A stretch of 62,656 nt of DNA, counting the filler, from Basidioascus undulatus (Eukaryota), in NCBI GenBank assembly GCA_000826855.1. It is 19 parts of 19 records of this genome, joined end to end, with 100 filler letters (N's around TTAATTAATTAA, not from the genome) between each part and the next. Parts side by side here need not be neighbours in the genome. Positions count along the whole stretch, not along the records: positions 6,704 to 29,332 come from JTLS01000292.1; 18 more parts are not named here. One strand, given 5' to 3'. Made by a program: the position numbers and the translations under genes. Numbering within the stretch: the stretch's first letter is position 1; each line of letters starts with the position of its first letter. The notes below the pieces were generated by a model that was not told the origin of the DNA, ran no database searches, and saw only the letters and a list, made by a program, of their open reading frames with translations. This document shows positions 1 through 62,656 of the stretch, piece after piece.

Positions 1-2138
1 CACCCCATCCCCTCCAGCTCCTCCAGCGCACGACACGCCACGGCGCACCCAACAGGGTGCGCCGTGTAGCTATGCCCGTGAAGCAGCGCGTGCTCCTTCT
101 TCGACCCCCGGAAGACGTCGTAGATCGCGTCGGAGGCTAGGGTGGCTGAGAGAGGGAGGAGCCCGCCCGTGAGGATCTTGGCGTAGACGGCTATGTCGGG
201 GGAGGCGCGGAGGAGGGATGAGGAGGGCGAGAGATGGCCTAGGCGGTGGAGACCGACGAAGACTTCGTCGAAGATGATGGGGAGGCCGGACCAGGTGGGC
301 GTGCCGGGAGAGGTGGAGGGGGAGGGGGGAGAAGGGGAGGGGGAGAAGAGCTGGGCCGAGGAACGCACGACGTCGATTAGGACCCGTTGGAAGAGTGGCT
401 GCGGTGGGGTCGCTCAGTCCTTCACTCTGGTCCAAGCCAGAAAAAGAAGAATGGAAGAACGGACATCAACCCAAATCATCCCCCCAGCGCCCATCAACGC
501 CGGCTCCAGCACGAGCGCCCCAAACCTCCTCCCCTCTCCACACAACCTCTCCAGCGTCCCTCGCACCCAGCGCTCATACACCCCCCGCAGCGGGTCTTCC
601 CTCAAGCGCCGCTCGACATCGTACGCGCCCTGCAGCCCGTCGGGGAGCTCCACCTCGCGGCCCCCGCCGGGGCACTCGGAGGGGAGGGCGACGACCGGCT
701 TCCCGCCCCGGAGAGTGAGGGAAGGAGGGGGGAACCAGTACCCCCCGCGCGGACGGTACCACTCTACGGAGGCGTTGTACGTCGACGGCTCGGACGCGTC
801 CATCGAGCCGATCGTGTCCCCGTGGTAGCTGCCTGCGAGGCCGAGCTGCGTCCCATAATCGCAATTAGGCTCTCTCTCTCTCTACTTCCCCTGGAAAGAC
901 CGGGTTGAGGAAGAGCAGACGGAAGAAGACGCACCACCCCCCGCTCCCCCCCCTCATCGCCGTACCGCCGCGCCACCGCGCGCAGCGCCATCTTGAGCGC
1001 TACCTCTATCCCCGTGCTCCCGTTGTCGCTGAAGAAGACCTTGCCCGCCCAGCCGCTCCCGACACCCTTGCCCGCTTCACCCGCCTTGGGGGAATGCCGC
1101 CCAAGCAGCCGCTCAGCCAGCTCGAGCGCGGGCGCGTGCGTGTGCAGAGGGAAGAGCACGTGCCCGTACCGGCCCGCGGCGTGCGCTGCAGAGAGGGTGA
1201 GGGAGGGGGAGGCGTGGCCGAGCTACGGACCGCAGCGAATTATGAGTCGGGCGGGCGGTAAGCGGGGAGAGGGGAAGAGAGGTGGGCAGAGAGTGAGTGG
1301 AAAGAAGGGAAGCAAAGTGAGGGGATGGGCAAAGGGGGATGACGGAGGGGCGGAGGTGAGGGAATAAGAGAGAGGGATCGAGACGGGTTTCAGAGGTGCG
1401 ACAAGGGAGTAAGAGGGTTAGCTGACGGGGAGAAGGGAAAGTAAAGGGGGGGAAAGACGTACGGCTTGCGTCCACCACGATGCGGACCCGTCGAGGGTAG
1501 GTGTAAGGAGGGACTGCGTCGCAGCGGGCGCGGGGGTGGGAGTCGAAGAGGCGGAAGCGGAAGACACGGGGGAGTTGCTTTTGTAGGTATCGAAGAAGTC
1601 GCCTGTCCCCCTCCTTTGTCATAAGCTGCGAAGCTGAAAACGCGGGGTAGAGCAACGCACCGTACGCGCTATCAACGACCGTCACATCCCCCCCACCCTT
1701 CACACTACTATGCTGCACGAAGGGGTACCAAACGCTCCTCACCGTCCTCTCCCCTGCCCCCTCAACCTCCCTCCTTCTCCCCTCCCACCGCTCCTCCAGC
1801 GCCTCTAGCGTCCCCCTCACTCCGCGCTCCTGCACAACAAAGTCATACCACTCCCTCATGGCCTTTTCATCCTCCGGCGACCCCTTCGGGTGCGCGCTGG
1901 TCGGAGGGGGGGGAACGATCCCGATGTGCGGGGGCGGGGTGAGCGGGGATTGGGGAAGGGAGCGCGCCCAGCGAGCGAGGTAGGTCTCATTGGAGTAGAA
2001 GGGTGAGGAGAAGATGAGGAGGGCGGGGATGGGGTACCCGCGGAGGAGGAGAGACTCGTAGGACGAGAGGGTCGTGGATATCCCCCCGAGATGGGGAGAG
2101 GCAATGAGGATTGTTGGGAGCCTGCCGGGGGGGGGGGG
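1..2138 (-). CDS. bioDA: Bifunctional dethiobiotin synthetase / 7,8-diaminopelargonate aminotransferase (BIO3-BIO1 type), internal spliced fragment
   Basis: Exons encode VWYPFVQH, VVDSAYG, VFFSDNGSTGIEVALKMALR, YHGDTIGSMDA, LVLEPALMGAGGMIWVD, IFDEVFVG and AKILTGGLLPLSATLAS (class III PLP aminotransferase with the catalytic Lys). Coding sequence continues upstream of the aminotransferase domain, consistent with the fusion. Confidence 0.88.
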
Positions 2139-2238
2139 NNNNNNNNNNNNNNNNNNNNNNNNNNNNNNNNNNNNNNNNNNNNTTAATTAATTAANNNNNN
2201 NNNNNNNNNNNNNNNNNNNNNNNNNNNNNNNNNNNNNN
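2139..2238. other. Artificial contig-joining spacer (first of 18)
   Basis: N44-TTAATTAATTAA-N44 gives stops in all six frames. It recurs at 4374, 6604, 29333, 31562, 33791, 36019, 38246, 40473, 42699, 44923, 47145, 49363, 51581, 53798, 56015, 58231 and 60444, each 100 nt. Genes are cut at these points. Confidence 0.99.
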
Positions 2239-4373
2239 CGTATCTCGCCCATGAGTCCCTCCGCCGCCTCCTCGTCCACAACCCCGTCCTTCACCACCGC
2301 GCCCCCCTTTCTCCCTCTCCCATCCTCCTCGTCCTCCCCCTGCTCCCCCCCAAGAAACCAAGCAAACTAATCTCTGACTTGGTGGACCCCCGCACAGCTT
2401 GAGTCCTCAACCTGCTACCTGCGCGGGCTGATCCACCTGCAGCTGAACGCGTCCGACCGGGCGAAGACGTGCTTCCTCGAGGCGCTCGCGCTGGACGTCA
2501 AAAACTATGAGGCGTTTGAACGGCTGGTGGGCGGCGGGATGATGCGCGTCGATGAAGGTCCGTTTTCTACCCCGCATTCTCTCCTTCCGCCTTCCTACTT
2601 CACCCACTCCCGCTTTGTTTCTTTTGTCTGCTTTTTTTCTTCCATTTTTTTCTCGGCTTTGTTTCACCGCACCCGCCCTGGCGCTTGCGGATGAGGAACA
2701 CAAAGCTGACTTTTCGAGTGGGGGGGTGGCACAGAATGGGAGTTCATCCAGAGCCTGTCGTACGCCGAGCAGACGGAGGAGGACGCCGAGTTTGTCAGGA
2801 TGATGTACACGATTCGGTTGAAGAAGGTACGCTTCCCATCTCCTTTCTCACACCTTACCTCTCCATCTCCATCCCTCTCCCTCCTCCCTTCATGTTCTCT
2901 TCTCTCTCTCTACGTCTCCTACCACCTCCCATTTCCTCTCTACCCCTTGCTGCCCTGCTCTACTCCCTCTCCTCCCACTTCCATCCCTTGTCCTTTCCCT
3001 CTCTTCCGTTTCGCACAGCAAACATTTATCTAACTTGCGAAATCCCATCCGCACCCCCCGCAGTACAAGCACGCCCCCGAAATGGCCGCGGCGCGCGCGA
3101 AGCTCGCGGACGAGTACCGGCTGGGGGAGAACGCGGACGTACTCCAGAGCTGGGCGGACACGCTCTACGCGCAGTGCCGGTTCGCCGAGTGCTTTGTAGT
3201 CACTTCCAAGTGCGTCCTTCCCCCCCCCCTTTCTCCCTTCTTCCCTCCGCTTTCCTCTTTTCTTCCACACCCGAGATGAGGTTGCTAACGGAATATGGTG
3301 GGGTTTTGTAACACTCCCAGGATCCTCTCGTCCCACCCATCCCACGCTCCCACGCTCCCCCTGCACCTCGCCTGCATGACACACCTCCCCACGCAGCGCG
3401 CGTCGGCGCTCTTCCTCCTCGCGCACGCGCTCGTCGAGCACGACCCGGACAGCGCGAGCAGCTGGTACGCCGTCGGCGTGTGGTACTACGCGGGGAAGCG
3501 CTGGGCGGAGGCTAGAAGGTTCTTCAGGTCCGTCTGTTGTCCTTTCTTCCTTCCCACCTCCCCGCTTTCTCCCCTCTTCACCTCCCTTCTTTGCTGTGGC
3601 GGTTGGTTGGGTGGTTGGTTAGTCTGACATGCTGGTGTGGGCGGTGGGGTGCAACAGCAAAGCAAGCCTCATGGACCCGCGCTTCGGCCCAGCCTGGCTT
3701 GGCTTCGCCCACTCGTTCGCGATGGAGGGCGAGCACGACCAGGCCATAACAGCGTACTCGACCGCCGCGCGCCTCTTCCAAGGGTCCGTCCCGTCCTCTC
3801 CCTCTCCCTCCGTCCCCGCTCTTCTTCTTTTCCCCTCATAAGCAAACAAGCGCTGAAAGTGTGTACACAGGACGCACCTCCCGATCCTCTACATCGGGAT
3901 GCAGCACCTCCAGCTGTCGAACCTCGTGCTCGCGGAGGAGCACCTCGACGCCGCGGCGCAGATCTGCGGGGACGTTGACCCGCTGTTATTGCACGAGCGC
4001 GGGGTGGTCGCGTACTACCAGGAAGAGTGCGTCCCTCCCTCCCTGTCTCTCTCTCCTTTCCGAGAAGGATGACCGCTAATGAGGCTTGGGGAATGCGGGA
4101 AGGTACGAGAAGGCTATTGGGCTGTTCCAGACTGCGCTCGAGCTCGCAAGGAACATGCAGAGCGGCCAGACGAGCTGGGCGATGACGCACCTGAACTTGG
4201 GGCAGGCATACCGGCGGTCGGGGTGCGTCTCCTCCCTCCTTCTCCCATATCTGTGCAAGGACTTGGATTGCTGATGGGATGGACGCTGCAGACGCCTGCG
4301 CGACGCCCAGCGCTCGTTCGAGCGCGTCATCGACCTCGACCCGCAGTGCGCCGCGGCGTACACGAGCCTCGGG
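2239..4373 (+). CDS. CDC16: Anaphase-promoting complex TPR subunit Cdc16/Cut9/APC6, internal spliced fragment
   Basis: [87 protein letters not shown] and [12 protein letters not shown], separated by GT-AG introns. Confidence 0.93.
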
Positions 4374-4473
4374 NNNNNNNNNNNNNNNNNNNNNNNNNNN
4401 NNNNNNNNNNNNNNNNNTTAATTAATTAANNNNNNNNNNNNNNNNNNNNNNNNNNNNNNNNNNNNNNNNNNNN

Positions 4474-6603
4474 ATAGGACTAAGGAAGGTGACAATAGGG
4501 AGAGGGTAGCAGAGGGTGTAGATGTCCTTGGTGAAGGGAGGGAGGGTATTCATTACAGACTGCGAAATCAAGTTTGTGTGCGCTGAACATTACATTAGAG
4601 CATACACAACCTTGAAGGAGGTATAATAGTGCAGCGCGATTGTTTAGAAGATTAATTAAGCATGAATGAGGATCTAATATAGTGGGAGGACATCCAAGAG
4701 GCTTTGTTGTTGGCATACTCACTGCGGAGTGAACAACATAAATACCACTGGCATGAGTGGCAGGGTGTGGGGACGTCAAACACAAGACAATCCTGACACT
4801 TGTGGTCCAGAAAAAGGTATTCATAAGAATATTACAAACAAGAAGTGTGAAAGAGTGGTGGCTTGACTGTGATGAGAGGAATCCGAGAGGCATGTTGAGT
4901 GTTGCATGAGTTCAATAAGGAACAATTTGGGTGCAGGATTGCCTTCATCCCAATACAAGGAGAAGAAAAATGATGGGTTTTTATACAAGCTATGTACACA
5001 TGATACTTCGGACAGTAGTCAGCCATGGCTTTTCTCCCTTATTTTCTGTCTTTCCAGTTATGCCATGCTCAGCAATCTTATGTGCAAGGATTGTGCCATT
5101 AGTGTACCAGTGGAGGGTCTGCGGTACTACCTTTTTCTCCGGTAGTACTTGGTGATATGTGGTTTTTCTGCACTGACTGCAATGAAGAGGTGTGCTTGTC
5201 CCAATTACCTTCTACACTTTTGTACACCCAAGTATGCTGTGTTCCAAGCCCAAGGCAACCCCCAAGCAGAAATTCAGTGATCTACACATCTTTAAAGTTT
5301 CTGTCCATGTGAGTGCTGGGTAGGCGAGCATTAAAAAGTGAGTTTATTGTGTTCTGACAGGCAGTGTAGCTGTCCAGTTCCATATCCACCCGTAGTCAGC
5401 AAAACCATCAGGGTGCACGCTGGTAAATTTCCTATACTTTCCATGAAAAGTATCACCTTTTTTTATTCGCCATACTGACAGACTCTGCTGGAGGCAGGCA
5501 TATGCCAGCACTGCAGGTGACACGGTGTCAGGAACTGAGCTGGGCCAGGGCAGACCGCAGTGGGGACTACCAGGAGGGTGGTGGCAAGGGTGCAGGTTGG
5601 CTGGGGACAGGACAATAGAGCAAGGGCTGGACAGAGTGGGGACTAGGGATAAGAGAGGCAAGATCAGATGGGGAGTGAGGCTAGCTGACCGGGGGCTTAT
5701 ATAGACAAGAGAGATGAGGTTGTCATGAATCTGACTGGGCAGGGCAGACCACAGCTGGGGCTACCAGCTGACGGGGCTTTATGGTGGCAGGGATAGATTA
5801 TGCGGCGAGGTAGGGCTAGGGCGTAGGGCAGGAGTGGGAGAGCAAGACCAGATGGGGAGCAAGTAGAGGGTAAGGGGGCACTCTTATAGCTACCAGAAGG
5901 GCTGTGTTGCCAAGAGGCGGGGGAGGGCGGGAGCGTGACAGGGGAGGTGACAATGGTGACAGTTGTCAAGAATCGGACTGGGTGGGGTATTCATGACAGA
6001 GGTGGAGCGGAAACTGCTAGAACTGTGGCAATGGGGTAGAGCTTGCTAGAATGTGGCAACTGGAAGCTGCTAGAAACTGTGGCAACAGTGTTGCTGGCTT
6101 TGTTCATGACACACAGTTCAATTCAACAATGCCAACAGTGCAACATGCCATTTGCAGTGCATGTTACTTCGTTAGTACCTTGCCGCATATTTGGGTACAC
6201 CAAGAGTTAAGTTGGGGACTGTTACATAGTAAGCAAGCCAGTCACCTTGGAAGATGAGAAGGGGCTAGAGGAAGTCCTTGACAGACGGTGCTTCAAGTAC
6301 CCTATGAACTATTGGGGGAGACTTCTGCAGGACTGTGGCAGGCAAAAGTGTGGAGAGCAGCATAAAGTGTGGGGCAGCACTGGAACATGGTGCAGACTGT
6401 CCTTCGGGCCATTTGGCAAGTTCGGCACACCCTCTGCTTATTTGTCATGAACGTCTTAACAAACATTCAATCCTCGACAACTGTCAAACCTTGCCACCTC
6501 ATTTTACGCTCTCACCCTTTCCTGACACACTCTCGCCCTCCCCTGTCACATTCTCACCCGAGACCCTCTCACCCTCCCCTGTCACATTCTGCGGCTTGCC
6601 CTT
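4474..6603. mobile_element. Degenerate CpG-depleted repeat/transposon relic, including probable LTR-like fragments
   Basis: Lower GC, with few CpG and many TpG/CpA, and no intact ORF. It has internal degenerate direct repeats (about 5545-5700 vs 5735-5890) and inverted segments beginning TGTCATGAA (leftwards from 5998, rightwards from 6443). Family not identified. Confidence 0.55.
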
Positions 6604-6703
6604 NNNNNNNNNNNNNNNNNNNNNNNNNNNNNNNNNNNNNNNNNNNNTTAATTAATTAANNNNNNNNNNNNNNNNNNNNNNNNNNNNNNNNNNNNNNNNN
6701 NNN

Positions 6704-7183
6704 AACAGCTTCTTCACCTCCCTCCCCTCCCCGCGCTTCACCCACGACGTCGCGCCGCATGAGCGGTCAGCAGGCCGGCTGAGCGCGCCGCACGTCTACC
6801 CGGGCGGCATGGCCGCCGCAGCCGCCAGCTACGGCTACGGCGCGCCGCCATCCGCGCACTCCTCCTTCGTCTCTGCCACCACCACCGCCAACTCGCACCT
6901 CTCGCGGTCCCCCGCGGTCTCCGAGCCGTCCTCCCCCGTCTTCGCGAATGGTGGCCCGGGAGACGACGGGCTCTCGCACCCCGGCACGCCTGTCGCTCCG
7001 TACGAGACGTACTCGGCGTACGCGACGTCCGCCGAGCCCTCGCCGTACGCGCGGCCGCTGTCTGCGCCGACAGCAATGGACCACACTGCCGACCCGACCG
7101 CGTCTTACGTCCCCCATCCCCCTCCGCATGCACACGCGCCGTCCGAGATCCATTCCCACTCCGGCTGGTCAGGCTTTTACTAG
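6704..7183 (+). CDS. 3' end of an unidentified gene (Ser/Pro/Ala/Tyr-rich low-complexity C-terminus)
   Basis: GC3-biased frame ending HSHSGWSGFY-TAG, followed by pyrimidine-rich 3'UTR-like sequence. Truncated by the spacer. Confidence 0.55.
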   Translation, partial: NSFFTSLPSPRFTHDVAPHERSAGRLSAPHVYPGGMAAAAASYGYGAPPSAHSSFVSATTTANSHLSRSPAVSEPSSPVFANGGPGDDGLSHPGTPVAPYETYSAYATSAEPSPYARPLSAPTAMDHTADPTASYVPHPPPHAHAPSEIHSHSGWSGFY

Positions 7184-8043
7184 CCCTCGTTTCGTCCAAC
7201 GACCCTTCCCTGTTGTGTTACCCCTGCATTTCGGCCGCCTCATTCCCAATCTCGCATCATCGTCGTCGCACCCACCCATCGCACTTTGTCACTCGCTTCT
7301 TTCGTTTCGTTTCGTCCTGTCCCGTCTCATATCGCGTACTTTTTTCTTCTTTCTCTCATCTCGTTACCTCTTCATTCCCGCTCTGCACTCACCCCACAAA
7401 TTAGTTGTCGCTTGACCCCTTTCTGGCAGTATCTTACCCGGATCGCCTGTTGTGTTTCCCCGCGTTCATTATACACTACCCGGAGTCCTGTCGCATACAC
7501 GCATGTCGCATACCATACCAAACCACCTGCTCTTCACTCTGCCTGACGTCTGCATCGGCTTTGCTCGCTGTGAGGTCTGGCTGGACTCCGTGACTCCGAC
7601 GAATGAGCGCTGGTATGTAGAATTTGCACAGGGCGTCTATACCAGCCCAGCGGAACCGATGCTGATCAGCAGATCTTTTGGCACCTTCTTCGCGTTTTCC
7701 AGACGCCCGCAAAGCGTTTTGCGGTTCTAGTCGGCCACGTGTGAGATTATCGCGATAAGGTTGCTCGCCAGCACGCGATTTTCTTCTATGTTGAAGACCG
7801 AAACGTGTCTCCACTGCTTCTAGCGTGCTGTTAGGTTGAAACGCCGCTATGCCCCCGTCCCCTCGAAGTGTTGATTCCACAAAATCCGGCCAATCTGCGT
7901 ACGCCGCCCTGTGTAACACTGTGCACTTTGGTGCAACGCTGTACAACTTCGAGGCCTGGGATGGAGCGTATCTCCGAGTATCTCTCACACACCACACGCA
8001 GAGCCAATGGAGTCGCAGAAACATCGAATAAATTCTGATACAA

Positions 8044-11000
8044 TCACGCCTTCGACTTCCTCTCAAAGTACAAGCTCTGGCGCGTGACAGTCGCCTCCCA
8101 CCCGGGGCACAGCACAAGCGTCTGCGTGTCGTCGATGATCATCGCCGGCCCGTTCACGAGGTCGCCGACCTCGAGCTTGGGGAGGAAGAACACGGGCGTG
8201 GACGTCCGCCCCTTGCGCTCGTAGTACACTTCCTGGTGAGAGCTCGCCTTCGCCGAGACGTCCACGGGCGCGGTTTGCAGCGTGCGCAGCTCGGCGAAGA
8301 CCGAGGTGGGCAGCGAGTCGTACGTCTTGCCGATGCCGCGGACCTGGTAGCAACGAGGGACAGCGGAATGTCAGTTGAAAAGTCCAATGGAAGTCGAAAC
8401 TCTGGCTTCGGACGCACCTTGACGTCGTCGACAACCACCTTGGCCTCGAGCAAGAAGCCGAACTCCGCCAGGTACGCTTCCTGCAAGCCCAGCACCACCA
8501 CACATCAGTTCCATGTCTCTTGCTTCGCATGCAAGTCTCTTCGAAAGCCTGCGCACCTTGAAGCTCTTCTCAAAGTCCCAGCCGTCCTTCTCGCTCGCCA
8601 GCGCCATGAGCGCCGTGTCGCTGCCCTCGAAGCGCATGTTCAAGAACGCCTCCGTCTTGACGCGACCCTCCTCCTTGAAGCCCTGGCGCCCGAGCTCCGC
8701 GCGGACCTGCCCCTCCAGCTTCGCAATGCGAGCGAGAAGGCCGGGCTTCGCAGACTCCGAGTAGGTCTCAGAGGAAGGCTCTTGCAGCTCGAAGGCGCTG
8801 AGCGAGGTGAACAAAGGGGTCAGTCGGCGTTAGAGAGGGAAGGGAGGGAATAGGAAGAAGACGCACCGGTCGGCGAGGGAGAGACCGTAGGCAGAAAGAA
8901 TGGAAGAGTACTTGTGGATGAGGACGCGCGAGATGCCGAGGTTCTCTGCGATCTCGCACGCGTGCTGGCCACCCGCACCACCGAAGGAGGCGAGACTGTC
9001 GCAAAATCATGATGAGCGAAGTCGCCCCAGGAAGTACTTCGACGAACATGCAACGTACATGTGCCTGTGCGTCGCAAAGCCCCTCGCCTCAGTCAGAGTG
9101 CGGATAGGACGGGCCATGGTCTCGTTCGCAACCTGTCCACCGCACCCACATGCGATGAGCAACAACACGACATGAGCACAGACTTGAAGAGTGCGAATCG
9201 AACCTTGATGAACCCGTAGACAATCTCGTCCAGGCTCAGGTCCGAGCCCGTCTCCCGCCGAACCTGCTCAGCGAGCTTGTCGAAGGCCGCGCGAGAGGCT
9301 GCGGGGTCGAGCGGCTCGTTCTCGTTCGGGCCGAAGCACTTGGGGAAGCTGTTGCAGGGAACCAGACATCAGCTCTGTGCTAGAACACACACAGTCAAGG
9401 TCAATGAGGAGACGCACTACTCGGGCACGAGACGGCCAAGGTAGAGGTTCGCGTCCGTGACGGCGAGAGGTCCGCCCTTCCTGCAAGTGTGCCCAACAGT
9501 CTATCTCAGTCTTCTACGTAACGCGCGAGGAGACAGGCAAAGAGTAAGGACGAACCGGTAGCACACGGGGCCTGGGTGGGCGCCGGCGCTCTCGGGGCCG
9601 GCGCGGAAGAGGCCATCGCGGAAGGTCAGGCACGACCCACCTCCGGCAGCGACGGTGTTGATGTCGAGCTGCGGGCTCTGAATCGACACGCCTGCGGTCG
9701 TCGTCTCGTACACGACCTCGTAGCGCCCGTCGAAGCGCGAGACGTCCGTGCTCGTGCCGCCGACGTCGAGACTGTCGCAGTCACAGTGCTTTCAGCAGCT
9801 ACGATGCGGCCAGGGATATCAAGGAATCACAACGCACCCTATAACCGGCGCGCGATCCTCCTCGTCCCACGACGTCAAGGCGTAACCGACAACACCGCCC
9901 GCAGGGCCAGAGAGGATGCTCTTGAGACCGGAGAAGTTCTTGGCGTCAAGGAGACCGCCTGCGGTCGAAAGCAAATTGTTCAGCTGTCTGGACTGTAGTG
10001 ATCATGAGAAAACAGACAGGCGCACCGTCAGAGCCCATGAAGCTGACGCGGTCAGAGGCGCGAAGCTCCTCGTCGAACCCGGAGAAGAAGCCGTCGAGGT
10101 ACGCGGAAAGGACAGGGGTGAGGTAAGCGTCGGCGGTGGCAGAGACGCCGCGGGGGACCATCTTTGGCGCGCGGAGACAAAAGTCAGCCTAGAGCGCGAG
10201 ATGTGAGAATGAAAAGGGAGATTATGGACCTTGATCATGGAGAGGAGCTGCGAAGATGCAGAGACCTGGGTGAAGCCCAGCGAGCGCGCGAGGTCCGCGA
10301 CGGCGGCCTCATGAGCCGGGTAGGTATAGCTGCAGGGCAGAAGAGATCAAGAGGTGCTCAAGCTTCTGAAATGAAGCAACACTGCAGCTTACGAGTGAGC
10401 GAACACAATCGCCAGCGAGCGATACCCCTCGTCATACAGCTTCTGCAAGTCGTTCTTGATATGCTCCATATCTTCATCCACGCATAATCCCGGTAAGCTT
10501 CCCAGGCGTTCTTTTCATATAATGAGCAATGGACGCACCAGGCTCCTCCAGGATCCGGACCGCCTCCCCGCTCACGCCGCGCACGATCTTGCCCGGGCCC
10601 TCGGCGTGCCCAACGCCGTCCCAGCCCTCCCCGCGGTAGCCCCGGACAACGTTGCCAGCCTCGTCGAATAGAACAGCGTTCTCTGCGGCGTGGGGGTCGG
10701 ACGTGAAGCCGACGAGCGTCACGCGCTCGCTCACTTCGAGGACGCTGGAGTACAGGGTGGAGGGCCTGCAGGGACGAGCGTAAGCGCTGGACTGGAAGGG
10801 AAATACGGCTGAGAAAAGGAAAGACGCACTTGGAGATAGCAAGGTCGAAGATGCGGGGACGGGACTGGTTGCCGATCTCGAGCAGGTCCTGTGTGCAAGG
10901 TGAATGTCAGAGAGCGTTGTCACTGACAGCGTTAGGCAGAAAAGCGCACCTTGAAGCCCTTGGTGATCACGAGCGCGTGCTTCTCGCCCTTGCGCTCAAG

Positions 11001-11426
11001 CAACGCATTCGTCGCGACGGTGGTAGACAGTCGGATGTAGTCTATGTTGTCCCACGCGAAGATTGCTCAGCCGAGGCAGCTCTTCAGGCAGTCCAAAGAA
11101 GACGACGCACCGAGCTTGGAAGAGTCCAGGGCGCCGCCACGGGGGATGGTCTTCCCGGACGCGATCTCTAGCACACGGCGGATACCTTCGGTCGGTGCAT
11201 CACGGTAGTTGGCAGGGTCTTGGGACACTGGTGGCCGATATCGTCAAGGGCTTCAGCTGCTCGCCCTTCGCTCCTGGCACACATTGAACGAGGACTTACG
11301 GAGCTTGACGACAATCTCTTTGCGCTCTCCGGAAGGACTAGGGAACGAGGCGTGAACATCACAGAAGGTGCCGCCGCGGTCGGCGCACACGCGAACGGAG
11401 CGGTCGGGAAGAGTCCAGGAGGCCAT
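8044..11426 (-). CDS. 5-oxoprolinase/hydantoinase A half (ATP-binding), stand-alone multi-exon gene
   Basis: Starts [24 protein letters not shown]. Contains [90 protein letters not shown] and MRFEGSDT. Ends [38 protein letters not shown], at the usual A/B boundary. Confidence 0.93.
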
Positions 11427-11996
11427 GATGGAGTGTCAGTGGGAGTATGCGATAAAGTGATCGTTGTTCAAGTTCAAGATGGAATGCAGAGTCAAGGATG
11501 TGAGTGGTAGTTGCAGTTCGAATGTCCGCGATTGATGAGCGGCTGCACAAGGCCAATCTCCCGAGCTGCGAAGAGCGGAAGTCGAGCGGTGCGGGGGCGA
11601 GGACGATGTCGCCAACTTGCGCGGACCTCAAGTCCGGGCGAGATGTGCCGCCGGGCCCCTGCCGCGTGCGCTCGTTATCTCCCTCCCCCGCCCAACTCCC
11701 GCCAGTCGTGTGCGCTCTGCGACCATGTCGGTGGGTACTTCCGGTCCCTGTCTATCCAAATTCTAATAAAGTTCCGGTCCATTTCCCTGGCTTCACCTGG
11801 AGCGAGCCCGAGAGAGAGCGAGCGAGGCACTCCGAAGCGGGAAGCACGAGGACGTCTTCCTTCAACTTGCCATCCTCATCCACTGACTTCTCTCGAGCTC
11901 AACAACTCGCACACCCCCACTCATCACATCCGCACATTACTCTCTCTTGATCAATCCCAACTTACCATCGCGCTCCCCGTCCCCTCGAAGCCCGCG
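11427..11996. promoter_or_regulatory. Putative bidirectional promoter between the two oxoprolinase halves
   Basis: 570 bp between divergent ATGs. Contains GAGCGG x3 (11537, 11573, 11584), TTCCGGTCC x2 (11739, 11772), CCAAT (11553), and a pyrimidine-rich leader before the B-half ATG. Confidence 0.7.
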
Positions 11997-14691
11997 ATGC
12001 CCGTCCCTACCAATGTCAAGCCGGGGCCTGACCCCGTCACGCTCTCGCTCTTTTCCAACCGCTTCATGTCCGTTGCGGAGGCGATGGGCCGCTCGCTCCA
12101 GCAGACCTCTATCTCCACCAACATCAAGGAGCGCCTCGGTAAGTCGCGCTGCTGTCGGAGACTCGGGAGCGAACGCGGCTGACTGGGCTTGACGTCTTCA
12201 CAGACTACTCGTTAGTTTCACAACAGGTTTCCTGAAGCCATGAACTGCTGAACTGATAGAAACTCTTCTACCAGCTGCGCTGTGTTTGCGCCAGATGGTG
12301 AACTTGTGGCGAACGCGCCGTTCATTCCCGTCCACCTCGGTAGCATGTCCTTGTGCGTTTCCGCTCTGGCGTCCCTCGCTCGTCTCCAGCTCACTTATGG
12401 GTCCCAAATGCAGTGCTGTCAAGTACCAAATGAACCTCCACGGCGCGTCGCTCAAGGCGGGTGATGTGCTCATGACCAACTCGCCCTCCGCGGGCGGATC
12501 CCACCTGCCGTGCGTCTCGCCCATCTCCCTGCAACCACCCCCCTAGGCTGATCTTTTGCCACAACTAGCGACATCACCATTATCACCCCCTGCTTCTCGC
12601 CCCACGACCCCACCAAGATCATCTTCTTCACTGGTTAGTCCTTCCCGCGTTGCGCCGACCCACCTCTCGCCCTAACCTTCGCTGCGCAGCTTCCCGCGGG
12701 CACCATTCCGATGTTGGCGGCATTCTCCCCGGTTCTATGCCGCCGACCTCGACCTCAATCACCGAGGAGGGTGCTGAGGTCGTCTCGTTCAAGATCGTCG
12801 ACGGCGGGAAGTTCGACCGGACCGGGCTGTACAAGCACCTCGTCGACGAGCCTGCGCAGTGGGAGGGCAGCTCCGGGTGCAGGAACTTCAGGGACGTCGA
12901 GAGCGACCTGAAGGCGGTGCGTGATTCCCGAGATGAACTTTACTTTCTTTCGAGGCTCATCCAGGCGCGCGATGCGGAACAGCAAGTCGCCGCGAACCAC
13001 AAGGGCATCACGCTGCTCCACGCGCTGTGCAAGGAATACGGCCTGGAGACGGTCCAGCAGTACATGCAGCACATCCGGGAGTGCGTCCCACTCTCCTCTT
13101 CTCATCCCGATACTGCGGCAACTGACACTGAACGCGCACTGTGCAGCAACGCTGAGCAGTCCGTGCGTTCGCTCCTGCGCGAGGCTGCCCGTCGCGCGGG
13201 GACCAACGTCCTCCGTGCGCGCGACTTCCTGGACGACGGCTCGCCGGTCAGTCTGTCGTGACTTCTACTGACTACACATGACTGTCTTCTGACGAGGGAT
13301 GGACTGTGTGGGCACTCAGATCGAGCTGGAGATCACCATCGACCCCAACACCGGGTCTGCCATCTTCGATTTCGAGGGCACCGGCCCGGAGCTGCGCGGG
13401 AACCTGAACGCCGTGCGTGTTTTCCTTTACCTGAACTTCACTCGCGTCTCTGACAAACCCTTTCCTGCTTCCACACAGCCCATCTCCGTCGTCCACTCCG
13501 CCGTGATCTACTGCATGCGCGCGATGTGCGGCGTCGACATCCCTCTCAACGCGGGGTGCTTGGTCCCCGTCACGATCAAGATCCCGCAAGAGTCCCTGCT
13601 CAACCCGTCCCCCGAGGCCGCCGTCTGCGGCGGCAACGTCATGACCTCCCAGCGCATCACGGACGTCGTCCTGCGTGCCTTTGAGGCCTGCGCGGCCAGC
13701 CAGGGCTGCTGCAACAAGTGCGTTCCTTTTGAGCTCCTTCCGGTATGTTCCGCGCAACTGCTGACGTCCTGGATGGACAGCCTGTCGTTCGGCGCTGGTG
13801 GAAAGGACCCGAAGACGGGTGAGATCAAGCAGGGGTGGGGCTACTGTAAGAAATTTCTTGTCGTGGCTTTAAGGGGGCTCTGCTGATTTTTGGTCCCTGC
13901 AGACGAGACGGTTGCTGGTGGATCGGGTGCGGGCCCGACGTGGAACGGCACTTCCGGCGTGCATGTGAGTGCGACGGCACATCTAACGTAGCTTGTTACG
14001 GCATACTGACTGCTTGTTTTCAGTGTCATATGACGAACGTTCGTTCACTTCTGCTCTCCGCCGATCAACCCCGTTGAGCAGCTGTGCTGAACTGCCCCTT
14101 CCTTTCAGACCCGCATCACGGACCCCGAGATCATGGAGCGGCGGTATCGTGCGTTTTCACCTTTACCACAGCTTTCGCATTGAGATACTGATGTCTTCGA
14201 CACCATGCAGCCATTGTCCTCCGCCAGTTCTCTTTCCGCCCTGGCTCCGGCGGTGTCGGCGCGCACCCCGGCGGTGACGGTGTCATCCGTGACTTTGAGC
14301 TCCTGATGCCGATGCAGATGTCCATTCTGTCCGAGGTCCGCTTTCTTAATCGAATCTTCCGCCCAAGCCCCGATGCTGACGTCCTCCATCGATCTCACAG
14401 CGCCGTGTTCACCAACCGTACGGCCTCGAGGGCGGCGGCCCTGGCGCGTGCGGCAAGAACATCTGGATCAAGCAGCCTGCAAAGGAGGGCGGGAAGGTCC
14501 GGACGATCAATCTCGGCGGCAAAGCCACCGCTTTCATGGGCAAGGGCGACCGCTTCGTGCTCCACACGCCCGGCGGCGGCGCCTGGGGCGCGCTGGGAGC
14601 TGAGAGCAACGCGGTTGCGTCGAAGTTAGGATTCGAGCCGCGGGGGAGCCTGGCAGAGCGCGCGGCGGCGGAGGCGGCGTTCGGGGCGTAA
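11997..14691 (+). CDS. 5-oxoprolinase/hydantoinase B half, stand-alone multi-exon gene
   Basis: [141 protein letters not shown] and TPGGGAWG. Ends [12 protein letters not shown]. Confidence 0.94.
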
Positions 14692-15978
14692 TTTCGAGTC
14701 GGCGTGTGTGTATGTGTTGAGTTGTGTAGCGGACGCATCCCGCTCAATTTACCTTGATGTCTTCTATTGCGTGCGGTTTCTTCATACTTGGCCAGTTGAT
14801 AGACAGCAAGACAGTGACAAGGCAGCGAACCCTCATTGTCCAACTGGAATTGCTGCGATAGTCCCGCAGGATGTTTCTCGCCTTCGCGCCAGGTCAGTTG
14901 AGGCTGCAGGCCCACTAGCTGGCATTGACCGGCGCGGAGGGATGTCGCTTTCGGTCGTCACGTCGGCTTCTGGCTTATGTTATGTGCGCAAGACCGCACA
15001 CGACAGTCGGCCGGAAGAGGCGCAAGCACACGCATCTCCGCGGGCACAAACTACTGCTAAGGGTTGTTCTTGGTGGTTCGGGCAGAAGTTTCTGCCTTGC
15101 ACTCAGTGATTAAGGAACCAAGCCGCAAGCTATACAATTTTCAACGCCCTGAGCTCGCAGCGGGCTCGTTCCGTGAGATTGTCTTACATATTGCCGAATG
15201 TACCAGGAGCGCCGGCCAAGATCTTCCCTGGGTGGGACTGGAGCTGGACAACCCACTGCCAGGCTACGGCGACGGCATTGACCCCTCGGTCCTATCCGTT
15301 ATTCTGCCTACGATAACACTGTAGTTCCTTTCAACTTGCGCGCCGGGTCACCTTCACAGGCATTAATAATACTGATATCAATACATAGAGTGTGAAAAGC
15401 CGATTCGAAAGGAGGCCTCGAACTTCGCATGTCCTTCGGCCTGCAGTCGAGGCAAGGAGCTGGGCAAGTCCTGATGAGTTCCGGCTAAGAGCGCTCGCTC
15501 TTATCTCTAGCTCGGCAAGACTATTCGACTGCTCACGCGGGACCAACCTTAATATCATTGACCCTCCACTCTATTGGCCTCAAAATTTTGGTCGATTGTC
15601 TTGACATGCCATTTTTTATTTTCTGCATCATGTGCTAGGCTGCAACGCCACTTTCATGCACATCTCCTGGAGAGTTCCGGGGAGTCGCCCTCCGTCTTCT
15701 CTCTCCGCTTCTTTACCGCTCTATCCTGTGATACTGACAACCAGCGCCTCGCGGTCCCTTCGAATCGATCATTCACACCAATTTCGACGCCGCGAGCGCT
15801 TATCGCAACCCTCCTCGGCTCTCTACTACCGTGTGCGATACTCGGCGAAGTCCTCAAAGACGCCGTCGCATCGCACGATCAACGCTCCTTCCTCACTCCC
15901 TCACGCACGCGACATCTTCCCCGCACTTTCGCGCTCGTCGCATCACTCTCTCGAACTCTGTTGTCTCGCGCCGTAAAC

Positions 15979-18796
15979 ATGTCCGGGGATGTAGAGAAGG
16001 CCTACGAGGCCGACCAGAAAGTCGCGTCCTCCGTTCGAAGCTCGCCGCAAGAGAGTACTCAGGATGACCTGGCTAGCGAGCATCTCGACCCTGTGCGCTT
16101 TGCACTCTTCCTCGAATGGCAACGCAAGCTTACCTATCTTATCCGTGCTTGTTGGTCCCAGGCTGAGGAGGTAAAGCTGCTTCGAAAGCTGGACATCAAC
16201 ATCGCACCCGTTCTGATGGTGCTGTACGTCAGCTCGTTATGCCCGGTCTGCATTGAACTCCAGCTGATTCTCTTGTCTGCGACAGCTATCTTATTTCCTT
16301 CCTTGATCGTTCCGTGAGTATCGAAACGCACCTGTCCTTCAAACTCGCTGACAGTTCGAAACGCAGAACATCGGTAATGTGCGTCCGGGAGGAGCTGGGA
16401 GTTGAGCCTGGACAACTTCTAACGCTGCTGCTGGCCGCAGGCATTGTCGGCGGGCATGGCCGAGGACCTCAACCTGCCTACGGAAGGCAGCAACGTTGCT
16501 GTTTCTATCTTCTATGTGAGTTCTACGTCTGCAGGACACTAGGCATCAGCTAATATGTCATCCCTCCTCTTCAGGTTACCTACGTCGTTTTCGAAAGGTC
16601 TGTCGCCACTTTCGGAATGTCATGAAGGTTTTGCTCAATTCTGCTCCATTCGCAGCCCCCTCGCTACTCTTCTCAAGAAGCTGCGCCCGAGCCGGATGAT
16701 TCCCTTTATTGTTGTGGCATGGGGTACGTCCAGCTCTTAAACATGATTGACTTTCGCTCTAGGCTCACAAGTCAGGACAGGCTGCGTCGTGATTGGTTCC
16801 GGATTTGTCAAGAACTACGCTGGTCTCATCGTCTGCCGTCTCGTACATAGCAAGGCTTTTTCGTACCTGTGGGCCGAGCTGATCGGCGAGGACATGCAGT
16901 TCCTCGGTGCGGGCGAGGCAGCGCTTTTCCCCTGTCTCACCCTCTACTTGACTCTCTTTTATAAGTGCGTTACCTACTCGAATCCTGAGGTTCTTCTTCT
17001 TACAAGGCAGTTTACAGACGCACTGAGCTTGCTCGGAGGACGTGCTACCTCTTCGTGGCTGCCGCGTACGGTCATTTGCTGTGCCTCCGGTGCCCTGCCC
17101 GCTAACGTTTATGCCAACGTCAGAATTTCTGGCGCGTTTGGTGGACTTATCGTAAGTCTACTCCAGGTCATCGTCCATAGATCCTAGAGCTCATTTGCTG
17201 CGCTACAGGCCGCCGGTCTGCTCAAAATGGAAGGCATCGCGAACTTGCATGGCTGGCAATGGTGAGCATTTTCCCGGCTGGATCGGCTGATTTGCGAGGA
17301 AGCTGATGGCTTATGTTCCCACAGGCTCTACATCATCGAGGGTCGGTTGAGCAAACGACGCGGCTTGATGTACACTCTCCTGACCTGGCAGCTTCGACTT
17401 CGCAGGTCTCCTCACGGTGGTCATCGGTTTCGGCGTCTTTTGGCTGCTGCCCGACAACTTTGAGCACGCATGGTACCTGAACGACCGGGAAAAGCACTTG
17501 ATGCGGTGAGTCACTCTGCAGTTTCGGTCGACAATGCGCCCCATCTGAACTCAGGCCACGTACGCAGCATTCGTGCCGAGCAGACCAAGGCTTATCTCGG
17601 TGTTGAGGAACACTACTGGAGGGAGGTGAAGAAGGCCCTGCGCGACCCGAGCCTCTACATCAGCGGCTTCTGCCAGCTGGGAGCGGACATTTGCCTCTAC
17701 GTGAGCAGCCTACTTGTTCGAACATTGATGGTCGCAGGCCGCTGACGTTGAGCTGCAGGGCTACTCCACTTTCCTCGTCACTATCCTCCGCGGCTTCGTG
17801 CGTATCATCTTGATGTGGAGCTTACCGGCGATGTGCTGACTTACTGCGGTTTTCTTCAGGGTTACGACACGATACGTGCCAATCTCATGACCGCTCCTGC
17901 TTATGCCTGGGCAGCGAGTGCGTTTAGCTGTGCTCTTTTTAATATTCAGGCAGTTGTTGAATACCAGCCCTTCGCCATAGTCGTCTACTTCTGCCTTGCC
18001 GTCATCAGTGATCGTTATCAGAAGCGCGTGGCCATCCTCATGCCGCTCGGCACCATTACTGTGTAAGTCTGAGCTACTTCCTGAAGTACATGCTGGGAGC
18101 ATCTGCTCATTTCTGTTCCGGCTACACAGCGTCGGCTACGCTATCCTCCTTGGCGTGCACGACTCGAACGCTGTGAAATACTTCGCCTGTTTTGTCGTTG
18201 GCACAGGGTGGGTTTCTCGTTCAAAGCCGATACAACCCTTTCAGAAGCTAACTCTTTCTGTTTCACAGGATTTACGTAACTGTTGGCTTGAACCTGACAT
18301 GGTTGAACCAGTGCGTGGCCTCCTGCGTTTTCATTTGTCGCATGCGTTGAGGCTCACCCAAGTGCGACACAGAAACCAAGCTGGATTCTTGAAGCGCAGC
18401 ACGTCTCTTGGCTGCCAGCAGACCTTGGGCAACATTGGCGGCGTGATTGCTGGGTCCGTCGCAGAATTTGCTGCCCATACCCCGACCGCACACTCACACC
18501 CTGACTACTTCAGGCAAATTTACCGCTCTACCGGTGCACCTAACTATACGGTTGGACACGCCGTGTCGTTGGCCGGCATGTCCTGGGCAGTGATTGGTTT
18601 TGGCGTGGTTTGTGTTTTCTGTTTATAATGGAGTGTGGATCGTTCGCTGATATTTTATTTTGATCGGCAACAGCAAGCGTACTTGTGGAAGCGTCGCAAC
18701 GCTCGGAAGGATGCCATGACCGAGGAGGAGAAAGCCGAGCAGGACGCGCAGGGCGTCACGGGCGATGCGCACCACACGTTCCGCTACGTGTGGTGA
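15979..18796 (+). CDS. MFS transporter, anion:cation symporter (Dal5/Tna1 allantoate/nicotinate permease-like) family
   Basis: Manual splicing (23 exons) gives an open frame: KLLRKLDINIAPVLMVLYLISFLDRSNIGNA, CRLFLGAGEAALFP, ISGAFGGLIA, LHGWQWLYIIEGLLT, KRSTSLGCQQTLGNIGGVIAGQIY. Ends GDAHHTFRYVW-TGA. Confidence 0.92.
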
Positions 18797-19350
18797 CGGC
18801 GTTAGTGTCGATTCAACGAGGCCATGGGACATGTGCGGTTATTTGGTACCGCTGTATTGGGCATAGCAAGCATAGATAGCTTGAGAGGTGTGCATGTTGG
18901 CTGCAGGAGCCGCCTGAAGACGACGCTACGTTTAGTGCAATGTCAAGCAAGCTGACACTATACCGCAGGCCCTCGAGTGTACTGTTTTAATTATGCCTGA
19001 TCAAATTAGTTGATCCACATATTCAGCCGTAGCTGACTTAGTTTGAGCAGCTTGCCGAACTATACACAGCAAGACCGCACTCGCATTTCCTCCCGTCTTT
19101 GTCTGTTCGTCTTTCTGGGTTCAGATACTCACTGTGCTTTGAGTTCAATATCTTCAGTAAGCCGAACATGTCACTATGAGCCTCGGCGACGAATCGGCAA
19201 TTCGAAAGTCTTCGCAGCGCAGCGAGGAAGCCGACTCAAACCGCCGCCGCAAAAGCGCTGCCGCAAGCCGCCGGCGTCCAGGCGAGGTCGCCGATTGACC
19301 ACCACCATCCCCAGTCCGCTTTCCCCGCATCAGCAGCACTGACCCAGTTC

Positions 19351-21185
19351 ATGAGCTGGAAGCCGTCTTTCGATCGAGCACTCGTCGCTTACAATTCCAC
19401 GAAATACGATGAGGGACTCAAACTGCTCGACGAAGTCCGTGCATCCCCTGACCCGCCATCCTTGGGAGCGTAAGCTTGCAATAGCTCACCCCATTTATTA
19501 ACCGTCTCATATAGGTCATAGCATCTGGAAAAGAGCATGCTGCGGTCCACCACTTGCGATCTCAGGTCTTGGAGAAGCTCGGCCGCCCAAAGGACGCGTT
19601 GAAGGCCGCCAAGCGGGTCATCGACCTCGCACCAGACTCCACGAAGGTGCGCGGTACCCAAACTCTGGCGAAATATCCCAATTGGTGTTGACGTGAAACC
19701 ACGAGGACAGGGATACATCCGATCCGCCAAGCTCTTCATGCTCGTCTCGAAGCCGTCCTCGGCGCTCCCGATGCTCAGCCTCGCGGAGGCGCGGACGAAG
19801 TCCGCCGACGTCCAGGCAACGATCGCCTCGCTCCGCGGTTCCGCGCTCGCAGTCCAAGCCGCTCTAGACAAAGCGCGTACGAACTACGTCCAAAATCTCC
19901 CTCTTGAGATTTTCCATGTCATCGCCACACATGTCGGCAATCCCGTCCGCCTCTCGCACGTCTGCGCGGCCTGGCGACGCGCCGCGCTCGGCTCGCCGGC
20001 CCTCTGGCGCAGCCTCGTCGTCGGGAAGAATCGTCCGGTCGAGAAGATCAAGTGGTTCATCGAGCTTTCGGACTCTCACCTAGACACCGTTCGGCTTCGT
20101 CTTCCCGAGAACGCGCCCGACGTTCATCATCTCTTCTTCCCTTGCGCGCCCTCCATTCGCACGCTCGACGTCCTCACCAGCTCGCTTCGCGCAGCTCTGA
20201 GGTTTGCGAAGGAGTGCACCGAATACGAGCTTGATCACTTCCGGCTGGCTTCGCGCGTCGGCACTCCCCTAGCCGTTCATCTCCCGACTGTCCGGCACAC
20301 GCTCGAGCTCGAGAACCTCATCATCCCCGCGTCGCCTGCAGGCTTCTCGCCGATCCACGGGCTGCGCATTCTCCGCCTTTCAAACGTCATGCAGGCGCCG
20401 TCGTCCTCGGAACCCTCGCAGAAGTTCATCGGCCTGCTCGGACACTGTCCCGAGATCGAGGAGCTCACGCTGCGCAACTGCCTCTGGTGGGACGACTACC
20501 CGCCGGACGACATAGACGGGGACGATCGTCCGCCGCAGCTCGCCCGTCTTCACTCCATCGCGCTCGAAAGCTGCGGCCACTTCGCGGTCGACTTTCTCTT
20601 TCGGATCGACACACCTTCGCTCGTGTCGCTCGACCTCCGCAACTACCCCGCGTCCTTCCGCCCCTCGATATCCCCCCAACTCGCCCTCCTCGCCGCGCGC
20701 ATTCCGCAATTACAGCACCTCCGCCTTTCCGCCTCCCCCGTCTGCGACAAGCTCCTCGACGCCCTCGCACAATTGCCGCTCCTCCGCACGCTCGACGTTG
20801 CACGCACCTCCCTCACCGCCAACTTCTTTGCCGCCCTCGGCTCGTCCGCGCCCCTGCTCTGCCCGGCTCTCACCGCGCTCAATTTCTCTCGCTGCGAGGT
20901 CGTCCGCGGGCGACACGTCCTCGAACTTGTGCGCGCGCGGCTCGCGACCACCGTCGCCGCGCCAGTCGACGAGCTCGTCCTGGACGGGTGCGTCAATGTC
21001 GAGCCCGAGGTACTCCCTTGGCTTCGTGCTAAGGTCGAACGTGTGAGCTGCGTGTACGAGACCAAGACCGAAGCCATGCGTGCGCCGCGCCATCGCCATA
21101 TCACAGGTGCGTGGGCCACGCGTCTTTCATTGTGTCGTGGGACCCAATTGACAATGCGGTTGCTCGGCTCGCAGTTGCGGTGTGA
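19351..21185 (+). CDS. TPR / F-box / LRR protein (Pof3/Dia2-like SCF substrate receptor)
   Basis: N-terminal TPR-like exons (LRSQVLEKLGRPKDALKAAKRVIDLAPDSTKGYIRSAKL), an F-box (LPLEIFHVIA...LSHVCAAWRRAALGSPALW) and LRRs (CPEIEELTL, LRTLDVART, CPALTALNFSRC). Start and last exon are inferred from splice signals. Confidence 0.8.
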
Positions 21186-21494
21186 TGCTTGCGCTGGAGG
21201 GTTAGCTTGTCCTTCCTTACCCGCGAGGGGGTCGACACAAGTGCTTCATGCTCTTGAGTACTACACCCACTGGTGCTTAGCTCGAATCAGTCTGGTACAA
21301 CAACAGGCATTTGTATTCCCTCGTATTTTGACAATTCTTGGAGCCTTTTACCCGAGGGACTGAAATCTAAGGCAATCTGAAAGCGCCACCAGAGGGAAAT
21401 GCTGCGTAGCCTGCACCGGGTCATGGTTCGGTGTCAAACCCAGCTGTTCACATGTTGAGGCCCGTAGTGTAGAGCTGAAATTAATATCCGACTT

Positions 21495-21800
21495 AGCCTT
21501 TTCCAACCTTCGCGAGGCATGGGAGACCATCACGAAGGAGGTCGAGGTCTCGGAGGCTCTGAGCGACGTTGCGCAGGACATGATTGACGGTTTCTTTGTT
21601 GATGGGACAGTGTGGCCGTCGGGCTTTTCGAAATATTTCCTCTGCCATGTGCCGCCGCTTGGAAAATTGCGCGGTGTGCTGGACGCCAGGCGACTCGCGG
21701 AGCTGAGCAAAGCATGGCACTCCATCGGCATCCGAGTGGCAGGTCGGCTGTGGGGGGCAAGACAGAAACGGGAATACTATCTAAAAGCCCCGCCGGATGA
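21495..21800 (+). mobile_element. Possible 5'-truncated non-LTR retrotransposon (LINE) 3' fragment
   Basis: Intronless coding-like stretch without a clear start: ...VWPSGFSKYFLCHVPPL...WHSIGIRVAGRLWGARQKRE. It resembles the C-terminus of fungal LINE ORF2 (from recollection, unverified). Confidence 0.35.
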
Positions 21801-22432
21801 CTTGGGGATTCGCGCGAGGAGGAGGACGAGAGGATGGGATTTCGTGGGTCTGCTAGACCCCAAGTCCGACGAGGTCCGGCTCTCGAGCTGTGACCTAAGC
21901 CGGGCCGGTGGCTAGCGAAGTCAGATAGTAAGGTGTATTCTGTATTCTGATACATAGGAGACATAGCTGTGTGCCAGCGACGCTCAGAAAGGCGCAAAGT
22001 GGGGTGAGCATCTGAGCATGGAATGGTATGCAGCAGCCGGGAGCAGAAACATTGACGCATGCGCTCCAAGGTGAGGTGGAGCCACCACAGGTCAGGAGTC
22101 GTGGAGTCCGCGCAGCTGCGGATGAAGGACGAACCCGTAGCTACAGTCCGTCGGATCGCCTCGAAGACGACGTGCTGGCTCGGACAAGCTACGGTTACCC
22201 GGGCCTGCATTCTACAATCAGAGCCCAAGACTTTACTTCGCCAAATATGTATTGTATTTCACGCTGCAGGTCATGAGGCAATAATAACCTTGCATGTCTT
22301 GACGGCCGACGTGTGGTTACTGAGTACAGTCGATCAAAAGCCACGAGGATTTCGGCACTATACCGCGCCGATGGAAACAGGGCTGTAGTCGATGCAGTCT
22401 TCTCACCCACCGACCTCCACCACGCTCAGCAC

Positions 22433-25128
22433 ATGCCGCGGAGGGAGAAGATCTTGAACCGGGGCGGAGCATGCCAGGAATGCCGCCTGCGAAAGCTGGT
22501 ACGTCAACGCCGCTGTTCGTCCGGGTTTTCTCTACCCACTTATTATCTCGTTCTCGCCTTCTCGAGCGATGCGACGCGGTACCCCCAACCTGCAACAACT
22601 GCTTTGCAGGCAATAGGCCGTGCTCGTACGTCAATCAGGGATCCAAGGTCTCGCAGTTGGAAGATCGTGTCGGTGAGTTGAGTGTCGCATTTCGCCATCG
22701 GAGCTGTCATTCTCGCTTTATTGCAGACCTGATGTGAGGGGGCGGGGGTCGAGCAGCTGAGCTCGAGAGGGCTTTAGCGGAAACCACTCTGGGACAATCT
22801 TTTGGGGCCGTAGGGACATCCGGAAGCCGGAATCGTCCGCCTCCTTCCGGTACGTGCTTAAAAGCTCTGTCGAGGTTGAAGGCAGCTCAGATTGGTCCAT
22901 ATTTGCAGGTATCACGGCTCTTCCTCTCGACATCCACTTGAACGGGATAAACGGTCTGCAGGTCACAGGTATAGTTTTTTCCTCGAGCTCGCCTCACTTT
23001 TCGGTGGATCTGAGACGGCAAAACGGCATGATTCCAATGACCACCGTAGGCGTCGCAGTGCCGTCTTTCAGCCATGGCCCTCCCCCCTTCGCAACCCCGG
23101 CAACAGCGTCGAGCCATCTCGGACCATTTTCAGCTCAGCCCTTAATTCAAAGTCTTACGAAATCAATGCCGACGACGATGTTCCCCAAAACATGTGCAAA
23201 CATCTGTACGCCAGTGGCTTGTGCAAGGATACCCCGAGCTAACACTGCACAGGGACACGCGTTCCCGTAGGCTCGACATATTCTTCGGACGCCTTCAAGG
23301 GTCGAGAATGCTTCATCCTCCGACCATGTAAGCCTCTCTCGATCTTCCGCGCGAAGTCACCCCCACCGACCGCATCCATGCCTTCTCTTCGCGATCTACG
23401 CCATGGCCGCTCGGCTCAGCCCCGATCCGCTCACCCTTGCTCTCGAGGACGTCTTCCTTTCACGCAGCATGGATCATCTTGGGAAGGCGATCGATCGCGA
23501 CGAGAAGATCCTCAATGTTCTACAGACTTTGCACCTCCTGTCGGTGAGTCGATGATGTCGCATTCGAGCACAACGGCGCGCGTTAACGCTGTCCTGCTCG
23601 CAGCTTGGCTCTTACGCACGCATTGGGATATCGACGGCTCTCGCCTACAACGGGGCAGGTGCGCTCCATCAAATGCGCCCCTCCACTGACTTTTCCCGCT
23701 AATAACAAAACACGTGGACTCTCACCCAGGAATCCGTCTCGCTCTTCATCTTGGGTCAGTGGCAGCAACAAAGACTTTCGTCCGTTTGCCTCACCCGATT
23801 TCTACCATTCAGAATACACCGATATAGCATGCCAACATTGTTAGCTGCTGCCGCTCGCGATACCACACCGCCGGCGCTTTCGAGATTCGCCTGTCCGACG
23901 CAAACCTCAAACAAATCCGCCCTCCAATTCTCAGGAGCAGGCGCTTGGTACGTTGTGCTATCTTGTTCAAGCCTTCTTCTTTTCTCACGGACACAGAAAC
24001 GGTGTTGTTAGCGCTTGCTTGCTTTTGGGCGCTGTTCTCCGCCGAGAACAGCTGGGCAGTCCTGTACGGGATTCGGCCGATGCTGCGCACGCACGAGATC
24101 TCAAGCTAGTTCTGGGTACCTGGGATGGAAGTGCGTAGATATTTTCTGAAATTATTAACATTTCAATGTGTAACTAAATGTACTTTCGGATTGTCATCCT
24201 ACAGGCAGACTTCGGACCTGGCGACCTTCGCCTCTCGCAGTCGTTCCAGGATGCGGACGCCTTCACACGTCACCCCGACCTCTACCAGTCTTCGCTCGCG
24301 CTCTTCCTGAAAGCGGTGGCTCTTGCTGCGCAAGTGATGCACATAAACGACCCCGGGCGCGCGCCTGACGACTCGTCAGAGAGCGCGATCGCCGCGCATC
24401 TCGCGGGGGTCCGGGTCAGCGCCGAGTTCGCAGAGCTAGACCAGCTCATCCGGTCGTTCCACAAGAGCTTGCCCGCGAAACTTACCGCCCAGCCTTGCCC
24501 GGACAAACAAAAGTGGCCGTTCGAGGAGTCGAGGCGTGTCTCGGTGATGTGTTGGACGTTAATGCGCGTTGCTTCACCTTTCTTCCCCGACTGCCCCTCG
24601 CATGCGGTCGCTGATTGACATGGACACTTCCTCACAGATTGCCAACCATACTACATGACCCTCACGATGCCTCCCGACCCGAATCAGCGCAGGCTGCGCA
24701 AAGCGCCGCCGACGAGCTGGTCCGGTTCGTCTCGCGGCTCGCCTGGCCCGATTTCCACCTTGATCGCGTCCACCACTCCATCGCGTGCGTCAGGGTCACC
24801 GAGTGTACACTTGTAGACACTGATATGACGTTATTCGGGAGGTAAATAGCTACTCCTGGAGCAGGACATGCCGGTACCTCCTCGCTCGCCTCCGCGAAGC
24901 TCGTGCGAGGGGCCAGCAGCGCGCCGCCGAGCCGATACGGAGGGACATCAACATGCTCGTCTACCTCTTTTACCAATTTGCGGAATCTTGACCGGCCGGA
25001 TGTCGGTATATTCCTAAAAACCTCGCGCAGCTGCGTACTATCTGACAAGAAGCGTCTGTCTAACTGCAGTCTACGAGGCGCAGGCGCTGGAGGAAGGGAT
25101 CGACGCAGCCCGGTCCGGCGGCGTGTAG
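22433..25128 (+). CDS. Zn(II)2Cys6 fungal transcription factor
   Basis: MPRREKILNRGGACQECRLRKL/RCDAVPPTCNNCFAGNRPCSY (C-x2-C-x6-C-x6-C-x2-C-x6-C across an intron), then a coiled coil and a multi-exon middle region (ERSALQFSGAG.., SSLALFLKAVAL). Inferred end GIDAARSGGV-TAG. Confidence 0.85.
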
Positions 25129-27396
25129 CGGACGAGGCACACATCGTTCTGCATAGGCTGATCTTCCTGGTTAGCGTGGCTTCTGAAGTGTTGAGGGTTA
25201 TTGTTCTGTGAAGCTGTCTTTCCGTCGTGATTCCCTGGTATGGCCATGTGGTCGATCCCGTCCTTCTGGCCATGATCGATGATTATGGTCATCGGTCATT
25301 GATTAATACACTTATAAAATTCTCGTTCTAATTTTGTAAGTCTTCTGGGATACGATATTGCCCATGAAGTCGTGTCCTTTTGCTTGCGAACGCGGCTGCG
25401 CGACATGAACGGAACTCGTATGTGAAGCACGACCCCTCCCTAGAAAATATCCCGGTAGTATACCTCAGTGTAATGGAAGTTTACCAGTACCCACCAGCGT
25501 ACAGAAGATCAGCTCGAGCCGCAAACTTTGCACCTCAGCGACGCGATCGCGGCGTCGGCCTTGAACCGCCCACTCCGACAGACGGCGACCTGACCTTCCC
25601 CTTTTTTGGAATAACATTTCCTGTAGGGCTCAAATGCAGCTGGCGACAGCAAGTAAATAAATACCCAACAGTGAGAGCCACTACACCAGCGCCCTGCCCT
25701 GCTGGGTCGGGTATGTTAGACCGGCTGTACAATGGGACGACACAGGCATTCGCCCCACTTCATGACGCTGGAGGCAAGACCAAAAATGGAGAAAGCTGTT
25801 AGTAAGAAATTCAGATTGCCGAGGTCACTTTATGTAAGGGAGGCGGCTTTTCTGTTTATCAGGAAAATCGCACCTGCCTTGTCAGGCTGACAATGATCTG
25901 CAATCGCCTAGAAATTGACTGTTTGGCTGGAAACCTCCTGGCTATGTGCTGCTTTGATGACTACGGAAAAGGGTGACAGAGCCTGAGAATGCCTGGCAAC
26001 GGCAATGTCAGTCTGATATTGCCTGCAATCCTCTTTCAAAAGTTTTCGGCGGCACGCCCATAATCCGGCTCGCTAGCAACACCTTTCCATGGCTTCTTAT
26101 TTATGTAAAATTTTCACTTTATTCTATACATTGATGTGATGAGCAGAAGGGGAGTAAAGAGTAAAGTCCACAGCGTGGCGGGAAACCCTACCCCTACATG
26201 GTGATGATGACGTTCAAGTCGCCATGGTGGTCTTGTCGGTCTTGTCCTCCCACAGTCACCATCAATCTCTTCATTTGTCTCATTTCTACCCTTCCCTCAC
26301 AGTTCAACACTTATTACGTACCCTGAACCGCAGGTGACAGTGCTGTTGTGATTTGACCGCGCGTTCGTGGCGGTGCAGCCCTCACTCAGATCGTCTTGCC
26401 ACACTGTTCCCAATATGATAGTGAGTCATTTCCCCCTCTCTGCATCAAAACTCCCTCAGCTCCTTATTTCCCGCTACATAAACCTCGTGCTGACAAGCCG
26501 TTGATTCGGCCAACAGCAGGTTGCATCTGCTGTGCGCTCCTTTCATCTCCAGAGGCTTTGGTTTTGCGTCACTTATAAACATTTAATGTCGAGCCTCGAA
26601 TTAGCGGCGCTAGAGGAGGATTGGGCTGGTCATTCAGGGAGGCTGATTTGTGTGCAGCTAGTCTTGAAATATGCAGAATTTCCCACCTTCCCGTGCATAC
26701 TAGAAGACTGTCTCCTTTTGGTTGAAGCGTATATTGCAAAGCTTCAAAACTCTGGGGTTTTTTTTTTTTGGTTTCTAGCCACTGAAGGCGCTTGGCAAGG
26801 GCTTGCCAGGCATTATAAGGCGCTTCATTAACAGTCTGACGAGCGTGTCAGTCAGTCTGTGAGTCTGACAATAACGGTTGGTCCTGTTGTAAGGCAATCC
26901 CAGGCACTCGGAACCTGACAACCCTGACTGTTCTAACAATGCCTGGCATTGCCTGGCCGTGGTGCATTCGATTCTCCCAATGTTGTAACTTGACTTTGCT
27001 TCGTGAGCGCGCACTGCAACTTCGCGACTGCTTTCATTCCTTATCTGCAGGTGGACACCGTAACATTGTGCCATTTCTTCTTCACTTAAAATTGAAGATG
27101 CAGCATCACGACCTCAACAGCCCGGATCTTGCGGAGCGCTGGTCGCCCACGCTCTGCCGCACAGCGCGGACACCTGTGGACCCTGCACTGTGCAGTGGAC
27201 CCGCTTAGAAGTTCTTTCGTTCGAGCGAGATGGAATGTCGAGGAGTGGGTGAGAAGGACAAGGGGCTGGTGCGAATGTGAATGCACCTTTGACACAACGC
27301 ATCACTCACTCACCGCATTCAAAGATTGGGATAGAGGATGGGGAGGTGGGGTGTACCCGCTCGTGACAGAACTTCAACACTTGGATCACGTTTGTG

Positions 27397-28005
27397 TAAG
27401 GAGTACAATGAACCGTGTTGAAACTGTTGACGCGTTCATTGTGAGCGTTCACGCCGGTCTGACCCTGTTTAAAGCTGTTTACAGTTCACAGAGCGATGTT
27501 CATGAACATGACTATGTGTTCACGGTGAACATACGGACAGTTTATGAACAAGGCCTCAGCATTCCCAACTACAATATCTCCAAGGGATGACACCAGAATA
27601 AAAGAATTCTCTCTCGGATGGGTTCTGTTTGCTCAGATTGAAGTTTGGAATACCGCACGACCCACAGCTAATGATCTGGAGGCCCTCCAGCCATGCGGGC
27701 GACCAGTTAGGAATACTCGATCCCCTCATCCCCTCAGCGCGTTCAACAGCGGCCATTCAGCCCCCCTAATGTGAAATTTCGGCACATGGAAATTCCACCA
27801 CTGTATTGTGCTGCATGGGGACCAAATGAGCGGCTGTTTTCCAAAGCTAAGGGGCTATACGGAGATCCGGAACAGCTCATGAACAGATGCAGTTTCACCA
27901 GCCTGTTAATACATGTCACTGTTCACGGGCGTCTGTTCGTGAACAGTTCAAGGCGGTGTTCATACCGTGAGCAGTTCAAACAGAGGCTGTTCATTGCACT
28001 CCCTA
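27397..28005. mobile_element. Non-autonomous hAT-like element (MITE), 609 bp
   Basis: 17-bp TIRs TAAGGAGTACAATGAAC (27397) and GTTCATTGCACTCCCTA (ending 28005) match at 15/17. Candidate 8-bp TSD CGTTTGTG / CGCTCGTG. Many subterminal TGAAC/GTTCA motifs at both ends. Confidence 0.72.
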
Positions 28006-31000
28006 CGCTCGTGACATACCCGGCAGAACCTCAGCTCCATCATCACCGCCGCATGCACCACTATTCCGATCGCTTTTTCTTCCCATGCTGTTTGAGAAAC
28101 ATCGAAACACAGTCCACAAGAACCGACAAGAACGCTCAACGCACAGCGCGCGATGATGTCAGCGAAGCGTACAGTTGGCGTAATTGGTTGCACAATGATG
28201 TATGTTGTGGAAACGTGTTGGTGCTGTGCTCGTAGACTCAGACTAGGGTATCGCCGGGGAAGAGAGGATGATGATCTGCGAACTCGCGCGAGGATCGACG
28301 GTCGCCAGGGAGTCGGTCTTCCTCGAGGCCGCCCTCTGCTGACTTTGCCTGCCGGCATTGAGCCCATATCACCGCTTGGCCTGCTCATTTCCGCCATCAA
28401 GAAGCTCTTCACAGTCTTGCGCGCATGCGGGGGCGGGCGGAAGGAAGGGATGAGCAGCCTGTCCACAGTCTCACTGATACACACCACACCGCGCTCCCCA
28501 CGGTCCGCAGTAACCCGTTGCGAGGCAGCATGCACGGCGACCTTGGCCAATACTGGGAGGATCGACCTTGCCCATCGACTACGACCAGCTCGCCATCCGG
28601 AATGGTGACGATCATGTCTGCGGGCGAAGGCTCAGGCTATCCTCTCTATGCGTCGATGCTGCTCGACAGGCCGACGAGCGTTACGGGCAGGAACAACAGC
28701 TGCAGACGCTTTCTGTGAGTCCCGCCTTGTCCTCTTGTCCTCTGCCTTTCTTGCTCTTGCTTTGGCCGCCTGCCTTCTACTGCGCTGGGTATGCTGGGTA
28801 TAGGCGCATTATGCTGGGAATGGGAGACGTCCAAACGCCGCGGGCATCACTCCGCTGCTAGTGGACTCCGAGGCAGTCGCGGGTAGCGGCGTCGGATGCT
28901 CCTTGCCTTTTTGCCTTCGCGCCTTGTTCCCCGCGTCCGCAGTGGGCTGTAGGCCTTCGGTGCCTTGATTTCATGGGCTGAACACTCGATCAGACTCACC
29001 TGCTGCAGCTATTGTGGTGGTGTGATGTCCCCGCGGGCGCAAACGGTGGATTGTCGATCGGCACCTGAGCCCCTCCTTACGCACCGCCCCGTCTCCGCCT
29101 TCCCGCTCGCTCACGCACCCGCCCGCATCCTCATACCGAGCCGAGCCAAGCGATACTTATCCTCCCCGCGCCCGCAGCCATTCCAGCTGCAGCAGCCGCC
29201 CATCGCCCTCGCCCGCGTCCGCCTCCGCTCGCGCACGCGCAGCTGGCCGTTCTCGTTCCCGTTCCCCCTCGCCTGCCCCTGCGCCCCAGCCCTCTGCCCC
29301 AGCCCCCGCAGCGGGAGAGGACGTCCATAAGGNNNNNNNNNNNNNNNNNNNNNNNNNNNNNNNNNNNNNNNNNNNNTTAATTAATTAANNNNNNNNNNNN
29401 NNNNNNNNNNNNNNNNNNNNNNNNNNNNNNNNGATAGAGCATTTGCTGGTTGCAAACAAACATCCTACCCACTCGACTGTTGCCTTCGTGCACTTTCGGA
29501 CTTTTTTGCGGCCTTCGGGCCATTGGCCTATTCACACACTATAACCCTAACCCTAATGTTGAGCAGTTTACGATTTTAATATACTTTTAAGTGTTCGAAA
29601 AGGATCATTAGCAAGCGACAGACAGCCTGTGTGGAAACCAAGCGCAGCGAGTCGGCGGAGTGCGTGCAAGCCAGGTGAAGCTCGCTGGCAGCCTCATTTT
29701 AATATAAAGTATACCTCCGTTAGCCTCATAATATTGCCTCTTCAATTCGAGAACCTGTACTCACGTTTCCTCGCTTGACAAATTGAAGCCGCAGACATGG
29801 ATTGAATCTCTGCGACGACACACGGTACACGGGATGCTCAGCCAAGTCCCCTTGCAAACCACCGCTTCGTGGTCCTGCAATCATCTTGACAAAGGTACTT
29901 GGCGAAAAATATTGGGGAAAAGGTTTTATCAAAAGATTGTCGGAAGTGCCCAAGGCGAGTACGACTTCGAACTGACCTGCATTAAGCGCAAGGCAAATTC
30001 AGGCAAACACCGCGAAGTACGCCTCTGGCTTGGGTCTTTTCTCCCTTTGCCGATTACAAGAGATGGAACTGATGGAATGGTCAATCCTAATTTATACATC
30101 AACAGCAACGAGTCGTCGAGAACAAGGAGTTATTAGTCGACAAGGCGATATGCACGGTGACCCACTTTGCCGTAAAGGGCTTTCTGCCGCCTCTTGAATG
30201 ACGGCTTCCAACAATAGGGAACATAAAAATATTAATGAGGGATGCTTCTCCAGAGATTCCTCTTGTTATAGCCCAAATGGGGATGCGTTAAAATGATTCC
30301 GGCGGGATTTGTTGCTTCGGCGGGTACTGAGGGCCGTATGCACGCCAATCGCAGCGCATTATTACATTCTGATGGGACACTTCGACACGGTTCCATCTGC
30401 TCCAAAGGAATTTTGTAAGTGCACAATCTCCTGGTGAACAACAGCTGCAGAACGGTAGAGTGTCTAAAGCACGGCACGTTTCAGAGCTGGATCTAATGAA
30501 AGCATGGGGAGGGAGAACAGTAGAACATCGTCGACCCTGAAGTGACATAACTTTTGCCTTATCGACTACGACACCAATTGTGTTCACCTAGTATGTATTT
30601 CATGTTGAGCGCTGCACCGACAAATGCTGCTCGCCACAGCTGTTACCTACCGAAGCTTTGGGATCCCCTCCAAAGATGACCGCCTTTTCGAGATGCTCAA
30701 AACAAAGGATGCATGATGGTGTGCTTTTCTTCAGTATTTCTCTCTAATACATATTCCGGGTCTTCTCTTGCCTTCCAGTATCCCTCTGAGATAAGGGGTA
30801 GCCAGTGTAACGTGTAACGGACGACCGACGGTGTCCGAGCTGCTCAAGCGGCCAGGTGTTGTGAAGTATCCGAATCTGTTATTTCGAGGCCCGTACTTAC
30901 AGGGCGCAAACGGCAAACACGGGATGTTTGCAAGCCTGCCGCCATGCAAGTATTGTTGCGTTTCATGGGGCTGCTCTTCACCACAATTCGTCTTGTCCAA

Positions 31001-31661
31001 GAGCGGTGTACCTGCACATTCCGTAGAAAGGGGCTCAAAGAGCAACTGATAGGTTATCCTCGAGGCGGTTATGTCAAAAAACTAAGCAAACTCATCTTCG
31101 AGTTTCAGAAGATTTTCATGGCCAGAAGCTCCCGTGCAGCTGACGCAGACGTCCCAGCTCACGGCAGCTTCCAGTCCTCCCAAATCCTCCACTCCTCGTA
31201 CACTCGATTCCAAACGCATTTCACTGTATTATTCAGTCTGCGGTGCGCATCGCCCTTCACCCGCCCAGGCCCAAGACGAATACTATTGTCCGGGCCTTCT
31301 GTTGACAAACCGCACGGATTCGAACGGCCGGGCAATTTCAAGTAATTTCGGCAGCCCCTTGGCCTCGAATCTCGCAGACAACCTCCACCTCGTCCAGTCG
31401 CGCCTCGGCCGCTTGGGATTTTTGAGGTGGCCCTGGGGGCCCGCCGCCATGTGCACGAAGGAGCGCAGTTGCCTCCGCGTCACCATCGCTGGCGTGCGCT
31501 GCTCACTCAGCAAGGCCTCGCTGGACGTCTTCTCCCGCCCGCCCCCCCGCCTCGCTATATANNNNNNNNNNNNNNNNNNNNNNNNNNNNNNNNNNNNNNN
31601 NNNNNTTAATTAATTAANNNNNNNNNNNNNNNNNNNNNNNNNNNNNNNNNNNNNNNNNNNN

Positions 31662-32614
31662 TCCGCAGCGAATCCCTCCGCCCCGCCCGACGCGTACTCG
31701 CAAGGCGCGCTCCGCCCGCTCTCCGAAGCCGAGCGCCACGTCATCAGCGGTGCGTCGGCCGCGGGGCAGGGTGTCAACCCCTTCCAGCCTCCCGGCGACG
31801 CGGCCGCGGCCGCCGCGAACGCCGCCAATGGCCTCTTCCTCCTCAGCCAAGCGCACCAGGAGCTCGCGAAGCGCGAGGGCACGCAGGAGCCCTCACCCTC
31901 CGCGTCCTCGTCCGCGCCCGCCTCCTCCGCGAAGGGCAAGGCTGGCGGCGGCGGCGGCGGCAGCAAGCGCAAGAAGGCGGATGCGCCCGAGCCGAAGAAG
32001 AAGGCGCGCACGACGGCGGGCAAGGGCGGTAAGAAGGCCGCCGCCAACAAGAAGGACGAGGAGCCCGAGAGCTCCAACGACGGCGGGGGCGACGACGACG
32101 ATGCGACGAGCCCCACGTCCGCCACCAGTCCCGATTCGAACAAGAAGGGCAAGAAGGCTGCTCCCGCCGCCGCAAGTGCGTCCTTCTCACTTATTCCCCC
32201 TTGCCTGCTACTTCTTTCTTTACCAACGCTGACTTGCTTTTCCTTCTGGGCGCGACAGACGCCGACGAGACCGAAGAAGAAAAACGGCGCAACTTCCTCG
32301 AGCGGAACCGGCAAGCGGCGCTCAAGTGCCGGCAGCGCAAAAAGGCGTGGCTCCAGCAGCTGCAGCAAAAAGTCGAGTTCCTCACGACGGACAACGAGGC
32401 GCTCCAGCAGACCGTCCTTGCCCTCCGGGAGGAGGTCGGCGTCCTCCGCGGCGTCCTCGCACAACATTCCGGATGCGCCGTCGGCGCCCCTGGTGCCCCG
32501 CCCCCCGGCTACGCCCCGCCCATGCCCCCGCAGGGCATGCCCGGCGCGCCTCCCCCGCCACAGGGCATGCCTGGACAGCCGCCCCAGGCTATCCCCGGCA
32601 GGCCGTTCTACTAG
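31662..32614 (+). CDS. atf1: ATF/CREB bZIP transcription factor (Atf1-like), 3' part
   Basis: AANGLFLLSQAHQELAKRE, then after one intron EEEKRRNFLERNRQAALKCRQRKKAWLQQLQQKVEFL, a leucine zipper and a TAG stop. Confidence 0.88.
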
Positions 32615-33285
32615 ACTTCTTCCACCGCCGCCGCTGTCCCGCTCTATCTCCTCATGCTTCTTTCCTTCTTCTCACGCTCGCAGCTTGGACCGGCCGTTCG
32701 ATTCCCATTCCCATTCCCACTTCGCTTTGCTCGTTCCCGCCCACCTATATATGTCGCGTGCGCCGATGAGGCTCCCCCACCCAGCTCTAGTCTCAGTCTA
32801 GCCACGTCCGACCCCCGCATCTCGCCCCATTTACCTCACGTATTTCCGTTATTCTTTTCTCTTTTCTCTCTCTCACTCTCGTCCTCTGTCCCGCTCGTCT
32901 CGACTGCTTGTACTCGACTCGCCGTAGCGGCCTGTGTAGCTTTATACGATAGTTGTGTCTCTACTGTTCCTTCGTGTGTCGCTGTGCGCTGTGCGTGTGT
33001 GTACAAGTCGGCCGTCAATGCCACAGAGCTGCGAACGTCCGAGATCTCGGACAGCCAAGACACACTGGTCAACATTCGAATCAAGGCGACGTGAAATGTG
33101 GCTGTATCAAGACGACATGAACAGACGATGACATGCTATAGTATCGAAGAGAAATGAGGCGAAACACTTGTGCGGATGAGGTTTGTCAAAATGAATCTCG
33201 GGTGGAAGCGATGCAGAAAAAGCAAGTGAGTGTGCGACCAAGCTATCCCTGTACCTATCCCAAGCGACTCTCCCCCTCGTCCTAA

Positions 33286-33790
33286 TCACCCATCCAGCTC
33301 TGCCCACGCATCCGCCCTTCCCTCGTCATCCACCACGCGGCGGAAATAGTCCCTCGCCGTGTCCCTCAGCTCCGGCGGGGTCCGAGGAGGGGGCGCGGGG
33401 ACTGTCGGCGTAGGCGTGGGTGCGGGGACGGGAGCTTCCTCCGCCTTCTCCTGCGCGGCCGCCCCATTCCTTTCCCTCTCCGCCGCCTCCTCCTTCTCCC
33501 TCTCCCACCGCTCCCGCTCCTCCCTCGCACGGCGCTCCCACTCCCTCAGTGCGCCCTCCCTCCACCTGAGCGCCCGTCCGCGGCGGCGCTCGACCTCAGG
33601 CAACAGGAGCGCGACAATCAGCAGCAGGGGCAGCCCGACCTTCTGCCAGAGCCAGCTCTGACGCGGCGGCGGGCCAGCGGAACGCGGCAGCGGCGCGGGC
33701 GGGAAGGGCGGGAGCGGCGCGGAGGAGGGTACGGGTGGCGGGAGACCGAGGAGGGCCGCTTCGTGGGACAGGTTCAGGTGCGCGAGAAAG
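33286..33790 (-). CDS. 3' end of an unidentified gene (hydrophobic segment followed by a charged helix)
   Basis: Open GC3-rich frame from the contig edge: WLWQKVGLPLLLIVALLLPEVERRR...AWAELDG-TGA. Confidence 0.55.
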
Positions 33791-33890
33791 NNNNNNNNNN
33801 NNNNNNNNNNNNNNNNNNNNNNNNNNNNNNNNNNTTAATTAATTAANNNNNNNNNNNNNNNNNNNNNNNNNNNNNNNNNNNNNNNNNNNN

Positions 33891-35324
33891 GGCGGAGAAG
33901 TGTGTGGGTGGCGGGAGAGAGCGGGAGGGAGGGGAGGAGCGCGAGTACGAATGTCAGGGAAGGCGAGGGGACGGTAGGTCGCAAGGCAGAGAGGAGCGAG
34001 ATGGAGAGCAGGGGGGCGAGAGCGAATTTGTAGGTTGTTAGGAGGAGAGTCGGGCCGAGGGTGGAGGAGGTGGAGGAGGAGGTGTGCGGGGACAGAGCGC
34101 CGAGGGAGAAGAGGGAGAGGGCGGCGTAGGACTGCGCAAGCGCGCGGATTGCGGAGCCGAGGGTGAGGGAGAGGAAGTGCGTGGGGCGGAACAAGGCAGA
34201 GTGCAGCGGGGGGAGGAGGGCGAGGAGTGCGGCGAGGGAGGAGAGGAGGAGGGGGTGCAGCAGGATGCGCCGGGGGCGCAGGGGGGAAGGGGTGATGGTG
34301 GTAGGGAGAGACTGAGGCGCAGAAGGGGTTTGGGACGCGAGGAGAGGCGTCCGCTCGGAAGAGGAGGTGCTCGGGCCGGGCTGGTCCGCCGGCGGAAGGG
34401 TGAGCGACGCCTGCTTCGGGTCGGACGGCTCCTCAGACGCGGAGGTGAGCTTGTCGATGAGCGGGTAGGAGGCAGCGCTGCAGATCGCACCTTCTTCAGC
34501 ACTAAGAACTACACGTTGAGAGGGGAAAGCACGCACTTGTAAAGCTCAGAGAAAAGCGTCCACACCAGCGCGGCCCCCGCAGCTTTGTGCGCTACCTCCT
34601 GCGCGTACTCCGCCCGGCCGGGCGGGGTGAGGTGCGTGAGCGGACCGTTGGGGGGCTGGGCGAGGAAGGGGAGGAGGAGGAGGGGATAGGATGCGGCGCT
34701 GTGGGTCCCAAATGGTTCAGCTGCGGGTAGGGGAAACGAAATGAAGGGATAAATAGGGGAAAAGGACGGACTTGGACGATGGAAGAGTCTCGACTATCCA
34801 CGCAGGGAGGCTGAAGAGCTTGTGCGAGGCGTATGCGAGGGCGAGGGGCAGGAGGTGGAAGAGCGCTGCGAAGAGGGGGATGGGCCAATCTGTCTCCCAC
34901 CACGCATCAGAGCCCGGCTTTGATAAGGAAAGGGGGAGAATGGATGGGAGAGGGCAGACGTACAGGATACGAGCGTCTGCAGAGACAGCTGCGAGCCGAG
35001 CACGGCGATGAGCGTCAGGGGGAGGAACAGCTTGCGGGAGAGCTTGTCGAGGGCCTGGGTTTCCGCCATCGACCAGATATCAACAAGCTACTCAGTAAGC
35101 CTCTCTCATGTAACTTTGGGGAAGAGACTCACGGCAGCATGCTCATGCGTGATCAGTCCCAGCGACGTCGACAGATGCCCGAAGAGGTACACGAGGGAGA
35201 CGGCGATGATCGACTGTTGGGTTGGAGTGAGTGGGGGTGGGAGGAGGTTGGGGAAGGATGGGAATGGACAGACCTCCGCGGACGACCAGGCTGCTTGGAG
35301 GTAGTATGTCGTTTCTTTCTCCAT
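33891..35324 (-). CDS. Auxin-efflux-carrier / Mem_trans-like membrane protein, 3'-truncated
   Basis: QSIIAVSLVYLFG..LGLI, QALDKLSRKLFLPLTLIAVLGSQLSLQTL, a cytosolic loop with ERTPLL, then HPLLLSSLAALLALLPPLHSALF and further TM segments. The sequence is divergent. Confidence 0.6.
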
Positions 35325-36416
35325 CTTATGGGGGAATCAACAGGCGATGAGGAGGGGTGGAGGTTGAGCAGGACAGTGAGAGCCGGTTGCTGTCTGATCA
35401 GAGCTCTGTACGGCGTGTACGGCGTAGAACCAGGGGGAAGCCCGGGGCTAAGGAGAGCTTACTTCAGATCTTCTGAAGAAAAGGACTGCTTGAGGATGTC
35501 GGTGGGAGAGGCAAGAGGAAGGAGGCAGGGGGTGAAAGGTCAGAAAGACGACGGACGCGCTTCGCACGCGCTCAGTCAGCCGGGTGACGCGATCGCCATT
35601 ATCAGGCTCGGCTCGGACGAATCGCTGGCTTGCATGAAAGCCCGAGCAAGTATACAGATCTCAAATGGTATACAGATCAAAATCTGAGTGCATCGAATGA
35701 AGAGATTCAGCTTGGCAGCAGCTGAAGCAAGCAGAAGCAGTGAAGCAGTGAAGCAGAACGCTCTCTCTGCCTTTCCGCGGTGCTCGGTGCTCGCCACATC
35801 CTCGGTCCATCCCCATCATCCGGGGACGCTCCGCATGTACCCGGCCGCTACCGGCCCAGGCACCGCGTCCCCTCTCGCTCGATCGCTCCTGTCCGCCTAA
35901 TCATCCAAACACCTTCCCACCTCCCTCCTTCCTCCTCCTTCTCCTCATCTCCTTCTCCAACACACGCGCACGTCCTCGGCGCCGTCCTACCCGCCCGCGC
36001 CGCCCACTTCCCCACCCANNNNNNNNNNNNNNNNNNNNNNNNNNNNNNNNNNNNNNNNNNNNTTAATTAATTAANNNNNNNNNNNNNNNNNNNNNNNNNN
36101 NNNNNNNNNNNNNNNNNNATAGAACTCAACAAGAACCATGGGGTGGTGGGGTGTTACGAGTTTACGGGCGCGGTGATGGGGCGGTAGCTGGAGTTGGGGT
36201 AGTGTATTCTTTATTGGGTTATTAGCGTTTGACGAGCATCCTCATATTAACGGCGCACTTCCGCAGGCCGATGACTGACTGACCCCGCGTCCCCCGCGTC
36301 GATGACTGCCTTAACCCGCAACCCTCTCTCGGGACTCACTTACATATAGCGAATTGACTTCCCATGAGGAGATGTGATGGAGAGATGTGGTGCAAGAAAA
36401 GGCATGCAAAAGGAAG

Positions 36417-36498
36417 CTCTCTGGCCGGGAATTGAACCCGGGTCGCCCGCGGTCAGATGGATGACAAGCGGATATACTAGCCACTATACTACCAAAGA
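36417..36498 (-). tRNA. tRNA-Asp(GTC) with a 10-nt intron
   Basis: TCTTTGG/CCAGAGA acceptor stem, anticodon loop TT-GTC-A, intron TCCATCTGAC (36452-36461) after base 37, B-box GGTTCAATTCC, discriminator G, and a downstream T run. Confidence 0.93.
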
Positions 36499-38345
36499 CT
36501 TGAAACTTGATGATATATAGAGGATCAGTTAAAGCATCTTATAATGAAGAAAGCCACAAGTCTGGTCTTCGGTCCTCGATCCACAAACTAATCACACCAG
36601 ACTGTATAGATTGAGAATAACGTGTTCATAATTCATCGTCAAAAGTAGCGAAGGCCGCGTCAAATCCCTGAAAGTCAATTATACTGTCCCGCCCATGTCG
36701 AGTCTCTTTTCCATGCCATCCCACATAGTCGACTTACCATACTTGCAGCCCCTCAGCCCCTCGCGCTACGACCCTCAGCGCCCTTCGAGTCCCCCGGCGG
36801 TGCGCCAGCGGGGCGGGTGCTGACACCGGCCGGCATTGCGAGCTCCCCGCGTGTCGAGGGGCTCACGGCTGCGCAAGCATCGCACATCAACCATCATTAT
36901 CCCGGTTCCAAAATTCTATCTCAGAACTGAGAAGCCTACGCACCTGACAGCCGGCACCGATGAGCAGGACGGCCCCGAGGGCGAGCGCGGTGAGCTGGGC
37001 GGGCTTGAGGCCTGCTAGGTACACCACGGTTCAGCAACTCGTGCCCCATAACACACATCGCGGAAGAGCGTAGGAACTCACCAGCCTGGTTCGCATTCCG
37101 ACCCGGAGCCTGAGAAGTGGGCCCGGCGCGGTAGCCTGCGCGCAAGGGAGAGAGGGTTGAGCGGAGGCGGTACATTCTGGTATCGGGTTTCGGTATGGGC
37201 ATTGATGGACGGTTAGTGCGAGTGGGAGAGGCAAGAGTAAGGGTGGGACGATGGGGCGAAGGGCGCAGCCTCATCGAGGAGGAGGAAGGGATGATAACAG
37301 CTTCGAAGATGACGCAATTTTTCGGGAGGGCACGCAGATCTGTCGATCATCGAGACACCACTTGTATGAGGACCGAAGTCGTTTCAAAAAAATAGCAAGA
37401 TAAGACCACTGCAAGACTGTGGGAAGCTTTGATGGGCAAGGAGCTGAAGGTCGGTGCTGGGGAGTCGACGCTGGGCGGGGAGAACAACCAACACCCATTA
37501 TTTCCCTGTCCACACTGCTAGAACAATAATGGCATTGACGGAAAGCCTAGAAAATAAACTACACAGAACTTCAAGAAACAAGTAGCTTATGGACGGCGAA
37601 AGGCAGGGTAGGAACCGACATACACGTCTGCGTGCCCCGGCAATGCTCTGGCGAATAGCAGGCCCTCCCGTTGTGCTCGACAGAGAGGAGCAAAGCTTCT
37701 GCAAGTACCCAGTTCTTTCTTCATGAAAAGCTTGATTCTCTGATTATAGGTAAAAATCAGTGTCAGACATTGATGGCAACCGGGTCGTTCAACGAGGCGT
37801 GATACAGCTCTACCTGCTTCAACTGCCCTACTCAGGGACTACAACCTGTCGCCTGCTATAATGTGCAGTGGCTCTACATTTCATCCTTGCGCCTGTTCCG
37901 TAATCTCAAGTCTGTGTCAATACACTTTGCAATCCCGATTCCACTCATACACAGATTCCACTCCGGTACTCATTCTTAATCGTGTGGCTATTTCAAAGCT
38001 GTGTCCCTCGGGCCTCGCTGATGCAGACCTGCCCCCTGCCCCTTCCGCCCTCCGCTCACGCGCCTCGCATCCTGTGACTCCGAAGCGGAGCATGTGCCCG
38101 CTCACCGGCCATTCAGTAGGCAATGCGTCTCAGACTGAATGTCGCGGCATTCCTGATGAAGCATCCGCATTGCGTGTACGCCCACAGTTATAAGAACTGC
38201 TGCAGCATGCGTGGTTCCCTTTCGCCCACTCTCCTTCTCTCGAGCNNNNNNNNNNNNNNNNNNNNNNNNNNNNNNNNNNNNNNNNNNNNTTAATTAATTA
38301 ANNNNNNNNNNNNNNNNNNNNNNNNNNNNNNNNNNNNNNNNNNNN

Positions 38346-40268
38346 CCGCGCGCGCTGCTGGCGCGGGCCCAGGACGGGCTCGCGTGCGGGCGCCGGGGCG
38401 GGCGAGCGCGCGGGAGAGGGAACAGCGACGCGCGCCGCTGTCCGGATCGTGCCGGGCGTCGCGGGGGTGAGAATCATCGCTTTCGGGCCGGGCGAGGCAA
38501 ACGCGGACTGGGGGCGGGCCGAGCGGGCGGGGAGAGCTGTGCGCGTGGGGTGGAACGAGCGTCAGCATGATTTGTTTTCGGTGAAGCGGTAGGGTGAAGT
38601 GAGGAGCGGGGGCACTCACCCTTCGTCTTCGCCTTCTTCGCCGCCGCCTCCATCTCCGCCTTTGCCGCGGCTGCCTCCATCTCAGCCGCGCGCTCGCGAT
38701 ACTCGACGAGCAGGTAATACAGGCCTTTCTCGATGTTGCGCTCCTCGCTCATGAGCGCGCGGACGACGTCCTCCATGCGCGCGCCCCGGAGGAGCGTGCG
38801 CAGGTTGCCGACCACGTCGTGGTCGAGCTCGGCGTGCACGTGCGCGGCGAAGTCGTCGAGCGACGGCGGCGCGACCGGCGGCTTGTACGGCGAGGGCCCG
38901 CTGTTCATGAAGGGGTGGACGAGGATCTCGGGCATCTGCGGGAGGGGACGGGGGTGTCAGGAGGAAGAAGGGAAGGCCAAAGAGAGGAAGGGGAAGGCAG
39001 AGGACGCACAGTGATGCGGCGGGCGGGGTCGACGACCAGCATTCGGCGGATGAGGTCCGCTGCGTCCGCGGGGAAGTGGTTAGGCATGACATACCGGCCG
39101 CGCTTGACGCAGCTCAGCAGGGTGGGCATGCTGGAAGAGGCGGGAGGGGAGGGCATGGCGAGGTGAGCGTGGGACACGAGAAGAAGTGAAAGAGTCCGGC
39201 GCACTGTTCGTGGTCGAACGGCAAGCGCCCGGCAAGAAGCGCGTAGAGGATCACGCCGCAGCTCCAGATGTCGCTCGCCGCTCCGTCGTACTTGTCGCCC
39301 TGTGCACCGCTTTCTAATCAGCTCCTGGATCCCACCTCCAAACACAAGGAGCAAACACAAGACGCACTCGGACGATCTCCGGGCTAGCGTAATGGGGGCT
39401 CCCGCAGCTCGTGCGGAGTTGCTCGCCCGGGCGCTGGAGCGCGGCCATGCCCCAGTCGGCGAGCTTGATTTGCTTGTCCGCGGAGAGGAGAACGTTCTCG
39501 GGCTTGAGGTCGCGGTGCGCGACCATGAATCGGTGGCAGTAGTCGATTCCGGCGATGATCTGCTGGAAGTAGACGAGCGCCTCGGACGGACGCAGCGCGC
39601 CCTTGTCGACGAGGTAGTCAAAGAGCTCGCCGCCGGACTGGAGGGATGGGGGGAGGACGTGAGCGGAGTGGATGGATGCGAGAGGAGGGAGAGGCGGACG
39701 CACGACGAATTCAAGGATCAGGTACAGATTGTCGGGGTTCTCCCACACGTCGTACATCTTCATCACGTTCGGGTCTAGATGCCCACACCGCTCACGTCAG
39801 ACTCAGAGGGAACGGGAAGAAGGGAGCGAAGAAGGGGGACGATGTACGATCGAAGAGCTTCATCACCGAGATCTCGCGCTCGATGTCATTCATGTGCTTG
39901 TCGGCCTTCGCGCCGGCCTCGGCGAGGTGCATCTGCGACTGGCGGATGACGGCCTTGGGGATGATCTTGACCGCGGTCTTCTCGCCGGTCGCGGCGTGCT
40001 TCGCAAGTCGAACGCGGCCTGCCATTTTTCCCCGGGCGTTCACATGGACATCCGTCAGCGTCCGGCAGCGAGGGGCGTGGGAAGGGACGGGGGAGGACGC
40101 ACCACTGGAGCCTTTGCCGACCGTCTTGCCCAGCTTCCAGGGCCCAATCTGCTTGGGGTCCAACGCCTCGGCTGGGTCGGCGCCGGCTCCCCTGCGCTCG
40201 CGCTCGTAGCGGGTCGGTCGCGGGGTCGGGGCGTCGCGGCGGGCGCGGTCGGACGGGGCGGCGGACAT
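38346..40268 (-). CDS. Nim1/Gin4/Hsl1/Cdr2-family (CAMKL) Ser/Thr kinase, 3'-truncated
   Basis: [74 protein letters not shown] and [13 protein letters not shown]. Confidence 0.88.
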
Positions 40269-40316
40269 CGCAGTGGAGCGATGGGTGGGAGAGTATTAAG
40301 AGACTAGAGGAGGGAC

Positions 40317-40418
40317 GTTGAAGGTTAATTGGGCGAAAGCAAGGGGGAAAGTTGAAGGGTAATTGGGCGAAAGCAAGGGGGGAAGTTGAAGGGTAATTGG
40401 GCGAAAGCGAGGGGGGAC
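40317..40418. repeat. 3 x 34-bp tandem repeat upstream of the kinase
   Basis: GTTGAAGGKTAATTGGGCGAAAGCRAGGGGGRAM units at 40317, 40351 and 40385, with no spacers. Confidence 0.92.
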
Positions 40419-40572
40419 GGTGAGAGATGGGTGCGAAGATCCCAGCAGACTCCGTCGCAAAACTCGAGCTTGNNNNNNNNNNNNNNNNNNNNNNNNNNNN
40501 NNNNNNNNNNNNNNNNTTAATTAATTAANNNNNNNNNNNNNNNNNNNNNNNNNNNNNNNNNNNNNNNNNNNN

Positions 40573-41488
40573 GGATGAGGAGGCCCCGAAGGTGGAGGAG
40601 GAATCGCTCCCCAATGCAGCGCACCTCTCCGCGCCTCCTCTGCCTCCTACCACCGCAGACGACCCGGCCTTCCCCGCGCCCACGTACACCCCCAGCTCAC
40701 CGTACCCCGATCCTGCGCCCTACTCCCCGCACATGATGGCCCAGCGCCAATCCGTGCGGCTCGTAGTGCACGAATACCCGCCCACCCCAGCTGCACCCTC
40801 ACCTGCACCCGAACACAACGTCTTCTACAGCACGCACCCGCAGCTCTACTCCTCCTACCCTCCCCAGCCCGAGCTCGAGCCGACGCCGAGTCCCACGCAC
40901 GCCGACACGCGGCACGCACACAAGCCGTCCCTCGGCGCGTCCCTGGCGTCCTGCCGCTCCCCCCGCTCTACAGTGCTCTACTCCGACGAGGACGAGGACG
41001 ACGAGCGGCCCGTCGGCCTGGCGACCTCCTCCTCGGCCACCTCCCTTGCCCCCACTCCAGCCAGGCGCCCCCCACCCCCAACGCTCTCCTTCACGCCCTC
41101 GCCCTCCGCCGCCAACCCGCACCCCCGCCCGCGCAGCTCCGCATTCTCCACGTCCACGCGCAGGGACGAAAAGGAGCCCGAGCCGCTCTCGCCCACGCAG
41201 ATGCAGCGTCTCCGCGCTGAGCCGGCATATCGGAGCCCGACTATGTCCAGTGCGTCTTGTCCCTTTTTCTTGCCCTTCCCTTCGTCTTCCTCTGCAAAAA
41301 AAAAAATCCCTGTTGACGCTCCGCCCCGAATAGTATTCGGCTTTTACGACTCCCTCCCCTCCCGCCTATCAGGCATGCAGGACAGCTGGCGGAGCAGTTT
41401 CCGTAAGAGCACGCAAGCTCCTCCTGCGCAAGAGGAGCGAGAGGGAGAGAAAGGCGGGTGGTCGAGAGGCTTGGGAATTCGGACGTAG
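40573..41488 (+). CDS. 3' part of an unidentified Pro/Ser-rich protein
   Basis: Long open GC3-rich frame from the contig edge, with a probable intron (GTGCGT about 41250 to TAG about 41333) and a TAG stop. Confidence 0.55.
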
Positions 41489-42303
41489 GACATGGGAGAG
41501 AGGAAGAAAGGTATCATTATTTGCGCAGAGTGGGCCGATGGGGCGGATGTTGTACTTTCCTCTCGCATACTGTTGTCATTTTCCGGATTCGCTGTGTTTG
41601 TGCTTGCTTGGGCTTCAGTGCGTGTACTCTACAGTCGCATGGGCCGTCTTTCCAGTACAGCTCAGTTGTGTAAGCTGTTCCATTTGCGGCCCTCTTAGAG
41701 GACCCTGGCTAATGGATCTCTTGGGCGGCAGAACTGGTGTAACGGCGGGTTGATTTCGTCTCCCAGCATGTCACTGCAGCTGCCCTCCTTCCCGGCTCCC
41801 ATCGCCCCTTAAGCTTGACCACAACAGCCAGCACGCGAGCTCTCCCCAGGCTGCCCACTGTCTCCCGCTAACTCCCGCCGGCAGCGAGTTCGAAGCAGGT
41901 CGGGTGCGTGAGGATGGGGATTCGGTGGGAGTGAGCGTTGCGCCGATCGGTACAGAGCGGGGTCGGGATCAGGTCGTGTAGAGTGCATTGGCGTCGGGGG
42001 TCGACATATTAAGGGAGCAAGATGTGCGAATCGATGATTGAAAGCGCATGAGACCTGAGGTTAAAGGACGTGTGGGTGAGGAAGATACGAAGGGCGGGTG
42101 AGCATGCCCTGTAAACATGCGACGCGAGGAAGCTGGACTGAGTTCACAGCCCGCAAAGGCCGGCGCAACCCGACGCCCGCCAGCAACGCAGCTACCATAA
42201 TACAAACAAAACAAAGGCGCATGCAAATGGGAATTAAGTAGGTAGGTTAGGAGAAACGTAAGCACCACTAGTATCCTACCGCGAAAATGCAAGCTGTCCC
42301 TCG

Positions 42304-42698
42304 TCACACACCCCGTCCCTCCTCCCCCTCTCCCTCCATCTTAGCGCCCCTCGCATCCCGCATCTACCGGCGCCCCGCAAACCCGTCAGCCAACCGTCAC
42401 CCTCCCGAGTCCCCCGCGCACGAATCAACTCACCGCCCAATCCCCCAACCGCACCGCATTAAACTCCGCCCCCGGCCGACACGCCGTCCACAGCCAGTTG
42501 CGGCCCCAGCTGCCAAAGCTCCATGGGTTCCCCTTCCCCCCCACTCCCCCACCACCGGACTCCGCGTCCATCTTCTTCTGCGCTTTCAGGCGCAGCTGCT
42601 CGATCGTGGAGGAGTTCAGGAAGAGGAGCTGTCGTGGGGGCGTTGACATTGACGACGAGGGAAACCCAAAGAGAGGGAAGGAAAGCGGAATGGTGAAG
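42304..42698 (-). CDS. Probable C-terminus of a DHHC palmitoyltransferase (Erf2-like)
   Basis: LLFLNSSTIEQLR (TTxE-like) followed by NPWSFGSWGRNWLWTACRP (PaCCT-like), then a short final exon. The DHHC motif itself is not in the contig. Confidence 0.55.
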
Positions 42699-43099
42699 NN
42701 NNNNNNNNNNNNNNNNNNNNNNNNNNNNNNNNNNNNNNNNNNTTAATTAATTAANNNNNNNNNNNNNNNNNNNNNNNNNNNNNNNNNNNNNNNNNNNNGT
42801 CTCGTAATCAACCATTGCCCCCACAAGCCCCGGGTAGCCCCCGTTGCGGTCTGCTTCGCTCTGCCGGATCCTGACAGGTAGATGTACAGGCCGTAAAGTA
42901 CAAGCTGCAGTGAACAACACCCGTTCCATGCCTTTTCTCTTTAGGTTCCCTATCATGGTGTATGAATGATGAACAATGTTTCGCCTGTCTTGGAACCAAG
43001 CTGCCGCCCAAAGGAACAGCCTTGGGTTTGTGGCTTGCATGCAGAACCGCACCGGGACAGCACAGCTGAAGCTTCCACCTGTTCCTTTGGTCAAGCAGC

Positions 43100-43570
43100 G
43101 CCATGCTCAAACGCTTTGATCAGACAGTGCTACAAGAATTTCGAGAATCAGAACGGTTAAATGATATTTTCCGAAAATATGCTGAGGTGGATCAATGCGG
43201 TTGGATTCGGGCAAACGCGGGCAAACGCGGGCAAAGCCCTTCACAGCCGCGGACAAGCCACGGAAGACCTGCTTATTCAGAAAGTTACGGTCGCTAGCGT
43301 CTCGAGTGACAGAAAGATATATAGCGAAACAGATTCCTTCCTCGTTCCTCAGGGGAATCGGAAACATAGAACAGGCATGTCAGATGTTATGTACGAGAGA
43401 GTTGATTTATGTAGTTTTTGCAGAGAAAGACAATGGAACAAGCAAGTTGCCAACAGACAGAGACAAAGCATGCGATGCGGCACCGTGTGTCACGCCTGAA
43501 GGACTCCATGCAGGACAGAGTGTCTTTTACATTGTCAATATTGTCCGTTCAAGCTTAGAACAGGTTTGAG
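43100..43570 (+). mobile_element. Possible degenerate DNA-transposon protein C-terminal fragment
   Basis: Lower-GC broken frames. GIGNIEQACQMLC...LHAGQSVFYIVN loosely resembles an NVQHxC motif of fungal TE proteins (recollection only). Confidence 0.25.
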
Positions 43571-44549
43571 GGGAGTAACGCCGACAGTTATGGATCATAT
43601 AATGTTCTTCGCAGAAGTCCAAAAGACGGCTGTGCGTCAGCTTGTGAGTTGCCATGGGACGACTGCACCCCAGCCCGCTTACACAGAGTCTGAACACTAC
43701 CTATTTTCACTCACGAGGTACTTTCAGTCTCTTCACATTCATGGTTATTAAAATCTTGAATGTCCATTGGCTTGTTCCTATGCCCTCATCCGGGCCTCCC
43801 TCGCGTGTCCCCTCCGTCCTGTCTGTCTCCTTTGCACTGCTCTCTCTTCCCTGTCTCGCATTTCTATCCCCACTCCCATATTGACTGCTACTGATGCCTT
43901 CTCAAGCGCGATACAGTTTTCACCGCCCCCTGATCTCGCGGCCGAAAAACGCACTGCAAGCACGTGAAAAATGTCAGACGTTGATCGACTCGCCATCGAT
44001 ATCGCGGGGCTTATCGGAAGGAGGACGGAATCACTCAGATTGTTCAACCGACGTATAGGGGGAAGGTCATGGGGTTGTTATGTAGTCATGTGCGATAAAC
44101 AGACATGTAAAGAACGCAGGGTATACAGTTCTTGGGGAAGGCAAAGCGTTGGGGATGCAGCGGTCGAGTTGCCGGAACGATGATGCTGGGCAGACGAGCG
44201 AGACCGTACGCGCTGTTTCGCTGCCCTGTTTTTCTCTCGCAGGGTTGAAGTTGCTTTGAACTAATGGATAATGATAGGATATAGCCATACCCATCAAAGA
44301 GTATCTGAAAATATTGCTAGAGACACAGTCGGCTCGGCGGGCAAAGGGAAAGGGAGGAAAAGGGTTCAAGCGTGTTTGCATGTGAAAGCGGTGTCCGGCG
44401 TAGTCGTCGAGCGAGGCATGCTCATCTTTCTCTTCTCGACCTCTGCCCTCTGCTCTGCACCCCCGCCATCTGCCCCGCCTCCGCGCCCACCTCCGCCACC
44501 TCCTCCACCTCCTCCAAGAAGCAGCTCGCGAGGCCGCCTGGGAGGATCA

Positions 44550-44730
44550 GGCCGCAGGATGTTCCCCTCCCGCCGGAGCCGGAGGACGTGCCGCTTCCGC
44601 CCAGCCCAGGGCCGAAGAACCCGCGGGAGGTTCCTCTCCCTCCGAGCCCGAGGGAGGTGCCGCTCCCGCCCAGCCCGGGGGAGAAGAGGGAGCCAAAGGA
44701 TGTTCCTTTGCCGGAGAGCCCGGTGAAGGC
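44550..44730 (+). repeat. Coding tandem repeat P-x-(D/E)-V-P-L-P-(P/E)-(S/E)-P x5 within an unidentified gene
   Basis: PQDVPLPPEP EDVPLPPSP ..PREVPLPPSP REVPLPPSP ..PKDVPLPESP in the 44372-44922 frame. Copies differ at synonymous positions. Confidence 0.75.
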
Positions 44731-45594
44731 GCCCTCTGCACCAGCGCAGGAGAACGTCGAGCCCGCTCCCTCCTCTACTCCAACTCCCGCTGCTCCCGAG
44801 GCCGTCCCCGCCCCGCAGCCCCAGCCCGAGCACGAGCACGCCCAAGTGAAGCTCGAGACCTCTTCCCCAGTGCTCTCCGCCTCTCAGCTCCACACCTCTT
44901 CCAGCACCCTCCCCGTCGAGCCNNNNNNNNNNNNNNNNNNNNNNNNNNNNNNNNNNNNNNNNNNNNTTAATTAATTAANNNNNNNNNNNNNNNNNNNNNN
45001 NNNNNNNNNNNNNNNNNNNNNNGTTCCTTCCTCACGCCCGGCCCGCCCTTCTCCCTATTCTCCCCGTGCAAAATACGCACTACCGTCTTACATCCCGCTC
45101 ACAATCGCTCTGTGAACCCATCGAGCCTTTTTTTGATCTTTTAAAGGTGTGTCGAGCGTCCCCAGCGCGAGCCTGGGGTGGCGCGGCAGGCGGTCAGGGG
45201 TTTGCGCGAACGGAGGAGGTGGCTTTGGGAGGGCAGTGACGAGCTGGGAGTTGCTTTGTACAACGGATGTTTGGACGCCTTTGATGCGAGAGGAGCGGCT
45301 ATCCGTTCGGCGTGGCATTTTGGGGAGCGTATCGCGGACGGGAGGCCATGCTGGTCACACTCTTGCGCGGATCACCGCTCCCGGCCTCCCCTTTGTATCA
45401 GCGTTCCCGATCTCCCTCGCGCGCACACAACCAGCAACCGATCTCTTTCGCATCGCATTTCACAAAGCCGAAGCAGGCGTACTGACCCCCTCCCCCCGCA
45501 CTCCACTTTCCGCCCCTATCACGTACGCAGGTCCCGCTTTCACCGCCTCGCCCACTCTTCATCCCCTCGCCCTATCTCGCTCTCCTAGCCCATC

Positions 45595-47144
45595 ATGGAT
45601 CTTCGCGTCGGCGGAAAGTACCGTATTGGTAAGAAGATTGGTTCGGGCTCGTTTGGTGCGTCTTTCGTAGTCATTCAGGTAGCAGCGTCGAGTGGGCACA
45701 CTGAGCGTGGATTCCCCTCCGTCCACAGGCGACATCTACCTCGGTGTCAACATCATCTCTGGCGAGGAGGTCGCCATCAAGCTCGAGAGCGTGAAGGCGA
45801 AGCACCCGCAGCTGGAGTACGAGGTGTGTGCGACCCGCAGATGTCCTCCCTCGAGGCGAGCCGGGGTGGGACTAGCATGGCTCACCCTTCTTTCACGTCA
45901 CACAGTCCAAGGTCTACAAGACCCTTGCCGGCGGTGTCGGTGTTCCGTTCGTGCGGTGGTACGGCACGGAGTGCGACTACAACGCGATGGTGCGCCCTTT
46001 CGGTTCCCTTTAGACTGGCGCGGCTTCAAGCTGACGCGGAGATGGGACTTGCAGGTCATTGACCTTCTCGGACCGTCGCTTGAGGACCTCTTCAACTTCT
46101 GCAACCGCAAGTTCAGCCTCAAGACCGTCCTCCTCCTTGCTGACCAGCTCATCTCGCGCATCGAGTACATCCACTCGGTGAGTTCCGTTTCTCCCACGGA
46201 AGGCTCTGGGGTCCACTTGGGAAGACACGCGGATGGCTGACCGCATTGCTCCACGATTAGCGCAACTTCATCCACCGCGACATTAAGCCCGACAACTTCC
46301 TCATGGGCATTGCCAAGCGCGGCAACCAGGTGAGCTGATCTCGTGACCCTCAGGTGGGGAAGAGCGACTCGAAGAAGCAGGGTTTCTGATTGCGGGCTTT
46401 CCGAGACAGGTCAACATCATCGACTTCGGTCTCGCCAAGAAGTACCGCGATCCGAAGACGCACCTGCACATCCCGTACAGGGAGAACAAGAACCTCACGG
46501 GCACCGCTCGCTACACCAGCATCAACACCCACCTCGGTGTCGGTGGGTGCATTTGGCCGAGTCGGTTTCCAGGCAGCTTCCTCTGATGCGTCCGTTTCTG
46601 CAGAGCAATCCCGCCGCGATGACCTCGAGTCGCTCGGCTACGTTCTCATGTACTTCCTCCGCGGTCAGCTCCCGTGGCAGGGCCTCAAGGCGGCGACCAA
46701 GAAGCAGAAGTACGACCGCATCATGGAGAAGAAGATGACGACGACGACCGAGAACCTCTGCCGCGGGTTCCCGAACGAGTTTGCCGTCTACCTCAACTAC
46801 TGCCGGTCGCTTCGCTTCGACGACAAGCCCGACTACTCGTACCTCCGCAAGCTCTTCCGCGACCTCTTCGTCCGCGAGGGCTTCCAGTACGACTACGTCT
46901 TCGACTGGTCGGTCCAGCAGCGCACGGAGGAGAAACGTAAGGTCGTGACGGACGAGGCGGTGGCGACGCCGGGCGACACCAACAAGGCGGTTCACTCGGA
47001 GCGCATGTACGTTGATCGTTTCGCTTGCACCCCTCTCACGCGTCGCTGACAGTGTCGCTCGAGCTTGTAGGCTCCGTAGTCAGACCCGCCAGGCGCAGGC
47101 CGCGGCGCAGCAGCCCCAGCAGCCGGCTGCGGCTCGCCGCGACA
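45595..47144 (+). CDS. hhp1: Casein kinase I (Hrr25/Hhp1, CK1 delta/epsilon type), nearly complete
   Basis: [74 protein letters not shown] and [16 protein letters not shown]. Confidence 0.96.
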
Positions 47145-47244
47145 NNNNNNNNNNNNNNNNNNNNNNNNNNNNNNNNNNNNNNNNNNNNTTAATTAATTAA
47201 NNNNNNNNNNNNNNNNNNNNNNNNNNNNNNNNNNNNNNNNNNNN

Positions 47245-48617
47245 TGGGGAGGTGGCTGGGACATGGTGGGTGTTAATGGCTGGTAGTGGAAGAGGGAGAG
47301 GTAGACGGCAAGCACGGTGCCGGCGCGACCTGTAAAATTCGAATGAGGAGCCGAGTCAGTAAAGTCGGAGGTTCGAGATGCAGCGAAAGACCAACCCTTC
47401 CCGCCGCCGCAGTGCACCAGCGTCACCCCTGGCTCGGACCGTATAAGGTCAAGGATGTCGTCCATCTGCTCGATGCTGGGCGGTTCATAGTTCCGCACGG
47501 GGAAGAAGACGTTCCGGATGCCCTCCACGCCGCTGAACCATCCCTCCGGCAGGGGCGTCTCCTCCGTGAGCGTAACGACGAGCGAGACGCCGAGCTGCGC
47601 GAGGCGCCGCACGTCCTCGGCCGATCGGGGCGTGGACGACGCGGCGAGTCGGAAGGGGACAACCCAGCGGAAGAAGCGCGGGAGGACGTAGCCGTCGGGG
47701 AGGAGGAGGCGCTCGCGGGATGGGAGGGCGAGGGAGAAAGACTCACCGGGGGATGAGGAGGCGACGAGCTCGCGGAGGGAGGGCGGCCAGGGAGCAAAGA
47801 TGTGGGAGGAGAGGGTGGAGGACGAGGAAGGGTGCAGCGCCTCGGAGCGCTCGCATAGCGCTGCGACCTGCTCATGCTCGAGCTCGGCGGATAGCGTGCC
47901 CCACTCGGTCTGGCGCGCACAGCGGAGGAGATGTTTGAGCGCGCTCGAGCGGAGCCTCTCGTTCTCCTGCGCCTGTTGTTCGGTGAGGACGAGCACCCTT
48001 GCCCACGATAGCATTGCGGCTTTCGGCTGGCCAGCCGCGAGCGACCAAGCGGCGAGTCTTGCCCAAGCACGTGCCGAGTCCGGGTGATGATGGACGAGGG
48101 CGAGGGCCGCGTCGCGCGCGCCAGGCGCAGCATGATCCGAGGAAGACAGCGAAACGAAGAGCGATTCGAGCGCGAGCTCTTCCGACGTGGAGGAGAGCGG
48201 GTCGGCGAGGCGCGCGGTTACGGCGCGTATGGACTTGTCGAGCGAATGGTCGTTCGCGAGCGTGAGAGTGATGTGGAACTCCTTGGGCGGGATACCGAGC
48301 AAGCGTCGCATCCGGGCGCCGTCTGCCCACGCTATGACAACGAAAAAGACGTGCGTGTTCCCGCCGACTCCCAGCGGGACGATGCCGCGCGCGTCGCTGT
48401 TGAAGGCGGACAGGCTCGATTGAACGTCGCGATGCAGCTTGCCTGAGCGGACGGAGAAGCTTCTAAGCTCTGCCTTGGTGAGGAGCGTGATGTGAAATTC
48501 GGATTGGAGGGGGACGTTGGGCGGGAGGAGAGCGAGGTGCGAGCGAGCGAGAGCGTCGACGGAAGGGCCCATCAGCGCCAGCGCGCCGTGGTACTTTGTG
48601 AACTTTGCATGAGACAT
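47245..48617 (-). CDS. 2H phosphoesterase + helical repeat + PTP/dual-specificity phosphatase protein ('Swiss Army Knife' RNA-repair-like), 3'-truncated
   Basis: Two HxT motifs (EFHITL twice), a TPR-like helical segment, LPRFFRWVVPFRLAASSTPR, LTEETPLP, and a CX5R loop HCGGGKG/RAGT split by an intron. Confidence 0.8.
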
Positions 48618-49462
48618 CGGAAGTGGTTGGGATCAGTTGTGTGAGTGCTGCAGGATATGCTGTTCGACGGGAAAGAGACGCATGAACAACAGGAGGGACA
48701 TCTGAGCACGGCCCCGGTGACACGATCGACGCCCCGCCGGCGGTGAGTCTTCGGCTTCGAAGGACGGTCGCTAGCTGCATTGCGGTGCAGGCATGGACAG
48801 CTTCGAAAATATGTGTGGACATGTCGAAAAGATTTCAAAGGATGTCAAGCCCGAATTGGGACACAGCCAGTTGTGGAAAGCCCGTGGCGAGAAGATCGAT
48901 GGAAGAGGACAAGAGGTGCAGGCGCCGACCGACGACGGTGTCAGCGGCGAACTTCGACAGTAGTAGAAGTTCCGGAAGGCTGTCCTCGATAATAATCCTG
49001 ATCGACGACCACAAGACGGCCACTTCGGCTTGCCATCCAGTTGCCCGACCGGCGACTTGACCAGTTTGATTCCTTCGCAGCAAACCTGCTCACCTTCACC
49101 ATCGGCCCTCTCACAATGCTGTCACCGCGGACAGTCTTCCCCAATCAGTCCCTTATGACGAGATCCCCCTGGGCTCCAGCCAGAAAGCGCAATCTGTAGT
49201 GTGAACAAAGAACAAGAAACGCAGCAGCGAAATGCGACGAGCGGAACAGAACAAAAGGAAGAGAAGGAAAGGAAAGACACGGGAAGGAATTAAGAGAACT
49301 GGAGAGAGACGCATGTAGGTAGGTGATCGCCATGCGGGGGGGATGCCGGGGGGGGGGGCTTTNNNNNNNNNNNNNNNNNNNNNNNNNNNNNNNNNNNNNN
49401 NNNNNNTTAATTAATTAANNNNNNNNNNNNNNNNNNNNNNNNNNNNNNNNNNNNNNNNNNNN

Positions 49463-51580
49463 GGAGAAGGAGGAGGGGGAGTCTAGTCCGCTAGGGGGAG
49501 CTCGGAGAGCGCTGCGCGTCGCGAGCGGGGGAGGGGGGTGTGGCGGGGAGGGGAAGGAGGGATTCGCGCACCTCGATCAACCGCGCTTGCGTAAGCATGC
49601 ACTCCTTCAAGCACGTATCCAAAAAGTCCACATGGTCCTTAAGCATCCCATCGACCGTCCCGACCTTGCCCAAGCGCTCCTCCAGCTCGGCCCACCGGAC
49701 CTCTAGCACCTCCACCATCGCGTACCCCAATACCTGTCGCACGAAGTCGAGCATCCGCGCGCGGAGTGCAAACACGCGCGTGCGCCACTGGTCGAATGGC
49801 GGCCACCTTGCGCGTGCGCGCCAGACGGGGCGCGTGTGCTCCGTCCACATCGCGCAGAGCGCGGATTCGGTGTGCTTCAGGTGAAAGAGGAACCGGAAGA
49901 GCAGCTGGTACCGCAGGATTGTCTTGCGGGAGATGACAAGCGAGAGCGGGAAGGTGACGATGTAGTCGAAGGAGAAGGCTTCGTTGGCTGCTCGTCCGTC
50001 CACCCCACCATCAGTACCCAACCTTCCTACCCTTCCGCCTCCCCACTTCCACCCACGCACCTCGCAAAGGCTTCTCCTCCTTCTCCCTCTCCCTGCTCTT
50101 CCGCCCCTCGCTCTCCGCGCCCGTGCCCTGCAGCGGCATCCCCGCCCCCGGCGCGTCGAGCGCGCCGCTGACGTTGACGACGTTGAGGAGCCAGCGGTAG
50201 AGCGTCGCGCTCTCGAGCGTCACGCGCACGTCCTCCTTGTATGGGTCGGCGTAGCTCGGGCTCGCCGGGTTCCGGAGCGCGAGGTCGAGCAGCGACTGCA
50301 GCTTGACGAGGTTCGCCGAGCGCGCGGGTTTGCGCAGCTCGGGCGTCGCTTGGTCGAGGAAGTGCACGAAAAAGTCGGATTGAGAGAGGAAGAAGTAGTG
50401 CTTCAGGGATCTGCGGGTCCCCATCGAGCTCGTTGCGTCAATCTCCTGCGAATCTCTTCCCCGGACATTCAGAACGCACCGAAGACGAGGAATCAGGTGC
50501 TGGTCGTCCACCAGCAACTTGAGCAGCGTCCGATTCGCATGCGTATAAGCGTCCTCAATCTGCTTATAAAACCTGTCCATCATCCACCACCCGTATCAGC
50601 TTTCATCCTCCATCTACCACCATCCGCTCCGCTCCTCCTTTCCCTCTTCCCAGCTCCTTCCCCACCCTCCTTCCCTCCCCCTCTCCACTCCCACACCAAA
50701 AACTCACCGTTCATCATCCAGCGCCCTCAACCCTCTCCCCTGCCCTCGCGCGTTCACTCTCCGCCCCCTCTCGTCATTCGCGTGCCCAGGCTCAGGCTGG
50801 CGGACCTCGATCCCACACTCGCGGATGACGTTGAGGTACTTCCCCGCCAGGAGGATCTTGTGCTTCCATGGCTGGAGGAAGGGCGGGACGCACGCCCCGC
50901 CGGCGAGGCGCGTGCCGGGCGGGGTCGTCTTCTGCGAGGGGGCGGTGAGGGAGGAGCCGTCCCGGAGCTGCGGGGGCAGGAGAAGGGGAATGCTGAGTTC
51001 GATGATCGGGATGGGGTAGGAAGGGGGAAAGGGACGAGAAGAGTGAGGGCAAGGAAGCAAAGGAGGGAAGGAGGGAAAGGAAGCAGAGCACAACACGAGG
51101 CGAAGAGGGAAGAAGGAAGACGGAAAAGGGAAGGAGACAAGGAGGGAACGGAACAGAGAGAAGAGGGAACGGAAAAGAAGAGACACACCGTATACCGCCT
51201 CTCCCAATAATCGTCCGTATAATCCACATCAAGCACGCCGCGCGTGATGCTCCGTGCCTCGCGGACGAGCAGCTCGTCGTACGGGTCTGCAAGCGCGCCC
51301 GTCGTCGTCCACCGTTCGAGCATGTCCGCATACGGCTGGGAGGCGTGCAGGAGGAGGGAAGCGTAGAGGCGGTGGGCGGTCGGGTCGCTGGACGCCCGCG
51401 CGAGGGGGAGTTGTCAGTTCGGACGCAGTTCGAAATTGAAGGAAGAGGGAAGGGAGAAGAGGGGAGAAGACACACCCAGACATCCTCGTCATCCTCTCCC
51501 AAATCACCTTCACAACCTCCCCGCCCTTAACCATCCCCCCTCCTCCTCCCCTCCCCCCACCCGGGCCCGCCCCCATCCCC
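49463..51580 (-). CDS. SPC97: Gamma-tubulin complex component 2 (Spc97/Alp4/GCP2), internal fragment
   Basis: DYTDDYWERRYT, VPPFLQPWKHKILLAGKYLNVIRECG, SLKHYFFLSQSDF, FPLSLVISRKTILRYQLLFRFL and HVDFLDTCLKECMLT. Confidence 0.92.
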
Positions 51581-51680
51581 NNNNNNNNNNNNNNNNNNNN
51601 NNNNNNNNNNNNNNNNNNNNNNNNTTAATTAATTAANNNNNNNNNNNNNNNNNNNNNNNNNNNNNNNNNNNNNNNNNNNN

Positions 51681-52770
51681 GAGGCGGGCGTACCAGACAT
51701 CACGAGTGTTTGGAGGTAGGAGGCGAGGAGGTCCGTCTGCTCCATGCGAGGGGTCAGCCGGCTCACAGTAGGGAGAGAAGGGGGCTACGCACCTGCCCCG
51801 TCAGCAGCCCATGGTCGATAGCGATCTTGAGGTTCACTCTCAAGCTCTGCGTCGTCCCCAGCTTCAGCTTGAGCGCCTTGGACTCAGATCGTAGAGAAAA
51901 GCACGCACCTTCAGGATCTCCTTCGTCCCCCGCTCTTTGAGCTTCTCTTCGTCCAGGTGGTTCACCCATCTGCGCTCCCCTCAGCCCGATCAGCCAAGGG
52001 ACGGGGAGGAGGTAGGGAAGAGGGGAGTGAGGAAAGACAGACGGACCGCGACATTGCCCCGACGAGAAGGATCGTGATGTCCTCGTAGCGCGGGCCGAGC
52101 TTCATAGCGTGTACGAGGGGCGTGCTGTCTCCCACTTTGCGGAGGAGGAGCTGTGCTCCGCATGTGGGTGAGGCCGAGCGAGGAAGGGAGGGGACAGGGA
52201 AGGGGATAGGACCGACTTCGAATTGGTGATCTCGGCAGGTCATGATCATCATGAGGTCCTTCTTCTCAATCGCCTATCCTCCCTCTCATTTTAACATAAT
52301 GGCCGGGAGATAAGGAATATCCAGGCACGCACCTTGAAAAGCTCCCAAGGCTGAATCGGCCGTTTGGGCCTACTCGTCTCCGTCTTCTTACCCCGATCTA
52401 GCACTCTCCCCACAACCCGTCCAACCTCGCCCCCGCCCACCTCCCTCACCCTCCCCTCCCTGACATTCGCCCCCTCCTCCGCTCTCCGCTCACGCTCCAT
52501 CACTTCCCTCAGCGCCTCCGCGATGCGCCCTTCCCGCGCGCGCTGCTCCGCCATCGCCCGCGCCTCGCGCGCGATGGATGAGAGCGGGGGGAGCGAGGCG
52601 GGGAGGGTGAGCTGCTTGGGCCCGTGCGGTGCGCGGGGGGCGGAGTGCGGCCACGGGTGTATAGAGGGGAGGGGGGCGGTGGGGTCGATGAGAAGCTCGG
52701 AGGAGTCGGGCGAGAGGAGCGCGAGGAGGTGCGCGTGGTTTAGGCGCAGGGAGGGGGTGGGTGACGGCAT
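51681..52770 (-). CDS. Conserved-looking hypothetical protein, 5' part
   Basis: Spliced frame: QPWELFKAIEKKDLMMIMTCRDHQFELLLRKVGDSTPLVHAM..LLVGAMSRWVNHL..LRVNLKIAIDHGL. Function unknown. Confidence 0.6.
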
Positions 52771-53389
52771 GCGCGGGGCGGCGAGGAAGGAAGATGGAGG
52801 AGGGGAAAGATGGGTTGGAGATGGAAGGTAGGAAGGCAAGAGGCAGCCGGAGGCTGAGTCTGCGCAAGGCGCGAGGCGGACGCGAGTGATTTCTGTGCTC
52901 GCGTGGCTGTGACGATGCCGATGCCGTTCAAGCGTTGACTTCCACGTCTCCTTTGCTCGAGATTTAGCTGAAGTATTTCCTTAGAATAGATATTTGAAAT
53001 GCACTTGAGATCAGTTCAGTAGACAGAAGAGTCATGTACTTCGCGTCTTCTGCGAAGCACAGATGATCGTCACTCTCGACGGCAGCAGCCAACTTGGGAG
53101 TGCAGACTGGTGGAATTGTTTATCTGACATTTGGCTGGCCCTTTGCCATATGAAAACTACTGCAAAATGCACTGTAAACGCCATCCATCAGCCGTTGCGA
53201 ACACCTCGCGCTCGGGCCGCCTTACGCGTCCGGCGACCGCGACGACCGAGGACCCTGTATCGCGCCGCGTCCCCCTGTCCCAGCCACCCTCATCACGTCT
53301 TCCTCCTCATCCTCCATCCTCGCTTCCTGCATTTCATCTCTGTCCTTCCCTCTCTTACCTCGCTTCAGTTAGGTGGTCAAGACACCGGG

Positions 53390-53797
53390 ATGCCCCCCCG
53401 CCCATCGCGGTCCAACACAGGCGCGTCTTTCCGCCCGCCCAGCCCCGCCCTCAGCAATGCGACGACGAGCGCGAGCAGGTTGGACTTTGGCGATCCCCCT
53501 AGGTGCGCTTTCGCTCCCAACTCATATCCTAGAGAGCCTGCGTCTTATCTGAGGGGCACTGGCGGTGTAAAGGGTGGTAATCACCCGGGTGAGCCTGCCT
53601 TCTTTCCGGCAGCAGGAACACAGTCGCTGATGAACGCTGTCTGCGCAGGCCGACCTCCGCTCGTCCCTAGCAGCGTACGAGACGCTCATGGCAGCGTCAA
53701 AGGTCTATCGCCAGACGCTCTTTTCCCTCTCGTGCGTCCCTCTCCCTTTCCCTTCCCCTCACCCCCCCTTCCTGCTTCCTACCCCCTCCTTTCCTGT
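53390..53797 (+). CDS. Possible 5' end of an unidentified gene, divergent from the previous one
   Basis: ATG after a pyrimidine-rich leader, MPPRPSRSNTGASFRPPSP, and GTGCGC/GTGCGT donors. Confidence 0.4.
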
Positions 53798-54256
53798 NNN
53801 NNNNNNNNNNNNNNNNNNNNNNNNNNNNNNNNNNNNNNNNNTTAATTAATTAANNNNNNNNNNNNNNNNNNNNNNNNNNNNNNNNNNNNNNNNNNNNAAA
53901 TACATCAATATGATAACTGCCATATTGAAGCCTTTAACCCGTGATCACGGCAAACGAAGGCCTGGTCGGCCATCTCAGAGACAACGAAGCGAAGCGCGAA
54001 TTACTCGGTAGATAACGAGCTAACTGCCGACGCGGGGTTGTTACGTACAGCGGCCTCTATCGCCTTGAGCACTCGATAGAAACCCAAACCATCCAGAAAG
54101 AGGGCATGCTTAGGACGCAGGCAGAACATGGCAGAACCATTGAGGCCGCGAGTTTCCGGTGCTGTTCTGCTCCTGCAGACCGCATAATTGGACTGCATCT
54201 CTCGATCCCGAACAGAGGCAGTGCAGAAGATAGTCTGATAAACCGCGGGGCCATAG

Positions 54257-55830
54257 GTGGTCACGCTCATCAGCGGCATCACGCAAACCAAGGCTGCATG
54301 GGACAAGATCCTCAAGCACTACGAGCCAAAGACCGTCATACCAAGGTCCGCCTCATCCACCGCCTCATCAACCTCTGACTTGAGGAGGGCAAATCGATGG
54401 AGGAGCATCTCCGGGAGTTCCGCGATATACATCCTCGGCCTCTCCACCGTTGTCTCCATCTCCCTAAGGACATCCTCTCATCCATCCTCCCTGCGCAACT
54501 CCCTGAATCGTACGGCCCGCTCGTCACCGCTGTCGAGTCGCAAGGCAACAAGGACCTCGAGCTCGACATGACCATGTCCCTTGTCCGCCAGGAGGGCGAC
54601 CGCTGCAGGGACTTTGCCGCTGCCAACCTCGCCAAGAAGAAGGAGACTCCGCGCGGGCAGCCGCCGAGCCTGTGCCGCTTCTGCAACGGTCCGCACTGGA
54701 CAACAAGTGTTCAAACCGCGCCAAGGGCAAGAGGAGGTCGGTCAACCTTGCATCCATGCCATTCACTCCTCCTCCTGCCCCGTCACCCGCTCTGTCTCTG
54801 GCCACCACGTCAACCGCTCGCGCAGATCTCTCCTCTCCCAGCACTGGCCGAGATCGACCCAACTGACTAGGGCGTCTCCTGGGTCGCGGCCACGCAGACT
54901 GTATCCCGCAGCAGCGGTTGGTTCATCGACTCCGATGCCTCGCACATGATGACCGGCGACCGCTTGTTCTTTGCCACGTTCCAGCCGATCCAGCCCGAGG
55001 CGATCTTGCTCGCCGGCAAGGGACAGAAGGTCTTCGCCACCGGGATTGGGAACGTCATCATCCCTGTCGTTGCCGAGAAAAGCCGCACGCGCACCATACT
55101 CCTCCCGCAACGTCCTCTACGGCTCAATAACACAACTTCGTTTGTCGATCGGGGATTAAACGGGCGCTGGACTTTCTCAAGAACCGTAGAGTTGCGCCGG
55201 CCGCTGCAGCGGTTTGCAGCGGTGCCTCGTGGTCATCCCCCAACGGTGCTATCTCTTTGATCGAGCCCCTTGGCCCTCCACATGCCCAAGGACTTTGGGG
55301 CCAGAGCGGAGAGGCCAGAGAAACGACATGTGCTCCCATCCTTTCTCATGCGTGCAACAGAGTCGACAACGCTGCGTAGTGTCCCTGCATGTTTGAGTCA
55401 CTCCATGCAAAGTCCGCAAGGTCAAGCTATTCATTCAAGCCAGAGAAGATGGTGATCATGCATCAATCATCAATGACACACAGACAGAGCGGTCTACACC
55501 CTCAAGGCATCGCAAGAAGACATGAGAAGTTAATATAAAGAAATGTATGACAGGATAATGTCCGGGGGAACGGAGAGAGGGAAGTGGGGAACGTGATGGT
55601 TGCGAGAGCGGAGGATGTGAAGGGCATGGAATTAGAAGTAAAGTCCGGCAGTTGCTGCGAGTAGGGAAGAATGTAACGTGACGAGCAGCGCGCATTCAAA
55701 CCGAAGCAAGGGCGGCAAAGTCGGTGGGACGGCTCACACTCCCCTAATAAAAGCGTCACTTAGATCCTCTACTTAGTCTCCACCAAATCCACCACATCTT
55801 CCGCCGCGTCCTCAACGAACGCGATTCCCC
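54257..55830 (+). mobile_element. Degenerate Ty1/Copia gag-pol
   Basis: Gag (TKAAWDKILKHYE, SMEEHLREF, LPESYGPLVTAVES), a Zn knuckle (CRFCNGPHW..C) and a protease (WFIDSDASHMMTGD..GIGNV), followed by eroded integrase-like sequence. Frameshifts and stops throughout. Confidence 0.85.
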
Positions 55831-56114
55831 CGGCGCGGAGACGTGCCTCAGCGACGTCGCGTCATTCGATACCCTCAATCTTCGGGTCCAGGATGCGGAC
55901 TTCACCCGGGACCTGCAGTCCGTCCTCCGCGCCCTGCGCGGCGTCATCCCTGCGCGCGAGCGTGCCGGTGCCGGTGCCGGTCCCAGCCTCTGCGTCGACT
56001 TCTTCCACTTGACGNNNNNNNNNNNNNNNNNNNNNNNNNNNNNNNNNNNNNNNNNNNNTTAATTAATTAANNNNNNNNNNNNNNNNNNNNNNNNNNNNNN
56101 NNNNNNNNNNNNNN

Positions 56115-58230
56115 TCAGAATTCACCAAAGCCATGCCGTCTACGCTCCTCTCACTTCCGCCAGAGCTCCTCAAGCTTGTCCGCGATGCCTTGGACACACT
56201 CCGGACAGCGATGCGCTTTTTCCCGCACCTGCCGCCAGCTTCGCGCTATCTGCGACGAGGAGTTTCTGGCCATGTACCTTAACCGGCGCGGCTACGGTGC
56301 GCCCCTCATGCTCGGAGACGGGATCGACGGCTTCAGCGGCGCTAGTGGCAGCGCTTTGTTGTTCTCGCTGTACCAGCGGAGCTTGTGGAGTATGCGAGAC
56401 GTCCAACGGTAAGTTGATTGAAATTTTATCAAGTTTGTGTGGAACTAAGAGCTGGTCCAGTTTTTGGCATCCAGTACGGGGATGAAGTGCCTCCCCTGGT
56501 CCCTGCTGCTACCGTTGCGGAGAAGCTCGACCTGATGCTTCATGCGGTCCTGAAGCACATTGCTGTCGAGAGGCCCAAGAAGCATCAAACGCCAGCCACG
56601 GTTCACGTATTGGTTCCTTTCGATGCTCGATGTTTTCGTGTTCGTATTTTGGTCAATATCGCGTTGGGGCCTGCAATTCCTTCGCCTTGTGCGGGTATAC
56701 GTTCGCGAACACGGCACGCTGGCGGTGATAGGCAAGGCACCTACCTAAGGGAGATGGAAAACGAAATGGCAATGCGGCATGGCCCAGACATGCGTGAAAG
56801 CGGCGATGAAATATTTATGAACGAGACGCAGTTCCGGCGTAGATTCACCATTCCACCTGGCCCAGCCTGATCCTCCAGCGCCCGCTCCAAACAACCAGTG
56901 CTCAGGCATGGCGGCAAGCGGGCGGTTCTCGCCCTCGACGAACGCGTCCCACTTAAGAATACTCTGCAGCTGCAGCCAGCACGGCCCACAAAGGGAGGTC
57001 GTCAGCGACAGCTGCGTGTCAACGACGAGCAGAGCACGAGTAACGACGGCTCAATATTCAGCTTTCATTCTGAGCAGTTCGAGATCGCGCTGCTCATAGA
57101 GGGTGCGCTCAGGGTCGAGATTGGAGGCCAGAAGGACTGCATTGACCTGAGTGCAGATGTCGGTCGCACACCTTTCAATCATTGCGGAGATATGGAGGAC
57201 GAGCGCCCACCGTCAAGTTGTGGGCGGCCTCGTCAATGATGCTGAGCACCTTCGCGACACGCCTCCAATCGCAATAGAGGGTTGGGGCCGTAAGCCCGTC
57301 AACTTCCTTCCCGACGGCCTTCGTGTCCCCCCGAGGCAAATTGTGCGTGAGTCCTACCGGGGACGTTAACGGGTGGGGTGAGAGTGCGCTCGACACGTGG
57401 TGTGTTGCGCGTGGTGTGTTGCCGCTCGAGGAAGAGCTGGTAGGGGTGCTTCTGGAAGAGGACATGGTGAACGGAAGTTCAGGTAGCGAATTGCAGGTTA
57501 AGGAGTATAAGGAGGAATTGGGAAGGATGAGCGCTGGTGGCCGCGCCAAAAGGGAAAGAACGAGCCATGTCTGCTTCCCGAGACGCGTTCGTCTGAAATG
57601 TTCACCCTGTGTTTCCAAAAGCTCATACTTCTTCACGTCTACGGAATCCTCAGAATGCTTATGAAGAAGTCGAGTTTCAGCCCCGCCGCCCAGTCTGCGA
57701 ACAGGAGACCGTGACGGCGAGTTTACCATGATGGCACGGAACAACCCCGTATCAAAGAAAAATAAAGGGTGAACAGCAACTTATTCTGGTGATTCTGACC
57801 ATTAGGGAGGCCAAATTGAGCCTGAGAAATTTGATAGACCTCGGGTTGGCCAGGCGCAGGCGCAACAGCACTGCACCTGAAAATTTGCGTTCGCGAAGCC
57901 GTGGCCAGTTGTTTAGGGATAACAGACTGGTAGTTGCCGGTCACTTTCATCTTTAAAAACTCATAGTTTTTTTTTGTAAGATAAGGAGCAAACAAGACTC
58001 ACCGATAAAGGGACGCCGTGTCATCCAGAATGCAGAATGCAGCCGAGTTCACCACCGTCCTTCTTAAACTGGCCACACTCGCGATCGCCTGCTTACCACT
58101 TCTAGCTTACTTCAACTCTATCAATTACCACTCCTAGTATTAAAAATCAGAATTCACCAAAGCCATGCCGTCTACGCTCCTCTCACTTCCGCCAGAGCTC
58201 CTCAAGCTTGTCCGCGATGCCTTGGACACA
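56115..58230 (+). repeat. Self-overlapping contig: an exact 84-bp terminal direct repeat defining a 2032-bp unit
   Basis: 56115-56198 is identical to 58147-58230 (TCAGAATTCACC...TTGGACACA). Confidence 0.95.
56133..57664 (+). pseudogene. Frameshifted F-box-domain gene
   Basis: MPSTLLSLPPELLKLVRDALD joins FSRTCRQLRAICDEEF only if one T is removed from TTTTT (56217-56221). There is a GTAAGT intron at about 56409, and downstream coding-like segments lie in shifting frames. The 3' end is uncertain. Confidence 0.6.
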
Positions 58231-58330
58231 NNNNNNNNNNNNNNNNNNNNNNNNNNNNNNNNNNNNNNNNNNNNTTAATTAATTAANNNNNNNNNNNNNN
58301 NNNNNNNNNNNNNNNNNNNNNNNNNNNNNN

Positions 58331-60443
58331 TTCGTCCGTGCCTCCCGAACCCTTCACGTACCTCCCCCACAAATCTCCTCTGCAGCACGCTCGGCGTCCA
58401 GCTCGCGCAGGCTAAGGCGCAGATCGACTTCTTGAATGGTGCGTCACGCCTGTCTTCCTTCTTTCCCGTTTCCCTCTTCCTTTTTCTCTCTTCTCTTTTC
58501 CCTCTTCTCTGTGTGACCGAGACTGACGATTCGATTTTTTGGGAATGATGCGTGATGCAGAGCGCCACGCGATGCTTATTCAGTCGTCCGAGGCGCAGAA
58601 GCGCGAGGTCGCCGAGGTCGGCAAGGCGAACCAGAAGCTGCAGACGGATCTCGTGCAGCAGAACATCGCCGCGAACCGGGTCGTCGAGGAGGTCATCGAG
58701 CTCAAGGGCGGCGCGGACCGCCTCCGGAACGAGAACGCCAACCTGCGGGCGGAGAAGGAGGTGTGGAAGGTGCGCTCTTGTTCTTCCCCACTTCTGGCAG
58801 TGGGTGGATGAGTGGGTGGCTGAAAAGGGAGAGTGGGGTGGGGACAACAGAGCATCGAGAACCGCCTGCTTGCGGACAACCAGGCGCTCTCCCGCGACCG
58901 GACGCACCTCAACGACCTCATGCGCAACTTGCAGACGATGCAGGCCGACCTGGAGCGCTCGTCGGGCGACGCGAAGCGCCGGCTCGAGGGCCAGGTCGAG
59001 ACGCTCGAGAGCGCCAAGTGCGTCGGTTTTGGCGGCGGAGGGAGGAAGGAGAAACGCTTTTGCTGATGCGCTGCGGGTTGTGTGGGGTGCAGCACCGAGC
59101 TCCGCGAGAAGCTTGCACAGGAGACGGAGCAGAACCGGCAGCTTGCGCTCCGGAAGGAGCTGGAGACGCGCGAGTTCCACCAGCGGATCGAGAAGCTCGT
59201 GCGTCGTTGCATGCTCGCTCTTTTACACTCTTGTGCGTTGGTTGCTTAGTGACGACAACAGACGGCCGACCTCCACGCCGCGCGCGAAGAGCTCGCGGCC
59301 GCCCGGACGGCGCGCGACCACCTCCAGGTGCGCGTGGACGACCTCGCGAAGCAGCTCGCGGCCAAGGAGGAGAAGCTCGCGGTGTACGAGAACCGCGGCG
59401 GCGCGGGCGGCGTGGGTGCCGGCGCGGACACGACGCCGGAGCAGCAGCTGCAGATCGAGATCGCCGACTTGCGGTGAGTTGAGTAGCTTGTTTCTGGCGC
59501 GATTGAGCGAAGGCTGTGGGAGCTGGTGCTGATTGTTGGGTGGGGACGGGAAGGGCTGAGCTGTCGACGGCTAGGACCGAGGCGGAGCAGGCGCAGAAGC
59601 ACGTCGAGACTTTCAAGGCGATCGCTGAGTCCAACGACGAGGCGCTGCGGAAGGCGAACGAGACGTACGACGAGTACAAGACGAGGCAGGAGGCTGTCAT
59701 CTCGCAGCTCGAGGTACCAATTTTTGCGCAACGTCGGTGGATCGTACGTGTAGCTCATGGTTTGATCCTTCAGGCTACCGTGGGCGACCTGCAGCGCCGC
59801 CTCGACGCTGCCTCATCCGAGCTCACGACCGTCAACAACGAGAACTCTGAGCTGCACCGGAAGCTGTCCGAGCAGCGGGCCGAGTTCGAGAAGGACAAGA
59901 AGGTCCTCGAGGATGCGATCGCGGACCTGGGTGCGGTCGAGGAGCGCGCCCACTCGGCACAGGCGTCGATCCGCGACGACCTGCGCCGACAGACGCAGGC
60001 CGCGCTGGAGAACTACGAGAAGTATGAGCGCGAGCTCGTCGCGCACGCGGAGGACGTCAAGGCGCTCGCGGCGCTCAAGGAGCAGATGACGAGTCTCCAG
60101 CGCGAGCTGCGCGAGGCGCGCACCGCCGCGGAGACGACGGAGGCGAACGCGAAGGAGAACGAGAAGAGCTGGGCGGGCCAGAGGGAGGTGCTCGGCAGGG
60201 AGGCGGAGGAGCTGCGCAAGCGGTACGTTCCGTTTGCTGTTTGCGGATGTGAGCTTGTGCGGCAGGGACTGATGAGCCTGGGTGGGGTTGTGGAAAGGTA
60301 CGACGACATCGCCGCGCAGAACGCGGCCCTACACAAGCACCTCGAGAGCGTCAGCGCGCAGGCGACCAAGATCCGGGAGGCCGCTGCTGCGACTGGCGAG
60401 GCGGGCGCGGCCGCTGCGGCCGCCGACTCAGGCGACGATGCGG
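58331..60443 (+). CDS. MLP1: Nuclear-basket coiled-coil protein Mlp1/Nup211/TPR, internal fragment
   Basis: Continuous heptad coiled coil with LRAEKEVWKSIENRL, LNDLMRNLQTM, EKYERELVAHAEDVKAL, SW..QREVL..E and QNAALHKHLE. Confidence 0.85.
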
Positions 60444-60554
60444 NNNNNNNNNNNNNNNNNNNNNNNNNNNNNNNNNNNNNNNNNNNNTTAATTAATTAAN
60501 NNNNNNNNNNNNNNNNNNNNNNNNNNNNNNNNNNNNNNNNNNNGTAAAAGTAAC

Positions 60555-60626
60555 GGGGGGCTGGCGCAATGGTAGCGCGTGCGACTCCAGATCGCAAGGT
60601 TATCCGTTCAAGTCGGGTGTCCCTCA
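60555..60626 (+). tRNA. tRNA-Trp(CCA), intronless
   Basis: GGGGGGC/GTCCCTC acceptor stem, GCGC D-stem, TGCGA-CTCCAGA-TCGCA anticodon arm, ATCCG-TTCAAGT-CGGGT T arm, and a TTTT terminator. Confidence 0.95.
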
Positions 60627-62407
60627 TACTTTTGCTGTTCTCTTTGGTTTTTAGGCAACAATGCGAACGAGGGCCGGCACTCTTTTGAGCCTGGTTCTGC
60701 GGCCGAGCTTCACCGTTATTGAGCACAAGACATTGATCTCATTTTGCACCAAGACTGTCGCGGACCGTGAGGCGGATGCAACAGCATGACCTTCTCCAGC
60801 TCGCTCATCATCCGTAGAGGCTACTTTGCCCATTGCCGCTTCTCGTCCCCCTCCAATCTTCCGACGGCGCTTCGAACGGGTATTTCTCATCATCAAGGTA
60901 CGGCTCGCTCTAAGCTCCAGGGCTTCCCTCGGCGGGGGCCTTCAAGTACAGACTACATCAACGCAGACCAGCCACGGACTGCATCAAGACGTGGCGATCG
61001 TAGCCCGAACGACATGGTACTGTGAGTTCTGTTTCCCCAACCGTCATGGACCGCGTTGTTCTCAAGCATCCAGCTCCACGTAGCATCAACATCCGCCCTG
61101 ATGAGCCAGCCATCGATGCCCGCCTTCCAGCCGGACAGCAAGCCTTTTAATTTTCTCAGATATGCGTCAGGCCAAAATCCCAACGATGCACCGTGCCATG
61201 CAGCATGGTGATCTCCGCTGCCCTGAGAAGTTTGACGTCGGTTGTTTGCCTGCACTGTGTCTCACCGACAAGACTAACCGTTACAAACTTTCTCGAAGTC
61301 CGCCTGAGAGTCTCCCAGACTTGCGACAGCAGGCCCGGGTGTTACGCTTCCACATCAGCCGCCGCCGCCCCACTACAATTGTAACCTTAGCTGTGTCTGG
61401 CCCAACTACCTCCGGTGTGTCGAGAAAAAGCGCAGATTGTCAGGACGACGTCAGGAGGAAGAAAGTCTAGTCAACGTCTCCACCACAGCGCTGCCGATTT
61501 GGAACACCAGGCAGCCACGTCTACCGACTTCCTCACGCACTCGCCTTGTCCCTGCATAACCTCAGAAGAAAGCTGTTCAGACAAGATCAAGTGAGTGAGC
61601 TGGTCGGGCAGGATGGAAGAGAAGGGACCATGCAACGGTAGCAAAAGGGGCTATGGGCTGGGCGAGACGACGCGTTCGGGCAGTGGGCAAACAGGAGATG
61701 CTGCATACGCGGTTTAGTGCGGGAACGAGTTCGGATGAACATGACGGCAGTGTTAACGACCAGTATAGACATGAACGGGAATTTATCATACACGGCCACG
61801 GCCAACAGACCAAGTTCGTCCATGTCCTAGCTGGGATGGCAAACGACTCCGCAACGAGCGATGAGAAACAGAAAAGCAGGTGCCCTGCCGCCCATATCCA
61901 ACCTGAATATTAATATGGCCCTTAACCACCTCCCGGATGATCAGTCAAATGCGCAGAACGTGTGGAAGTCCGTTCTGAGGAATGAGGAGGAAGTTCTTGC
62001 CAGTCATTCGAGGCCGTCAGCGAAAGCGCGGCCGACCACTCAGCCACCTGCGCAGCTGACCGACTCCCAAAGTCGACGAGGGTGTTTGATGTCTTCTTAA
62101 GGCTACGAGAAGAAGTGCGCTGCGAACGAGGACGAGAGAGGAACGAGGGCGATACGATGATGAGGGGGGGGCATTGCGCGCCGTCCTGCCTCCCTCCCAG
62201 CGATCTCCAGCCCCAACACGAGTTCAATACAACTACCAAAAAGCAACTCAAAATCCAATGCATATCAGACTCACTTGGTCCCGAGCAGCTTGGAGTAGGT
62301 GTATGTCCCTCCTGATGAGACTGGAACGCGTCGGGAGGCGAGATGCGCGCTGTCGCGATCGAAACGAGTAGGACGGGGCAACTCACACGCTCGCTCTCGC
62401 CTTGCAG

Positions 62408-62637
62408 ATCATGCCGCTCTAGATCTCCGCGCACTTGATGGCATCGACGTACGGCATCGCCGAGAAGGCGGCCGAGATCATCAAGACGCACTACAAGCAG
62501 ATTGCGATGGCCAGACGCCGACCGTCGGCGACCCCGACAGCTGCGCGGCAGCGACGTCGTCCGCCGGCGCAGACCAGGACTCGGGCGCCATGTCGAGCAC
62601 GACGCGGTCGATCATCATCGGCTGCGTGGTCGGTTGA
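62408..62637 (+). pseudogene. GMC oxidoreductase C-terminal exon relic
   Basis: After a CAG acceptor: IMPL*ISAHLMASTYGIAEKAAEIIK, with an in-frame TAG at 62420-62422. No upstream GMC domains are recognisable. Confidence 0.7.
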
Positions 62638-62656
62638 TCGAAAGTGAAGTGATGGG

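Follow-up and report, generated by a model that had tools for sequence, protein, structure and literature searches.

In animals, plants and most fungi, 5-oxoprolinase (EC 3.5.2.9) is a single long protein, known as OPLAH in animals and as Oxp1 in yeast and plants. The stretch of Basidioascus undulatus DNA analysed here (the window, 62,656 nucleotides with filler) carries the halves of this enzyme head to head at 8044..14691, the hydantoinase-A half (A) on the minus strand and the hydantoinase-B half (B) on the plus strand. The question raised by this locus is whether a fused eukaryotic enzyme was broken in two, a two-subunit bacterial enzyme was acquired, or the parts of a single gene were separated by an assembly error.

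Structure and transcripts of the two genes

No N letters are present between 6704 and 29332 (pairs of 44-N masks, about 2.2 kb apart, occur elsewhere in the window), so 8044..14691 is gap-free, as a sequence-only reading of this DNA had claimed. Two DNA runs, X1 and X2, each yield a contig (22.6 and 62.6 kb, respectively) that crosses 7000-16000 unbroken, with one letter different; both are possibly the source of the window itself and therefore constitute no independent proof of the locus. The four boundary codons named by the same reading were all recovered: on the minus strand ATG at 11426-11424 and TGA at 8046-8044, and on the plus strand ATG at 11997-11999 and TAA at 14689-14691.

The A gene (8044..11426, minus strand), modelled by spliced alignment to P0005, encodes 762 amino acids in 17 exons, which are, from high to low coordinates, 11426-11300, 11227-11111, 11041-10950, 10888-10830, 10765-10539, 10471-10393, 10329-10230, 10161-10026, 9958-9838, 9771-9556, 9480-9418, 9348-9204, 9132-9059, 8995-8867, 8797-8557, 8480-8418 and 8343-8047. 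The B gene (11997..14691, plus strand), modelled by spliced alignment to P0030, encodes 580 amino acids in 16 exons: 11997-12138, 12204-12210, 12275-12352, 12414-12509, 12569-12633, 12690-12916, 12983-13080, 13147-13246, 13320-13412, 13479-13717, 13781-13845, 13903-13964, 14024-14038, 14109-14148, 14211-14335 and 14401-14688. Both halves had been described as intact and intron-rich, and each model indeed has 0 frameshifts and 0 internal stops. With Pfam run on exon-sized frames, Hydant_A_N, Hydantoinase_A and Hydant_A_C were found on the minus strand only, and Hydantoinase_B (profile positions 1-519) on the plus strand only. The A protein ends a few residues past WEATVT, and the B protein starts 11 residues ahead of [13 protein letters not shown]. 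A Pfam search with parts of exons from the next gene downstream gave no match.

Two divergent transcripts were what the earlier reading had proposed to look for, and two separate spliced contigs were found in run X3, which is on record as 'DNA?' and whose RNA origin is read solely from these intron-less contigs, the removed segments of which end GT..AG. The A contig (record 6, 2468 nt) covers 8047..11608 on the minus strand, its 5' part reaching 182 nt past the ATG, and the B contig (record 7, 2081 nt) covers 11701..14733 on the plus strand; these extents do not define the true RNA ends. The lengths equal the genomic spans minus 16 (A) and 15 (B) introns exactly, and all 31 introns are thereby confirmed in two separate mRNAs. 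The 15 introns of B appear as 13 joints in its contig, with two predicted micro-exons, one of 7 nt (12204..12210, plus strand; seven letters at the joint 12138>12275) and one of 15 nt (14024..14038, plus strand; 15 letters at the joint 13964>14109).

Relatives of the halves and origin of the split

Each half finds its best relatives among A-only or B-only proteins, which are annotated for dozens of Basidiomycota from three subphyla. All 29 matches to the C-terminal exon of A lack Hydantoinase_B; 23 of them have 681-805 amino acids and all three A domains, and the other six are shorter pieces. Among the 120 matches listed for a B exon frame, all have 352-677 amino acids and Hydantoinase_B only, and every one with a named organism is from a basidiomycete. 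The nearest proteins outside Basidiomycota are the fused 5-oxoprolinases (1250-1350 amino acids) of other fungi and of animals, at 55-63% identity. When the relatives of a Kwoniella B protein were sought among proteins of 1016-2900 amino acids, the best 120 were fused, at 57-63% identity, and none of the 100 with a named organism was from a basidiomycete. In a search without a word index, the top match was a B-only protein of Tilletia (Ustilaginomycotina), and most other rows were fused, with a C-terminal B part; the named fused rows that were looked up belong to an aphelid, Dimargaris, insects, a nematode, a red alga and a stramenopile.

The sequence-only reading had left it as a question whether the split is lineage-wide. 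It extends through Basidiomycota in three subphyla and is already visible in public annotation as separate proteins; it is an old feature common to Basidiomycota and no peculiarity of the B. undulatus genome. No Pucciniomycotina protein is present in any list of relatives, so an extent covering the whole phylum goes beyond the evidence. At least one member of the Agaricales, Desarmillaria tabescens, also possesses a truly fused gene of 1144 amino acids, which means that the split pair is not always the sole member of the family, and Tremellomycetes possess two paralogous B genes. No description of the split was found in full-text searches of the literature; an account in Leonard and Richards 2012, PNAS, is possible.

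Separate phylogenies of A and B, which the earlier reading had called for, give both halves fused eukaryotic proteins as their nearest outgroups. All trees came from 'quick' searches with SH-aLRT values as the measure of support, and the larger ones contain long branches among unnamed outgroups. In the B tree (92 rows), the window groups with 28 named B-only proteins in one clade (SH-aLRT 99), which is sister to 12 fused proteins of Ascomycota (91) and lies within the fungal fused proteins. The A tree (63 rows) gives an equivalent picture, with support of 97 for the A-only clade and 99 for Dikarya; its row for the A gene of L001 is an 85-residue piece that fills 11% of the columns. Support for the basidiomycete clade was 100 in a tree of 60 rows from which long branches had been removed. 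When five unnamed proteins of B-only length were added, the common ancestor of the window and the named basidiomycetes kept exactly 29 tips (99), and all five fell outside.

The break had been placed at the inter-domain linker, and the alignments put it there. Across 12 fused fungal proteins, alignment with A stops mostly near residue 730 (about residue 754 of the 762 of the window A protein), and alignment with B resumes 11-28 residues later, at residue 12 of the window B protein (residue 3 in one). The break thus falls within a linker of about 16 residues, a length taken from BLAST coordinates only (a motif-distance pattern matched no fused row), and nothing has been lost. In place of the linker, the window pair has an A tail of eight residues and a B head of 11 residues. 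Since both trees nest the halves with fused fungal enzymes, the split is attributed to one old fission at the linker and not to a bacterial HyuA/HyuB pair, in agreement with the claim that a fused eukaryotic enzyme underwent fission: both halves lie within the fused fungal and animal clade, sister to the enzymes of Ascomycota. An ancestral fused gene would have been cut inside the linker codons, between its hydantoinase-A and hydantoinase-B parts, and both products would have been retained as separate genes. Like the fungal gene fissions regarded as rare genomic changes, such as the folate fol gene fissions (PMC4224340), the break marks a lineage and both parts are kept.

The two other origins are both contradicted by the data. 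Horizontal transfer of a prokaryotic HyuA/HyuB-type pair that never underwent fission could draw on the fact that two-subunit forms are the common state in bacteria (described in part of PMC8453981) and on the bacterial B-only clusters that score as look-alikes in a protein atlas (Hydantoinase_B clusters only), but each gene has 15-16 spliceosomal introns, the nearest relatives outside basidiomycetes are fused eukaryotic proteins, both trees nest the halves within Fungi, and the match to the caprolactamase subunit CapB (E 4.9e-33) is far weaker than those to fused fungal proteins (5.5e-223 to 6.4e-211). Such a transfer is therefore highly improbable. That one fused gene was inverted by misassembly is scarcely credible: the contigs that span the locus may be its own source, as noted above, but start, stop, leader and spliced transcript contig are separate for the two halves, dozens of other genomes have the equivalent split in their annotation, and the head-to-head order recurs in four sample sets, on six environmental contigs.

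Gene order and the shared spacer

The start codons of A and B are separated by a spacer of 570 nt (11427..11996, 59% G+C), presumed to contain a bidirectional promoter and both 5' leaders. Only 92 nt of it (11609-11700) lie outside both transcript contigs, and one upstream ATG is located at 11725, in the B leader. We infer that this spacer functions as a promoter in both directions. The proposal that a shared promoter keeps the stoichiometry of the two halves did not hold as a general requirement. In three named Agaricomycete genomes, A and B are located on separate contigs, and no A gene is present upstream of B on eleven informative environmental contigs; a shared promoter is thus not essential.

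Head-to-head order is seen in the window and, among the environmental contigs, in two Tremellomycete-like lineages, which form one clade in the 60-row B tree (94). No A gene was found within 2.4-8 kb upstream of B at the Ustilaginomycotina-like loci L013 and L016 or the polypore-like loci L022, L025 and L043. Rhizoctonia, an early-branching Agaricomycete, still carries both A and B on the same contig, with accession numbers that differ by three.

Two histories of this order may be considered. One, offered tentatively, is that the pair arose at the base of Basidiomycota by a single inversion that broke the DNA within the linker codons and again upstream of the promoter, which would have left the genes start to start with the old promoter between them; the head-to-head arrangement would be the surviving original, which was duplicated as a unit in Tremellomycetes and whose genes were later dispersed in Ustilaginomycotina and crown Agaricomycetes. 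The other, also possible but doubtful, is that the fission did not itself produce the head-to-head order, the genes having been separated in another way and rejoined later in the Wallemia/Tremellomycete branch. This second history agrees with the confinement of the order to the window and the two Tremellomycete-like lineages, with the Ustilaginomycotina-like and polypore-like loci that have no A near B, and with the three Agaricomycetes in which the halves are on different contigs. Against it, one inversion with these two breaks gives, by reasoning, exactly the head-to-head order, it is less likely that two unlinked genes came to lie start to start at a distance of 400-700 nt than that linkage was lost, and Rhizoctonia retains both genes on one contig.

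Predicted function and significance

The pair is best read as the canonical eukaryotic ATP-dependent 5-oxoprolinase (OPLAH/Oxp1 type) in a form particular to Basidiomycota, derived from an old fission and with halves that assemble; the probability of this reading is about 0.8. All four Pfam families of OPLAH/Oxp1 are present in the same domain order (Hydant_A_N, Hydantoinase_A, Hydant_A_C, Hydantoinase_B), distributed over two genes on opposite strands, and the ATP motifs and metal tetrad are shared. Where OPLAH/Oxp1 is a single A-B polypeptide of about 1250-1350 amino acids, the window has two divergent genes and two transcript contigs for polypeptides of 762 and 580 amino acids. DxGGT ATP motifs are located at residues 16 and 355 of A, together with GxxPGP-type and GGAGG motifs (as defined in part of PMC8453981). 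The Asp-His-Asp-His metal tetrad of B (D48/H106/D109/H134) aligns through P0030 with D41/H99/D102/H124 of CapB, the metal residues for which mutants are described in the same source. Among 62 fused proteins, 109 columns of B and 82 of A reach at least 95% identity; 107 and 78 of these, respectively, are retained in the window. A difference from OPLAH/Oxp1 lies in the NAPH motif, whose histidine is conserved to at least 95% in fused enzymes: the window B protein has phenylalanine at this position, as 32 basidiomycete B-only proteins almost invariably do, and the substitution could alter the chemistry.

The window pair resembles the bacterial HyuA/HyuB type (CapAB, PDB 6yra; OplAB; hydantoinases) in having separate subunits cut at the same domain boundary. 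According to part of PMC8453981, the subunits of CapAB co-purify and form an (alpha-beta)2 assembly, and by analogy the window pair probably has the same architecture and the same catalytic logic of activation in A, passage through a tunnel and metal-assisted hydrolysis in B. The kinship is distant (E 4.9e-33 to CapB, 2.1e-41 to CapA), and whereas the bacterial genes occupy one operon on one strand, those of the window are intron-rich and divergent, and their split is secondary, from a fused ancestor. The best match of solved structure is a fused N-methylhydantoinase (PDB 7hk5, 1288 amino acids; E 2.5e-57 for A and 6.4e-48 for B), colinear with A followed by B; unlike the window pair it is a single chain, and it is a distant relative with another named substrate. 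The A and B proteins would assemble non-covalently, as in CapAB/HyuAB-type enzymes, and together would open 5-oxoproline to glutamate at the expense of ATP, the substrate being activated in the ATP-binding, actin-like fold of A and then hydrolysed at the metal site of B. This assembly and this substrate are predicted from homology.

It is unlikely that the pair, descended from 5-oxoprolinase, now acts on another lactam, a hydantoin or a related ring while 5-oxoproline is handled elsewhere. Substrate shifts have occurred repeatedly in the family (caprolactamase, N-methylhydantoinase, and acetone and acetophenone carboxylases, in part of PMC8453981), and the substitution in the NAPH motif, the paralogous B genes of Tremellomycetes and the extra fused copy in one Agaricales genome are in keeping with such a change; but the pair is 55-63% identical to the fused 5-oxoprolinases of animals and fungi, its branching position agrees with the species tree, the highly conserved columns that are kept include every known catalytic residue, and fused basidiomycete proteins are absent from the 100 named best fused matches.

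For annotation, the split is a warning: a half on its own frequently carries the name '5-oxoprolinase', 'cytoplasmic protein' or 'hypothetical protein', and the two are tallied in omics papers as separate '5-oxoprolinases'. The split genes reveal no new kind of enzyme or pathway. The split is a rare genomic change that could mark Basidiomycota, and the inversion, if it took place, would be a clean one at the level of the phylum, providing a natural experiment on what covalent linkage adds to a two-site enzyme coupled by a tunnel. Lineages with and without the shared promoter offer a natural system for the stoichiometry and coupling of such an enzyme. On this reading, the covalent link between the ATP-using and metal halves of eukaryotic 5-oxoprolinase would be dispensable and would have been absent throughout the history of a large fungal group.

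Two complete genes with separate transcripts

Reading frames of exon size place the Pfam domains Hydant_A_N, Hydantoinase_A and Hydant_A_C on the minus strand from 11426 to 8044, and Hydantoinase_B (profile positions 1 to 519) on the plus strand from 11997 to 14691. The interval 8044-14691 is free of N throughout. Purpose-written, protein-guided spliced alignment gave complete models for both halves of 5-oxoprolinase: the hydantoinase-A half (A; 11426 to 8044, minus strand) has 17 exons and 762 aa, and the hydantoinase-B half (B; 11997 to 14691, plus strand) has 16 exons and 580 aa, with introns of 56-76 nt and no frameshift or internal stop in either model. All four start and stop codon positions agree with those proposed by the sequence-only reading. 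Two micro-exons of B, on the plus strand at 12204-12210 (7 nt) and 14024-14038 (15 nt), were found by spliced alignment and are confirmed by a transcript contig, in which 7 and 15 letters intervene at the corresponding joints. At 7 nt, the first of these is unusually short for an exon.

A search of sequencing runs found the locus in three of them (X1, X2 and X3). Contigs of X1 and X2, which belong to two studies, span 7000-16000 unbroken, and over that interval differ from the window in a single letter, 9642 T>G. All three runs have G at 9642 where the window has T, a synonymous difference (GGA to GGC) at Gly396 of the A gene. A misassembled inversion had been named as a way in which the divergent order could be artefactual; the unbroken contigs are in no conflict with the assembly, and count for no more than that, since X1 and X2 may themselves have supplied the window sequence.

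X3, whose sample also gave X2, is recorded as 'DNA?', but its contigs skip introns throughout, at GT..AG ends, and therefore derive from spliced RNA; X3 behaves as a transcriptome assembly of the X2 sample. One X3 contig of 2468 nt covers A (11608 to 8047, minus strand) and another of 2081 nt covers B (11701 to 14733, plus strand), both spliced, and these lengths equal exactly the genomic spans minus the 16 modelled introns of A and the 15 of B. Joints were inspected one by one in 15 of 29 cases, two of them in A, and the remainder are covered by the length arithmetic. The mature transcripts of A and B are therefore separate, and both halves are expressed. Both genes are thus intact, spliced and separately transcribed.

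The start codons are separated by a 570-nt spacer (11427-11996), which may act as a bidirectional promoter. The 5' parts of the two transcript contigs lie 92 nt apart within it, contig ends not necessarily being RNA ends. The B leader has a single upstream ATG, at 11725, in a frame different from that of the B start codon; the A leader has none within the portion under the transcript contig.

Downstream of B, transcript contig coverage from 15714 accompanies a multi-exon gene on the plus strand (~15900-18800). Its exon translations suggest a possible MFS anion:cation symporter of the allantoate/nicotinate permease type, and Pfam searches with single exon pieces returned nothing significant. 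An open frame of 586 aa follows on the same strand (19603-21360), and its match to an F-box-like domain (PF12937, E 1.8e-4) is weak and does not reach the curated cut-off. Elsewhere in the window (1-6703, and again from 29333 on), pairs of 44 N are spaced roughly 2.2 kb apart; these look more like withheld stretches than assembly gaps.

Descent from a fused enzyme

Separate halves are widespread in Basidiomycota. In a protein database that has no entries from the window's own species, the C-terminal exon of A matched 29 proteins, none with Hydantoinase_B: 23 were 681-805 aa long with all three A domains and six were shorter pieces of 217-501 aa, and those that were named came without exception from Agaricomycetes. 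One B exon frame matched 1221 proteins. Among the 120 of these that were listed, lengths were 352-677 aa, Hydantoinase_B was the only domain, the best identity across the queried exon frame was ~61%, and every named organism was a basidiomycete (Tremellomycetes, Wallemia, Dacrymycetes and many Agaricomycetes). The full B model is 71% identical to a B-only protein of Kwoniella (P0030). When P0030 was compared with proteins of 1016-2900 aa, the best 120 matches were all fused (57-63% identity), and the 100 that were named belonged to Mucoromycota, Glomeromycota, chytrids, Zoopagomycota-type fungi or Ascomycota, with no basidiomycete among them. A search without a word index had as its top match a B-only protein of 628 aa from Tilletia maclaganii (Ustilaginomycotina); the remaining matches were mostly fused, with B at the C-terminus, and the 20 that were looked up by name included proteins of Amoeboaphelidium, Dimargaris, a nematode, a red alga and a stramenopile, as well as two insect proteins that bear the annotation 5-oxoprolinase.

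All trees were made with 'quick' IQ-TREE under LG+C20, with SH-aLRT as the sole support value. The 92-row B tree unites the window with 28 named B-only proteins (99), as sister to 12 fused Ascomycota proteins (91) and nested within other fungal fused proteins, animals lying further out. The 63-row A tree agrees (A-only clade 97, Dikarya 99). Long branches occur among the outgroups of the larger trees, and the conclusions are independent of those rows; a 60-row B tree lacking long branches recovers the basidiomycete clade at 100 and the Ascomycota clade at 96. The window is sister to Wallemia in the 92-row and 60-row B trees (96-97). Since all outgroups are fused, the split state is derived and the polarity is clear.

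Five further proteins of B-only length (P0281, P0349, P0309, P0365 and P0321; 554-687 aa) fall outside the basidiomycete clade in a 76-row B tree, where their neighbours are fused proteins, an ascomycete or a stramenopile. Either the gene models are truncated or other lineages may have split the gene independently. Their inclusion left the basidiomycete clade unaltered, its ancestor having exactly the 29 expected tips (99). A fused protein of Desarmillaria tabescens (Agaricales; P0297, 1144 aa) is colinear over its full length with fused ascomycete enzymes, and its B part clusters with Ascomycota (91, on a long branch), outside the basidiomycete clade. The gene is either a horizontal transfer or a retained old paralogue.

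The break itself had been placed at the inter-domain linker, and alignment with 12 fused fungal proteins agrees. The match to window A mostly stops near residue 730 of the fused proteins, which is A residue ~754 of 762, and the match to B begins 11-28 residues further on, at B residue 12 (residue 3 in one protein). The fused linker is thus replaced by 8 + 11 unaligned residues, with no conserved residue lost at the break relative to these 12 proteins. A-only tails and B-only heads have similar lengths across basidiomycete proteins. Trees and alignments together show that both halves descend from the fused eukaryotic enzyme by a break in the linker with the catalytic residues kept, as the proposal of gene fission had it.

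Gene order in other lineages

Metagenome contigs supplied 79 loci carrying B, which were sorted by tblastn with the window A and B models. A and B are colinear on one strand in 53, the fused type; A lies immediately upstream of B on the opposite strand in six (L001, L008, L009, L021, L045 and L051), with spacers of ~405-665 nt; and A was not found in 20. Eleven of those 20 extend 1.1 kb or more upstream of B and are informative, the other nine being too short. Although drawn from four sample sets, the six head-to-head loci represent only two lineages, L001 and one near-identical group. Tremellomycetes have two paralogous B genes (P0042 and P0046 in Cryptococcus neoformans). In the 60-row B tree, L001 groups with one paralogue set (Vanrija, Saitozyma and the second C. 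neoformans gene), and L008, L009 and L045 group with the other (Kwoniella and the first C. neoformans gene). A head-to-head A gene thus accompanies environmental relatives of both paralogues, which suggests that the divergent pair was duplicated as one unit in Tremellomycetes.

Other branches lack this order. In the B tree, loci with no neighbouring A fall beside Tilletia (L013 and L016) and among polypores (L022, L025 and L043). A and B are on separate contigs in Gelatoporia, Coprinopsis marcescibilis and Pholiota conissans, and likewise on contigs differing in length in Phellopilus; in Rhizoctonia solani both lie on a single contig, their accession numbers differing by three in one assembly and by 48 in another. 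Head-to-head order is kept in one branch and missing in others, so the split enzyme cannot depend on the shared promoter that had been proposed to maintain stoichiometry. A single inversion, with breaks in the linker codons and upstream of the promoter, could have given the head-to-head order directly.

Predicted activity and meaning of the split

Among columns at least 95% identical in 62 fused proteins, the window keeps 107 of 109 in B and 78 of 82 in A. Both DxGGT phosphate motifs are present in A. B has the Asp-His-Asp-His metal tetrad, corresponding to D41/H99/D102/H124 of CapB through the alignment of P0030 with this subunit of CapAB, the bacterial two-subunit caprolactamase. Among solved structures, the best matches are a fused N-methylhydantoinase (7hk5), CapAB (6yra) and acetophenone and acetone carboxylases. 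In CapAB, those four CapB residues and the two CapA aspartates are reported to be required for activity, and the subunits co-purify as an (alpha-beta)2 assembly (PMC8453981). By analogy with such bacterial two-subunit enzymes, the A and B proteins may form a complex, which would serve as the ATP-dependent 5-oxoprolinase of the cell. The histidine of the NAPH motif, conserved in at least 95% of the 62 fused proteins, is phenylalanine at residue 66 of window B (codon in exon 12275-12352; residue 65 of P0030). Phenylalanine is nearly invariant at this position, which is distinct from the four metal ligands, in 32 basidiomycete B proteins.

The question whether the split is lineage-wide is answered by public annotation, where it is already plain as separate proteins under assorted names in dozens of basidiomycete species. 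A full-text literature search found no published description within the literature that it reached, and a survey of gene fusions and fissions across fungal genomes might list it; several omics papers on basidiomycetes simply count several '5-oxoprolinases'. The split is no discovery at the level of data and brings no new function: in basidiomycetes a textbook enzyme has undergone a clean fission that is old and lineage-wide.
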